In this document: positions 1-40,031 of the stretch, piece after piece
Layout of the letters: each line of letters begins with the position of its first letter
How positions within the stretch are numbered: the first letter of the stretch is position 1
Sequence record: SRR2962707_2248
Length of the DNA stretch: 40,031 nt
Reading direction: 5' to 3' (one strand)
Position numbers and translations under genes: made by a program
The notes under the pieces: generated by a model
Told to the model about the DNA's origin: nothing
Seen by the model: only the letters and a program-made list of their open reading frames with translations
Database searches by the model: none

Positions 1-1425
1 CATTTTGCTCTCCATGAATTTACTCGTGGTGATGACAGATCGTGCGTCCACCATTTCTCTGTTCTTATTTGGTACTTCAATACCAATGGTTCCTTTTCCC
101 GGAATCGGTGCGATGATACGTATTCCCAATGCAGCAAGACTTAGTGCGATATCATCTTCCAGGTTTTTGATTTTGGAGATTTTTACGCCAGCCTCAGGGA
201 CAATTTCATAAAGCGTCACTGTGGGGCCAATCGTCGCTTTTATACTGGAAATCCCAATCTTGAAATTGACCAATGTCTCGATGATACGATCTTTATTTTG
301 CTCCAGCTCGTCTTTGGATACCTTGACATCTTTGTCAGGGTATTCATTAAGCAGTGATGGGGTTGGAAATTTGTATCGCGGAAGATCGAGTGTTGGATCG
401 TAATTGATAGCTTGATCAGTGACCTCTTCTTCAAACTCTTTTTGCTCTACCTCAAAAGAAAGGTCTTCTAACTCCTCTTTTTTTGATATAGGTTTCTCCT
501 CGGTGGGAGGAGGAGCTGGTTTTTCTTCCTTCGGTGCAAATACTTTCTCTTCTACCTCTTTAGGAAGAGGTTCTTCGTCTTTAAATTCGGGAAGGTCAAT
601 AGTAAACTCAGGATCCGTTTTATCCTTTTTGGCTTCTTGCTGAGGAATTTTCTTTACCACCCAGGTTTCAGTCTCGTCGCGGTTTGCATCTTCATCTTCT
701 ACTTCCCTTTTGATTTGATCCAGTACAGAGGAGATATCCTGTTTTTTCTCTTTGGGCTTTTTCGCAGGGATGAGAGCCTTGATTTGACTCATCAGGTTTT
801 CGAAAGAAGGGACAATGCCGCTGAAAGCTGGAATGCGTGTGATATCGAAGAAGAACATATTGAATATCACAAACAGGAAAACGATGAATAAAATAGCTCC
901 CCATCCCATCAAACTATGGGAGATTACAGCCAGCTCATAGCCAATTCCACCGCTTAAAAACCCCCACATGGTTGTTTCTTCCTGGGCTAAGAGAAAGTAT
1001 CCCATCACCATGCTGATCCAGATCAGGTAAAAAACAACAAAGTTGAATGTCTTGGTGATTGGTAATAGCGCCCGATACCAGATGATACGATAAGCAACGA
1101 TGAATAAAAATGGAGGGATGAGGATAGCTGCAATGCCAAACCAAAGAAAGATAAAGTAGTGTGCAGCAATCGCACCAATCAGTCCAAAAGTATTTTGTAC
1201 TTCAGCACCTGATTCTTTCACGTTGGTACTGGTGTACGCTTCTACCACACTCTGGTCTGCCTGACCGGTGCTGAGATAGGATATAAAAGAAACACCCAGG
1301 AAAATAGAAATCAACAACAGGGTAAACCCGATAAATAAATGAAATTTTCGATCGGTGATGAAGTTGAATTTAAGGCTTGCCTTCTGCTTCTTCTCGCTCT
1401 TCTTCTTATACGTATTTTGTGCCAT
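1..1425 (-). CDS. ftsK: DNA translocase FtsK/SpoIIIE, N-terminal part (runs off the left edge of the window)
   Basis: Manual translation from ATG at 1425 gives MAQNTYKKKSEKKQK, then hydrophobic TM segments, a charged linker and the FtsK alpha-domain motif ISKIKNLEDDIALSLAALGIRIIAPIPGKGTIGIEVPN. It is absent from the ORF track, presumably because its stop lies outside the window. Confidence 0.93.
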   Translation of the reverse strand, partial: MAQNTYKKKSEKKQKASLKFNFITDRKFHLFIGFTLLLISIFLGVSFISYLSTGQADQSVVEAYTSTNVKESGAEVQNTFGLIGAIAAHYFIFLWFGIAAILIPPFLFIVAYRIIWYRALLPITKTFNFVVFYLIWISMVMGYFLLAQEETTMWGFLSGGIGYELAVISHSLMGWGAILFIVFLFVIFNMFFFDITRIPAFSGIVPSFENLMSQIKALIPAKKPKEKKQDISSVLDQIKREVEDEDANRDETETWVVKKIPQQEAKKDKTDPEFTIDLPEFKDEEPLPKEVEEKVFAPKEEKPAPPPTEEKPISKKEELEDLSFEVEQKEFEEEVTDQAINYDPTLDLPRYKFPTPSLLNEYPDKDVKVSKDELEQNKDRIIETLVNFKIGISSIKATIGPTVTLYEIVPEAGVKISKIKNLEDDIALSLAALGIRIIAPIPGKGTIGIEVPNKNREMVDARSVITTSKFMESKM

Positions 1426-1479
1426 AGGATATTACTTCCAAAAATAATGGAGTTTTCAGCGTGGATCAAACATGGTTAT

Positions 1480-1770
1480 TTATAAGTCTAAGTTTTCCTG
1501 ATCTTGAAAATTATTCCAAAACCTAACGAGTGTTATCTGATCTTCTTGCGCAAGGTAAAAAAGTGAAATTTGTTTTCTTATTACCGCTTTTCTGACATTT
1601 TTAAAATTGACCTTAGGGTAGAGTTGAGGGTGTTCTTGAATTAGAGAAAGTATTAATTCAACTTCTTGAATGAATCTTTTTGCGGTCTCTTCTGACCAGC
1701 GTGATAAAATGAAATCTATATTTTGATGATAATCTTGAATAGCATCCTCTGACCAAACAATTGGAAGCAT
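1480..1770 (-). CDS. Type II toxin, RelE/ParE family
   Basis: 96 aa with IVWSEDAIQD N-terminus, HPQLYP, VRKAVIRKQISLFY and LVRFWNNFQD C-terminus, typical of RelE/ParE proteins. Starts 3 bp after a small upstream ORF. Confidence 0.8.
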   Translation of the reverse strand: MLPIVWSEDAIQDYHQNIDFILSRWSEETAKRFIQEVELILSLIQEHPQLYPKVNFKNVRKAVIRKQISLFYLAQEDQITLVRFWNNFQDQENLDL

Positions 1771-1773
1771 TAA

Positions 1774-2013
1774 TTAGAAAAGATTAGGATACTTAGATTT
1801 AGTTTCAGTCTGAACTTCTTTATGACTTTTAATTTTCCCCGTCTCAATGGATTGTAATCCATCCTTAATCGCTTCTTCTTGTTCCTTTGAAATTGATACC
1901 TTCTTTTCATTTATTCCAGAAAGCTTTATGGATGATAGTAAATCGATGGTCTTCTCATCTTTTAACTCTAAAAGCCACTGAATCAAATCATCCTTTTGTG
2001 CCTGAATATCCAT
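1774..2013 (-). CDS. Putative antitoxin (addiction-module component)
   Basis: 79 aa directly upstream of the RelE/ParE gene. MDIQAQKDDLIQWLL...EQEEAIKDGLQSIETGKIKSHKEV resembles Bacteroidota addiction-module antitoxins. Confidence 0.7.
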   Translation of the reverse strand: MDIQAQKDDLIQWLLELKDEKTIDLLSSIKLSGINEKKVSISKEQEEAIKDGLQSIETGKIKSHKEVQTETKSKYPNLF

Positions 2014-2022
2014 GATTTAAAG

Positions 2023-3051
2023 TTAACTAATTTTCAAAAGCTCTTTATTGATCCGCTTGATCAATGCCGGACCCTCATAAACTAATCCGGTGTAAACCTG
2101 TACCAGATTAGCGCCAGCCTGAATTTTTTCTACTGCATCTTTAGGTGAATGAATACCACCCACAGCAATGATATGAACGAGAGGAAGGTGCCTTCTGATA
2201 TATTTAAGCACTTCATTTGACTTATCAAATACTGGTTTACCACTAAGTCCACCTGCTCCGATAGCTTCAACTCTACTTGAATCTGTTTTTAACCCTGATC
2301 GATCGATGGTTGTATTGGATACAATTAAACCATCCAAACTAAGCTTTTGAGTAATCTCAATAATGTCATCAAGCTGTGATTCAGTTAGGTCCGGAGCTAT
2401 TTTCAATAGAATTGGCTTTTGAACATCTTTCTTTTGATTTTCATCTTGTAAGGCTGCTAGCAGTTTCATTAACGGCTCTTTTTCCTGCAAATCACGTAAG
2501 CCTGGTGTGTTTGGTGAGCTCACATTCACAACGAAATAGTCCACATGATCATAAAGCTTTTCAAAGCATATGAGGTAGTCATCCAATGCCTTTTCATTTG
2601 GTGTGATTTTGTTCTTACCGATGTTACCCCCTACTAGAATATTAGATTTTCTTCTTTTTAGTCGTTCGACTGCCGCTTCAACACCCTCATTGTTAAAACC
2701 CATACGATTGATCAATGCTTCATCTTTCGGAAGTCTGAACAAGCGTGGTTGAGGGTTGCCCAGCTGCCCTTTTGGCGTAAGGGTGCCTATTTCAATAAAA
2801 CCAAAACCCAGGTTTGAAAAGTCATCTATGAGTTCAGCATTTTTGTCAAATCCGGCAGCCAAACCAACTGGGTTTTTGAATTTCAACCCAAACACCTCAC
2901 GCTCTAATCTTTGATCCTGAAAACTGAACATTCCCCGGATGATCGCCTTACCGAAAGGGAGTTTCAATATGAAGTGGAGCAGTCCGGTTGTTATTTTGTG
3001 GGCTTTTTCAGGGGAAAAAAGAAACAAAATAGGTTTTAAAAGTTGGTACAT
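2023..3051 (-). CDS. pyrD: Quinone-dependent dihydroorotate dehydrogenase (class 2)
   Basis: Motifs [53 protein letters not shown]. Confidence 0.97.
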
Positions 3052-3950
3052 CAGCTTCTGGGATGGAATTGGGTTATTACCTGTTTTAAATAGTCCCGAT
3101 CAAGGTGTGTATAGATTTCTGTGGTGGTGATGGATTCATGTCCAAGCATTTCCTGCACTGCACGTAAATCTGCACCTCCTTCGATCAGATGTGTTGCAAA
3201 ACTATGACGAAATGTATGGGGACTGATGTTTTTCTTCAATCCAATTTTAGCGGCCAGATCTTTAATCACCATAAACACCATCACTCGGCTTATTGCCTTA
3301 CCACGTTTGGTCACAAAAAGGTGATCCTCAAATCCGGGTTTTACATCAATGTGTACACGTACTTCATCTCGAAAGATTTTAATGTGTTTGAGCGCAGATC
3401 GTCCAATCGGAACCAGACGTTCCTTACTTCCTTTACCAATGATTCTCAGAAAACCGATATCATCATGAATGTTGCTGATTTTTAGATTGATTAACTCAGT
3501 GACACGCAGGCCAGAACTGTAAAGGGTTTCCAACATCGCCCTGTTTCGCTGACCTTCCGGAGTTGACATATCTATTGCCCCGAAGAGTTCTTCTATTTCA
3601 GGAAGATCAAGGGTGTCAGGCAGCTTCCTTCCAAGTTTAGGTGCTTCTATCAATTCGGAGGGATCCTTTGTGATCACTTCCTCATAAACCAGAAACCGAA
3701 AGAATGCTTTAAGTCCGGATACCATGCGTGCTTGAGTGTAGGCGGACATTCCGAGCTCATTGATGAACTCAAGAAAATCGATGAGGTCCTGTTGGGTGAT
3801 TTTGGTCGGAGGGGTGTCTCTCTCCTTTATCTCCAAAAACTGTTGAAGTTTGGCCATATCTGCGAGGTAGGCATCTACAGAGTTTTGGGCCAATGACCGC
3901 TCGAGCTTTAGGTAGCTTTTAAATTGTTTGGTATATGTGGGCCAGGACAA
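3051..3950 (-). CDS. xerD: Site-specific tyrosine recombinase XerD
   Basis: Catalytic set present: [32 protein letters not shown]. Likely start is TTG at 3950 (LSWPTY); the ORF track extends to 4004. Confidence 0.9.
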
Positions 3951-4078
3951 GTGATTGACTTTAGTGAATGTCGGATTGAGCTTGTCGAAATCTTTAACAT
4001 TCACGTTTCGAGAGCCTCAACGTGACGAATTCAACAAAACATCCTAATTTTCAAAATTACATTCAAAATTGCATCAAT

Positions 4079-4495
4079 TTGAGAATACTCATATTAAACG
4101 GACCTAATCTTAACCTCCTTGGCAGACGAGAGCCTGAGATCTATGGCAATCAATCGTTTGAGGATTTTTTTAAAGAATTGCAAAAGCAGTTTGGTCAACA
4201 TGAATTGGAATATTTTCAATCCAATCATGAGGGAGCTTTAATAGATAAACTTCACGAGGTTGGTTTTACCTATGATGGAATCGTCTTTAACCCTGGAGCG
4301 TACACACACACCAGCATCGCGTTGCGGGATGCGATTGCCGGAATAGAAACGCCGGTATTCGAAGTGCATATCTCTAACCTTGCTGAGAGAGAAGAATTTA
4401 GACAGACTAGTTATATCAAAGATGTTTGTGTTGGTTCGATTAATGGAATGGGTCTGGAGGGGTATGCGGTGGCAATCGAAGAGCTTGATGGTTAA
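4079..4495 (+). CDS. aroQ: Type II 3-dehydroquinate dehydratase
   Basis: Motifs ILNGPNLNLLGRREPEIYG, QSNHEG, NPGAYTHTS, EVHISN. Probable TTG start at 4079. Confidence 0.96.
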   Translation: MRILILNGPNLNLLGRREPEIYGNQSFEDFFKELQKQFGQHELEYFQSNHEGALIDKLHEVGFTYDGIVFNPGAYTHTSIALRDAIAGIETPVFEVHISNLAEREEFRQTSYIKDVCVGSINGMGLEGYAVAIEELDG

Positions 4496-4510
4496 GATAA
4501 CAAGACTAGC

Positions 4511-5080
4511 TTAGATTGGGGCGTCCATTAACACAAGCATAGAATCTATGCGGTCCTTCATTTGAAATGGACCTTTCATATCAAAGCGCTCATCAAACTT
4601 CAACCGATACATTCTATCAACAAATAATCCCATTAAATTATCAGTTATGTCTCCGTTTAGATAAGCCTGGTACAATAACTTAATGTGTTTTTCTCTGACT
4701 TGTAGGTCTGGTGAATGATGAATAACCATTGCAGGCTGACTTGCTGCCTTAATGCCTACACTATCTGCATTTGGGTATCCAAACTTTTTAAATATTTCTT
4801 CAACGCGAATTAGATTCTCTTCATCAGTTTTGTTCATCTCGTTGATGAGATCGTATTTCTCTTGAGAATTTTGACCAAACCGTAATTCAACTTCAGTAAT
4901 TTGATTTCTAAACTTCTGATCCAGTTCTCCTATCATCTCAAGATAATTCTCCAGTTCGGAAGCTGAGTTGATTTTATTTGTTTCTTTCTTAATATTTGTT
5001 CGTATCCCACTTGAGGAATTGTCACTCGGATTATGACAAGAACATACGGCAAGGAAAATGAATGAGATGAGTTTGTTCAT
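4511..5080 (-). CDS. Hypothetical lipoprotein (DUF6624-like)
   Basis: Lipobox-like LAVCSC, plus DQKFR, D..N, GYP..DSVG and DR motifs recalled from this family. Confidence 0.55.
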   Translation of the reverse strand: MNKLISFIFLAVCSCHNPSDNSSSGIRTNIKKETNKINSASELENYLEMIGELDQKFRNQITEVELRFGQNSQEKYDLINEMNKTDEENLIRVEEIFKKFGYPNADSVGIKAASQPAMVIHHSPDLQVREKHIKLLYQAYLNGDITDNLMGLFVDRMYRLKFDERFDMKGPFQMKDRIDSMLVLMDAPI

Positions 5081-5192
5081 TAATAAATTACTCGTAATAA
5101 TTGACTAAAATATGGGCTCAAGCCGAATTTTGTAGATAAGGAGTAATTCTTTTCACCATCTAACTTCTTATCTTTCCCTTAAATACACCGCC

Positions 5193-5735
5193 ATGACAGA
5201 TGTTCAAAAGCAAAAAATCACTCACTTTTTTAACGTGCTGGACAACAACGGAAACGGCATTCTCGAAAAGGATGACTTTGAGTTAGTAGGAGAGACGATG
5301 AGCGATATCATCGGTTTAGATGACAACTCTGTTGTAAGACTGGAGCTCAAACTCCGGGCACATAGACTGTTTGTCCAAATATTAAAAGATATAGAAAAGG
5401 AACAGGCTGAACTCACCCTTGATGAGTGGATTCAGTTTTTTGATGACGTGGTTCTGTCTCAGCCGAATGATTACATCAATCAATCTGCTACCTACCTTTT
5501 TTCTCTTTTTGATCAGGACATGGATGGACACATTGATGAACGAGAATACCTGGATATGTTCAAAGCGTATGGCCTGTACATGTCAGTAGCCAAAAAAGCG
5601 TTTGACTTACTTGATATCAATGGAGATGGACGAATCAGTGGAGGCGAGCTGGTTAAAGCCTTTGAAGACTTTTTTATGTCACCTGATGAGAAGGCTCCTG
5701 GCAACTGGATCTTTGGTGATTGGAGAAGGGGTTGA
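5193..5735 (+). CDS. EF-hand calcium-binding protein (calerythrin/SCP-like)
   Basis: Three EF loops (DNNGNGILEKDD, DQDMDGHIDERE, DINGDGRISGGE), a degenerate second hand and a C-terminal PGNWIFG. Confidence 0.88.
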   Translation: MTDVQKQKITHFFNVLDNNGNGILEKDDFELVGETMSDIIGLDDNSVVRLELKLRAHRLFVQILKDIEKEQAELTLDEWIQFFDDVVLSQPNDYINQSATYLFSLFDQDMDGHIDEREYLDMFKAYGLYMSVAKKAFDLLDINGDGRISGGELVKAFEDFFMSPDEKAPGNWIFGDWRRG

Positions 5736-5736
5736 A

Positions 5737-6174
5737 TTAGATCCTTTTCTTAAAAGTCACTAGTTGATTCACTTCTTCAAATCCCACTGAATGATGAAAG
5801 TGAATACTTAGTTGATTCGTTATCTCGGTATCAGAAGCCATCTCAGCACACCCTTTGGCTTTGCCCCATCTTTCAGCTACTTCAATGAGCTTTTTTGCTA
5901 TTCCTTCCTTTCTGTGACTTGGGTCAACATATATACCTTCCATATAGAGAACCGGAGAGGTTGATGTTCCTTCCACAAACTCATATCTGAGTGCCAGCTG
6001 AATGAAGCCTAAATAAATCCCATGATTTTTCGCAATGAAAGCCGTCTCTGTTTTTGATTCAAGGATTTTAAGTCCATTTTGAAATTCCTCTTTGTAATTG
6101 CATTCAGGCCAGAGGTAAAGAACTAGTTGTGCCAGGTCAGAGACATTATCCTTCGAGATTTCTTCAATAGTCAT
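5737..6174 (-). CDS. GNAT acetyltransferase, AAC(6')-I aminoglycoside 6'-N-acetyltransferase-like
   Basis: LWP, LRYEFVEGTSTSPVLYMEGIYV and EMASDT..N..S..FH..VGFEE signature of AAC(6')-I. Start at ATG 6174 (MTIEEIS). Confidence 0.8.
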   Translation of the reverse strand: MTIEEISKDNVSDLAQLVLYLWPECNYKEEFQNGLKILESKTETAFIAKNHGIYLGFIQLALRYEFVEGTSTSPVLYMEGIYVDPSHRKEGIAKKLIEVAERWGKAKGCAEMASDTEITNQLSIHFHHSVGFEEVNQLVTFKKRI

Positions 6175-6225
6175 GGCGTAACAGGGTGGTGCTACTATAA
6201 AGATACATTCTGGTTTTCTTAGAAT

Positions 6226-6255
6226 AAAAAAAGCCACCTCAAATTTGAAGTGGCT
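6226..6255 (-). terminator. Rho-independent terminator after the VPS10/BNR gene
   Basis: Minus strand reads AGCCACTTC-AAATTT-GAGGTGGCT followed by a U-tract. Confidence 0.75.
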
Positions 6256-6284
6256 AATTGTACCATTAGTTAGTCTATTAATCC

Positions 6285-9179
6285 CTATTCCTTTCTACCT
6301 GGTCTCTCCCTTGGTTTTTTTATAGTTAAAGGAGTTTCTACGTTCGTGTTGCCGACTGTGACACGAACCGTGTATTCTCCAATCGTTAAATGATAGTCGC
6401 CATTTTCGGCGGCTTCATAATTTTCCTTTTGTTCCTCATCAAGTAGTTCTTTGTATGACTCATCGGTTTCCAATGGTATTTCAGCATTATTCAAACCTTG
6501 ATCAGCCTTAATATCTGTGGAAGAAACTACCTGATCCTTAAAGATAATTTCAATTTTCCCATTAGCAGCAGAGTTTGCATAAAAAGTCACATCAATCGTC
6601 GGCTCGATAACGTCACCCCACGTCCAGGTCTTACTTCCCCACCTGGAACTGTGTGTTACTTCCTTAATTGGGAATGCATGTATTTCTTTGGCTAAAATTT
6701 CATCATTCATTTGCTGAACAATAGACACATCACCAATGTAAATACCTCTTCCATGAGTGCCCAGAACCAATTCATTTGCTCTTGGATGAACAATCAAGTC
6801 ATGAACCGGTGTGTTTGGTAAGCCTTCCGCAAAGGCCTGATAGCTTTGTCCTCCATCAATTGAAACGTATACACCATGATCAGTTCCGACATAAATGATA
6901 TTTTCGTTCACAGGGTCTTCTTTTACCACGTTAACGGGTTCCATCGGAAGGTTTGCAGAGATGTCTTTCCAGTTATTTCCATAATCCTCACTCACGTAAA
7001 CAAGTGGTCGGAAATTGTCCCATCGGTAACCATTCAATGAAGCATACACTCTGCCTTCTTTATGTGCAGATGCGACAACTGTACTGACCCAAAAGTTCTC
7101 GGGTAAATTATCCGTGATCTTCGTCCAGCTTTCACCTGCATTTTCTGAGCGATGGATCAGGCCATCATCACTACCCACGTAAATCAATCCAAATCGCGTT
7201 GGGGATTCCGAGATGGTGGTAAGGGTTCCGTAGCTCACGTCTCCTTTTTTTCCACCATTGGTAAGGTCTCCACTAAGTGTTTCAAAGTTTTCGCCCATGT
7301 CCATGGACCGGTGGAAACGATTGCTGCCGAAGTAAACAATGTCCTGATTGTGACTGGAAAGAGCAATAGGTGCTTCCCAGTTCCAGCGATACGGGGCATC
7401 CCCCAATTGATGACGAGGTGTGATGTATTTTCTTTCTCCGGTTTCTGTATTGATTCTGAAGTAATTACCAAACTGATAGCCAGTATAAACGGTCTTATTA
7501 TCTCGGGTATCAACAGCCACCTGCATGCCATCTCCACCCATCAGTCTTTCATACGGATAACGGCCTTCCTGATACCAGCTTCTTGAATATTCGTAGGTAC
7601 TTGGCCCTTTCCATACGCCATTGTCCTGGAGTCCACCATAGACATTGTATGGCTCTGCCATATCTACTGCGATCGAATAAAACTGCCCAACAGAAGGGGA
7701 GTTGCAGTTGATCCACGTTGCACCAGTGTCATAGCTCACATAAACGCCTCCGTCATTACCCAGAATCAAATGTCTTGGGTCTTTAGGATTGATCCAGAGC
7801 GCATGGTGATCCACATGGACATTATCTTCATTGATGTTTTTAAATGTTTTTCCACCGTCCTCAGACCGAACGATTGGAACACCCATGGTATACACTACAT
7901 CCGGGTTTTGGGCGTCTACCCGCACCTGTCCAAAGTAATAACCATATGAGAAGATCATGCTTTCGATGAAACCTTCGTGAGTCTTTTTCCAGGTCTTCCC
8001 TGCATCATCCGACCGATACATTTCTCCGCCTTTTACAGGTGTGTCAAATAGAAGCGAGTTGGCGTCTTCCGTATAAATCACCAAATCAATGGGTTTTACT
8101 TTTCCTGCTTCTACATCCTTTTTGATGTCAACCGCATTGTATTCTCTGGGGAAGCCATTGTCATCCAAGAATTCGTTTATCTCCTTGTTTTCAAGCGCCA
8201 TGAATTGTTGATTATTCATGCTTCGTAGCGCATCTTTAGTCAAACCTTCTTCATCATCGTCTTCCTTGGGTCTTCTATCCTGATTGTCAAGGATGGCATA
8301 AACGATGTTTGGGTTTGATGGAGCGAAAGCGAGACCTACCCGACCGGTACCGTCTGTATCAGGAAAACCGGAATCATCTGAAATTTCATTCCATGTATTT
8401 CCTCCATCTTCGGAACGGTAAATGGCTGTACCGGGTCCAGCCTCAGTGAAGTTCCATGCTTTTCGGTCCTTCTCCCATGCTCCGGCAATCAATAAATCAG
8501 GGTTGTCCGGATGCATGATCAATTCCACGATCCCTGTTCGATTGTTAACAAATAAGGTTTTGTTCCATGTCTTTCCACCATCGGTGGATTTATAAATCCC
8601 ACGTTCCGGATTTTCAGAATAGAGATGACCCAAGGCGGCTACCCAAACGGTATTAGGATCACTGGGGTGAATAAGGATTCGTCCAATGTGATGTGTTTCA
8701 GCCAGGCCTAAATGTTCCCAGCTTTTACCATTGTCTGATGACTTAAATATGCCATAACCTGAGTAGGAGGAGCGGCTGGAATTGTTTTCCCCTGACCCCA
8801 CATAAATGATGTCATTCTCCCAGTCTACTTCAATGTCACCAATGGTCATCACGATTTGATTATCGAAGATGGGCTCGAAGGAGGTCCCGTTGTTCTTCGT
8901 CTCCCAAAGTGAGCCTGAAGCATAGGCGGCATAGAAATGTGAAGGATCAGCAGGATCCACAGCCAGGTCAACTACCCGTCCACTCATCACCGTAGGTCCC
9001 ACATTTCGGAATGGAACATTTTTGACTAGCGAGCTTTGTTCTAATTCTAATCGTTGCTGGTATCCCTCCCACCGTTGTTTTGCCGGTGTGGCAGGAGGCA
9101 TGTCATTGGACTTTTTCTTTCGCTGAGCCGGTAAAATTATGACCAAGCTCAGAAAGAGAAGTAGGAAAATGGTTCTCAT
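6285..9179 (-). CDS. Secreted VPS10/BNR-repeat (Asp-box) beta-propeller protein, glycosyl hydrolase-like
   Basis: Signal peptide, FRNVGPTVMSGRVVD, many SxDGGxTW Asp-boxes, GGLQDNG, GGDG, GTHGRG. Confidence 0.85.
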   Translation of the reverse strand: MRTIFLLLFLSLVIILPAQRKKKSNDMPPATPAKQRWEGYQQRLELEQSSLVKNVPFRNVGPTVMSGRVVDLAVDPADPSHFYAAYASGSLWETKNNGTSFEPIFDNQIVMTIGDIEVDWENDIIYVGSGENNSSRSSYSGYGIFKSSDNGKSWEHLGLAETHHIGRILIHPSDPNTVWVAALGHLYSENPERGIYKSTDGGKTWNKTLFVNNRTGIVELIMHPDNPDLLIAGAWEKDRKAWNFTEAGPGTAIYRSEDGGNTWNEISDDSGFPDTDGTGRVGLAFAPSNPNIVYAILDNQDRRPKEDDDEEGLTKDALRSMNNQQFMALENKEINEFLDDNGFPREYNAVDIKKDVEAGKVKPIDLVIYTEDANSLLFDTPVKGGEMYRSDDAGKTWKKTHEGFIESMIFSYGYYFGQVRVDAQNPDVVYTMGVPIVRSEDGGKTFKNINEDNVHVDHHALWINPKDPRHLILGNDGGVYVSYDTGATWINCNSPSVGQFYSIAVDMAEPYNVYGGLQDNGVWKGPSTYEYSRSWYQEGRYPYERLMGGDGMQVAVDTRDNKTVYTGYQFGNYFRINTETGERKYITPRHQLGDAPYRWNWEAPIALSSHNQDIVYFGSNRFHRSMDMGENFETLSGDLTNGGKKGDVSYGTLTTISESPTRFGLIYVGSDDGLIHRSENAGESWTKITDNLPENFWVSTVVASAHKEGRVYASLNGYRWDNFRPLVYVSEDYGNNWKDISANLPMEPVNVVKEDPVNENIIYVGTDHGVYVSIDGGQSYQAFAEGLPNTPVHDLIVHPRANELVLGTHGRGIYIGDVSIVQQMNDEILAKEIHAFPIKEVTHSSRWGSKTWTWGDVIEPTIDVTFYANSAANGKIEIIFKDQVVSSTDIKADQGLNNAEIPLETDESYKELLDEEQKENYEAAENGDYHLTIGEYTVRVTVGNTNVETPLTIKKPRERPGRKE

Positions 9180-9246
9180 GAGGTTAGATTTTTTAATAAG
9201 TTAGTAAGTATAAATCAGAACCTATTTGAAATCAACCATTACCTAC

Positions 9247-10245
9247 ATGAAGAAGCATATATGGATTTTAATGGTAGTTGTCGCGGGATGTACAACTACG
9301 TTAGAGAAAAACACGGAGAAATTGGCAGAAACGGTAGATCCAGTACCGGATCATACACTCACTTCTGATCAAACACATAATAAGTGGAGCAAGACAATAG
9401 AACCGATTTTAACAATTAACTCTGGTGAAGTAGTGGAAATCAGCACAGAAGAAGCAACTGATGGACAGCTGACAATTGATTCTGATACTTCGGATTTAAT
9501 GAATCTCAGCTTCGATCCGATTCATCCATTGACTGGGCCGATTTTCATCAATGATGCTCAACCTGGAGATGTGATTGCTGTGACTCTTCATAAAATTGAA
9601 ATTGGGGATTGGGGCTGGACGGCCATACTGCCAGGGTTTGGATTTTTGGCTGATGAATTCACTGAGCCACATTTGAAGACATTTGAACTGGCTGGAAAAA
9701 ACAACGTGCGTTTTGCTGACGGAATTAATATTCCTTTGAAGCCATTCCCCGGCGTTTTGGGTGTAGCTCCGAATACCGATAGTTTATTATCTACGATCCC
9801 TCCCAGAGCAAATGGAGGTAATATGGATGATCCGAATATTGTGGAGGGCACTACTGTTTACCTCCCTGTATTTGTCGAAGGTGCCTTATTTTCAATCGGT
9901 GATGCACATGCTGCCCAGGGTCTAGGTGAGGTGTGTGGTACAGCCATTGAGGCTCCTATGAAGTTTCTGGTTGAGATAGAACTATTGAAAGGATCTTCCA
10001 TTAGTGAACCTCAGTATGAAAATGAAGATGTATATGCAGTAACAGCTTACGCTACTACCATTGATGAGGCAGCCAAAAAAGCCACCAGATACATGATCGA
10101 TTACCTGGTTAAAAATCATGGTTTGAGTAGAAATGATGCTTACATGCTTTGTTCACTTGCCGGTGATCTTAAAATCGCAGAAGTGGTAGATGTACCACAC
10201 ATGTTGGTTACCATGTCTATTAACAAAGAAGTATTATCCAAATGA
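9247..10245 (+). CDS. Acetamidase/formamidase family protein, probable lipoprotein
   Basis: Motifs HPLTGPI, PGDV, GGNMD, GDAHAAQGLGEVCGTAIE, AYMLCSLAGDL. N-terminal VVVAGC lipobox. Confidence 0.88.
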   Translation: MKKHIWILMVVVAGCTTTLEKNTEKLAETVDPVPDHTLTSDQTHNKWSKTIEPILTINSGEVVEISTEEATDGQLTIDSDTSDLMNLSFDPIHPLTGPIFINDAQPGDVIAVTLHKIEIGDWGWTAILPGFGFLADEFTEPHLKTFELAGKNNVRFADGINIPLKPFPGVLGVAPNTDSLLSTIPPRANGGNMDDPNIVEGTTVYLPVFVEGALFSIGDAHAAQGLGEVCGTAIEAPMKFLVEIELLKGSSISEPQYENEDVYAVTAYATTIDEAAKKATRYMIDYLVKNHGLSRNDAYMLCSLAGDLKIAEVVDVPHMLVTMSINKEVLSK

Positions 10246-10583
10246 TTACCATCTACCATAATCCCCGATGTATGAAAAGCAGGCAGACGCTTGCTTTGAT
10301 TGAAGAGAAAGGTGAAAATTTCATCGTAAAGGAATATCTGAAAACCCCTCCGACAAAAGAGGAGCTAAAACAGATCGTAGATCTTTTGGAGATCAAACCC
10401 TTGGACCTTATTAGAAAGGGTGAGGCGGAGTTCAAAGAGCACTTCAAGGGAAAAGATTTGTCTGATGACGAATGGCTGGATGCGATGGTTAGCTATCCGA
10501 AATTGATTGAACGCCCGATAGTGATATATGAAAATAAAGCGGTAATCGGTCGTCCACCTGAAAAAGTACTGGATATCATATGA
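10242..10583 (+). CDS. arsC: ArsC family (glutaredoxin-type arsenate reductase-like)
   Basis: Motifs IYHNPRCMKSR, LIERPIV, GRPPE. Confidence 0.85.
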   Translation: MITIYHNPRCMKSRQTLALIEEKGENFIVKEYLKTPPTKEELKQIVDLLEIKPLDLIRKGEAEFKEHFKGKDLSDDEWLDAMVSYPKLIERPIVIYENKAVIGRPPEKVLDII

Positions 10584-11557
10584 AGGCAATACTGGTTAAA
10601 GAGCTGGGTGGGCCGGAAAAGCTGGTCTACGGAGATCATGAAATTGGCTCATCTGGAGCTGGGAGAGTGAAAATTGAAGTGAAATATGCCGGAGTAAACT
10701 TTCCTGATACGCTGATAATTAGGGGAAAGTATCAATTCCAACCGGAGCTTCCGTTTTCTCCTGGTGGTGAAGTGGCAGGGATCATCAAAGAGGTTGGTCC
10801 CGGTGTAACTGATTTTAAACCCGGTGATCGTGTGATTTCAGGGACCACTTCAGGAGCTTTTGCCGAGGAGGCTGAAGGGTTTGCTTTCAACACTCACCAT
10901 TTGCCTGATGAAGTGAGTTTTCAGGATGGAGCCACGGTCTTAATGACGCATGGTACCGTGATCCATGCATTGAAGGATCGGGCAAAGCTTCAAAAGGGGG
11001 AGACTTTAGCTATTCTGGGTGCGTCGGGTGGAGTAGGTACTGCTGCTATTCAGCTAGGTAAGGCGATGGGTGCTAAGATCATTGCTTGTGCATCTACAGA
11101 TGAGAAGCTGAAATTTTGCGAGGAATTGGGAGCCGATATTTTGCATAAGTATACACCAGATAATATAAAATCAGCATTGAAGGATCTCACCGGAGGTCGG
11201 GGAGCTGATGTGATATTTGATGCAGTTGGTGGCGATTATTCTGAGCAGGCCTTTCGGGGAATTGCACCGATGGGTCGGTTTCTTGTGGTCGGCTTTGCGT
11301 CAGGTTATGTCCCTAAAATCCCCCTCAATCTCCCATTATTAAAAAGTGCTTCAATTGTTGGGGTGTTCTGGGGTAACTTCTTTCGAAATTTCCCTGAGGA
11401 GAATAAATCCAATATTCAGGAGCTATTGGAAATGGTAAAAAATGGAAAAATTAACCCGATTGTTGATGAAGTATTCTCATTGTCGGACACCAGACATGCC
11501 TTAGAAAAGATTGAGAGGAGACAAGTAAAAGGTAAAATCGTCATTCAAATAAGTTAA
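10580..11557 (+). CDS. NADPH:quinone oxidoreductase (MDR family)
   Basis: Motifs GVNFPD, PFSPGGEVAG, GASGGVG, VGFASG, GVFWG. Confidence 0.9.
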   Translation: MKAILVKELGGPEKLVYGDHEIGSSGAGRVKIEVKYAGVNFPDTLIIRGKYQFQPELPFSPGGEVAGIIKEVGPGVTDFKPGDRVISGTTSGAFAEEAEGFAFNTHHLPDEVSFQDGATVLMTHGTVIHALKDRAKLQKGETLAILGASGGVGTAAIQLGKAMGAKIIACASTDEKLKFCEELGADILHKYTPDNIKSALKDLTGGRGADVIFDAVGGDYSEQAFRGIAPMGRFLVVGFASGYVPKIPLNLPLLKSASIVGVFWGNFFRNFPEENKSNIQELLEMVKNGKINPIVDEVFSLSDTRHALEKIERRQVKGKIVIQIS

Positions 11558-11586
11558 TAATTCCTTTTTTTCAGAATTTTATTCTG

Positions 11587-11615
11587 TTTGCGTAATTCTT
11601 TACAACTTACTTTTG
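11587..11615 (+). promoter_or_regulatory. Bacteroidota housekeeping promoter for susC (-33 TTTG / -7 TAnnTTTG)
   Basis: TTTG at 11587-11590 and TACTTTTG at 11608-11615. Confidence 0.6.
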
Positions 11616-11670
11616 TGGTCCTTCTTTGATTCATCGAAGATTTTTTGGTATTCATCCGATATTTCGTGAT

Positions 11671-11687
11671 TTTAACAGAATGTTAAA
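11671..11687. promoter_or_regulatory. Palindromic operator-like site in the susC leader
   Basis: Perfect inverted repeat TTTAACA-GAA-TGTTAAA. Confidence 0.45.
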
Positions 11688-11713
11688 TCAATTTTTAAGT
11701 TAAAAACTCTACT

Positions 11714-14599
11714 ATGATGAAAAACTACTTAAAAAGAAAACTGATGGTTTTAGCCTTTATGGTGCCCATTAGTTTTTTGATGGCCCAGGATGTTAGGGTC
11801 AGTGGAACGGTCACGGATGCCTCCAATGGGGAGCCGTTACCGGGTGTTACTGTATTAGTAAAAGGGACAACCAACGGTACTATTACAGGAATAAATGGAG
11901 AATATGAATTGTCGGTTCCATCAGGTTCCACCATCGTCTTTTCTTCTATTGGATATTCGAGTCAAGAAGTTCCTGCTTCTGAAGCTGGAGATCTTGCTAT
12001 GAGAACAGATGTAACGAATCTCGATGAAGTAGTTGTTACAGGACTTGCCACCTCGGTTAAACGATCGAATTTGGCAAATGCTGTGAGCACAGTGTCTTCT
12101 GAACAGCTTACGGGAATGACCAACCAGGGAACTGTGGATGGTGCACTCTATGGAAAAATGACTGGAGTGAACTTAACATCTATTTCAGGAGCTCCGGGTG
12201 GAGGTGTTGCGATGCGTTTAAGGGGGATTTCTTCCATCAAAGGAAATAACCAGCCACTGATTATCATTGATGGAATCTATATGAGCAATGCGGAAATACC
12301 ATCAGGTTCAAGGTTTGCCTCAGGAGCTAACAGGGGCAATGAAGAGCAATCAGCAAACAGGTTAGCGGATCTTGATCCGAACGATATTCAAAATATAGAA
12401 GTATTGAAGGGAGCATCAGCTGCAGCTATTTACGGTACAAGAGCGAATGCTGGTGTTATAATCATCACAACCAAACGAGGAAGCCAGGGTAAAACTCAAT
12501 TTAGCTTATCTCAGGATGTAGGATTTAGCAATGCTGTAAGGCTTTTGGGTATGAGAGATTGGGATGCTACCAAAGTGGCTTCTACCTATGGTGACTCTGA
12601 GGTTGCTGCGTTCAATGCTGCAGATCAACTTTATGATTATGAAGAAGAGCTTTTTGGTGAAACCGGATTGATCCTGAATACCAACTTCTCAGCTAGAGGA
12701 GGAAGCGATAAAACCACTTTTTATATCGGCGGCTCTGTTAGAGACGAGGAGGGAATCATGAAAAATACTGGTTTTAAACGGTATAATATTAGAGCCAATA
12801 TCGATCATAAAATTAGTGATCGGGTAAAAATAACTTCTGCTTCATCTTTCATTAGATCAGAAACATCCAGAGGTTTTACCGGAAATGAAAACGAGGGCGG
12901 TTTGGCTGTAATCTATAACCTGGCTTACACCAGACCATGGTACAACTTATATCCTGATCAATTCGGAAATTATCCTGCTAACCCGTCATCATCAGGTAAT
13001 ATGCTTTTGGTAAGAGATCAAGCCAAAAATGAAGACCAGGTCAATCGAACCCTACAGTCGTTAAATTTTGAAGCAGACCTCATTAAAAAGGATAATCAGG
13101 TGTTAAAGTTTAAGTGGAATGGTGGATTGGATTTCTTTATAAACGAAACGTATGTATACGTACCTGAAACGCATCAAGCTCAGGTGGGCAATCAAAATGG
13201 GTATATTGGAGTAGGTAAGAATACCTTCACCAATCTGAATTATACGGCTTTCTTAAATCATGATATTTATCTAGGTGATTTGGCGTTAAGCACAAGTGCT
13301 GGTATATCATATTTGAATTTTAAAAGAGAGTTTTTGTATTCTGAGGCAACTCAGTTAATACCAGGTCAAACCAATGCAACTCAAAGTGGGTCTAAAGACA
13401 TCATTCAAAACTTAGAGAATGAAGAAGAATTTGGTTTTATATTCCAGGAACAGGCAAACTATAATGATCAACTGATTGGTACTGTGGGTATTCGAATGGA
13501 CAAATCCAGTTTGAATGGTGACCCAAACAAGTATTATAGCTTCCTTAAAGCTTCCTTAGCGGCTAATATCCACAATTTTGATTTCTGGAGTGTTGACCAA
13601 ATCAATCAGTTAAAAGTAAGGGTAGCTTATGGAGAAACTGGATCAAGTGCAACGTATGGTGCTTTGTTTACAACATTTGATCCTACCAATATTGGAGGAC
13701 AAGGCGGTAGCATCATAGATACGCAGCGTGGTACCCCTAATCTTGAACCAGAGACTTCTCAAGAGTTAGAGTTTGGTTTTGATTTAGGACTATTTGATGG
13801 AATTGTTGGATTGGAATTTACAGCCTACAACAGAAAGGTGAAAAATCTATTGTTTGATAGAAGTCTACCTTCATCCATTGGTTTTAGTACCCAGGTGTTA
13901 AATGATGCCGATTTGGAGAATAAGGGTATTGAGATTGCTTTGAATGCACAGCCAGTGAGTAATGACAATGTGACTTGGAATACTACGGTAAACTGGTGGA
14001 AAAATGAAGCTACTTATACACGGTTAGGTGTTCCACCTTTTGCTGCACCAGGAAATGGATTCGGGCTAAGTCTGGGTACTTTTTACATTGAGGAAGGTGG
14101 ATCTGTAACAGGAATCTATCAAAACGTAGATGGAACTCCTACAGAGGTAGGAAATACTCAACCTGATTTTCAGATGTCTTTTTACAACACGGTTAATTTC
14201 CTGAACAACTTTGATTTCTCTTTCTTGTTGCACTGGAAAAAAGGCGGTGAGAACCTGAACCTCTCCAATTTACTTTTTGATGATGGAGGTACAAATCCGG
14301 CAATTGATGATCGTGGCTCACAATATGCTGCTACCAATATTCAGCCTGCTGGCTATTGGAGACTAAGAGAAGTGGCTTTGTACTATACTCTGCCCAACTC
14401 GGCATTGAGCATTTTCAATGGGTCTATTCAGAGTATTAAAATTGGAACTTCTGGAAGAAATTTATGGACTAAGACTGATTATCCTGGTTATGATCCAGAG
14501 GTTTCTACTAACGGTACCAATGCTCTGGGAAGTGGGCTTGATGTAGGGCCATATCCTAATAACAGGCAGATATTTTTCCATCTCAATGTAAACTTTTAA
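11714..14599 (+). CDS. SusC/RagA family TonB-dependent outer membrane receptor
   Basis: N-terminal GEPLPGVTVLVKGT domain, plug motif DIQNIEVLKGASAAAIYGTRANAGVIIITTKRG, NLEPETS, and a C-terminal Phe. Confidence 0.95.
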   Translation: MMKNYLKRKLMVLAFMVPISFLMAQDVRVSGTVTDASNGEPLPGVTVLVKGTTNGTITGINGEYELSVPSGSTIVFSSIGYSSQEVPASEAGDLAMRTDVTNLDEVVVTGLATSVKRSNLANAVSTVSSEQLTGMTNQGTVDGALYGKMTGVNLTSISGAPGGGVAMRLRGISSIKGNNQPLIIIDGIYMSNAEIPSGSRFASGANRGNEEQSANRLADLDPNDIQNIEVLKGASAAAIYGTRANAGVIIITTKRGSQGKTQFSLSQDVGFSNAVRLLGMRDWDATKVASTYGDSEVAAFNAADQLYDYEEELFGETGLILNTNFSARGGSDKTTFYIGGSVRDEEGIMKNTGFKRYNIRANIDHKISDRVKITSASSFIRSETSRGFTGNENEGGLAVIYNLAYTRPWYNLYPDQFGNYPANPSSSGNMLLVRDQAKNEDQVNRTLQSLNFEADLIKKDNQVLKFKWNGGLDFFINETYVYVPETHQAQVGNQNGYIGVGKNTFTNLNYTAFLNHDIYLGDLALSTSAGISYLNFKREFLYSEATQLIPGQTNATQSGSKDIIQNLENEEEFGFIFQEQANYNDQLIGTVGIRMDKSSLNGDPNKYYSFLKASLAANIHNFDFWSVDQINQLKVRVAYGETGSSATYGALFTTFDPTNIGGQGGSIIDTQRGTPNLEPETSQELEFGFDLGLFDGIVGLEFTAYNRKVKNLLFDRSLPSSIGFSTQVLNDADLENKGIEIALNAQPVSNDNVTWNTTVNWWKNEATYTRLGVPPFAAPGNGFGLSLGTFYIEEGGSVTGIYQNVDGTPTEVGNTQPDFQMSFYNTVNFLNNFDFSFLLHWKKGGENLNLSNLLFDDGGTNPAIDDRGSQYAATNIQPAGYWRLREVALYYTLPNSALSIFNGSIQSIKIGTSGRNLWTKTDYPGYDPEVSTNGTNALGSGLDVGPYPNNRQIFFHLNVNF

Positions 14600-14610
14600 A
14601 CACAACTGAA

Positions 14611-15948
14611 ATGAAAAAGATATTATTATTAATAATAGTTACCTCAATTACGTTTGGATGTGAAATTGAAGATCAAGTAAATCCAAATGCACCGGCATTG
14701 GAGGATATTGTTGCCAATGCCTCAGAAACAGAATTGAACAACTTAGTAACAGGTATTTTGGCTAGAATGCGGAATAGTTATCCAATATATACTACCGCAA
14801 CTGGAACAATCACCAGAGAATTGTATTTATTCGATGCAGATCCTAGAAACACAACTGATTTAGTAGGAACAAAAGAATCCGGTCTAAGTAATAGTGTATT
14901 TTATACAACTGCTAACTGGACCAATAGATACAGAACAATCAAAAACTGTAACATATTATTGGAATCTTTGTCAGGAGCTGAACCGAGTGTAACGGCAGCT
15001 GAGAAGCAAGGCTACAGTGCCTTTGCCAAAACAATTATGGCACACCAATTTTTAATTCTTTGGGGTGCGTACTTTGATAGTGGCATTAGAATAGACGTAG
15101 CTGATCCTGATGATTTTGGACCATTGGTTACTGATCCGGATCAAGTACTACAATTTGTACGTGATTTGTTCGATGAAGCAAATGATGAGTTAACAGGAGC
15201 AGAGTTCGCATTTGGACTTTCTACCGGATTTGCAGGCTTTGATACTCCAGCTACATTTTCTGGGTTTAACAGAGCACTGGCTGCCCGGGCAGCCCTGTAT
15301 GCCGGAGATGGTGCAGCAGCATTGACTCACCTTGGAGATTCATTCTTTGATATTAATGGAGACTTGAACTTAGGTCCTAAAATGATCTTCAGCACTTCGG
15401 GTGGAGATTTACTTAATGATCTATTTAAAACTCCAGGTCAAAATGGTAATCAGATTTTTGCATCTGATACGTGGGTAGATGAAGCCCAGGCCGGAGACCC
15501 GAGAGTGGCAGCTAAGGTGACACAACGAGATGCACCATTCACTAAATCTGGAATTACAGTGAATTATGAGACCAATCTATATCCCACATCAACTAGCCCC
15601 ATTGATATTATTCGAAATGAGGAGCTAATGTTGATTTATGCTGAGGCTAACATCACTGATGGAACGAATGCTGAAGCATTGGCCGGCATTAATGCTGTAA
15701 GAGCAGGCTGGGGTTGGGCCAATCCATTGGCAGGAACTGTAACAATTGATGATGTCCTTTATGAAAGAAGATATTCCCTGTGGGGAGAGGCACACAGAAT
15801 GGTTGACTTGAGACGTACTGGTAATCTCAATGATACTTACATCACATTGGATAATATTACTACCACTGATGAAAATGATAATGTGGTGCCTGCTAGACAG
15901 GAAATATTTACTAAGTTCCCGCTTCCATTGGATGAAGTTGGTAGCTAA
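14611..15948 (+). CDS. SusD/RagB family outer membrane lipoprotein
   Basis: Lipobox ITFGC, IRNEELMLIYAEA, ERRYSLWGEAHRMVDLRR. Lies directly after susC. Confidence 0.92.
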   Translation: MKKILLLIIVTSITFGCEIEDQVNPNAPALEDIVANASETELNNLVTGILARMRNSYPIYTTATGTITRELYLFDADPRNTTDLVGTKESGLSNSVFYTTANWTNRYRTIKNCNILLESLSGAEPSVTAAEKQGYSAFAKTIMAHQFLILWGAYFDSGIRIDVADPDDFGPLVTDPDQVLQFVRDLFDEANDELTGAEFAFGLSTGFAGFDTPATFSGFNRALAARAALYAGDGAAALTHLGDSFFDINGDLNLGPKMIFSTSGGDLLNDLFKTPGQNGNQIFASDTWVDEAQAGDPRVAAKVTQRDAPFTKSGITVNYETNLYPTSTSPIDIIRNEELMLIYAEANITDGTNAEALAGINAVRAGWGWANPLAGTVTIDDVLYERRYSLWGEAHRMVDLRRTGNLNDTYITLDNITTTDENDNVVPARQEIFTKFPLPLDEVGS

Positions 15949-15967
15949 TTAAAAAATGTTCGTTACT

Positions 15968-15995
15968 AAACCCACTCAATCGAGTGGGTTTTTTT
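15968..15995. terminator. Rho-independent terminator between convergent genes (probably bidirectional)
   Basis: AAACCCACTC-AATC-GAGTGGGTTTTTTT. Confidence 0.85.
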
Positions 15996-16482
15996 ATGCG
16001 ATTTCTTTATTCAAATCAACCAAATCCAAAGGTTTAGTATACATATCCAAAGAACCATCTGGTTTCATCGGCCATTCTTCTTTTGGCTTATCCCAGTACA
16101 ACTCCACTCCGTTTTGGTCAGGATCATTTAAGTAGATCGCCTCTGAAACTCCATGATCCGATGCTCCTGTAATAGGGTATTTTGCCTCTCTCAGTCTGTT
16201 CAGTAAGACTGCCAGGTCTTTCCTTGTAGGAAGCAAAATCGCCGTATGAAAAAGCCCCGTACTGTTTCGTGGTGGAGGACCTCCACCTTTACTCATCCAG
16301 GTGTTCAATCCGATATGGTGATGATAACCGCCTGCTGAAATAAAGGCAGCATTGTCACCATAAGTCGTTATTAATTCAAAACCTAAAAGGCCACAATAGA
16401 AATCCAGTGATCGCTGAATATCAGAGACCTTTAAGTGTACATGGCCTATTCGGGTTTGTGCCGGAATTTTATAATCTTCCAT
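15994..16482 (-). CDS. VOC/glyoxalase family protein (CatE-like domain)
   Basis: Motifs IGHVHLKVSD, GGYHHHIGLNTW, GLFHTA, DHGVSEAIYLNDPDQNGVELY. Confidence 0.9.
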   Translation of the reverse strand: MEDYKIPAQTRIGHVHLKVSDIQRSLDFYCGLLGFELITTYGDNAAFISAGGYHHHIGLNTWMSKGGGPPPRNSTGLFHTAILLPTRKDLAVLLNRLREAKYPITGASDHGVSEAIYLNDPDQNGVELYWDKPKEEWPMKPDGSLDMYTKPLDLVDLNKEIA

Positions 16483-16483
16483 A

Positions 16484-17191
16484 TCAATTCATGGGTACTT
16501 CTATGAACAATAACTCTGAATCCTTTTTTGCAGAAATGATTACCTCATTGACCTCTGAGACTCCAATGGCATCACGTTTTTCAAGGGTTTCATTATCCAA
16601 ATTGATTTGACCCTCAATCACAAATACATACACCCCATTGCCTGCTTTATTGAGATTATAAGTAATGGCATTTCCGTCAGACAAACTGGCCAGAGAAAAG
16701 TAGGCATCCTGATTGATCCAAAGTGCCTGCTCATCAACAGGAGAAACGACCGTCTGAATCTTGTTGATTCTATCGGATGACTCAAATATTCTCTGGTCAT
16801 ACCTCGGCTGGATGTCTTTGTTTTTAGGGAACACCCAAATCTGAAGGAAATTCACCTCATCCGTTTTACTGGCGTTATATTCTGAGTGGGTCAGTCCGCT
16901 TCCTGCGCTCATAATTTGTACCTCTCCGGTTTTGATCATTTTCTCAGTTCCCGTGCTATCCATGTGTGCCAAAGCTCCCTTCAACGGGATGGAAACAATT
17001 TCCATGTTATCGTGTGGGTGTGTAGGAAACCCTGCACCACCCCGGACAATGTCATCGTTAAGCACTCTCAACATTCCAAAATGGATCCTGTCAGGATTGT
17101 AATACTGGCCGAAACTGAATGTATGCCTACTTTTTAGCCACCCAAAGTCAACTGTTCCCCTACTATCTGCTTTATGAATTACCTTTTTCAT
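16484..17191 (-). CDS. Pirin family protein (YhhW-like)
   Basis: Motifs GWLKSRHTFSF, LRVLNDD, GFPTHPHDNMEI, QIMSAGSG..HSE, LQIW. Confidence 0.95.
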   Translation of the reverse strand: MKKVIHKADSRGTVDFGWLKSRHTFSFGQYYNPDRIHFGMLRVLNDDIVRGGAGFPTHPHDNMEIVSIPLKGALAHMDSTGTEKMIKTGEVQIMSAGSGLTHSEYNASKTDEVNFLQIWVFPKNKDIQPRYDQRIFESSDRINKIQTVVSPVDEQALWINQDAYFSLASLSDGNAITYNLNKAGNGVYVFVIEGQINLDNETLEKRDAIGVSEVNEVIISAKKDSELLFIEVPMN

Positions 17192-17218
17192 TTCGTATTC
17201 CTTTCTTTTGATTATTAA

Positions 17219-17253
17219 ATATACGTAAATACATTTAATGTAGTTACATATAT
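17219..17253. promoter_or_regulatory. Long AT-rich inverted repeat upstream of the pirin-VOC operon (repressor operator-like)
   Basis: ATATACGTAAATACATT-T-AATGTAGTTACATATAT, 17-bp arms with 2 mismatches. Confidence 0.5.
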
Positions 17254-17285
17254 AATGTGAAAAACAGGAGGCTAGAGATTTTTTG

Positions 17286-17293
17286 TACCTTTG
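17286..17293 (+). promoter_or_regulatory. Bacteroidota -7 promoter element for the PPIase gene
   Basis: TACCTTTG matches TAnnTTTG and lies about 30 bp before ATG 17323. Confidence 0.65.
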
Positions 17294-17322
17294 CGAGAAT
17301 TATTTCACAAGAAAAGAAAAAC

Positions 17323-17748
17323 ATGAAAGCTAAAGCTAACGACAAGGTAAAAGTACATTACACAGGAAAGCTCACTTCCGGCGAGGTATTTGATTCCTCT
17401 GAAGGGCGTGACCCGTTAGAATTCACTGTGGGTGGCGGACAAATGATTAAAGGCTTTGATGAGGCGGTAAACGGAATGGAGATTGATGAAAAGAAAACGG
17501 TAACCATCCCGACTGCTGAAGCTTATGGAGATAGGAGAGACGAATTAATTCAGGATGTTCCTAAGGATCAGCTTCCTGAAGACATGAAGCCGGAGGTGGG
17601 GCAGAAGCTGGTAGCGACCAATGATCTGGGACACCAAACATACGTTTCTGTAACGGCTGTATCTGATGATGCGATCACAGTAGACGCCAATCATGAATTG
17701 GCCGGCAAGGATTTGGTTTTTGATATCCAACTTGTAGAGATCGGGTAA
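17323..17748 (+). CDS. FKBP-type peptidyl-prolyl isomerase (SlyD/SlpA-like)
   Basis: Motifs VKVHYTGKL..GEVFDSS..RDPLEF, EAYG, VDANHELAGKDLVFDI. Confidence 0.93.
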   Translation: MKAKANDKVKVHYTGKLTSGEVFDSSEGRDPLEFTVGGGQMIKGFDEAVNGMEIDEKKTVTIPTAEAYGDRRDELIQDVPKDQLPEDMKPEVGQKLVATNDLGHQTYVSVTAVSDDAITVDANHELAGKDLVFDIQLVEIG

Positions 17749-17767
17749 AAAGATTTAAAAATTAAAT

Positions 17768-17799
17768 AGAAGAGGCCTTGATTCAGGGCCTCTTTTTTT
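17768..17799 (+). terminator. Rho-independent terminator
   Basis: AAGAGGCCTTG-ATT-CAGGGCCTCTTTTTTT. Confidence 0.85.
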
Positions 17800-17847
17800 A
17801 TGCCATTTTTGTGGTATCTTAATCGCAAAAGCAGTTTTAAACCTGGA

Positions 17848-19659
17848 ATGAAAAAACCACTTCTCCTTCTCTCATTTGTGATCGCTTTGGGTGCTTACAG
17901 TCAGGATAGCCTACGATCAGACAGTATTCAGCGGGCAGTCAATAGCCTGAATCAGCAGCTAAATACGTACGAGCGATTGCTCGATGAGAACATCCAACGG
18001 CGCAGGCAGGATTCACTGGCTCGTGTAGATTTAATGAAGCGAATCCAGTTACTTCAGGAGAGTGATAAGCTGAGTCAGGCGACCCTTCGTGAACAAATAA
18101 AAGAGATTGAGCAAAGAGACTCTGCACGAAATGCGGAGCAAAGAGAACGTATCCTCCGGCTTAGAGAAAGCACAAAGGGCTATACTGTAAAGCCTCTTGG
18201 TGATTCACTTTTTACCATTTTCACCAAATTGGGTCCGGTGATGGCAGAAGAAAGAGCTTCCAATGTCTCGGAAAAATTAAAGCTGCTTGTCAGAGATGAT
18301 TTTTTCTATCCGGATTCACTATACCGGGAGGAACATGGAGGAACAATTGATGTGATGTATCAAAACCTGATCATTACGAGTGTGTCCGATTGGGACGTAC
18401 TATGGGTAGAAGGGATCAGTAAAGATTCACTGGCCGGTACGTACCAGCGTAGTATTCTGGAATTTGTAAATAAATCCAGAAACCGCAGTACCATTCAAAA
18501 TATTGCAGCAAGGATTGGCTTGGTTTTTTTAGTGATTGGAGGTGTGGTCTTGGTCCTGTATTTCATTCGTCGCATTACGAATGGCATCCAGGGGTGGATG
18601 GTTCTTAACAAGAATAAATATTTCAATGGTTTGCGGCTAAGGAGCTATGAATTCCTTCCTCCACCATTGCATCTGGACATTAGTGTTCGGATGGTGTCTT
18701 TTTTGAAATGGACACTATACGCATTAGTCCTTTACCTCTCACTTCCGTTAGTATTCGGGCTTTTCCCATTTACACGCAGCTGGGCAAATACATTACTGGA
18801 TTGGATATTAAGTCCTGCGCGGGATATTTGGTTTGGCTTTTGGAATTACCTGCCCAATGTATTCACCATCATAGTCATTTATCTCATTACGCGATATCTG
18901 GTAAAATTCCTGAAGTTCATTGCTACGGAAGTCGAAATATCAGCACTCACCATCCCCGGTTTTTATCCGGATTGGGCCCTGCCAACATACCGTCTGGTGA
19001 AGTTCCTGATCTATGCTTTTATGCTGGTGATGATATGGCCTTATTTGCCGGGTTCCGATTCTGATATTTTCAAAGGAGTTTCTATTTTCATTGGGTTGTT
19101 GATATCCTTTGGATCTACCTCAGCTATTGCCAATGCAGTTGCCGGATTGGTCATAACCTACATGCGTCCTTTTAAAGTAGGTGACCGGGTAAAAATAGGA
19201 GAGGTGACGGGACAGATCATTGAGAAGACGTTGTTGGTGACCCGGGTCAGGACCACCAAGAATGAAGACATCACAGTGCCAAACTCCGCTATACTTACGG
19301 GTCACACTGTCAATTACACGAGTAGCAGCAAAGAACTTGGACTCATACTGAACACCTCTGTAACGATCGGTTACGATGTGCCCTGGAGAAAAGTGCATGA
19401 ATTGTTGATTGAGGCAGCAGTAGCCACCGAAGGGGTGAATATCAGCAAAGAGCCGTTTGTGCTGCAAACCAGCCTTGACGATTGGTATGTGTCATATCAG
19501 TTGAATGCGTATACAGATGCGCCGGAGTTGATGCCCAAAACTTATTCATTGTTGCATGCTAACATTCAGGATAAGTTCAATGAGGCAGGTATTGAGATTA
19601 TGTCTCCGCACTACAGAGCGGTAAGGGATGGGAATATGACTACCATACCTAAGAGATAA
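17848..19659 (+). CDS. MscS family mechanosensitive channel with a large periplasmic N-terminus
   Basis: Signal peptide, coiled coil, TM helices, RPFKVGDRVKIG, ITVPNS, TIGYDVPW, FNEAGIEIMSPHY. Confidence 0.92.
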   Translation: MKKPLLLLSFVIALGAYSQDSLRSDSIQRAVNSLNQQLNTYERLLDENIQRRRQDSLARVDLMKRIQLLQESDKLSQATLREQIKEIEQRDSARNAEQRERILRLRESTKGYTVKPLGDSLFTIFTKLGPVMAEERASNVSEKLKLLVRDDFFYPDSLYREEHGGTIDVMYQNLIITSVSDWDVLWVEGISKDSLAGTYQRSILEFVNKSRNRSTIQNIAARIGLVFLVIGGVVLVLYFIRRITNGIQGWMVLNKNKYFNGLRLRSYEFLPPPLHLDISVRMVSFLKWTLYALVLYLSLPLVFGLFPFTRSWANTLLDWILSPARDIWFGFWNYLPNVFTIIVIYLITRYLVKFLKFIATEVEISALTIPGFYPDWALPTYRLVKFLIYAFMLVMIWPYLPGSDSDIFKGVSIFIGLLISFGSTSAIANAVAGLVITYMRPFKVGDRVKIGEVTGQIIEKTLLVTRVRTTKNEDITVPNSAILTGHTVNYTSSSKELGLILNTSVTIGYDVPWRKVHELLIEAAVATEGVNISKEPFVLQTSLDDWYVSYQLNAYTDAPELMPKTYSLLHANIQDKFNEAGIEIMSPHYRAVRDGNMTTIPKR

Positions 19660-19743
19660 TTTTTTACTATCACTTATTTCCGTTACTTTTAATTGTAGGA
19701 TTAGACATCAACCAGATCATGATTTTAACCATTAACGATTGTC

Positions 19744-21396
19744 ATGAAACGGTTATCAGGGTTATTAGCGCTTGCTCCATTATTGGTTGGAGCAAGGGGT
19801 GATGAAGATTTAATAATTTCAGAGCAGGCTGTTTCAGTTTGCTCTATTCAGCAGGTTCAAAACCCGTCAACAGGAGAGTATTTTACTAACCTGTTGAGCA
19901 CGGAAAATTGGCCCGCCAGATGGACTTGCGGTACATGGTCTGCCGCAGATGGATGGATTTACATCATATCCGATCTCATCATCTTTGCCGCCTATTTGTC
20001 TATTCCCATCATGCTGTTCATATATCTCTGGAAGCGTAATTTGGGATTCTTTAAGCCTCTGACTTTTGCATTCGGTGTTTTCATACTTTCCTGTGGTGTT
20101 ACACATCTCGTTGATGCGATTATTTTTTGGGAACCGATCTATCGTTTTAGCGGATTCGTCAGGGCAATCACAGCGGTTGTTTCTGTTGCTACCGTGGGAC
20201 TGATGATAAAATCTATTCCAACAGCACTAACATTTAAAAGTCCGGTCACATTACAAAGAGAAGTTGATTTGGCCGTTGCTGAATCAAAGGAATTGAATAG
20301 TATACTCCAGGAGTCTTTCAGTATTGCCAAGATCGGTACATGGAAATTGGATCTTCAAACCAGTCAAGTAATATGGAGTGATTCATTGTACGATATTTAC
20401 GAAATCCCACATGGGACACCTATTGATCTGCAAAAAAGTCTGGATATGTACCCGGGACAGGAAAAGCTCATAGAGGATACCATAGCTAAGGCAATCGCGG
20501 ACAGAAGTAATTATGATCTGGAATTGCTGGTAACTAAACCCAATGGTGAACAGCTTTGGACAAAAGCCATTGGTATTTTAGAGGTCCATGGAGAAGAGGT
20601 CACAAGCATTCGGGGCTATGTGATGGACATTGATACAAGTAAACAATTAGAGGTTGAACGGAAAAAATCCCGTGAAAAATTGGAGAAAGAGGTGAACACC
20701 AGGACGAGGGAGCTGAAGGCGGTGAATCAGGAACTGGAATCATTTAGTTATTACATTTCTCATGACTTAAGAGCTCCACTTAGAGCGATTAATGGTTTTT
20801 CTGAAGCACTTCTCGAAGACTACAAGCCTAAACTTGACGATGAGGCTAGCAGATATTTAGACAGGATATCCTATAACAGTCGAAAAATGGGTGAGCTGAT
20901 CGATGATATTCTTGCATTTAGCCGGATGAACCGTAAGGAAACCAACTTTAAAAGTGTAAATCTCAGTAAAGTAGTTACTGATCTGATCAATAATCTGTTT
21001 GTCGAATCTAAATCAATTATTCAAGTCAGAAATCTTCCTGAAATCTATGGGGATAAAGAAATGATTAATCAGGTTTTCGCAAACCTTTTATCAAATGCAA
21101 TTAAATATTCCTCAAAAGAAGAATCACCTTTAATCGAAATAGTTGGAGAAGAATTCGAGGACTCATACTTAGTTAAAATCGTCGATAATGGTGTTGGGTT
21201 TAACATGCAATATGCCGACAAGCTATTTATGGTATTTCAAAGGTTACATTCAGATGAGGAATTTGAAGGCACAGGAGTAGGTCTGGCTCTTTGCCAAAGA
21301 ATAATGAGTATGCATAATGGCGAGATATGGGCGCATAGTGAGGAAGGTAAGGGAGCAACTTTTTTTCTAAAATTTAAAAAGCAAATGAATGACTGA
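19744..21396 (+). CDS. Sensor histidine kinase: ETR1-like ethylene-binding TM domain + PAS + HisKA + HATPase
   Basis: ISDLIIFAAYLSIP...FGVFILSCGVTHL...RAITAVVS aligns to the ETR1 TM1-3 motifs. H-box ISHDLRAPLRAI, N-box NLLSNAIKY, G boxes DNGVG and GTGVGL. Confidence 0.9.
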   Translation: MKRLSGLLALAPLLVGARGDEDLIISEQAVSVCSIQQVQNPSTGEYFTNLLSTENWPARWTCGTWSAADGWIYIISDLIIFAAYLSIPIMLFIYLWKRNLGFFKPLTFAFGVFILSCGVTHLVDAIIFWEPIYRFSGFVRAITAVVSVATVGLMIKSIPTALTFKSPVTLQREVDLAVAESKELNSILQESFSIAKIGTWKLDLQTSQVIWSDSLYDIYEIPHGTPIDLQKSLDMYPGQEKLIEDTIAKAIADRSNYDLELLVTKPNGEQLWTKAIGILEVHGEEVTSIRGYVMDIDTSKQLEVERKKSREKLEKEVNTRTRELKAVNQELESFSYYISHDLRAPLRAINGFSEALLEDYKPKLDDEASRYLDRISYNSRKMGELIDDILAFSRMNRKETNFKSVNLSKVVTDLINNLFVESKSIIQVRNLPEIYGDKEMINQVFANLLSNAIKYSSKEESPLIEIVGEEFEDSYLVKIVDNGVGFNMQYADKLFMVFQRLHSDEEFEGTGVGLALCQRIMSMHNGEIWAHSEEGKGATFFLKFKKQMND

Positions 21397-21832
21397 ACTC
21401 AGGGAAATTCAAATAATCCTCGTAGAGGACAGCACGGATGATGCCGAGCTTACCATGCGATCATTAAAGAAAAGTAATGTGGTAAATGATATTGTATGGC
21501 TGAAAGATGGGGAAGAAGCATTGAATTACTTATTAAGGAAAGGACATTACTCAGAGCGTGATTTGTTAAAGAAACCAAAGCTAATTCTGCTTGATTTGAA
21601 GCTACCCAAGGTAAGCGGAATTGAAGTGCTGGAAGTGATCAAAAAAAATGAAGATTTAAAGGCAATTCCGGTAGTAGTCATGACGTCATCTCGCGAGAAC
21701 CAAGATTTAGAAAAATGTTATCAACTGGGAGTGAATAGTTATGTAGTGAAACCCATAAACTTCAATAAGTTCATGAATCTGGCAAATGAAGTCAGCATGT
21801 ATTGGGTCATGATCAATAAAACTCCGGATTAG
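21389..21832 (+). CDS. Single-domain response regulator (Rcp1/CheY-like)
   Basis: Motifs LVEDS, LLDLKLPKVSG (phospho-Asp), MTSS, NSYVVKP. Overlaps the kinase stop. Confidence 0.93.
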   Translation: MTELREIQIILVEDSTDDAELTMRSLKKSNVVNDIVWLKDGEEALNYLLRKGHYSERDLLKKPKLILLDLKLPKVSGIEVLEVIKKNEDLKAIPVVVMTSSRENQDLEKCYQLGVNSYVVKPINFNKFMNLANEVSMYWVMINKTPD

Positions 21833-21856
21833 GATTTTGAGAAGGTTGAGCGAGAT

Positions 21857-23626
21857 ATGGAAAACAAAAAGAAACCGATAGCAATACTATACCTGGAAGA
21901 CAATGAGGATGATGTGGAGTTGTTAAGACTAACATTGAATAAATCAAACTTGCATTACAATCTCTCATGTGTGTCCACAAAAGATGAGTTTCTGAAATTG
22001 AATCTTCAGGATTATGATGTGATTATTACAGACTATAACCTTACAGACTATGATGGCCTCTCTGCCATTAAATATATCAGATCGCTTGATGTGGCCATTC
22101 CAATAATACTTCTTTCCGGCACTGTTGGTGAGGAGCTGGCCGCAGATTTATTACGCGCAGGAGCTAATGATTTTGTTTTAAAATCCAACATGAAAAAGAT
22201 TGTGATTGCAGTTGAGCGAGGCATTAGAGAGACCTCAATGGTGCGTGAGAAAAAACGATTTCAAAAAGAGCTTCTGGAAAAAAACCTTATTCTGGATACC
22301 ATTTTTGACAGTTTTGACGATTTAATCTTCTTAAAGAATGCTGATGGGAGATATTTAAAAGTGAATAAGGCCTTTTGTGAATTTATCAAAATGCATGAAG
22401 CGGAGTTGGTTGGGCATACTGATGCAGAATTATTTCCTGGTAAAATTGCCGAACAATCCAAAGAACAGGATGAGTATGTGAAACTATCCGGAAAGCCTGT
22501 AACCTATGATATGGAAATGACAATCGACAATCAAAGAAAGGTGCTTGAAGCTACAAAAACACCCCTGATTATTGATGATGAGGTGACCGGAATTGTTGGT
22601 AAATATCACGATATAACAACAAGGAAAATACTGCTTGAGGAGACAATGAAAGCTAAGTCTATTTTAAGTCAGGCTGAAAAATTAACTCGTTCGGGGAGTT
22701 TTGAGTATGATTCAAATCTGGATCTGATTAGCTGTAGCTCAAATTTCAAGCATATTCTGAAATTACAGATTGAAGGAGACACCATTTCCTTCAGGAAACT
22801 TACTCACCTTGTAAAAGAGGAGGATCGGAGCATTTTTGTAGAAGGAATAACGACAGCAATTGAAAACTATGAAGAGTATCATAATGAACACCGTTTCCGT
22901 GTTTCCTTAAACGGGAAGGAAGGCATTTACTATTTTAAAGTGGTATTAAGGCCAGACTATAAGGACAAAAACAGTACGCGTTTTTACGGCACCATCGTAG
23001 ACGTAACTACTGAGCATGAAAACCAAATCTACCAGTTGGACAGGCAGGAGCGCGATCGAAAGGAAATTGCGCGAGAGTTGCATGACAACCTGGGTCAGAA
23101 GATGAATGCTATCTCCATGTTTATTAGTAAGATATCTGACGGTTTTCCTGACAACAAGGACTTGATAAAGGTTAAGAACCTGGCACATGAGTCCATCGAT
23201 GATCTGGGTTATCTAATCAATAATATTTCCGTAAAGCAAATTGAAGAGCATAGCTTAGGGTATGCAATTGACAAGCTAATAGGGTACATGCCTGAAGAAA
23301 TGATTGTGTATCGCGAATACAATATCGATGAGAAGATGCTTTCTACTTTTGTAAAAGCACAGGTCTACCGTATAGCACAGGAGGCTTTAAATAATGTCCT
23401 GAAGTATAGTAAGGCCACTCATGTTCAAATGAACCTTCACCAGGAAGGAGGAGTTTTAAGTTTGTATATTGAAGATAATGGGAAGGGGTTCGCGAAGGAA
23501 AAAGTGCTGACGGGTAATGGGCTCCAGAATATTATTCATCGGGTTCGCCGTAGCAACGGACTCGTGGATATCGATTCTAAGATCGGAGAGGGTACACGCA
23601 TCAAAGTAAAAGTTCCGGTTAGCTAA
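21857..23626 (+). CDS. Hybrid kinase: REC + PAS + PAS + HisKA_3 + HATPase (copy 1)
   Basis: LYLED, IITDYNL, FVLKS; PAS IFLKNADGRYLKVN; EIARELHDNLGQ; QEALNNVLKYS; EDNGKGF; GNGLQNI. Confidence 0.88.
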   Translation: MENKKKPIAILYLEDNEDDVELLRLTLNKSNLHYNLSCVSTKDEFLKLNLQDYDVIITDYNLTDYDGLSAIKYIRSLDVAIPIILLSGTVGEELAADLLRAGANDFVLKSNMKKIVIAVERGIRETSMVREKKRFQKELLEKNLILDTIFDSFDDLIFLKNADGRYLKVNKAFCEFIKMHEAELVGHTDAELFPGKIAEQSKEQDEYVKLSGKPVTYDMEMTIDNQRKVLEATKTPLIIDDEVTGIVGKYHDITTRKILLEETMKAKSILSQAEKLTRSGSFEYDSNLDLISCSSNFKHILKLQIEGDTISFRKLTHLVKEEDRSIFVEGITTAIENYEEYHNEHRFRVSLNGKEGIYYFKVVLRPDYKDKNSTRFYGTIVDVTTEHENQIYQLDRQERDRKEIARELHDNLGQKMNAISMFISKISDGFPDNKDLIKVKNLAHESIDDLGYLINNISVKQIEEHSLGYAIDKLIGYMPEEMIVYREYNIDEKMLSTFVKAQVYRIAQEALNNVLKYSKATHVQMNLHQEGGVLSLYIEDNGKGFAKEKVLTGNGLQNIIHRVRRSNGLVDIDSKIGEGTRIKVKVPVS

Positions 23627-23639
23627 AACAGTAATAAAA

Positions 23640-24278
23640 ATGAGGACACTTCTATTAGTGGATGATCACCAAATTATCAGAGATGGTATTCGGTTTTACT
23701 TCGAGGGCGATGACGAGTTTGTCATAAAAGATGAAGCTGAAAATGGCTTGGAGGCACTGGATTTGTTGAGGGATAATGAATATGACATTATACTTACGGA
23801 TATCAATATGCCAAAAATGGATGGCATAGAATTTATGAAAACACTCAGGGAAAATCACCCTGATCAGAAAGTACTGGTACTGTCCATGTATAATGAGGCC
23901 GGTTATATCAATAAAATGATTGCCCTGGGTGCAAATGGTTATGTATTGAAGAAATCGACCAAAGACGAATTGGTTGAGGCCATCAAAAAAATCCTTGACG
24001 GAGGAGATCATTATTCGGAAGAGGTATATAAGACAATCATAGGTAATATAGCAGGGCGAAAACCAAAGGAGCGATTGACCCTTGAAACAGAACTATCTGA
24101 AAGAGAAAAAGAGGTGTTGGTCTTGATCACCAATGAATACACCAATAAGGAAATTGCCGATAAGTTATTCATCAGTATTCGTACAGTGGAAACCCACAAA
24201 AGAAACCTTCTGGAAAAGACAGGTTGCAAGAATATAGCAGGCCTTGTGATGTACGCGGTTGAGCGAAACCTGGTTTAG
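23640..24278 (+). CDS. NarL/FixJ family DNA-binding response regulator (REC + LuxR HTH)
   Basis: Motifs VDDHQIIRDG, DINMPKMDG, LSEREKEVL, EIADKLFISIRTVETHKRNL. Confidence 0.95.
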   Translation: MRTLLLVDDHQIIRDGIRFYFEGDDEFVIKDEAENGLEALDLLRDNEYDIILTDINMPKMDGIEFMKTLRENHPDQKVLVLSMYNEAGYINKMIALGANGYVLKKSTKDELVEAIKKILDGGDHYSEEVYKTIIGNIAGRKPKERLTLETELSEREKEVLVLITNEYTNKEIADKLFISIRTVETHKRNLLEKTGCKNIAGLVMYAVERNLV

Positions 24279-24351
24279 TCTGCCGTTTTTTCTAATCTTT
24301 GAAATTTTAGTTAATTTATTAGAATCTTCCAATTAGGGAGATTTATTGCAT

Positions 24352-27300
24352 ATGGATCACCAGCTATTTATAAAAGATCTAAACAAACCTGTTGTCATCC
24401 TCGATGTAGATCAAGGGCATTTCATCGATTGCAACAAGCTGGCACTTGAATTTTTTCAACTATCTAAAAAGGAAATACTAAGCAAAAACCCCTTCGATCT
24501 AAGCCCACCGAATGTTTATGGTCATGAAGCAGCGGCCTACAGCAGACAGGTCATCCAGGAGGCACTTGCAGGAGCAAACCCGGTTTTTGACTGGATTCAT
24601 ATAGACAAGGAGGGTAATGAAATTCCCTGTGAAGTACGGCTATTCCGATTTCCTCCATTCAATAGGCAGCTGGTCAGAGGAACTATCATTGACAAACGAA
24701 AGGAAACAAATCTCGATTTACGGGAAACTGAAGAGCGTCTTCGGTTATCTATGGAGGCGTCTCAAATCGGAATATTTGATTTTTACCCTCAAGCAAACAA
24801 AGTGACTTGGAACGATCGGCTCTTCGATATTTTTGAGTTGGATCCAACAAATAAAATAGATCTAAATAAGCACTTTTTTAGCATCATTCACCCAGACGAT
24901 AAAGAGCAGGTTACTCAGGAATTTGAGGAAGCACTGAATCCCAAAGGTCCGGATACCAGAAGCAATGAATATAGAGTAATCGTCAGCGGTAAGACCAAAC
25001 ATGTTTTAGCTTATAGTCGGCTCATTAGGAATGATGATGGAGAAGTCATTCGAATGCTTGGTACCACTCAAGACATCACAGCCTTAAGGGAGTCTGAAAA
25101 GAGATTGAGGGAAAATGAAGAACTGCTAGACTCCATCATTCAGGATCAGAAGGAAATGATTGTCCGGTGGAAGCCGGGTGGCTTCCGAACATTTGTGAAT
25201 AAGGCATACTGTGAGACATTTGACCTTGATCCTAAAGAAGCGATTGGTAAAAGTTTCTTTCCTCAGCTGGAAAAATCTTTTCTCAAGGAATTTAAAGAGG
25301 ACATAAAAAAGCTCACCAGTAAAAATCCGGTGCGGACCTATACAATAAATAACCACATGCCAAATGGTAAGAAAGTATGGCAGGAATGGTCTGACCGGGC
25401 TTATTTTGACAGAAAAGGAAACCCTGTAGAATATCAAAGCGTCGGGAGAGACATCACTGCTCAGAGGGAAAGTGAACTTGAACAACAATTAATATCTGAG
25501 CGTCTTAAAGCAGTTTCTGGTAATCTACCTGGTGTTGTTTTACGTTACAGGCTCAACCCTGATTTTTCCGATGAACTAACGTTTATTAGTAATGGTATTC
25601 GTGATCTTCTAGGTGTGGAAGTAGATGATGCTATTTCTGATATAAACACGGTATGGTCAAGGTTTCTCCATGAAGATGTAGAGAAAGTCAAGCAATCTAT
25701 TCAAGAGTCATATATGCGTATGAGTAGGTGGTATGCCGAATGGAGAATTTATCTGGCAAATGGAGGAGTGGGATGGGTTCAGGGAACAGGAGATCCCAAA
25801 AAGCTTGAAGATGGCAGTGTGATATGGGACTCGGTCATCCTTGATATTACTGAGCAGATGCAAATCAAGAAGGAGTTCGAAAAGAATGAAAATCTTTTCC
25901 GATCCATCGTTCAGGATCAGGACGAAATGATCGTACGTTGGAAGCCGGGAGGTGTCCGTACTTTTGTGAATAAAGCCTACCTCGATTTCTACAACCTTAA
26001 AGAAGATCAGGTAATTGGTACCAGCTTTTTTGATTTGATTTCTCCGGAAGATCAGGATAGAGTAAAAAAGGAAATCGAAGCACTCACGCCCGAAAATCCG
26101 GCACGTGATAAGGTGCACAGTGTAGTTCTTCCTGATGGTACTCAAGGATGGCAAAAGTGGAAGGATCGCGCCTTTTTTGATGAGTCAGGAAATCCGGTCG
26201 AATATCAGAGTGTTGGTACAGACATTACACTGATAATAGAAGCCGAAAAAGCACTGGAAGAAAGTGAAGCTCGCTACCGTAACGTCTTCAATCAGCAATT
26301 TCAGTTCACTGCTTTGCTGGATATTGAAGGAAAGGTTGTGTTGATCAACGACCTGCCACTAAAGATTCAAGGTCTATCGAGAGAAGATTATACTGGAAAA
26401 TTATTTTGGGAATCACCGGGATGGAAGGGAAATGAAGAGTGGGAGAATAAGGTAAAAAGCCAGGTTCTTTTCACAAAGAAAACGGGAGAGCCTCTGATCG
26501 TTGAGGATCCTTATTATGGGGCTGATAAAGAAGTGAGGTGGGCAAAGGCCGCTTACAGTACAATACAGAATAGTGATGGAAAAATCGAGAATATTTTGGT
26601 TCAGGCGATTGACATTACGATTGAAAAAGATGCCAAAAAAGAGATTGAAGAGCGGGAGCGTAAACTCTCACTGATCTATGGTAATACGAATGATTTTATC
26701 CTTTTAATCCGGTGTGATAAAAATGGATATTTTATTGAAGAGATCAATGATAGCTGCATGCAATTACTTGATCTCTTCAATCTGGATATCCCCAAAGAGA
26801 AGCTAATTGGAGTATCCATGCATGATGTTTATGAAGATTTACTTCAATTCTCCCAAGAGAAAGTGACAGAAAGAGTCCAAGCTTTTGATTTTATAAAGAA
26901 TCGAAGAGAACCGGTCTCATATCAACAAGAGATGAAAACCAACAAAGGCTTTCTGATTACAAATGTCGATGTTGTACCGGTTATTCAGGAGGGTCAAGTG
27001 ACTCATCTTCTCATGGTGGCAAAGGATATTACGGAAACCTTTCTGGGTCAAAAGAAGCTGGAAGAGGCCTATAAAGAGGTAAATAAATTGAAGGCGCAAT
27101 TAGAGCAGGAAAACATTTACTTAAAAGAAGAGATCAAGCAAGCCAATGATTTTGAGAACATGGTCTTTAGGAGTAAAGAGTTTAGAAACGTTCTCAACAA
27201 AGTAGAGCAGGTGGCCAAGACAAATGCAACCGTTCTGATTACAGGTGAAACAGGGACAGGAAAGGAATTGATAGCTCGTGCTATACACAATGTCAGCAAG

Positions 27301-28086
27301 AGATCAGCAAAACCTATGATCAAGGTAAATGCGGCGGCCATTCCCAAGGATCTGATTGAGAGTGAGCTGTTTGGTTATGAAAAAGGAGCTTTTACGGGGG
27401 CGACCAGTGCAAAGCCAGGAAAGTTTGAATTAGCTGATGGAGGATCCATTTTTCTCGATGAGATTGGCGATATGCCAATGGACTTGCAGGTTAAAATATT
27501 GCGAGTATTGCAAGAGAGTGAGGTAGAGCGTCTTGGCAGCACCAACTCTAAAAAAATTGATATCCGAATAATTACTGCCACCAACAGGAATTTAGAGAGA
27601 GCAGTAAAGGAGGGGAAATTCAGGGAAGACCTTTATTTCCGGTTAAATGTGTTTCCTATCGAGATACCTCCTTTGCGGTCCAGACCGGATGATGTGCCTA
27701 TTTTGGTCGAGCACTTTATTTCGAAGTACAATTCAAAGCACAGCAAAAACATAAATTCTATCTCTAAGTCGGTGATGAATTACATGAGAAACTATGCCTG
27801 GCCAGGCAATGTCAGAGAGCTGGAAAATATTGTAGAACGGGCTGTTATTTTATCACCTGCAGGAAATCTGGAGCTTCCTGAAATAGTAGAAAGTGAAAAA
27901 ACCAAAGACAAGTGGGAGCATGATAATGCCCTCGATGTGATTCAGGAAAATCACATCCGTAAAGTTTTATCAGAATGCCATTGGAAGATAGAAGGTAAGA
28001 ATGGAGCAGCAGCCCAGCTTAAGATCAAGCCGAGTACGCTCAGGGACAAGATGAAAAAGTTTGACATAAAACGACCTAAAAGTTAA
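24352..28086 (+). CDS. Multi-PAS sigma54-dependent transcriptional activator (PAS array + AAA+ + Fis HTH)
   Basis: About seven PAS/PAC-like segments, [48 protein letters not shown], and C-terminal [16 protein letters not shown]. Confidence 0.93.
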
Positions 28087-28088
28087 TC

Positions 28089-28142
28089 CACGGTATACCG
28101 TGATTCTCATAATGCAACGTTTTTATTCCACGGATAACCGCG
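28089..28142. promoter_or_regulatory. Pair of palindromic upstream activator-like sites
   Basis: Perfect palindrome CACGGTATACCGTG (28089-28102) and a related copy CACGGATAACCGCG (28129-28142), 40 bp apart, both followed by ATT. Confidence 0.65.
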
Positions 28143-28231
28143 ATTATTTTCGATTAAGTATTTTACTTATTGATATTTAATACCCTTCATTGTCAGATAG
28201 TTACAGGTCCTTTTTTCTACCTTCGAATAAC

Positions 28232-28247
28232 TGGCACGTCCATTGGT
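28232..28247 (+). promoter_or_regulatory. Sigma54 -24/-12-like promoter
   Basis: TGGCAC-GTCCA-TTGGT versus consensus TGGCAC-N5-TTGCW (one mismatch at the -12 C). It lies about 90-130 bp downstream of the palindromes. Confidence 0.6.
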
Positions 28248-28259
28248 AATGGATTTTGC

Positions 28260-28685
28260 GTGACAGTTTCAAAAAATCAAATCGAGCTAAAGACAGGCAC
28301 ACATTGGATTGAAGATTCCTGTGTGCATTCTGCATTCTTTATTCCCAATGGTTGTCCGATGATAGACAGCCGAATGATCAGGGAGCATATTGAGGCATTG
28401 GATCTTTTTTTGGATGATGGTATAAGGATTCCTTTTTTAATAGACCTTACATCATCTGAAAGTGTGTTCAGCTTTAATGCGTTAAAAACCTGGGGACAGA
28501 GTAATGACCTTAATGCCTATCGATCGGCGGAAGTCTATGTAGTAGACACGCTTGCTGATTTGATCTTTTTAAAACAGCACATCCGACTAAATAAGCTGGA
28601 TTATCCTGCGAGGGTATTTCAATCTCTCTATCAGGCAAAAGATTGGCTCAGGAAACTCGGAAACAATCACCACAGTCCTATTTAA
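28260..28685 (+). CDS. STAS/SpoIIAA-like (STAS/SEC14) small protein
   Basis: PFLIDL, AEVYVV and C-terminal YPARVFQSLYQAKDWL typical of SpoIIAA-like proteins. Start uncertain; in-frame GTG 28260 chosen because upstream codons overlap the promoter. Confidence 0.55.
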   Translation: MTVSKNQIELKTGTHWIEDSCVHSAFFIPNGCPMIDSRMIREHIEALDLFLDDGIRIPFLIDLTSSESVFSFNALKTWGQSNDLNAYRSAEVYVVDTLADLIFLKQHIRLNKLDYPARVFQSLYQAKDWLRKLGNNHHSPI

Positions 28686-28710
28686 TCATTTAAATAAGGC
28701 ACAACTAGAA

Positions 28711-30480
28711 ATGGAAATGAATATGGAAGGCGAAAGGAAGTGTGAGATCAGAGTATTAATGCTGGAAGACAATGCGGATGATGTGCTTTTGGCGCAGGGG
28801 ATGTTATCAAAAAATGGCATTAATTACACAATGCGTATAATTGATACGGAAAATGAACTGAAATCAGAAGACTTGACCCATTATGATTTGGTTCTTTGTG
28901 ACTATAATCTCACCGATTATGATGGTCTTCGTTCAGTGCAATACATCCGTGAGCATACAGATATCCCAATCATTATCGTGTCCGGTTCTATAAATGAGGA
29001 GATGGGATGTGAGCTGCTGGAAGCAGGTGCTCAGGAATTTGTGAAAAAATCGTGTTTGAGAATCTTGCCTCACATAGTTAAAAAGTCCCTTGCTCACTAC
29101 GAACTGAAAAAGCAGTCTGCCGAATGTAACAGGATGTATGAAAAGACATCTCAGATGTTCGAAACGCTGTTTGATGGTTTGGAAAACCCGGTGTTCATTA
29201 AAGATACCGAGGGTATATACCAACGTGTCAATGCTGCTTTTTGCAGGTTATATGAAAGAAGTGAGGCTGAGCTAATTGGAAGATCCGATGAGGAACTCGA
29301 CTGGATGCACTTAAGTGAAAAATCCATGAGGGATGACAGGTTTATTTTGGATAAAGGGGTGTCGTCAAATTACGAGTTGAATTACCTTAATGAAAAAGGT
29401 GAGCGGGTATGGCTGGCTGTGACTAAAAATCCAATTTTTACCGATGGGAAAATTTCAGGAATACTAGGACAGGCACGAGATATAACAAAAAGCAAAAATG
29501 CCATCGCCATAATGGAAAAGTCCCAGTTTGTACTATATCAAACCGAGGAGTTGACCCGGGCAGGCAGTTTTGAATATGATGTGGATTTGGACCTGGTCAC
29601 GTGTTCTAAAAACCTCATGAAAATGCTGGGGCTTCATTCCAATCAGATATCCCTGAGCAGGTTGGTTCGACTGATCAAGAAGGAAGATCGTACCATTTTT
29701 CTCGATGGTATTAATAATAGTATTGAAACGAAGCGGGAGTATAGGATGGAACATCGATACATGCTTAATGAAAAAAATCAGGGGCATTTTGAAATCCTTT
29801 TTAGACCGGACTACAGAGATGAAACGGGCAACACATTTTATGGAATCATTGTAGATATTACTGATGAATCCAAGGAAAGTATCTCCCGACTGGAGTATCA
29901 TGAAGAATCTAAAAACGAGATAGCAAGGGAATTGCATGATAATCTAGGCCAAAAACTCAATGCCGCTTCTATGTACCTGGGCAAAGTGATCTCATGTAAT
30001 GATTGTACATCAGTAATCTCAAAAGCAACAGATGTTTTACACGAGGGGATCAATGATCTTGGACGGTTGATTACCGGTATTTCCCTTAAAGAAATAGATG
30101 ATATTTCATTGCAGTATGCACTGGAAAAATTAACCAACTGCCTGCCTGATGGAATGCGTTTAAACTTTGAATGCAATATTGATGAGTCAGCAATTTCAAA
30201 ATTTGTGAAGCGACAGGTATTTCGTATTGTACAGGAGACCGTAAACAATGCAGTGAAATACAGTCAGGCAAAAAACCTCAATATCATACTAAACCACGAA
30301 GGTAGTATCCTGAATATGATTGTAGAGGACGATGGCAATGGATTCGATATACTGACCGCCACAAAAGGAAACGGCCTGATCAATATTACCCACAGGGTTA
30401 AAAAGTCCAATGGCTTGATCAATATTGATTCGAGAAGAGGAGAGGGTACCAAGGTGAGGGTAAAAATGCCGGTTGCTTAA
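28711..30480 (+). CDS. Hybrid kinase: REC + PAS + PAS + HisKA_3 + HATPase (copy 2, paralog of 21857-23626)
   Basis: Shares DYNLTDYDGL, GSFEYD, RPDY, EIARELHDNLGQK, GNGL and IDS..GEGT with copy 1. Confidence 0.88.
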   Translation: MEMNMEGERKCEIRVLMLEDNADDVLLAQGMLSKNGINYTMRIIDTENELKSEDLTHYDLVLCDYNLTDYDGLRSVQYIREHTDIPIIIVSGSINEEMGCELLEAGAQEFVKKSCLRILPHIVKKSLAHYELKKQSAECNRMYEKTSQMFETLFDGLENPVFIKDTEGIYQRVNAAFCRLYERSEAELIGRSDEELDWMHLSEKSMRDDRFILDKGVSSNYELNYLNEKGERVWLAVTKNPIFTDGKISGILGQARDITKSKNAIAIMEKSQFVLYQTEELTRAGSFEYDVDLDLVTCSKNLMKMLGLHSNQISLSRLVRLIKKEDRTIFLDGINNSIETKREYRMEHRYMLNEKNQGHFEILFRPDYRDETGNTFYGIIVDITDESKESISRLEYHEESKNEIARELHDNLGQKLNAASMYLGKVISCNDCTSVISKATDVLHEGINDLGRLITGISLKEIDDISLQYALEKLTNCLPDGMRLNFECNIDESAISKFVKRQVFRIVQETVNNAVKYSQAKNLNIILNHEGSILNMIVEDDGNGFDILTATKGNGLINITHRVKKSNGLINIDSRRGEGTKVRVKMPVA

Positions 30481-30545
30481 TTGATGAGTTAAAAAGAAAT
30501 TTGTAGTAAGTGAGTTGCCTCTCTCAGAGGCAGTGATTAGGTGAG

Positions 30546-30574
30546 AACCTGCCGCGAGAGCGGTGGGTTTTTTT
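30546..30574 (+). terminator. Rho-independent terminator closing the signalling cluster
   Basis: AACCTGCCGC-GAGA-GCGGTGGGTTTTTTT. Confidence 0.8.
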
Positions 30575-30666
30575 ATTCTAATGGCATTCCCCTTAATGTC
30601 GAAAAGAAAGAATTTTAATAGTTCTTATTGAACCTTATCCCGAACTCAGATTAAATTAGAAGGGTG

Positions 30667-31428
30667 ATGGAATTTGAAAAGTTAACAGACCTTTTTCCAA
30701 AAGTATACTTCAATATTGGCATTCGCTATTTGCTGGCTGCCGGGTTGGCCTTTCTGCTATTCTATGTCATTTTCCGTAAGAGATTCCTAATCAAAAGGAT
30801 TCAAGCCACCTTTCCCAGGACTGCTGATTATCGGAGAGACCTGCTTTATTCTTTACTGACGGTGTTTTTCTTCACCATTATCGCATTGCTCACATTCTTT
30901 GTGCTTAAGCCTTACACGTTGCTATATGATTCGTTGGGTGTCAAGACCGTGTGGTACTGGTTGCTCACGGTCATCCCTATGTTTTTCATTCATGACTTTT
31001 ATTTCTATTGGGCCCATCGACTGATGCATCATCCCAAACTTTTCAAGGCGGTTCATAAGGTCCACCATCTTTCTACCAATCCGTCACCATGGACAGCCTA
31101 TGCGTTCCATCCTTTGGAGGCTTTTATAGAGGCAGCCATTATTTTAATTTTTGCTTTTACAGTTCCCACACACGCATTCATCATCATGCTGTTCATGATC
31201 TTTCAGATCATTTACAACGTGTATGGCCACCTGGGGTATGAACTGTTTCCAAAAGGATTTCACAAAACAGTGATTGGCCGGTATGTAAATACCTCCGTGG
31301 CACATAATCAGCATCATGCCCGGTTTCATGGAAACTATGGCCTTTATACGCTCATTTGGGATCGGCTATTTGGAACGGTGAGAGATGATTATGATCAGTC
31401 CTTTGAGCAGGCGACAGGAAAAAAGTAA
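30667..31428 (+). CDS. Sterol desaturase / fatty acid hydroxylase family di-iron membrane enzyme
   Basis: His boxes HRLMH, HKVHH, HNQHH, plus FHPLE and NYG...WDRLFGT. Confidence 0.9.
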   Translation: MEFEKLTDLFPKVYFNIGIRYLLAAGLAFLLFYVIFRKRFLIKRIQATFPRTADYRRDLLYSLLTVFFFTIIALLTFFVLKPYTLLYDSLGVKTVWYWLLTVIPMFFIHDFYFYWAHRLMHHPKLFKAVHKVHHLSTNPSPWTAYAFHPLEAFIEAAIILIFAFTVPTHAFIIMLFMIFQIIYNVYGHLGYELFPKGFHKTVIGRYVNTSVAHNQHHARFHGNYGLYTLIWDRLFGTVRDDYDQSFEQATGKK

Positions 31429-31633
31429 AGCCGACCCTTCTCAGAGCCGGCCTCTACTCACTACTAAAGTATCACAACCAACTATTAAATCCGGCCCGCT
31501 CTCACGGGCCGGCTATCATTAAAACACCTTATCACGGTTAGTGAAAAGATGTCATACTTACGAAGTGGGGGTGGGGTTTGGATTTTTATCACCTCACCCT
31601 AGTCGAAAAACAAATAAGGAGGGTTTTTGTGAC

Positions 31634-31705
31634 ACCTCACCCCAACCCCTCTCCTTTGAGGAGAGGGGCTACTCCTTCTCCTTGAGGAGAAGGCCGGGAT
31701 GAGGT
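31634..31705. repeat. REP/REPIN-like double-hairpin element, copy A
   Basis: ACCTCACCCCAACCCCTCTCC-TTTGA-GGAGAGGGG, then CCTTCTCC-TTGA-GGAGAAGG...GGGATGAGGT. The ends ACCTCA/TGAGGT are inverted. Confidence 0.8.
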
Positions 31706-31717
31706 ACTCTTACTTTA

Positions 31718-32086
31718 TCAAGTTCGCTTTAAATAGCTCAAGATTTTATCAACAGTCTCCGCCATTCCATACATCACATCATCATTTGAAAATCGAAGGA
31801 TTGTGATTCCCAGTTCTTGTAGCTCGAAGGTGCGACCTTCATCGTATTCGTATTGATCTAACTCGTCGTGGTAGGACCCATCCAATTCTATTCCTATATT
31901 ACACTCGTGACAGTAGAAGTCGAGAATATAATTTTTGACCGGATGTTGCCTTCTGAATTTAAAACCGCCCAATCTTCTGTTTCTCAACTTCTCCCAAAGG
32001 AATGCTTCTGCATCAGTAGGCTTCTGCCGGTTTTCACGTGCGTATTGGAATTGTTTGCCAGCTGCGTTTTTATGGAATTCGGTCAT
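31718..32086 (-). CDS. DUF559 (Vsr-like, PD-(D/E)XK fold) endonuclease domain protein
   Basis: Motifs ARENRQKPTDAEAFLWEKLR, FRRQHP, YILDFYC, IELDGSYH, LRFSN. Confidence 0.9.
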   Translation of the reverse strand: MTEFHKNAAGKQFQYARENRQKPTDAEAFLWEKLRNRRLGGFKFRRQHPVKNYILDFYCHECNIGIELDGSYHDELDQYEYDEGRTFELQELGITILRFSNDDVMYGMAETVDKILSYLKRT

Positions 32087-32103
32087 GTTTAGGTTGTTTT
32101 ATT

Positions 32104-32180
32104 ACCTCACCCCAACCCCTCTCCTGAGAGGAGAGTGACTATCTCCTTCTCCTTAAGGAGAAGGGGCCAGGGGATGAGGT
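32104..32180. repeat. REP/REPIN-like double-hairpin element, copy B
   Basis: ACCTCACCCCAACCCCTCTCC-TGAGA-GGAGAG...CCTTCTCC-TTAA-GGAGAAGGGG...GGGGATGAGGT. The first 22 nt are identical to copy A. Confidence 0.8.
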
Positions 32181-32189
32181 TATTTAAAA

Positions 32190-32915
32190 TCACTCAGCCA
32201 CTTCCAACTCACTCTCACTTCTTGACTTCCTCGCACGAGCCACCGCCATGATTTCGGTGGTGATCCCGTTCAACCTGTCCACCAGTGCGTCATGGGTGCC
32301 CGGGTCTGTTTCGTCCAGGATGCTAATCGCATCCAGCAGGACATTTACATGAGGCACGGTCTTGCTCTTCGCCTCACTCAGGGTAGGATAGTCCTTTTTC
32401 GTATCCTCATCCAGTCGGTTATTATAGATGGTGACGAAATCAGCCTGCGCCTGTTTCAGGTCTGCATAGATACCATCCGCATTGAGCGTAGTGAGTGCCG
32501 TTTGGTTTTCCGGCTTGTCCAGCTCCGCGAAGAGTGCCTCCAGCTTACCACTCTGCTCTGCATAACCCAGACGGTAAAGCGTGGTGCCTGCTTTCTCAAT
32601 CAATGGCCATATCTGCTCATAAGCATCCACGATAGCCTGACTGGTTCTTCGTTTGTGCGCATCTACCAGATCCCGAAAACCGACAAACAAATCATCACGC
32701 GTGGCATCCGCAGCAGCTACATCATCTACCAGCTTATTTACCCGTACTGCTGTGATGGCTGCATTCAGATTGTCAATGTCTGTTTCCAGCAGCCCGGTAA
32801 TGCGGGCAATGAAAGGATCAGCCGTGGACAAGTCCATAGTAGCATCCACATACTTGCCGGCAGTCTCCGCCAGCTCAGCAGGAAGTAAAAAGCTAGTTCT
32901 CAGTTTTTTAATCAT
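32190..32915 (-). CDS. Helical hypothetical protein, DUF6261-like
   Basis: 241 aa, predicted all-helical. ADATRDDLFVGFR, LYRLGYAEQSG and LKQAQADF..Y..R resemble the Bacteroidota DUF6261 family (from memory). Confidence 0.6.
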   Translation of the reverse strand: MIKKLRTSFLLPAELAETAGKYVDATMDLSTADPFIARITGLLETDIDNLNAAITAVRVNKLVDDVAAADATRDDLFVGFRDLVDAHKRRTSQAIVDAYEQIWPLIEKAGTTLYRLGYAEQSGKLEALFAELDKPENQTALTTLNADGIYADLKQAQADFVTIYNNRLDEDTKKDYPTLSEAKSKTVPHVNVLLDAISILDETDPGTHDALVDRLNGITTEIMAVARARKSRSESELEVAE

Positions 32916-33020
32916 AATAAATGTTTGTGTTTGGTGAAAAAATATGATTTACACATAATGTTATCGGTATTTGTAAAAAAATACAAGTAAGGTGCTGATA
33001 AAAAACGGTATTGGTGTGAG

Positions 33021-33200
33021 AATTTGATTTTGCGGAATACTCAACGCTGAGAACTGCGCGAGAATCCGGATTTTGAACAATCAGCACTGAGAAATGGAAA
33101 TCCAAGCTTTTTTTAAGTTCTCAGCACTGCGAGAAAGAAAACAGTGCGGATTTTGAATACTCAGTGCTGCGAGAAAGAAATCAGCGTTTTTTTTGGAGGA
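33021..33200. repeat. Degenerate tandem array with 40-bp period and a palindromic core
   Basis: Cores TCAACGCTGA, TCAGCACTGA, TCAGCACTGC and TCAGTGCTGC start at 33041, 33081, 33121 and 33161. Confidence 0.75.
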
Positions 33201-33233
33201 ATCAGGGGTGTGAGAGAGGACTAATCAATTTAT

Positions 33234-34262
33234 CTAGGAAGTAAATTCAAATGGAATATAAAACTCATCGGTACTTTCAAGTGGAATTATTGTTTTTTGT
33301 GAATTCAATAGTGCTTCCATTTTTTGTTTGACGGCCTCTGCGTTAGGATCTTGAATATAAATTTTCTGTAATCTATTGTTCATTTTATTAAGAATTAATT
33401 TGTCCCAGCTTCTATTGAAGGTAGGGAATGAATATCCGATCACAATCAGAGTATCAGTTTCAATTGTATTCTCAATTGCCTTTTCTCGTGTGAGATTTGA
33501 TACTTTTTCATTTTCCCATGAGTAATGAATTGAACTATTAAATGACAGAAGTCCTTTGAATTGGAAGTGTCTTGCTAAGGATTTAAGCATTAGATTTTCT
33601 ACTCCTATGTCATCAAGCTTATGCCCAATTTCAAGTGGATCAAATTGCCAAGGGGTAAAGCTTCCCTTGTCAATTATTCCCCCTATTGTTCCATTGAGTT
33701 TATAAACAGAAAAGCTATTTGAAGGATTATTTGTATTTCCCTTTCTTGGGAATAAGTTTATTTCTTCATCTAAGTCATTCGAATTTGGTTTGAACTGAGC
33801 TGCTGAGAACTCAATTTGCTTATCATAATTCCAACTAATAAATCTCACATTAGATGGAAACTCTACCTCATTCACGCTATTTAGTTTTAAGATAGCCGCA
33901 AAGAAAGCATCGTATCTTTTATCTAGGCCGTTTACAAGTTGCTCATGAGTTAGAAAATCACTTACTAGAAACTTTAAGAATTGATAATCATCTTTTTTTT
34001 GGGTTAAAAATAACTTTCTTGCGAAGGTGTCAACAGATGAATGGTTATCAATCTCTTCAATAAGCCACTTTAAATCTTTCACATAATCAGCGACAAGGCT
34101 CTTAATGTCTGAGTTTATTCCTGGAATTTTATTCGCCACGAAAGACCTATGATCGAACTTATCCTTATAAGCTGAAAGTCTTGTATTGAAATTTTCTATT
34201 GTTGGCAAAGAATCTTTACAACTAGCTCCCGCGCCTATTAGGTAAGTAAATATTTTGCTCAT
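33234..34262 (-). CDS. SIR2-like (SIR2_2-type) domain protein, candidate defence NADase
   Basis: N-terminal LIGAGAS, FISWNYD, YKLNG and LIVIGYSF motifs. The gene is visibly AT-rich. Confidence 0.7.
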   Translation of the reverse strand: MSKIFTYLIGAGASCKDSLPTIENFNTRLSAYKDKFDHRSFVANKIPGINSDIKSLVADYVKDLKWLIEEIDNHSSVDTFARKLFLTQKKDDYQFLKFLVSDFLTHEQLVNGLDKRYDAFFAAILKLNSVNEVEFPSNVRFISWNYDKQIEFSAAQFKPNSNDLDEEINLFPRKGNTNNPSNSFSVYKLNGTIGGIIDKGSFTPWQFDPLEIGHKLDDIGVENLMLKSLARHFQFKGLLSFNSSIHYSWENEKVSNLTREKAIENTIETDTLIVIGYSFPTFNRSWDKLILNKMNNRLQKIYIQDPNAEAVKQKMEALLNSQKTIIPLESTDEFYIPFEFTS

Positions 34263-34375
34263 ACTTCAATCTACCCATTCCTCTAATTACCCTCCCATTA
34301 TTCATCACAAAATATCCCAGCGTTATGCCTAAGTTCTTGTTTTAGGTAAACTGATACTTAGCGGAGTGCAATTAA

Positions 34376-34410
34376 GCCCCTCTCTTTAAGGAGAGGGGTT
34401 GGGGTGAGGT
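34376..34410 (-). repeat. REP-like half element, copy C (inverted)
   Basis: Reverse complement is ACCTCACCCCAACCCCTCTCC-TTAA-AGAGAGGGGC. A degenerate unit follows at about 34417-34468. Confidence 0.75.
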
Positions 34411-34521
34411 AAAACAACCCCTGACCTCTCCGAACGTCGGACCGCTGAGATGGGGGAAGTTTCCCTCTATATATCATGTGGAGATATTCGTATTTCAAGA
34501 GTGATTGTCTAACTTAAATCT

Positions 34522-35190
34522 ATGAGAACTTGCACCGTCATCTTTATTATAGGAATCATGCTCCTATGTTCCAGTCACGGAAGATGTCAAACGAGTGAGG
34601 CCATTCCACTGGAAGTAGAATCGAACCGCATCTATTTATTCTACCTTCATGGTGGAGTGGTACAGTCACAAGGGAGAAATGCAGTGAGCCAGTATTATGG
34701 CAAATATGAATATGATGCCATCATTGATACCTTGGTTGGCAAGGGCTTTTATGTGATCAGCGAAGTTCGACCCAAGGAAACAGATGATATAGAATATGCG
34801 CAAAAGGTTAAAAGCCAGGTGGACACACTGCTGGATCGGGGTGTACCGGCAAAGAACATTGTGATTGTGGGAGCTTCATTAGGCGCATACATGACCCTAA
34901 ATGCAGCAAGAATAATAAATGATCCCGATCTGAGGTATGTACTGATTGGGCTCTGCAGTGACTATGCAGTTGAATACTACACGAAAGAAAATTATCCCCT
35001 TCAGGGAAGGTTCTTATCCATTTATGAAAAGTCTGATTCCAAGCAGTCATGTGCTTTAATATTCAATGAGCGATCAGGTCAGGTCCGCTTTACAGAGATT
35101 GAATTGAATACAGGCTTGGATCATGCATTTCTATTCAAACCATATGAAGAATGGGTGGAGCCCATGACCAATTGGATATTGGGAAATTAG
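34522..35190 (+). CDS. Secreted alpha/beta hydrolase
   Basis: Signal peptide, YLHGG oxyanion motif, nucleophile elbow VGASLGA, C-terminal DHAF. Confidence 0.75.
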   Translation: MRTCTVIFIIGIMLLCSSHGRCQTSEAIPLEVESNRIYLFYLHGGVVQSQGRNAVSQYYGKYEYDAIIDTLVGKGFYVISEVRPKETDDIEYAQKVKSQVDTLLDRGVPAKNIVIVGASLGAYMTLNAARIINDPDLRYVLIGLCSDYAVEYYTKENYPLQGRFLSIYEKSDSKQSCALIFNERSGQVRFTEIELNTGLDHAFLFKPYEEWVEPMTNWILGN

Positions 35191-35265
35191 CGTGTTAGCC
35201 TAGATCTTCACGCTGAACTTGTCGGGGGTATTGGTGTGAGATAAAAACTTCTTCTTCCATTTATC

Positions 35266-35357
35266 ACCTCACCCTAGCCCTCGAAACGTCGGACCGCTCC
35301 TCAAGGAGAGGGAACCTTCCCCTTCTCCTGCCAGGAGAAGGGGCCTGGGGATGAGGT
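35266..35357. repeat. REP/REPIN-like double-hairpin element, copy D, with a 15-nt insertion
   Basis: ACCTCACCCTAGCCCT[CGAAACGTCGGACCG]CTCC-TCAA-GGAGAGGG...CCCCTTCTCCT-GCC-AGGAGAAGGGG...GGGGATGAGGT. Confidence 0.78.
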
Positions 35358-35607
35358 CCTTTAAAATAATCACTCAACACCAGATCGGTTATTTTATGTC
35401 CTCAAGGACCTCCCAAAATCCCTTACTCCACCCTCCGTATATCCCTGATGCGTGATTCACGCAAAATCATACGAGCTAACCACATACGCATCTCACACAC
35501 TTTTTTGCGGGTATTTCGGAATCTTTCTAAACCCGAAAATCCCTCTCATTTCCGGCTATTCATTTTCTGACTTTTGAATTATCAAACAAACAAAAACACA
35601 TAAGAAA

Positions 35608-36069
35608 ATGAAAAAGCAACTGTTATTACCACTTCTTTTTGCCGCCGTTCTAGGAACAGCATCCGCGCAAAATGTAATCGTAAGAACCTATGTAGAAAAG
35701 ACTCACATGAGTCCGAAGACCGGAACCGCCATTGGCTTTGAAAACAAGTACCAATGGGAATATGGAGCATTCTTCCAGGAAGCCTCCTTGATGGAATCCT
35801 TCATGATGAGCGAAGAAGAACTGGAGTCACTTCCACATCAGTATGAAAGGGATTTTGCAGGTATATACTTCGCAGTACCAATCGTAGCGCGAGAGCAATT
35901 TGTCGTGAAAGCCAATGTACGTACCGGGATGTCAAACGGAGAAAACTTCGTGATCACTCCATCGGTGTTGGCAGACTATAAGCCTATAAAGCACTTCAGA
36001 ATAGGACTAGGTGTGGGCTCCAGAGCTTTTCGTCCTACACTTCAGGCATCTGTTGCCCTTTCATTCTAA
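35608..36069 (+). CDS. Secreted hypothetical protein, probable small outer membrane beta-barrel
   Basis: Signal peptide ending ASA-Q, alternating beta-strand pattern, C-terminal Phe (VALSF). Confidence 0.6.
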   Translation: MKKQLLLPLLFAAVLGTASAQNVIVRTYVEKTHMSPKTGTAIGFENKYQWEYGAFFQEASLMESFMMSEEELESLPHQYERDFAGIYFAVPIVAREQFVVKANVRTGMSNGENFVITPSVLADYKPIKHFRIGLGVGSRAFRPTLQASVALSF

Positions 36070-36104
36070 AATCCATTTTAAAAGACCTATAAACTCATAA
36101 TAAA

Positions 36105-36524
36105 ATGAACGCTCAAATGATACAACACAATTCTCAGGAAGAAGTATCCCCCCTCAGAGTTGTAAAAAGTGATTTGAAAATATTCACTGTCCGATACATG
36201 GAAACACTGAACCTGATCCTTGCTACAGGCTGGAGCATCACGGACGATGCGTGGATCAAATACTGCCAGATGATATCGGACATTGATCTTCATCTCAGAA
36301 GAAATGAAGAACTGAATATCTACTTCAAGCTGGAGCTATTCAATGCTTCATCGGCAACCTACATTTTTAAGATCATCAAAAGACTGAATGAGGCGCACAA
36401 AAAAGGAAAAGCCGTGAAGATCTATTGGAACTGTGCATCTGCGTACCATGATGCTGCGATTTTGGAAGCTGGTTTGGATATGGCGGGTATGTGTGACTTC
36501 AAGTTTCAGATTACCGAAGCATAG
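36105..36524 (+). CDS. SiaC/DUF1987-like protein
   Basis: ATGWSITDD, FKLELFNASSATYIFKIIKRL, VKIYW and LEAGLD resemble the SiaC pattern F.LEYFNTSS...V.I.W...E.G.D. Confidence 0.65.
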   Translation: MNAQMIQHNSQEEVSPLRVVKSDLKIFTVRYMETLNLILATGWSITDDAWIKYCQMISDIDLHLRRNEELNIYFKLELFNASSATYIFKIIKRLNEAHKKGKAVKIYWNCASAYHDAAILEAGLDMAGMCDFKFQITEA

Positions 36525-36546
36525 ATCAAGAAAACCACTGAAGACC

Positions 36547-36978
36547 ATGAAAAACCTACTAATCATATTCGTCGCGCTTATAGGAGCATCGTTTACAGGC
36601 GCTGCTCAAACGATCTCCGGACAGGCATACCTTCAAAATACCGTGATGGGTTTACAGAAGGGGTATGGCCTGAGAGTGCAGACAAACAAAGGATTGGGGA
36701 TTGGACTGATACATCAGTCGAATCTGAAATCGACGATGGAGGGAGTAGATGAGAAGTATCCCTTTTATGGAATCGAAACCATTGTGCCATTGACTAAGTG
36801 TGGAAACATGCGATTCTTCCTCACCCCAAAGGCCGGGTTTGTAAACGAAGACTTCTTCGTGCTCATCCCGGAGGTAGAGACAGAGATCAAAATCACAGAC
36901 ACATTCTCTGCAGCCATCACAGCAGGCATCCGCGCTCGAGAGTCTTCAACCGGCATTAAACTATTGGTTCACCTGTAA
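36547..36978 (+). CDS. Secreted hypothetical protein, probable paralog of 35608-36069
   Basis: Start MKNLLIIF at 36547. AYLQNTVMGLQKG, FYGIETIVPL and GFVNEDFFVLIP parallel TYVEKTHMSPKTG, FAGIYFAVPI and GMSNGENFVITP. Confidence 0.6.
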   Translation: MKNLLIIFVALIGASFTGAAQTISGQAYLQNTVMGLQKGYGLRVQTNKGLGIGLIHQSNLKSTMEGVDEKYPFYGIETIVPLTKCGNMRFFLTPKAGFVNEDFFVLIPEVETEIKITDTFSAAITAGIRARESSTGIKLLVHL

Positions 36979-36988
36979 GCTACAAGTC

Positions 36989-37567
36989 ATGAAAGGATTA
37001 CTGAATACACTCGTGAGATCACAAATAATAGGCCTGGCGATCATGCTGTTTGCCTGCGAACCAGCGATGGAAGATCCATATGAGAACTTCATCATACCTG
37101 CAGGCAAGCATGACAATGGCTGGAAGATACAATCCCTTCAGTCGAAGACGCTGAATTTCACTGCCATTTTTGATCAGTCGGCGATTTATGAAACACTCAC
37201 CACCGAAAATCAACATGACATCAATAAGCTCATGGGCTTTTCGGATTGCAATTCGATGCACCATGAAAACAGTGTCCGCTTCGGTTGGCGCTGGCTGGAT
37301 GACAAACTCGAGATTCATGCTTACGCCTATGTAAATGGGGAGCGTATCACTGAGTATATCGGTGATGTGGAGCTGGATAAACCAACAGACTATCAGCTGC
37401 AGATCACCGATGATCACTATGTCTTCTATCTGCAGGGATATGACCCTGTGCTGATCAAAAGAGAGGCGCCCTGTAGCAAAGGACTTTACTACATGCTATA
37501 TCCATACTTCGGTGGGGATGAGGTAGCCCCTCATGACATACTCATTCAAATTTTGACCAAATACTAA
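36989..37567 (+). CDS. Hypothetical lipoprotein, beta-rich
   Basis: Lipobox LFAC, INKLMGFSDC, HHENSVRFGWRW, LYPYFGGDEVAPHD. Confidence 0.6.
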   Translation: MKGLLNTLVRSQIIGLAIMLFACEPAMEDPYENFIIPAGKHDNGWKIQSLQSKTLNFTAIFDQSAIYETLTTENQHDINKLMGFSDCNSMHHENSVRFGWRWLDDKLEIHAYAYVNGERITEYIGDVELDKPTDYQLQITDDHYVFYLQGYDPVLIKREAPCSKGLYYMLYPYFGGDEVAPHDILIQILTKY

Positions 37568-37588
37568 AAAACATAATTAAGAACTTAA

Positions 37589-37969
37589 ATGACTACCACC
37601 ATGCAAGTACTAAAAACAGAAACACCAAACATTAAAGATCGGATAGATCAATTTGAAGGGAGCATTTTCCTAAACGTAGGAAAGCAGATTCAACGGGTAT
37701 CGCTGAAAAGCATTGAGTACATCAAGGGGTATGGAGATTACATGAAAGTGAAGTGTAAAGAGAAAAGCCATACGGTACATATTACTATGAAGAGTTTGCA
37801 GAAGATCCTTCCTTCATCAGATTTTTATCGGGTACATAAATCATACATCATCCGACTGGATAAGATTGATAACCTGTCATCATCTCACGTGCAGATCAAT
37901 GACACACACATCCCGATAAGTAGAAATAACAAGCAGGAGTTGCTTTCGCTCATTCCGTGGGTGAAATAG
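37589..37969 (+). CDS. Stand-alone LytTR DNA-binding domain protein
   Basis: IEYIKGYGDY, FYRVHKSYII, IPISR. No receiver domain. Confidence 0.88.
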   Translation: MTTTMQVLKTETPNIKDRIDQFEGSIFLNVGKQIQRVSLKSIEYIKGYGDYMKVKCKEKSHTVHITMKSLQKILPSSDFYRVHKSYIIRLDKIDNLSSSHVQINDTHIPISRNNKQELLSLIPWVK

Positions 37970-37971
37970 AT

Positions 37972-38177
37972 ATGTGTTTTTTGGTGGTTAGTAAACAGGG
38001 CGGCTCGAAAGTGAGTCGCTCTTTACTCCTTCAAAAACAGCGAATGATAACCTCCATAAATACGGCTGCATGAGAATAAAACTAAACACCAAATCAAGGA
38101 TTTGTTTATTGCAGCATTAAGGCATGTGTTTTTTGGTGGTTAGTAAGAGTGGCTCAGAGATGGGTCGCTCTTTTTTA
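37972..38177 (+). repeat. Duplicated 3' element (23-bp identical leader followed by a terminator-like hairpin)
   Basis: ATGTGTTTTTTGGTGGTTAGTAA at 37972-37994 and 38124-38146, each followed by a GGCTC...GTCGCTCTTT hairpin. Confidence 0.7.
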
Positions 38178-38223
38178 AAAGCTTTTAAGAGTAGGTGCAA
38201 ACCTTGGTAGTATATTTCTTAGT

Positions 38224-38251
38224 AAAAAGTCCGCGTTGAGCGGACTTTTTT
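38224..38251. terminator. Bidirectional Rho-independent terminator
   Basis: AAAAAGTCCGC-GTTGA-GCGGACTTTTTT. Confidence 0.8.
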
Positions 38252-38286
38252 GATTTAATAGAGACTCCTGAGAGTCACATAAAGAG

Positions 38287-38664
38287 TTAACTGGTTGGTA
38301 TAACGTACGATCTCATTTCCTTAATGGTATTAGAGCCTGCACTGGTAAACTGATACACATCGCAAAAGGCGTATGTTTTACCACCCATTATTATTTCTCC
38401 GTTCAAAGCAGCTTCTGTACCATGAGTCACGATGGAGTGCACAATTACTTCATCCGCGACATAATCTTTCATGATATTGATTTCTTTGGCAAAATCTGAT
38501 TTTCCTTCAAATTTCCTGTCTCCATACATATACCAGTGGATATCGTCACTTACATTATCAATAATGAATTCCGCATTTCCGGTAGCAAAGGCAACATTGA
38601 AATCTTTAAGAAACTCTTTCTTTGGTGAGTTACCGCAATCTGCTTTAATGGTAATTTTCGTCAT
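38287..38664 (-). CDS. SnoaL/NTF2-like protein
   Basis: Motifs CGNSPKKEFLKDFNVAFA, SDDIHW, THG, FCDVYQF. Confidence 0.75.
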   Translation of the reverse strand: MTKITIKADCGNSPKKEFLKDFNVAFATGNAEFIIDNVSDDIHWYMYGDRKFEGKSDFAKEINIMKDYVADEVIVHSIVTHGTEAALNGEIIMGGKTYAFCDVYQFTSAGSNTIKEMRSYVIPTS

Positions 38665-38669
38665 AGTTA

Positions 38670-39044
38670 TTACTTGATCAGATGTACATATTTTTCTTTG
38701 TTCTCAATGATCACCCACACAAGAATGGCAGCCATTATCACTGGTATGGTTAGTCCGATTCCGAGTGTAAAGTGGTGGGCAAGGATGCCAAACATGATAG
38801 GAGTGATAATCACCGCACCAAGTGGTCGAAGCTTTGGGATAATGAAAAACACTCCTCCAACGATCTCAAAAGCCGCAAGGAGTGGCATAAGCCACGTGAT
38901 TTTCATCATGGCTGTAAACATGTTCATTGCCTCTTGCGGCATATCTTCCGGCACAGGTATGTAGTTAAAGAACTTGTTCAGGCCGGCATTAATGAACATA
39001 AGTCCAAACAGCAGGCAGATTACAAATAGGATTTTATTTTTCAT
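38670..39044 (-). CDS. DoxX family membrane protein
   Basis: FGLMFINAGLNKF, EIVGG, four hydrophobic helices. Confidence 0.85.
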   Translation of the reverse strand: MKNKILFVICLLFGLMFINAGLNKFFNYIPVPEDMPQEAMNMFTAMMKITWLMPLLAAFEIVGGVFFIIPKLRPLGAVIITPIMFGILAHHFTLGIGLTIPVIMAAILVWVIIENKEKYVHLIK

Positions 39045-39062
39045 ATTGATACTTTTTATGAA

Positions 39063-39470
39063 TTAAGCAGGCATCTGACTTGGATCCATCCAGAAAAACT
39101 CCCAGCAGTTTCCATCCGGATCATCGATACTTCTGCCGTACATGAAACCGTGATCTTCAGCTTCTTTATATTCATTTGCACCGGCATTTACCGCTTTTTC
39201 AATCATATCATTAACTTCATCTTTACTTTCTAGCTGAATAGCATTGATTGCTCCGCAAGCTTTAGATGTGTCCGCCACCTCTTTATGTGGAATGAAAGAT
39301 TGAAATCGTTCAGTCTCCAGAAGCATGAAGATGATTCCTTCATCCACGATCATTGAAGTAGAAGTCTCATCCGAAAACTGCTCATTGAAAGTGAAACCGA
39401 GTTTTGAGAAAAATTCTTTAGAACGTTCCAGATCCTTGATCGGAAGGTTTACATACAGTTGTTTTTTCAT
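39063..39470 (-). CDS. VOC/glyoxalase family protein
   Basis: Start MKKQLYVNLPIKDLERS at 39470; DHGFMYGRS..DPDGN.WE. Confidence 0.88.
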   Translation of the reverse strand: MKKQLYVNLPIKDLERSKEFFSKLGFTFNEQFSDETSTSMIVDEGIIFMLLETERFQSFIPHKEVADTSKACGAINAIQLESKDEVNDMIEKAVNAGANEYKEAEDHGFMYGRSIDDPDGNCWEFFWMDPSQMPA

Positions 39471-39475
39471 TTTGA

Positions 39476-39892
39476 CTACTCTTTTGGCATATTTTCCCAA
39501 TCCATATAGATGATGTTCCATCGGTGACCGTCCGGATCTACCATGGCCATTCCATACATCCAGCCCTGTATTTTCTGTGGCCCGGAGTATACAGTGCCAC
39601 CTGCATCTTTGATTTTCTCAGTGATCTCGTCTACATAGCTGCTATTTGGTGCACTCACAGAGATCAAAAATTCACTTCCCTCTGATGTATCCGATATTTT
39701 ATGTTGAGTGTACTGTTGCAATTGAGCTTCTTCTACCATCATCACTGGTACTTTCCCAATGGTAAAGCCAATCATTCCGGGTGAGTCTCTCGTAGACTCA
39801 AAACCCAGTGAGGTGAAGAATGCTCGGCTTTTCTCTAAATCTTTTACCGGTAGGTTTATCCATAGTTCTTGTTCCATAGTGATAGTTTTCAT
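39476..39892 (-). CDS. VOC/glyoxalase family protein (tandem paralog)
   Basis: WINLPVKDLEKSRAFF, GWMYG...DPDGHRWN. Confidence 0.88.
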   Translation of the reverse strand: MKTITMEQELWINLPVKDLEKSRAFFTSLGFESTRDSPGMIGFTIGKVPVMMVEEAQLQQYTQHKISDTSEGSEFLISVSAPNSSYVDEITEKIKDAGGTVYSGPQKIQGWMYGMAMVDPDGHRWNIIYMDWENMPKE

Positions 39893-40002
39893 TTTCTGTA
39901 ATCCAAAGCTAGCAACGCAAATCGCCTTTATTGAAGTGTAATTACGGCAAACTGAGGGGTTGATCGCGACATGACGTTTAGCTAATTTAGTTTTTGAAAT
40001 TA

Positions 40003-40031
40003 ACCCACCCCCAGCCCCTCCGAGGAGGGGA
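40003..40031 (+). repeat. Truncated REP-like element at the window edge
   Basis: ACCCACCCCCAGCCCCTCC-GA-GGAGGGGA resembles the left hairpin of copies A-D. Confidence 0.55.

Follow-up and report, generated by a model that had tools for sequence, protein, structure and literature searches.

An ETR1-type sensor kinase locus in a marine Ekhidna-like bacterium: two signalling modules that may converge on one NarL-type regulator

Described systems and the layout of the locus

AzoEtr1 of Azospirillum brasilense is a 525-residue kinase with the order N-terminal three-helix ethylene-binding domain (EBD), PAS and kinase; it binds 14C-ethylene, and the gene for a 135-residue single-domain receiver, AzoRR(etr1), overlaps its stop codon (PMC11819568, in excerpt). 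SynEtr1 (UirS) of Synechocystis is an ethylene-binding kinase that also has a light-sensing domain; it transfers phosphate to a response regulator, and this regulator turns on a second layer, which is a small RNA (excerpts of PMC11819568). In Leptospira, the sensor kinase LvrA of the Lvr cascade phosphorylates LvrB on its N-terminal REC, and this phosphorylation activates LvrB towards its response regulator, LvrC (PMC13269768, in excerpt).

The locus described here lies in a window of 40,031 nucleotides (record SRR2962707_2248; the window is the whole stretch of DNA analysed). The host is a marine Ekhidna-like Cytophagales bacterium, and the cluster is chromosomal. The ORF list and Pfam bear out an earlier note on this DNA in placing seven co-oriented signalling genes over about 10.8 kb, at 19744-30480 on the + strand.

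g1, 19744..21396, + strand: membrane sensor histidine kinase, 550 aa, with ETR1_N, PAS-like, HisKA and HATPase_c regions
g2, 21389..21832, + strand: Rcp1-type single-domain response regulator, 147 aa, with Response_reg as its sole Pfam match
g3, 21857..23626, + strand: REC-controlled histidine kinase, 589 aa, with REC, PAS, a second PAS-like region, HisKA_3 and HATPase_c
g4, 23640..24278, + strand: NarL/FixJ-type DNA-binding response regulator (REC-GerE, from Pfam), 212 aa
g5, 24346..28086, + strand: REC-less sigma54 enhancer-binding protein, 1246 aa, multi-PAS with AAA+ and a weak Fis-type HTH
g6, 28260..28685, + strand: stand-alone STAS/SpoIIAA-fold protein, 141 aa, a divergent DUF7793 member
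g7, 28711..30480, + strand: second REC-controlled PAS-PAS-HisKA_3 kinase, 589 aa, a paralogue of g3
30543..30572, + strand: intrinsic-terminator-like hairpin of 13 pairs (6 of them G-C) with a T-run after it, closing the cluster

The gaps from g1 to g5 measure -8 (the first 8 nt of g2 are shared with the end of g1), 24, 13 and 67 nt, matching the small gaps claimed before (overlap, 24, 13 and about 70). The g5-g6 gap is 173 nt to a GTG at 28260 or 83 nt to a TTG at 28170, and g6 and g7 are 25 nt apart. In a hairpin scan of 17000-32000, the hairpin at 30543-30572, which agrees with the terminator placed earlier at 30546, was the sole strong + strand candidate; none was found inside the cluster, including between g5 and g6. 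An RNA family search of the window gave no match. Opposite-strand ORFs of 80-148 aa within the cluster were taken as spurious because they are nested in longer, domain-bearing genes. Pfam totals three kinases and four REC domains and agrees with every domain previously named.

We tentatively propose, at somewhat short of even confidence, that g1-g7 form two modules, both of which probably lead to a single transcription factor. The first, g1-g4, looks like a three-tier phosphorylation cascade of known kind, built from common parts. With an ETR1-type copper/ethylene-binding domain and, after it, a PAS region as its sensor, g1 would autophosphorylate and pass phosphate to the receiver g2 and/or the N-terminal REC of g3. 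The phosphorylated REC would turn on the HisKA_3 kinase of g3, as in LvrB, with the g3 PAS domains as a second input, and g3 would phosphorylate the DNA-binding NarL-type g4. In the second module, g5, which has no REC, would be controlled by its PAS array. It probably binds two palindromic repeats beside the end of its own gene and activates a sigma54-type promoter before g6-g7, which would add the STAS-fold protein g6 and a second REC-controlled kinase, g7, the latter joining the same g1-to-g4 route. We infer every phosphotransfer step, the g5 target and the operon structure.

The activator g5 and the region before g6

The g5 gene starts with TTG, with an ATG two codons on, and its relatives fall into two length classes of about 985 and 1240 aa. 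Pfam identifies at least five PAS domains, two of them near-duplicates, as well as Sigma54_activat (245.7 bits) and AAA_lid_14; HTH_8 is weak (18.7 bits, below its cut-off of 22), and Response_reg was not found in g5. The translation contains GAFTGA and Walker A motifs. Three elements, new here, lie between g5 and g6, and as read from the sequence they constitute a candidate sigma54 promoter with two upstream repeats.

28083..28105, strand not assigned: repeat 1, a candidate activator binding site of direct repeat family D1, beside the g5 stop codon
28123..28145, strand not assigned: repeat 2, a candidate second binding site with 78% identity to repeat 1, 40 nt further downstream
28232..28247, + strand: candidate sigma54 (-24/-12) promoter, matching 15 of 16 pattern letters (5 of which are N)

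Repeat 1 includes a perfect 14-bp palindrome (28089-28102), of which the window has no other copy at 0 mismatches. The 23-nt repeats start 149 and 109 nt, and end 127 and 87 nt, upstream of the sigma54-like site, which itself ends 12 nt upstream of GTG 28260 and is the window's only match to the sigma54 consensus at one mismatch or fewer. Because such a site and repeats precede g6-g7, g5 may drive these two genes, and the sigma54-driven second tier suggested before is plausible.

It is about as probable, however, that the site and repeats are there by chance or for another purpose, that g6-g7 are transcribed by read-through and that the targets of g5 lie elsewhere. Chance alone would give about 0.99 matches in a window, and at least one turned up in 66 of 100 shuffles, so the match by itself is not significant and the site is notable for its position only. 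Its single mismatch places G instead of the conserved C at -12, and the start that it implies, 1-3 nt before the GTG codon, would be leaderless, which is an unusual arrangement. Read-through would also be consistent with the lack of a terminator-like hairpin between g5 and g6, and folding of the intergenic RNA gave nothing notable (z = -1.38). Against this, when scaled to one strand of the 173-nt spacer the expectation falls to about 0.002 matches, and the site adjoins an activator gene and has the two repeats 87-149 nt upstream. Moreover, in six of six informative cases, those in which the contig of a g6 homologue is 13 kb or longer, a g5 homologue comes from a contig of exactly equal length, a proxy for presence on the same contig. 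The motif TAnnTTTG, which occurs upstream of ftsK and susC, is missing from the spacers that precede g1, g5 and g6.

The gene downstream of this region, g6, is the one that the earlier note left undescribed. Its ORF is open from TTG 28170 (171 aa, 28170-28685), and its start is probably GTG 28260: homologues, which are 136-153 aa long, span 76-84% of the 171-residue ORF, and three of them begin with Met at the position of this GTG or within three residues after it. One homologue (P0124; overall identity 61-67%) has an N-terminal extension that retains 9 of 13 residues over the promoter-like stretch. This conservation counts in favor of the sigma54 site, but it could instead reflect a start of the ORF upstream of the GTG. 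An AF2 model (pLDDT 89.4, pTM 0.83) retrieved 2q3l, 4xs5, 1tid_D and RsbS with Foldseek (TM 0.58-0.72, E no better than 5.8e-3). The DUF7793 cut-off of 26 is reached by 25 of 26 profile relatives, whereas g6 itself scores 16.6. A strictly conserved Ser at the usual STAS loop position is absent from g6, and no kinase or phosphatase partner for g6 is evident.

The kinase-receiver cascade and its neighbours

The closest solved relatives of g2 include 5brj (1e-38) and the phytochrome-associated receivers RcpB (1k66, 7e-29), Rcp1 (1i3c, 1e-25) and RcpA (1k68, 2e-24). In a neighbourhood survey of 78 Cph1-type kinase loci, a downstream + strand ORF was present in 58, and the first such ORF was REC-only in 40 of these. 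Both results uphold the premise that Cph1-class HisKA kinases pair with Rcp1-type receivers. A second ORF was available at 35 of the 40 loci and was REC-headed at 27, across many phyla; 18 of the 27 are kinases, four of them HisKA_3. The order of kinase, receiver and REC-headed protein is thus widespread. At two loci (L001 and L066) the full order of kinase, REC, REC-HisKA_3 kinase and NarL gene recurs, in keeping with the premise that HisKA_3 kinases pair with NarL regulators.

In g3, HisKA_3 scores 28.5 (cut-off 24), and the best NCBIfam similarities, UhpB and LvrB, are both under cut-off. Response_reg (106.5 bits) and GerE (65.5 bits) make up g4, whose best NCBIfam similarities, MctR and NarL, are likewise under cut-off. 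Pfam finds Response_reg, PAS, PAS_3, HisKA_3 (23.6, just below 24) and HATPase_c in g7, which is 41% identical to g3 over its full length (E 7e-161). In a quick IQ-TREE of REC domains (76 rows), position-1, position-2 and NarL receivers each fall on one side of a branch with supports of 81, 94 and 96, the first two being under the starred level, and 0 of 200 label shuffles matched this grouping. There, g2 belongs to the position-1 group and the g3 REC to the position-2 group, with the g7 REC as its sister (SH-aLRT 98). Thus g7 is a local duplicate of g3, a second new observation. Since its H-box is nearly identical to that of g3, although its PAS region differs, both kinases probably feed the single NarL regulator g4.

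Alternatively, the genes could be insulated neighbours (g1-g2, g3-g4, g5 and g6-g7) brought together by duplication or shuffling. Then g1-g2 would be an AzoEtr1-type pair whose receiver works through protein contacts, g3-g4 a PAS-sensing HisKA_3/NarL pair with its REC fed by another kinase, and g5 an activator with distant targets. Several observations favor this arrangement. First, g3, g5 and g7 have PAS sensors of their own, and g5 lacks a REC. Second, Ekhidna, Fulvivirga and Marinoscillum have very large numbers of relatives of these kinases and activators, so that signalling genes are likely to be neighbours by chance in such genomes. Third, the left (g1) and right (g5-g6) halves diverge discordantly on related contigs, a further new observation: identities for g1, g5 and g6 are 93, 73 and 67% on a 14547-nt contig and 80, 78 and 91% on a 27821-nt contig, and a 222775-nt contig with an 83% g1 relative has no g5 or g6 homologue among the listed matches. 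Fourth, an EBD is present at five of the 78 surveyed loci (Fulvivirga L015 and L037, plus L011, L047 and L072), all distant from this one, and g5, g6 and the HisKA_3 duplicate are absent from all five. In support of the cascade, these loci have a g2-like REC next in every case, a REC-headed kinase directly after it in three (and, at L047, after an extra 147-aa ORF) and a NarL gene at the end of two, but their REC-headed kinases are HisKA, not HisKA_3. Finally, strong discrimination among receivers is usual for kinases, and adjacency therefore does not prove cross-talk. We nevertheless consider insulation less likely than the cascade, given the tight gaps (-8, 24 and 13 nt) without an internal terminator, the recurrence of the triad in 27 of 35 testable loci from many phyla with position-specific REC groups and the two repeats of the full four-gene order. 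The earlier proposal that g1 would phosphorylate Rcp1 and/or the N-terminal REC of the hybrid kinase fits the conserved triad and the LvrA-to-LvrB precedent (PMC13269768, in excerpt).

What g1 senses is a separate matter. Its signal-peptide-like N terminus is followed by a segment of about 45 aa with two conserved Cys, an ETR1-type domain of three transmembrane helices (ETR1_N, residues 70-163, 98.3 bits against a cut-off of 27; hydropathy peaks centred at 80-88, 110-121 and 144-153) and a PAS-like region at about 190-315, for which orthologues carry precomputed PAS_3 or PAS_9; HisKA and HATPase_c are also matched by Pfam. In a 30-sequence family alignment, C62, Y84, I87, I114, C117 and H121 do not vary, D77 and P88 show conservation of at least 90%, and 29 of the 30 sequences have a basic residue (R140 in g1) seven positions ahead of S147, which is invariant. 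The D-to-C and C-to-H spacings of 40 and 4 equal those of Asp25, Cys65 and His69 in ETR1 (PMC10266040, in excerpt). From conserved residues only, we infer ethylene as the ligand. The wiring could also hold with a different input, either because the copper-loaded domain senses another small unsaturated or pi-acceptor molecule, copper or redox status, or because the true input comes through the PAS domain. Kinases with ETR1_N abound in Ekhidna and related bacteria, and those named Ekhidna sp. show several architectures (550 aa, and about 680, 810 and 950 aa), a diversity that one ligand would not lead one to expect; the source names of g1 relatives indicate a marine host without plant association; and the basic residue of helix 3 is Arg, versus Lys91 in ETR1 (excerpts of PMC10266040). 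This too seems the less likely reading, as g1 retains all of the residues reported in the excerpted sources to be necessary for copper/ethylene binding (PMC10266040, PMC11819568), and cyanobacterial and Azospirillum EBDs bind ethylene (PMC11819568, PMC6682694, in excerpt).

Comparison with known systems

The earlier interpretation is partly supported. Its claim of an undescribed architecture is overstated: the g1+g2 core has the layout of AzoEtr1/AzoRR (PMC11819568, in excerpt), ETR1_N is found in 107 of the 120 g1 relatives listed, and the class of REC-headed kinases (as in LvrA to LvrB to LvrC) and three-tier cascades are already known.

Relative to AzoEtr1/AzoRR as excerpted, the kinase has 550 rather than 525 residues and the receiver 147 rather than 135; g1 has, in addition, a signal-peptide-like N terminus and a periplasmic segment that contains Cys; the bacterium is a marine member of the Bacteroidota rather than a root-associated alphaproteobacterium; and here g1 and g2 are followed by a REC-controlled kinase and a NarL regulator, whereas the main text on AzoEtr1 is silent about the genes after AzoRR. 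The second layer of SynEtr1, in the same source, is a small RNA, whereas the one proposed here is a second kinase. LvrA (in the kinase core) and LvrB (in the REC) are the best NCBIfam models for g1 and g3, but the scores of 223 and 86 are far below the cut-offs of 1200 and 500, and therefore g1 and g3 are not LvrA/LvrB orthologues; none of the cluster proteins searched reached an NCBIfam equivalog cut-off. In the excerpted description, LvrB is REC-DHp-CA without PAS, unlike g3 and g7, which have PAS and a HisKA_3 DHp, and the Lvr output is an anti-sigma factor rather than a NarL regulator (PMC13269768).

The remaining resemblances are at the level of domain families. The Cph1-Rcp1, CphA-RcpA and CphB-RcpB pairs resemble g1 in the HisKA type of their H-box and g2 in having an extended single-domain receiver, although they sense through a bilin photosensor and g1 through an ethylene-binding domain. 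NarX/NarL-type HisKA_3/GerE pairs belong to the same families as g3 and g7 with g4, PAS-containing sigma54 activators to that of g5, and the STAS-fold partner-switch proteins SpoIIAA, RsbS and SiaC to that of g6.

Layout and setting of the cluster

Seven adjacent signaling genes, all on the + strand, occupy 19744–30480, and we treat g1–g4 as module 1 and g5–g7 as module 2.

Genes of the cluster, with domains assigned by Pfam
g1, 19744–21396, +: ETR1_N, a PAS-like region, HisKA, and HATPase_c
g2, 21389–21832, +: a receiver domain (REC) only
g3, 21857–23626, +: REC, PAS, a second PAS-like region, HisKA_3, and HATPase_c
g4, 23640–24278, +: REC–GerE
g5, 24346–28086, +: at least five PAS stretches, a sigma54 AAA+ domain, an AAA lid, and a weak Fis-type HTH, with no REC
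g6, 28260–28685, +: no confident family
g7, 28711–30480, +: architecture like that of g3

The intergenic gaps from g1 to g7 are −8, 24, 13, 67, 173, and 25 nt (the 173 counted to the probable start of g6), and a single strong terminator-like hairpin follows g7 at 30543–30572. Re-checking the ORFs, gaps, and hairpin bore out every coordinate, spacing, and terminator assignment of the earlier note. The window comes from a Bacteroidota chromosome, and its proteins have their nearest relatives in entries named Ekhidna sp. (order Cytophagales). The cluster is flanked on one side by FtsK, PyrD, a XerC/D-type recombinase, a SusC/SusD pair, pirin, FKBP, and MscS and on the other by a fatty-acid hydroxylase and small unknown genes. 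No exact copies of the g1–g7 proteins were found in the protein collection. In NCBIfam, none of the seven reached an equivalog cut-off, and the generic PAS “sensory_box” domain model alone passed; the top similarities below cut-off were to LvrA for the kinase core of g1, to UhpB and LvrB for g3, and to MctR and NarL for g4.

We take TAnnTTTG to be the Bacteroidota −7 promoter consensus. A motif search did not find it in the spacers before g1, g5, and g6, and the transcription start of g1 was therefore not located. Perfect copies directly precede the SusC-like gene and ftsK (11608–15948 and 1439–1446), which suggests that ordinary promoters of the host genome follow the consensus. Between the MscS stop (19659) and the start of g1 there is neither this motif nor a + strand terminator, and a copy of the motif occurs at 17286–17293 (within 17257–19743), so that g1 might be co-transcribed with the FKBP and MscS genes. 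Elsewhere in the window, 35608–37969 holds a series of small + strand ORFs; a SiaC-family (STAS-like) regulatory protein at 36105–36524 is the second STAS-fold regulator of the window, and a protein at 37589–37969 has a LytTR DNA-binding domain without a receiver.

The receptor-like kinase and the receiver–kinase triad

The Pfam family ETR1_N (PF25487) matches g1 at 98.3 bits against a cut-off of 27, over profile positions 3–96 of 97. By crude hydropathy, a signal-peptide-like start precedes three transmembrane helices, whose Kyte–Doolittle peaks are centered at 80–88, 110–121, and 144–153. Among 30 relatives of the same length, no variation is seen at C62, Y84, I87, I114, C117, and H121, conservation of D77 and P88 is at least 90%, and a basic residue (K or R; R140 in g1) stands 7 positions before the invariant S147 in 29. 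The Asp of helix 1 (D77), the Cys of helix 2 (C117), and the His one turn on (H121) are thus all present, with the D-to-C and C-to-H spacings of ETR1 Asp25, Cys65, and His69. Y84, I87, P88, and I114 are presumably the other four of the “seven residues” of ETR1, by ETR1 numbering rather than alignment, and R140 was likened by eye to the helix-3 residue Lys91 of ETR1, being Arg here and not Lys. These equivalences rest on spacing and numbering because, when the sensor region of g1 was compared with PDB sequences, nothing matched even at E = 1, and no solved structure of an ethylene-binding domain (EBD) came up. ETR1 Asp25, Cys65, and His69 form the copper and ethylene site, and Lys91 pairs with the Asp (PMC10266040). 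We read g1 as an ethylene-receptor-like kinase, for which ethylene binding is predicted from its residues.

The PAS-like region of g1 was deduced from orthologues that carry precomputed PAS_3 or PAS_9 domains. Kinases with ETR1_N are not a rarity here: by a count from the table, the domain is present in 107 of 120 g1 relatives among the matches listed, in several architectures and with many names from Ekhidna, Marinoscillum, Reichenbachiella, and Cyclobacteriaceae. Residues 1–69 of g1 (19744–19950) comprise the signal-peptide-like start and a segment whose Cys is invariant in all 30 relatives. This Cys sits in either WPARWxCGxW or MPHGMCYxW, alternative motifs that split the family into two subgroups. 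By analogy with the N-terminal cysteines of plant ethylene receptors, it may be a disulfide or dimerization site.

The gene that follows is an Rcp1-type single-domain receiver: g2 is REC only, within ∼140–150 aa, is encoded directly after a Cph1-type kinase, and overlaps g1 by 8 nt at its start. Its nearest solved relatives are the phytochrome-associated receivers RcpB (7e-29), Rcp1 (1e-25), and RcpA (2e-24). Generic kinase motifs yielded 78 loci, spread over many phyla, with a Cph1-type kinase; these served as a background set rather than as Ekhidna orthologues. A + strand ORF lies within 400 nt downstream of the kinase in 58 of them, and in 40 of these 58 the first such ORF is receiver-only (138–172 aa). 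The relatives of g2 and this frequency agree with the pairing of Cph1-class kinases and Rcp1-type receivers that the earlier note had called established. A second ORF is present in 35 of the 40 loci and by our own tabulation is REC-headed in 27 and not in the other 8. The REC-headed proteins are 18 histidine kinases (4 with HisKA_3), 6 HD or GGDEF/EAL proteins, and 3 REC–PAS or short proteins; for some two-REC proteins, N-terminal placement of the REC was deduced from where the next domain lies. Two loci, one from a Flavobacteriales assembly (L001) and one from a Verrucomicrobiota assembly (L066), show the complete g1–g4 order of a kinase, a receiver, a REC–HisKA_3 kinase, and a NarL-type regulator.

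An EBD is present in 5 of the 78 loci. A g2-like receiver (45–48% identity) comes next after the kinase in all five, and a REC-headed kinase directly follows the receiver in three; in a fourth (L047), it comes after an extra 147-aa ORF. A NarL-type gene closes the two Fulvivirga EBD loci. This cluster and the five EBD loci together suggest that in Bacteroidota and Verrucomicrobiota a receptor-like kinase commonly tops the widespread triad in which the kinase is followed by an Rcp1-like receiver and a REC-controlled kinase.

When 76 receiver domains were placed in a quick maximum-likelihood tree, the RECs of the first (g2-like) gene after the kinase, those of the second (g3-like) gene, and those of the NarL-type regulators each fell to one side of a single branch (support 81, 94, and 96). 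None of 200 label shuffles matched this grouping, although kinship among sequences inflates such clustering. g2 belongs to the first group, with the L001 receiver as its nearest neighbor, and the g3 and g7 RECs are sisters (support 98).

Several survey loci have features of their own. Two EBD loci have a g2-like receiver gene on either side of the kinase, the extra one directly before it (L047:3096–3503 and L072:6405–6824). A gene for a “23S rRNA-intervening sequence protein” (PF05635) separates the Cph1-type kinase from the Rcp1-like receiver in two unrelated loci (L023:10778–11176 and L061:2520–2912). The taxon labels of L072 (uncultured Bifidobacteriaceae) and L010 (Akkermansia muciniphila) seem unlikely for their content, possibly through mis-binning; in the tree, the L072 receiver is sister to one from a Verrucomicrobiota assembly.

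In g3 and g7, an N-terminal REC (residues 10–117 and 15–115, respectively, by Pfam) is followed in one chain by HisKA_3 and HATPase_c, the architecture of REC-controlled kinases of the LvrB class; the acceptor Asp, Ser/Thr, and Lys positions of both RECs were read from the translation by eye. Kinases with an N-terminal REC are a recognized class, and a study of Leptospira describes how LvrA phosphorylates the LvrB REC, which frees the catalytic domains and activates LvrB, which then phosphorylates LvrC (PMC13269768). The likeness of g1 and g3 to LvrA and LvrB is one of logic alone and not orthology, because their NCBIfam scores are far under the cut-offs (223.3 versus 1200 bits for NF047465 and 86.4 versus 500 for NF047466). 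HisKA_3 scores 28.5 in g3 against a cut-off of 24, and g4, with a GerE domain at 65.5 bits, begins 13 nt downstream, as expected from the pairing of HisKA_3 kinases with NarL regulators that had been claimed. The score of g7 is marginally under the cut-off, at 23.6, and g7 is homologous to g3 throughout. Because the two are 41% identical end to end, with a nearly identical H-box, g7 likely serves the same regulator, g4, and takes the same kind of REC input.

By analogy with the Lvr proteins, g1 would pass phosphate to g2 and/or to the REC of g3; input to this REC would control the g3 kinase, which would act on g4, with the PAS domains of g3 as a second gate on the cascade. We infer this flow from architecture and recurrence, and the switching of a kinase through its REC has the Lvr precedent.

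The second module and its history

The sigma54 AAA+ domain of g5 scores 245.7 bits, and GAFTGA and Walker A are seen in the translation; HTH_8 at the C terminus is a weak match (18.7 bits versus a cut-off of 22). Two PAS units of g5 (24346–28086) are near-duplicates, each with a common 16-letter protein string, and g5 relatives fall into length classes of ∼985 and ∼1240 aa, as could be expected if a PAS pair had been gained or lost.

In the spacer between g5 and g6, two repeats of 23 nt lie at a distance of 40 nt, and a perfect 14-bp palindrome unique in the window is part of the first. Downstream, at 28232–28247, lies a one-mismatch match to the sigma54 consensus that no other site in the window equals, where about one is expected by chance; it has G in place of C at −12, and the start predicted from it falls almost on the GTG codon of g6. 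The repeats span 87–149 nt upstream of this site, ending 127 and 87 nt from it, a spacing typical of activator sites and a sigma54 promoter. Sigma54 regulons occur in Bacteroidota, and validated promoters may deviate at −12, according to PMC12316311. Three g6 homologues begin with Met at the position of the GTG at 28260 or at most three residues after it; in one homologue, residues of the upstream extension are conserved, perhaps because a promoter is kept there or perhaps because the stretch is coding. As a g5 terminator, the palindrome was rejected (6-bp stem, 2-nt loop, no + strand T-run). There is no sign of structured RNA in the spacer, since its fold has z = −1.38 and the whole window returned no Rfam family and no tRNA.

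The AlphaFold model of g6 (pLDDT 89.4) has a SpoIIAA/STAS-like alpha/beta fold, with 2q3l, 4xs5, SpoIIAA, RsbS, and SiaC at TM ∼0.5–0.7; target-normalized values are 0.67–0.72 for 2q3l and 4xs5 and 0.68 for SpoIIAA (1tid_D), all at E of at least 5.8e-3. In Pfam, g6 itself scores 16.6 against the DUF7793 cut-off of 26. A g6 family profile found 95 representatives among 1.84 billion sequences, and, because 25 of the 26 scanned reach the cut-off though g6 does not, we assign g6, from these profile relatives, to a divergent branch of DUF7793. Its close homologues number 12, all Ekhidna-like, with the full-length ones of 136–153 aa. A complex prediction for g6 and g7 scored 0.00, which is neither for nor against contact.

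Genes of relatives were taken to share a contig when contig sizes matched exactly, a proxy on which all of the following counts depend. All six g6 homologues on contigs of at least 13 kb apparently share the contig with a g5 homologue; for the remaining six, the contig is no longer than 9.5 kb. Three contigs (14547, 27821, and 73432 nt) each carry relatives of g1, g5, and g6, a fourth (39869 nt) carries those of g1 and g5, and neither a g5 nor a g6 homologue was seen on a 222775-nt contig with an 83% relative of g1. The identities of g1, g5, and g6 are discordant between contigs (93, 73, and 67% on the 14547-nt contig versus 80, 78, and 91% on the 27821-nt contig), which points to separate histories of the two halves. 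Distant EBD loci of the survey are without g5, g6, or a g7-like copy. Because of this absence and the discordant identities, we regard the cluster as a four-gene module, conserved and widespread, to which a lineage-specific add-on is joined, and not as an ancient seven-gene system.

Significance and relation to known systems

The earlier note had proposed a multi-tier ethylene- or gas-sensing cascade. A fuller version would be that, in Ekhidna-like marine bacteria, an ethylene-receptor-type kinase heads a coincidence circuit in which two paralogous REC-controlled PAS kinases converge on one NarL regulator. A gas or algal alkene signal would gate both kinases; one would always be present, and the other, with the STAS-fold modulator, would be made only when the PAS-rich sigma54 activator fires the adjacent promoter. 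As a whole we consider this improbable. If true, an ethylene-type input would for the first time be seen to feed a kinase-on-kinase cascade of the Lvr type whose second arm is inducible, and algal volatiles would be tied to bacterial behavior. The genus Ekhidna includes a diatom-killing species; a term search of the accessible text of the Ekhidna algicida paper found no mention of ethylene, histidine kinases, or two-component systems.

To our knowledge, only two bacterial ethylene receptors have been functionally studied, and downstream only the immediate receiver or regulator of each is known. The occurrence of EBD kinases on the triad offers the field concrete downstream wiring to test and hints that marine bacteria associated with algae may sense ethylene; a duplicate kinase driven by sigma54 would illustrate in compact form how a phosphorylation cascade can have a second, inducible arm. 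On the other hand, all of the parts are common families, and multi-kinase clusters are frequent in these genomes.

The closest characterized system is AzoEtr1 of Azospirillum, and g1 and g2 have the same layout as AzoEtr1 and its receiver. AzoEtr1 is a 525-aa EBD–PAS–kinase that binds labeled ethylene, and its stop codon is overlapped by the gene for a 135-aa single-domain receiver (PMC11819568). The claim that the architecture is undescribed holds insofar as literature searches on bacterial ethylene receptors turned up no description of the seven-gene layout; it does not hold for the parts and their logic. An AzoEtr1-type pair, an Lvr-type kinase-on-kinase cascade, and a HisKA_3/NarL pair are already known, and a PAS-rich sigma54 activator and a STAS-fold protein are likewise known parts. 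The novelty lies in bringing them together under an ethylene-receptor-like input, in the repeated appearance of such an input on the triad in several phyla, and, possibly, in a sigma54-driven duplicate kinase arm.

Follow-up and report, generated by a model that had tools for sequence, protein, structure and literature searches.

A probable ethylene-sensing histidine kinase at the head of a conserved signalling cassette in a marine Ekhidna species

Ethylene binding by the Arabidopsis receptor ETR1 reportedly requires residues Y32, I35, P36 and I62. D25, C65 and H69 are likewise named as needed for this binding (Azhar et al., 2023, PMC10266040). Among bacteria, proven ethylene receptors are named in published accounts from Synechocystis and Azospirillum, and reviews describe putative receptors mainly in cyanobacteria and proteobacteria. 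SynEtr1 (Slr1212) of Synechocystis is described as signalling by a histidine kinase phosphorelay to a response regulator. AzoEtr1 of Azospirillum brasilense Sp7 is described as carrying all seven ETR1 residues, with its first 130 residues binding ethylene saturably and its gene followed by an overlapping gene for a 135-aa receiver-only protein (PLoS Genet 2025, PMC11819568). Our search of the open-access literature returned no relevant report on an ethylene-binding domain in Bacteroidetes or on the Pfam family PF25487 (ETR1_N).

Here we describe a sensor histidine kinase gene on a 40,031-nucleotide stretch of DNA (the window) whose host is a marine Ekhidna species of the Bacteroidota. Judged from its sequence, the 550-aa product is probably an ethylene sensor; such genes are common in the order, the domain is already catalogued, and the gene is an expected annotation, not a surprise. 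Less ordinary are the separate clade of its domain, an exported N-terminal extension bearing a cysteine, and its position at the head of a conserved multi-kinase cassette. The encoded order is exported N-terminal extension, three-helix ethylene-binding-type membrane domain, PAS, HisKA and HATPase_c, with the following features:

19744..21396, + strand: sensor histidine kinase gene, an open reading frame of 550 aa with Pfam domains
19744..19794, + strand: signal-peptide-like N-terminus, residues 1-17, read from the sequence (basic MKR start, hydrophobic core, V-G-A end)
19795..19908, + strand: predicted periplasmic extension with Cys33, residues 18-55, recurring in relatives
19909..19938, + strand: motif WPARWTCGTW, residues 56-65, immediately ahead of helix 1, recognised by column conservation
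19951..20232, + strand: Pfam ETR1_N, an ethylene/Cu-binding-type domain, residues 70-163, recognised by profile match, helices, conservation and dN/dS
20296..20673, + strand: PAS-like region, about residues 185-310, from a weak PAS_9 match, homologs and BLASTP
20737..20931, + strand: HisKA dimerisation/phospho-acceptor domain, residues 332-396 (59.8 bits against a cut-off of 26.9)
21049..21381, + strand: HATPase_c catalytic domain, residues 436-546 (83.2 bits against a cut-off of 26.4)

An initial annotation had proposed an intact ETR1-type domain at 19909-20244, which is exactly residues 56-167 of the 550-aa frame, and the strings it quoted are found there. D77, Y84, I87, P88, I114, C117, H121 and R140 all stand in the translation, with the described spacing of 40 from D to C and a spacing of 4 from C to H; T120 also lies within the ETR1_N domain. 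A small correction is that the conserved region begins near residue 45, ahead of the Pfam match, and includes the WPARWTCGTW motif. The profile search suggested in that annotation matched residues 70-163 to positions 3-96 of the 97 in PF25487 (E 3.2e-28; 98.3 bits, far above the curated cut-off of 27 bits). At the level of sequence, this resemblance is far beyond chance. AzoEtr1 (132) and an Acaryochloris homolog (140) score higher against the profile than the window kinase (98).

Since transmembrane segments can produce spurious similarity, the match might stem from the composition of hydrophobic helices, or the gene might be decaying. We give this reading almost no credence: it is refuted by the strength of the match to a curated profile, by same-length orthologs at 93% and 83% identity, and by dN/dS. 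The 550-codon frame is intact and, compared with an Ekhidna sp. genome (L001) whose kinase is 93% identical over its full length, dN/dS for the whole gene is 0.077.

The closest proven comparator is AzoEtr1, which we recognised because its published cloning primer matches exactly. Residues 62-163 of the window kinase align with AzoEtr1 residues 20-121 free of gaps, 36 of the 102 positions being identical. D77, Y84, I87, P88, I114, C117 and H121 correspond to AzoEtr1 D35, Y42, I45, P46, I72, C75 and H79, and it is through these shared columns, with AzoEtr1 as comparator, that the presence of the seven ETR1 binding residues was checked. Both proteins have binding domain, PAS, HisKA and HATPase_c in the same order (550 aa in the window, 525 aa in AzoEtr1), and in both a short receiver-only gene comes next, its start overlapping the kinase stop. 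Overall identity, however, is 24%. AzoEtr1 has an LPHGVCLFW-type segment ahead of helix 1, K at the bridge and no signal peptide, whereas the window kinase has WPARWTCGTW, an exported extension with Cys33, R140 and a place in a different clade. The presence of PAS in place of GAF, remarked on in the initial annotation, does set the layout apart from ETR1 but is not peculiar, because the validated AzoEtr1 also consists of binding domain, PAS and kinase.

The window kinase belongs to the Pfam family named after Arabidopsis ETR1 and shares with ETR1 the Cys/His pair on helix 2, the Asp on helix 1, a basic residue on helix 3 and the covariation of Asp25-Lys91; like ETR1, it is predicted to form a homodimer. 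It differs in having PAS for GAF, R for K91 and an N-terminal signal peptide with extension, and in being a bacterial HisKA-type kinase with a separate receiver, placed in a bacterial inner membrane. SynEtr1 and the other cyanobacterial forms are of the same domain family, and the Acaryochloris homolog aligns gap-free across the domain. They differ in carrying GAF or phytochrome-like domains, often with a fused receiver, and an MPHGxC-type N-terminus, and they fall into another clade.

To what extent are the binding residues maintained? Among 176 relatives of the kinase, 159 keep all seven. Position 77 is D in 164 sequences, N in 7 and S in 3; the remaining binding columns are kept by 176 (Y), 173 (I), 174 (P), 176 (I), 176 (C) and 176 (H). 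The basic residue of helix 3 is present in the window kinase, R140 standing opposite AzoEtr1 K98. The replacement of K91 by R noted earlier is a common natural state, R occupying position 140 in 55 of the 176 relatives. Positions 77 and 140 vary together: the pairs are D-K in 105 sequences, D-R in 54, N-L in 7 and S-L in 3, so that K or R accompanies 159 of the 164 D77 sequences and L accompanies all 10 with N or S at position 77. This covariation mirrors the coupling of Asp25 and Lys91 reported for ETR1, in which a K91R variant is described as retaining 63% of ethylene binding and yet rendering plants hyposensitive (Azhar et al., 2023, PMC10266040).

The predicted structure agrees with such a domain. 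Three hydrophobic segments in the hydropathy profile coincide with three helices predicted with high confidence (residues 67-96, 101-126 and 133-161), which form the three long helices of an AlphaFold2 model of residues 20-180 (mean pLDDT 92.1, pTM 0.80; confidence low at about residues 20-39, becoming high at about residue 40). A homodimer of the three-helix unit, proposed for modelling in the initial annotation, was also predicted, with a score of 0.84 compared to 0.00 for the best control, contact agreement between runs of at least 97% and partner pLDDT of at least 88. Of 30 microbial proteins solved as one-chain pairs, 21 reach this mark, whereas none of 23 solved as single chains does. 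In the predicted dimer, R140 contacts D77 and H121 of the partner chain, C117 lies within the interface, and residues 62-69 sit in it as well. Solved structures yielded no sequence match for residues 1-200 (E up to 10) and no Foldseek match (E up to 0.001), the best VIA-align Z of 9.5 being to generic helical bundles and under the stated noise level for helical proteins. Because no like structure has been solved, it is improbable that the homodimer prediction reproduces a complex memorised by the model.

A dimerising membrane domain might also be a mere anchor or dimerisation module, with the cytoplasmic PAS acting as the real sensor. A PAS-like region does lie between membrane domain and kinase: Pfam recognises PAS_9 there only weakly (E 0.031; 15 bits, under the cut-off of 27), PF08447 or PF13426 is found in close homologs, and BLASTP places the region over the PAS region of AzoEtr1. 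Furthermore, same-locus orthologs in other Ekhidna genomes have three or four PAS domains, which suggests that cytoplasmic inputs matter, and the PAS region might supply a further signal or the principal one. A plain anchor, however, would not keep D, C, H, T and R/K invariant inside its helices, nor would it be the most constrained part of the gene, as the binding-type domain is (dN/dS of 0.027 for residues 56-167 and 0.081 for the PAS region, both against L001). We therefore regard the anchor explanation as improbable. Beyond the PAS region, the H-box SHDLRAPL with its His, together with HATPase_c, marks a classical HisKA-type sensor kinase; NCBIfam equivalogs all stayed below their cut-offs, LvrA scoring best at 223 bits against 1200.

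Ahead of the membrane domain, the protein has elements of its own. The signal-peptide-like N-terminus (hydrophobic peak of 2.32 at residues 4-15; cleavage site inferred from the sequence by eye), pointed out in the initial annotation, proved real and recurrent, a long N-terminal extension being found in 59 of the 176 relatives. At least one extra upstream cysteine is present in 57 of these 59 long forms compared to 2 of 110 short forms. Within the pre-helix motif, R59, W60 and G63 are each kept in 174 relatives and C62 and W65 in 175; Cys62 aligns with AzoEtr1 Cys20, and when AzoEtr1 and the Acaryochloris homolog are aligned with the window kinase, C62 and W65 do not vary.

We placed 71 domains in a tree (129 columns, midpoint-rooted only, built from sequences other than plant ones). 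The window domain groups in it with every Bacteroidota and Planctomycetota row, in a P[AP]RWxCGxW clade that a branch with 100% SH-aLRT support separates from a clade of AzoEtr1, a Nitrosomonadales protein and cyanobacteria. The window kinase is thus outside the clade of validated bacterial receptors, and the PHGxC-type segment ahead of helix 1 is not present in it. We found no experimentally tested member of the P[AP]RWxCGxW clade. A search seeded with the Acaryochloris domain gave only cyanobacterial proteins among the named matches in the best 120 of 2049.

This separation bears on what the domain would sense. It may bind Cu(I) as ETR1 does and respond to another signal, such as an alkene, CO or another small pi-ligand, copper availability or the redox state of the envelope. 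Besides the distance in the tree from all receptors identified as validated, the clade's own periplasmic elements, that is the P[AP]RWxCGxW motif and the extra cysteine of the long forms, could alter access or chemistry, and ligand specificity and range are not readable from sequence. Set against this are the near invariance of the seven ethylene-binding residues in the clade (all seven in 159 of 176), the retained coupling of D with K or R, and published descriptions of Arabidopsis, tomato, Synechocystis and Azospirillum proteins that carry these residues and bind ethylene. On balance, a signal other than ethylene seems to us unlikely, though a good deal less so than a plain anchor.

How widespread is the domain? 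ETR1_N was detected in 21 of 401 sampled Bacteroidota genomes, in 66 of 301 sampled genomes of the order Cytophagales (about a fifth) and in 15 of 42 sampled genomes of the genus Ekhidna. The initial annotation, which knew of no such receptor in Bacteroidota, holds for characterised receptors but not for the domain. Its claim of novelty was overstated, because ETR1_N is an established Pfam family and occurs at these frequencies.

Downstream of the kinase, the following genes continue the cassette:

21389..21832, + strand: receiver-only response regulator, 147 aa (Pfam Response_reg, 68.9 bits)
21857..23626, + strand: second-tier kinase, 589 aa, with receiver, PAS, HisKA_3 and HATPase_c (Pfam)
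23640..24278, + strand: response regulator with a GerE/LuxR DNA-binding domain, 212 aa (Response_reg 106.5 bits, GerE 65.5 bits)

The start of the receiver gene and the end of the kinase gene share 8 nt. Of 15 related loci checked, 14 have the receiver gene directly 3' of the kinase, and in 14 of 15 the 589-aa kinase comes after the receiver, including loci of Marinoscillum, Cyclobacteriaceae and Prolixibacteraceae; the cassette is conserved across several Bacteroidota families. The 212-aa regulator is syntenic in nine loci (L001-L005, L007-L009 and L050) at 90-99.5% identity and is likely the transcriptional output. The window receiver and the AzoEtr1 partner receiver are 23% identical, a generic similarity only, and because of this the shared kinase-receiver layout may be an analogy. 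Unlike in the AzoEtr1 comparison, the window cassette goes on with a second kinase and a LuxR-type regulator. No copper-handling gene was recognised among the 19 window open reading frames scanned against Pfam. When 19400-24500 was scanned for promoters and terminators, with a method not meant for Bacteroidota promoters, counts were not above those of shuffled sequence.

Cu-dependent ethylene sensing is the best-supported reading of the kinase and is partly supported, given that all binding residues are present, that a proven bacterial receptor is a homolog and that the gene layout is the same. Weighing on the other side are the separate clade, the lower Pfam score than in AzoEtr1 and the Acaryochloris homolog, the hyposensitivity of plants with ETR1 K91R, the possible input through PAS, the low identity of the receivers and the lack of a copper-handling gene among the scanned frames. 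The further suggestion in the initial annotation, a response to algal or plant hosts, is conjecture. More specifically, with moderate confidence we take the protein to be an inner-membrane homodimeric sensor whose domain is a true homolog of the ETR1/AzoEtr1 binding domain. Homology, residue conservation, predicted fold and dimer, synteny and purifying selection come directly out of the analysis. We only infer that the domain loads copper and takes ethylene as its ligand, in which direction it regulates, and between which partners phosphate passes.

Under the ethylene-sensor reading, Cys117 and His121 on helix 2, aided by Asp77 on helix 1, would hold Cu(I), which would bind membrane-dissolved ethylene. 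The polar bridge of Asp77 and Arg140, equivalent to Asp25-Lys91 in ETR1, would relay the change to helix 3, and the signal would move via the linker and PAS region into the HisKA/HATPase core. The signal peptide would export the Cys-bearing extension of about 45 residues, holding the N-terminus on the non-cytoplasmic side, comparable to the lumenal position of the ETR1 N-terminus. The kinase may then phosphorylate the receiver-only protein of the overlapping gene, the receiver of the receiver-PAS-HisKA_3 kinase, or both, and the latter kinase would in turn control the LuxR-type regulator. Effectively, this would be a two-tier cascade running from sensor kinase to receiver, to receiver-PAS-HisKA_3 kinase and to LuxR-type regulator.

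For the Cytophagales, the analysis places ETR1_N in a separate clade that often heads a conserved signalling cassette. Seawater ethylene is described as arising from light acting on dissolved organics. We tentatively hypothesize that marine non-photosynthetic Cytophagales sense dissolved ethylene, released by photochemical breakdown of dissolved organics or by algae, via the P[AP]RWxCGxW clade, often with the exported Cys-bearing extension, and feed it into the two-tier cascade. Among carriers of the cassette is the culture-collection strain Marinoscillum furvescens DSM 4134, which could therefore be used for experiments. Should these proteins bind ethylene, the gas would be sensed by marine heterotrophic Bacteroidota and would be a widespread cue for marine heterotrophs, beyond plants, cyanobacteria and rhizosphere bacteria.

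The sensor kinase gene and the domains identified by Pfam search are as follows:

19744-21396, + strand: sensor histidine kinase ORF, 550 codons
residues 70-163: ETR1_N (PF25487), 98.3 bits, E 3.2e-28 (curated cut-off 27)
residues 239-296: PAS_9, weak, 15 bits, E 0.031 (cut-off 27)
residues 332-396: HisKA, 59.8 bits (cut-off 26.9)
residues 436-546: HATPase_c, 83.2 bits (cut-off 26.4)

The ETR1_N score, 98.3 bits against a cut-off of 27, confirms the ETR1-type ethylene/copper-binding domain proposed in the initial annotation. Residues 56-167 correspond to coordinates 19909-20244, and the translation of 19744-21396 contains all the sequence strings quoted there, together with D77, Y84, I87, P88, I114, C117, H121 and R140. 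An NCBIfam profile search returned no equivalog at its own cut-off for the kinase. Taken with the comparisons below, ethylene sensing is the best reading at hand and somewhat more likely than not.

As reference receptor, standing in for plant ETR1, we used AzoEtr1 of Azospirillum brasilense Sp7. The window's domain matched Azospirillum replicons (tblastn against plasmids), and AzoEtr1 was located in the Sp7 record (L064) by an exact match of the published cloning primer to the start of a 525-aa ORF. AzoEtr1 is reported to have the seven residues that ethylene binding in ETR1 needs, and its first 130 residues to bind 14C-ethylene saturably (PMC11819568). Its residues 20-121 align without gaps to window residues 62-163 (36/102 identical), pairing D77/D35, Y84/Y42, I87/I45, P88/P46, I114/I72, C117/C75, T120/T78, H121/H79 and R140/K98 (window/AzoEtr1). 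Both proteins have the order ETR1_N, PAS, HisKA, HATPase_c; having PAS instead of GAF is thus a trait that the window kinase shares with a validated receptor. A 135-aa receiver-only gene directly follows AzoEtr1 and overlaps its stop (PMC11819568); the window kinase is likewise followed by a receiver-only gene (147 aa, 21389-21832, 8-nt overlap). Identity between the receivers is just 23%.

Residues 45-175 served as query for a full HMMER scan of 1.84 billion cluster representatives, of which 7029 matched at E <= 0.001 and 3897 at E <= 1e-10. We assembled 176 sequences: the window protein, 26 word-search matches and the 150 top-scoring representatives, with one protein common to both lists. 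Y84, I114, C117 and H121 are kept in 176/176, P88 in 174/176, I87 in 173/176 and D77 in 164/176 (N in 7); all seven binding-type residues occur together in 159/176. Position 140, equivalent to ETR1 Lys91, is K in 106/176 and R in 55/176. K or R is found there in 159 of the 164 sequences with D at 77, and L in all 10 with N or S at 77. This covariation reproduces the Asp25-Lys91 coupling reported for ETR1, in which K91R leaves 63% of ethylene binding and makes plants hyposensitive, and natural Asn variants at Asp25 are noted (PMC10266040). In the N/S77-L140 sequences among the relatives P0001-P0175 (columns 77 and 140), the polar bridge takes an uncharged form with both positions coupled.

The closest gene, from an Ekhidna sp. 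(L001), is 93% identical to the window kinase over its full length, and a second Ekhidna genome (L002) carries one at 83%; Ekhidna is labelled as Reichenbachiellaceae, Bacteroidota. Compared with L001, the whole gene has a dN/dS of 0.077; the PAS region stands at 0.081, the kinase core at 0.063 and residues 56-167 at 0.027. Constraint is strongest on the membrane domain. The helix 2-3 periplasmic loop (protein 129-133, window 20129-20143) keeps W129 in 170/176 and P131 and Y133 in 176/176, all three also invariant in AzoEtr1 and Acaryochloris; with Cys62 and Trp65 they suggest that bacterial forms of the domain share a conserved outer cap.

The first 17 residues resemble a Sec signal peptide: they begin with basic MKR, continue with a hydrophobic core and finish with V-G-A. 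Because the helix 1-2 loop (WKRNLGFFK) is basic, it is predicted to be cytoplasmic, placing the N-terminus outside. Among the 176 relatives, 59 have a long extension, 110 a short one and 7 fall outside the motif pattern; at least one extra Cys precedes the motif Cys by 25-42 residues in 57/59 long forms, and 2/110 short forms carry an extra Cys, and 43/59 long forms have a hydrophobic N-terminal peak. The long-form and extra-Cys counts thus make the extension a recurrent variant, so the signal-peptide-like N-terminus first noted in the window is seen more widely (59/176), its role as a signal peptide being putative. The extension probably needs a signal peptide so that the N-terminus stays outside. 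Speculatively, the second Cys it brings, Cys33 in the window, may pair with Cys62.

AlphaFold2 (128-row alignment) modelled residues 20-180 with pLDDT 92.1 and pTM 0.80, predicting helices at 67-96, 101-126, 133-161 and 167-179. No solved structure matched the domain by sequence or by fold, which fits the fact that, to our knowledge, no experimental structure of an ETR1_N-type domain exists. In a homodimer run without alignment (contacts renumbered as model number + 19), residues 40-180 scored 0.84 (best control 0.00), passing a mark reached by 21/30 microbial solved one-chain pairs and 0/23 solved single chains, with contact agreement between runs >= 97% and partner pLDDT >= 88. In the predicted dimer, R140 of one copy contacts D77 and H121 of the other with low expected error, and C117 and C62 both lie in the interface. 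As far as the predicted interface contacts show, the model agrees with the initial annotation's expectation that D77, C117 and H121 would lie together.

The segment directly N-terminal of helix 1 differs from that of AzoEtr1. The window protein reads WPARWTCGTW, and P[AP]RWxCGxW is nearly invariant among its relatives, with carriers, among the named loci, in Ekhidna, Marinoscillum, Cytophagaceae, Cyclobacteriaceae, Terrimonas, Flavobacteriales and Planctomycetota, whereas a PHGxC-type segment takes this place in AzoEtr1, Acaryochloris and a Nitrosomonadales protein. In a quick-search tree of 71 domains over 129 columns, rooted at the midpoint, the two types split at 100% SH-aLRT. We found no member of the P[AP]RWxCGxW clade with a reported binding test, and mainly for this reason ethylene binding is something we infer.

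ETR1_N above cut-off was present in 21/401 genomes of the phylum of the Ekhidna reference genome (G001), 66/301 of its order, 15/42 of its genus and 0/14 control genomes; these are genome samples, in which incomplete genomes may conceal copies. PF25487 was already in the precomputed annotation of 26/26 word-search proteins, whose source names are generic (e.g. 'sensor histidine kinase'), and the literature consulted mentions putative ethylene receptors 'in other bacterial phyla', its emphasis being on proteobacteria and cyanobacteria. The suggested novelty in Bacteroidota is therefore overstated: the occurrence is no discovery and at most under-reported, and the window domain is a member of a catalogued domain, common in its order, from a clade with no binding test found. 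Among the cyanobacterial ETR1_N proteins listed as the best 120 of 2049 matches (P0176-P0295), none of the given source names mentions ethylene, 'GAF domain-containing protein' and similar being used; name-based searches therefore overlook the family. A second ETR1_N locus in the reference genome (G001:C1:2494217-2494489, 100.3 bits, 434-aa open frame) means that some Ekhidna genomes have two such sensors.

The genes from the sensor kinase onwards are:

19744-21396: sensor kinase
21389-21832: receiver
21857-23626: receiver-PAS-HisKA_3-HATPase kinase
23640-24278: receiver-GerE regulator
24346-28086: PAS-rich sigma-54 activator, 1246 aa, several PAS domains, TTG start
28170-28685: 171-aa ORF, no Pfam match at E <= 1e-4
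28711-30480: second receiver-PAS-HisKA_3 kinase

The first four are separated by gaps of <= 24 nt. A receiver and then a second kinase directly follow the sensor kinase in 14/15 related loci, including Marinoscillum, Cyclobacteriaceae and one Prolixibacteraceae, and a LuxR-type regulator is also present in 9 of the 15; L056, a related locus whose contig stops near the kinase gene, gave no match. A two-tier cascade is the probable wiring, with a presumed order of phosphotransfer. Same-locus versions in other Ekhidna genomes are 807-954 aa with several PAS domains, so the window protein is a short form.

The kinases at 21857-23626 and 28711-30480 are paralogues of 589 aa each (receiver, PAS, HisKA_3, HATPase_c), each matching the other's position in related loci at ~41-44% identity (tblastn), and both positions are kept in Ekhidna loci. 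Only ~65% of the sigma-54 activator is matched in the closest relatives, L001 and L002, and its PAS array therefore seems to differ in length among strains. The 171-aa ORF is conserved at its position in six related loci (L001, L002, L003, L005, L009, L050). Three Ekhidna loci have a further kinase-like gene upstream of the sensor kinase (L003 8734-9831, L005 8622-9761, L009 8635-9759; each matching ~65% of the window kinase at 45-47% identity), preceded by an MscS gene in L003 and L009; it is absent from the corresponding place in the window. Elsewhere in the window, a 964-aa Sortilin/BNR-repeat protein (6285-9179, minus strand) and a SusC/SusD-like pair (11714-15948; TonB-dependent receptor and SusD) are typical Bacteroidota nutrient-uptake genes with no evident link to the kinase.

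Window-like DNA was found in five marine metagenome runs from three studies, at shares of 0.22-0.59; the window itself may derive from one of these samples. The window kinase is a lead towards ethylene sensing by marine heterotrophs, more than a discovery in itself.
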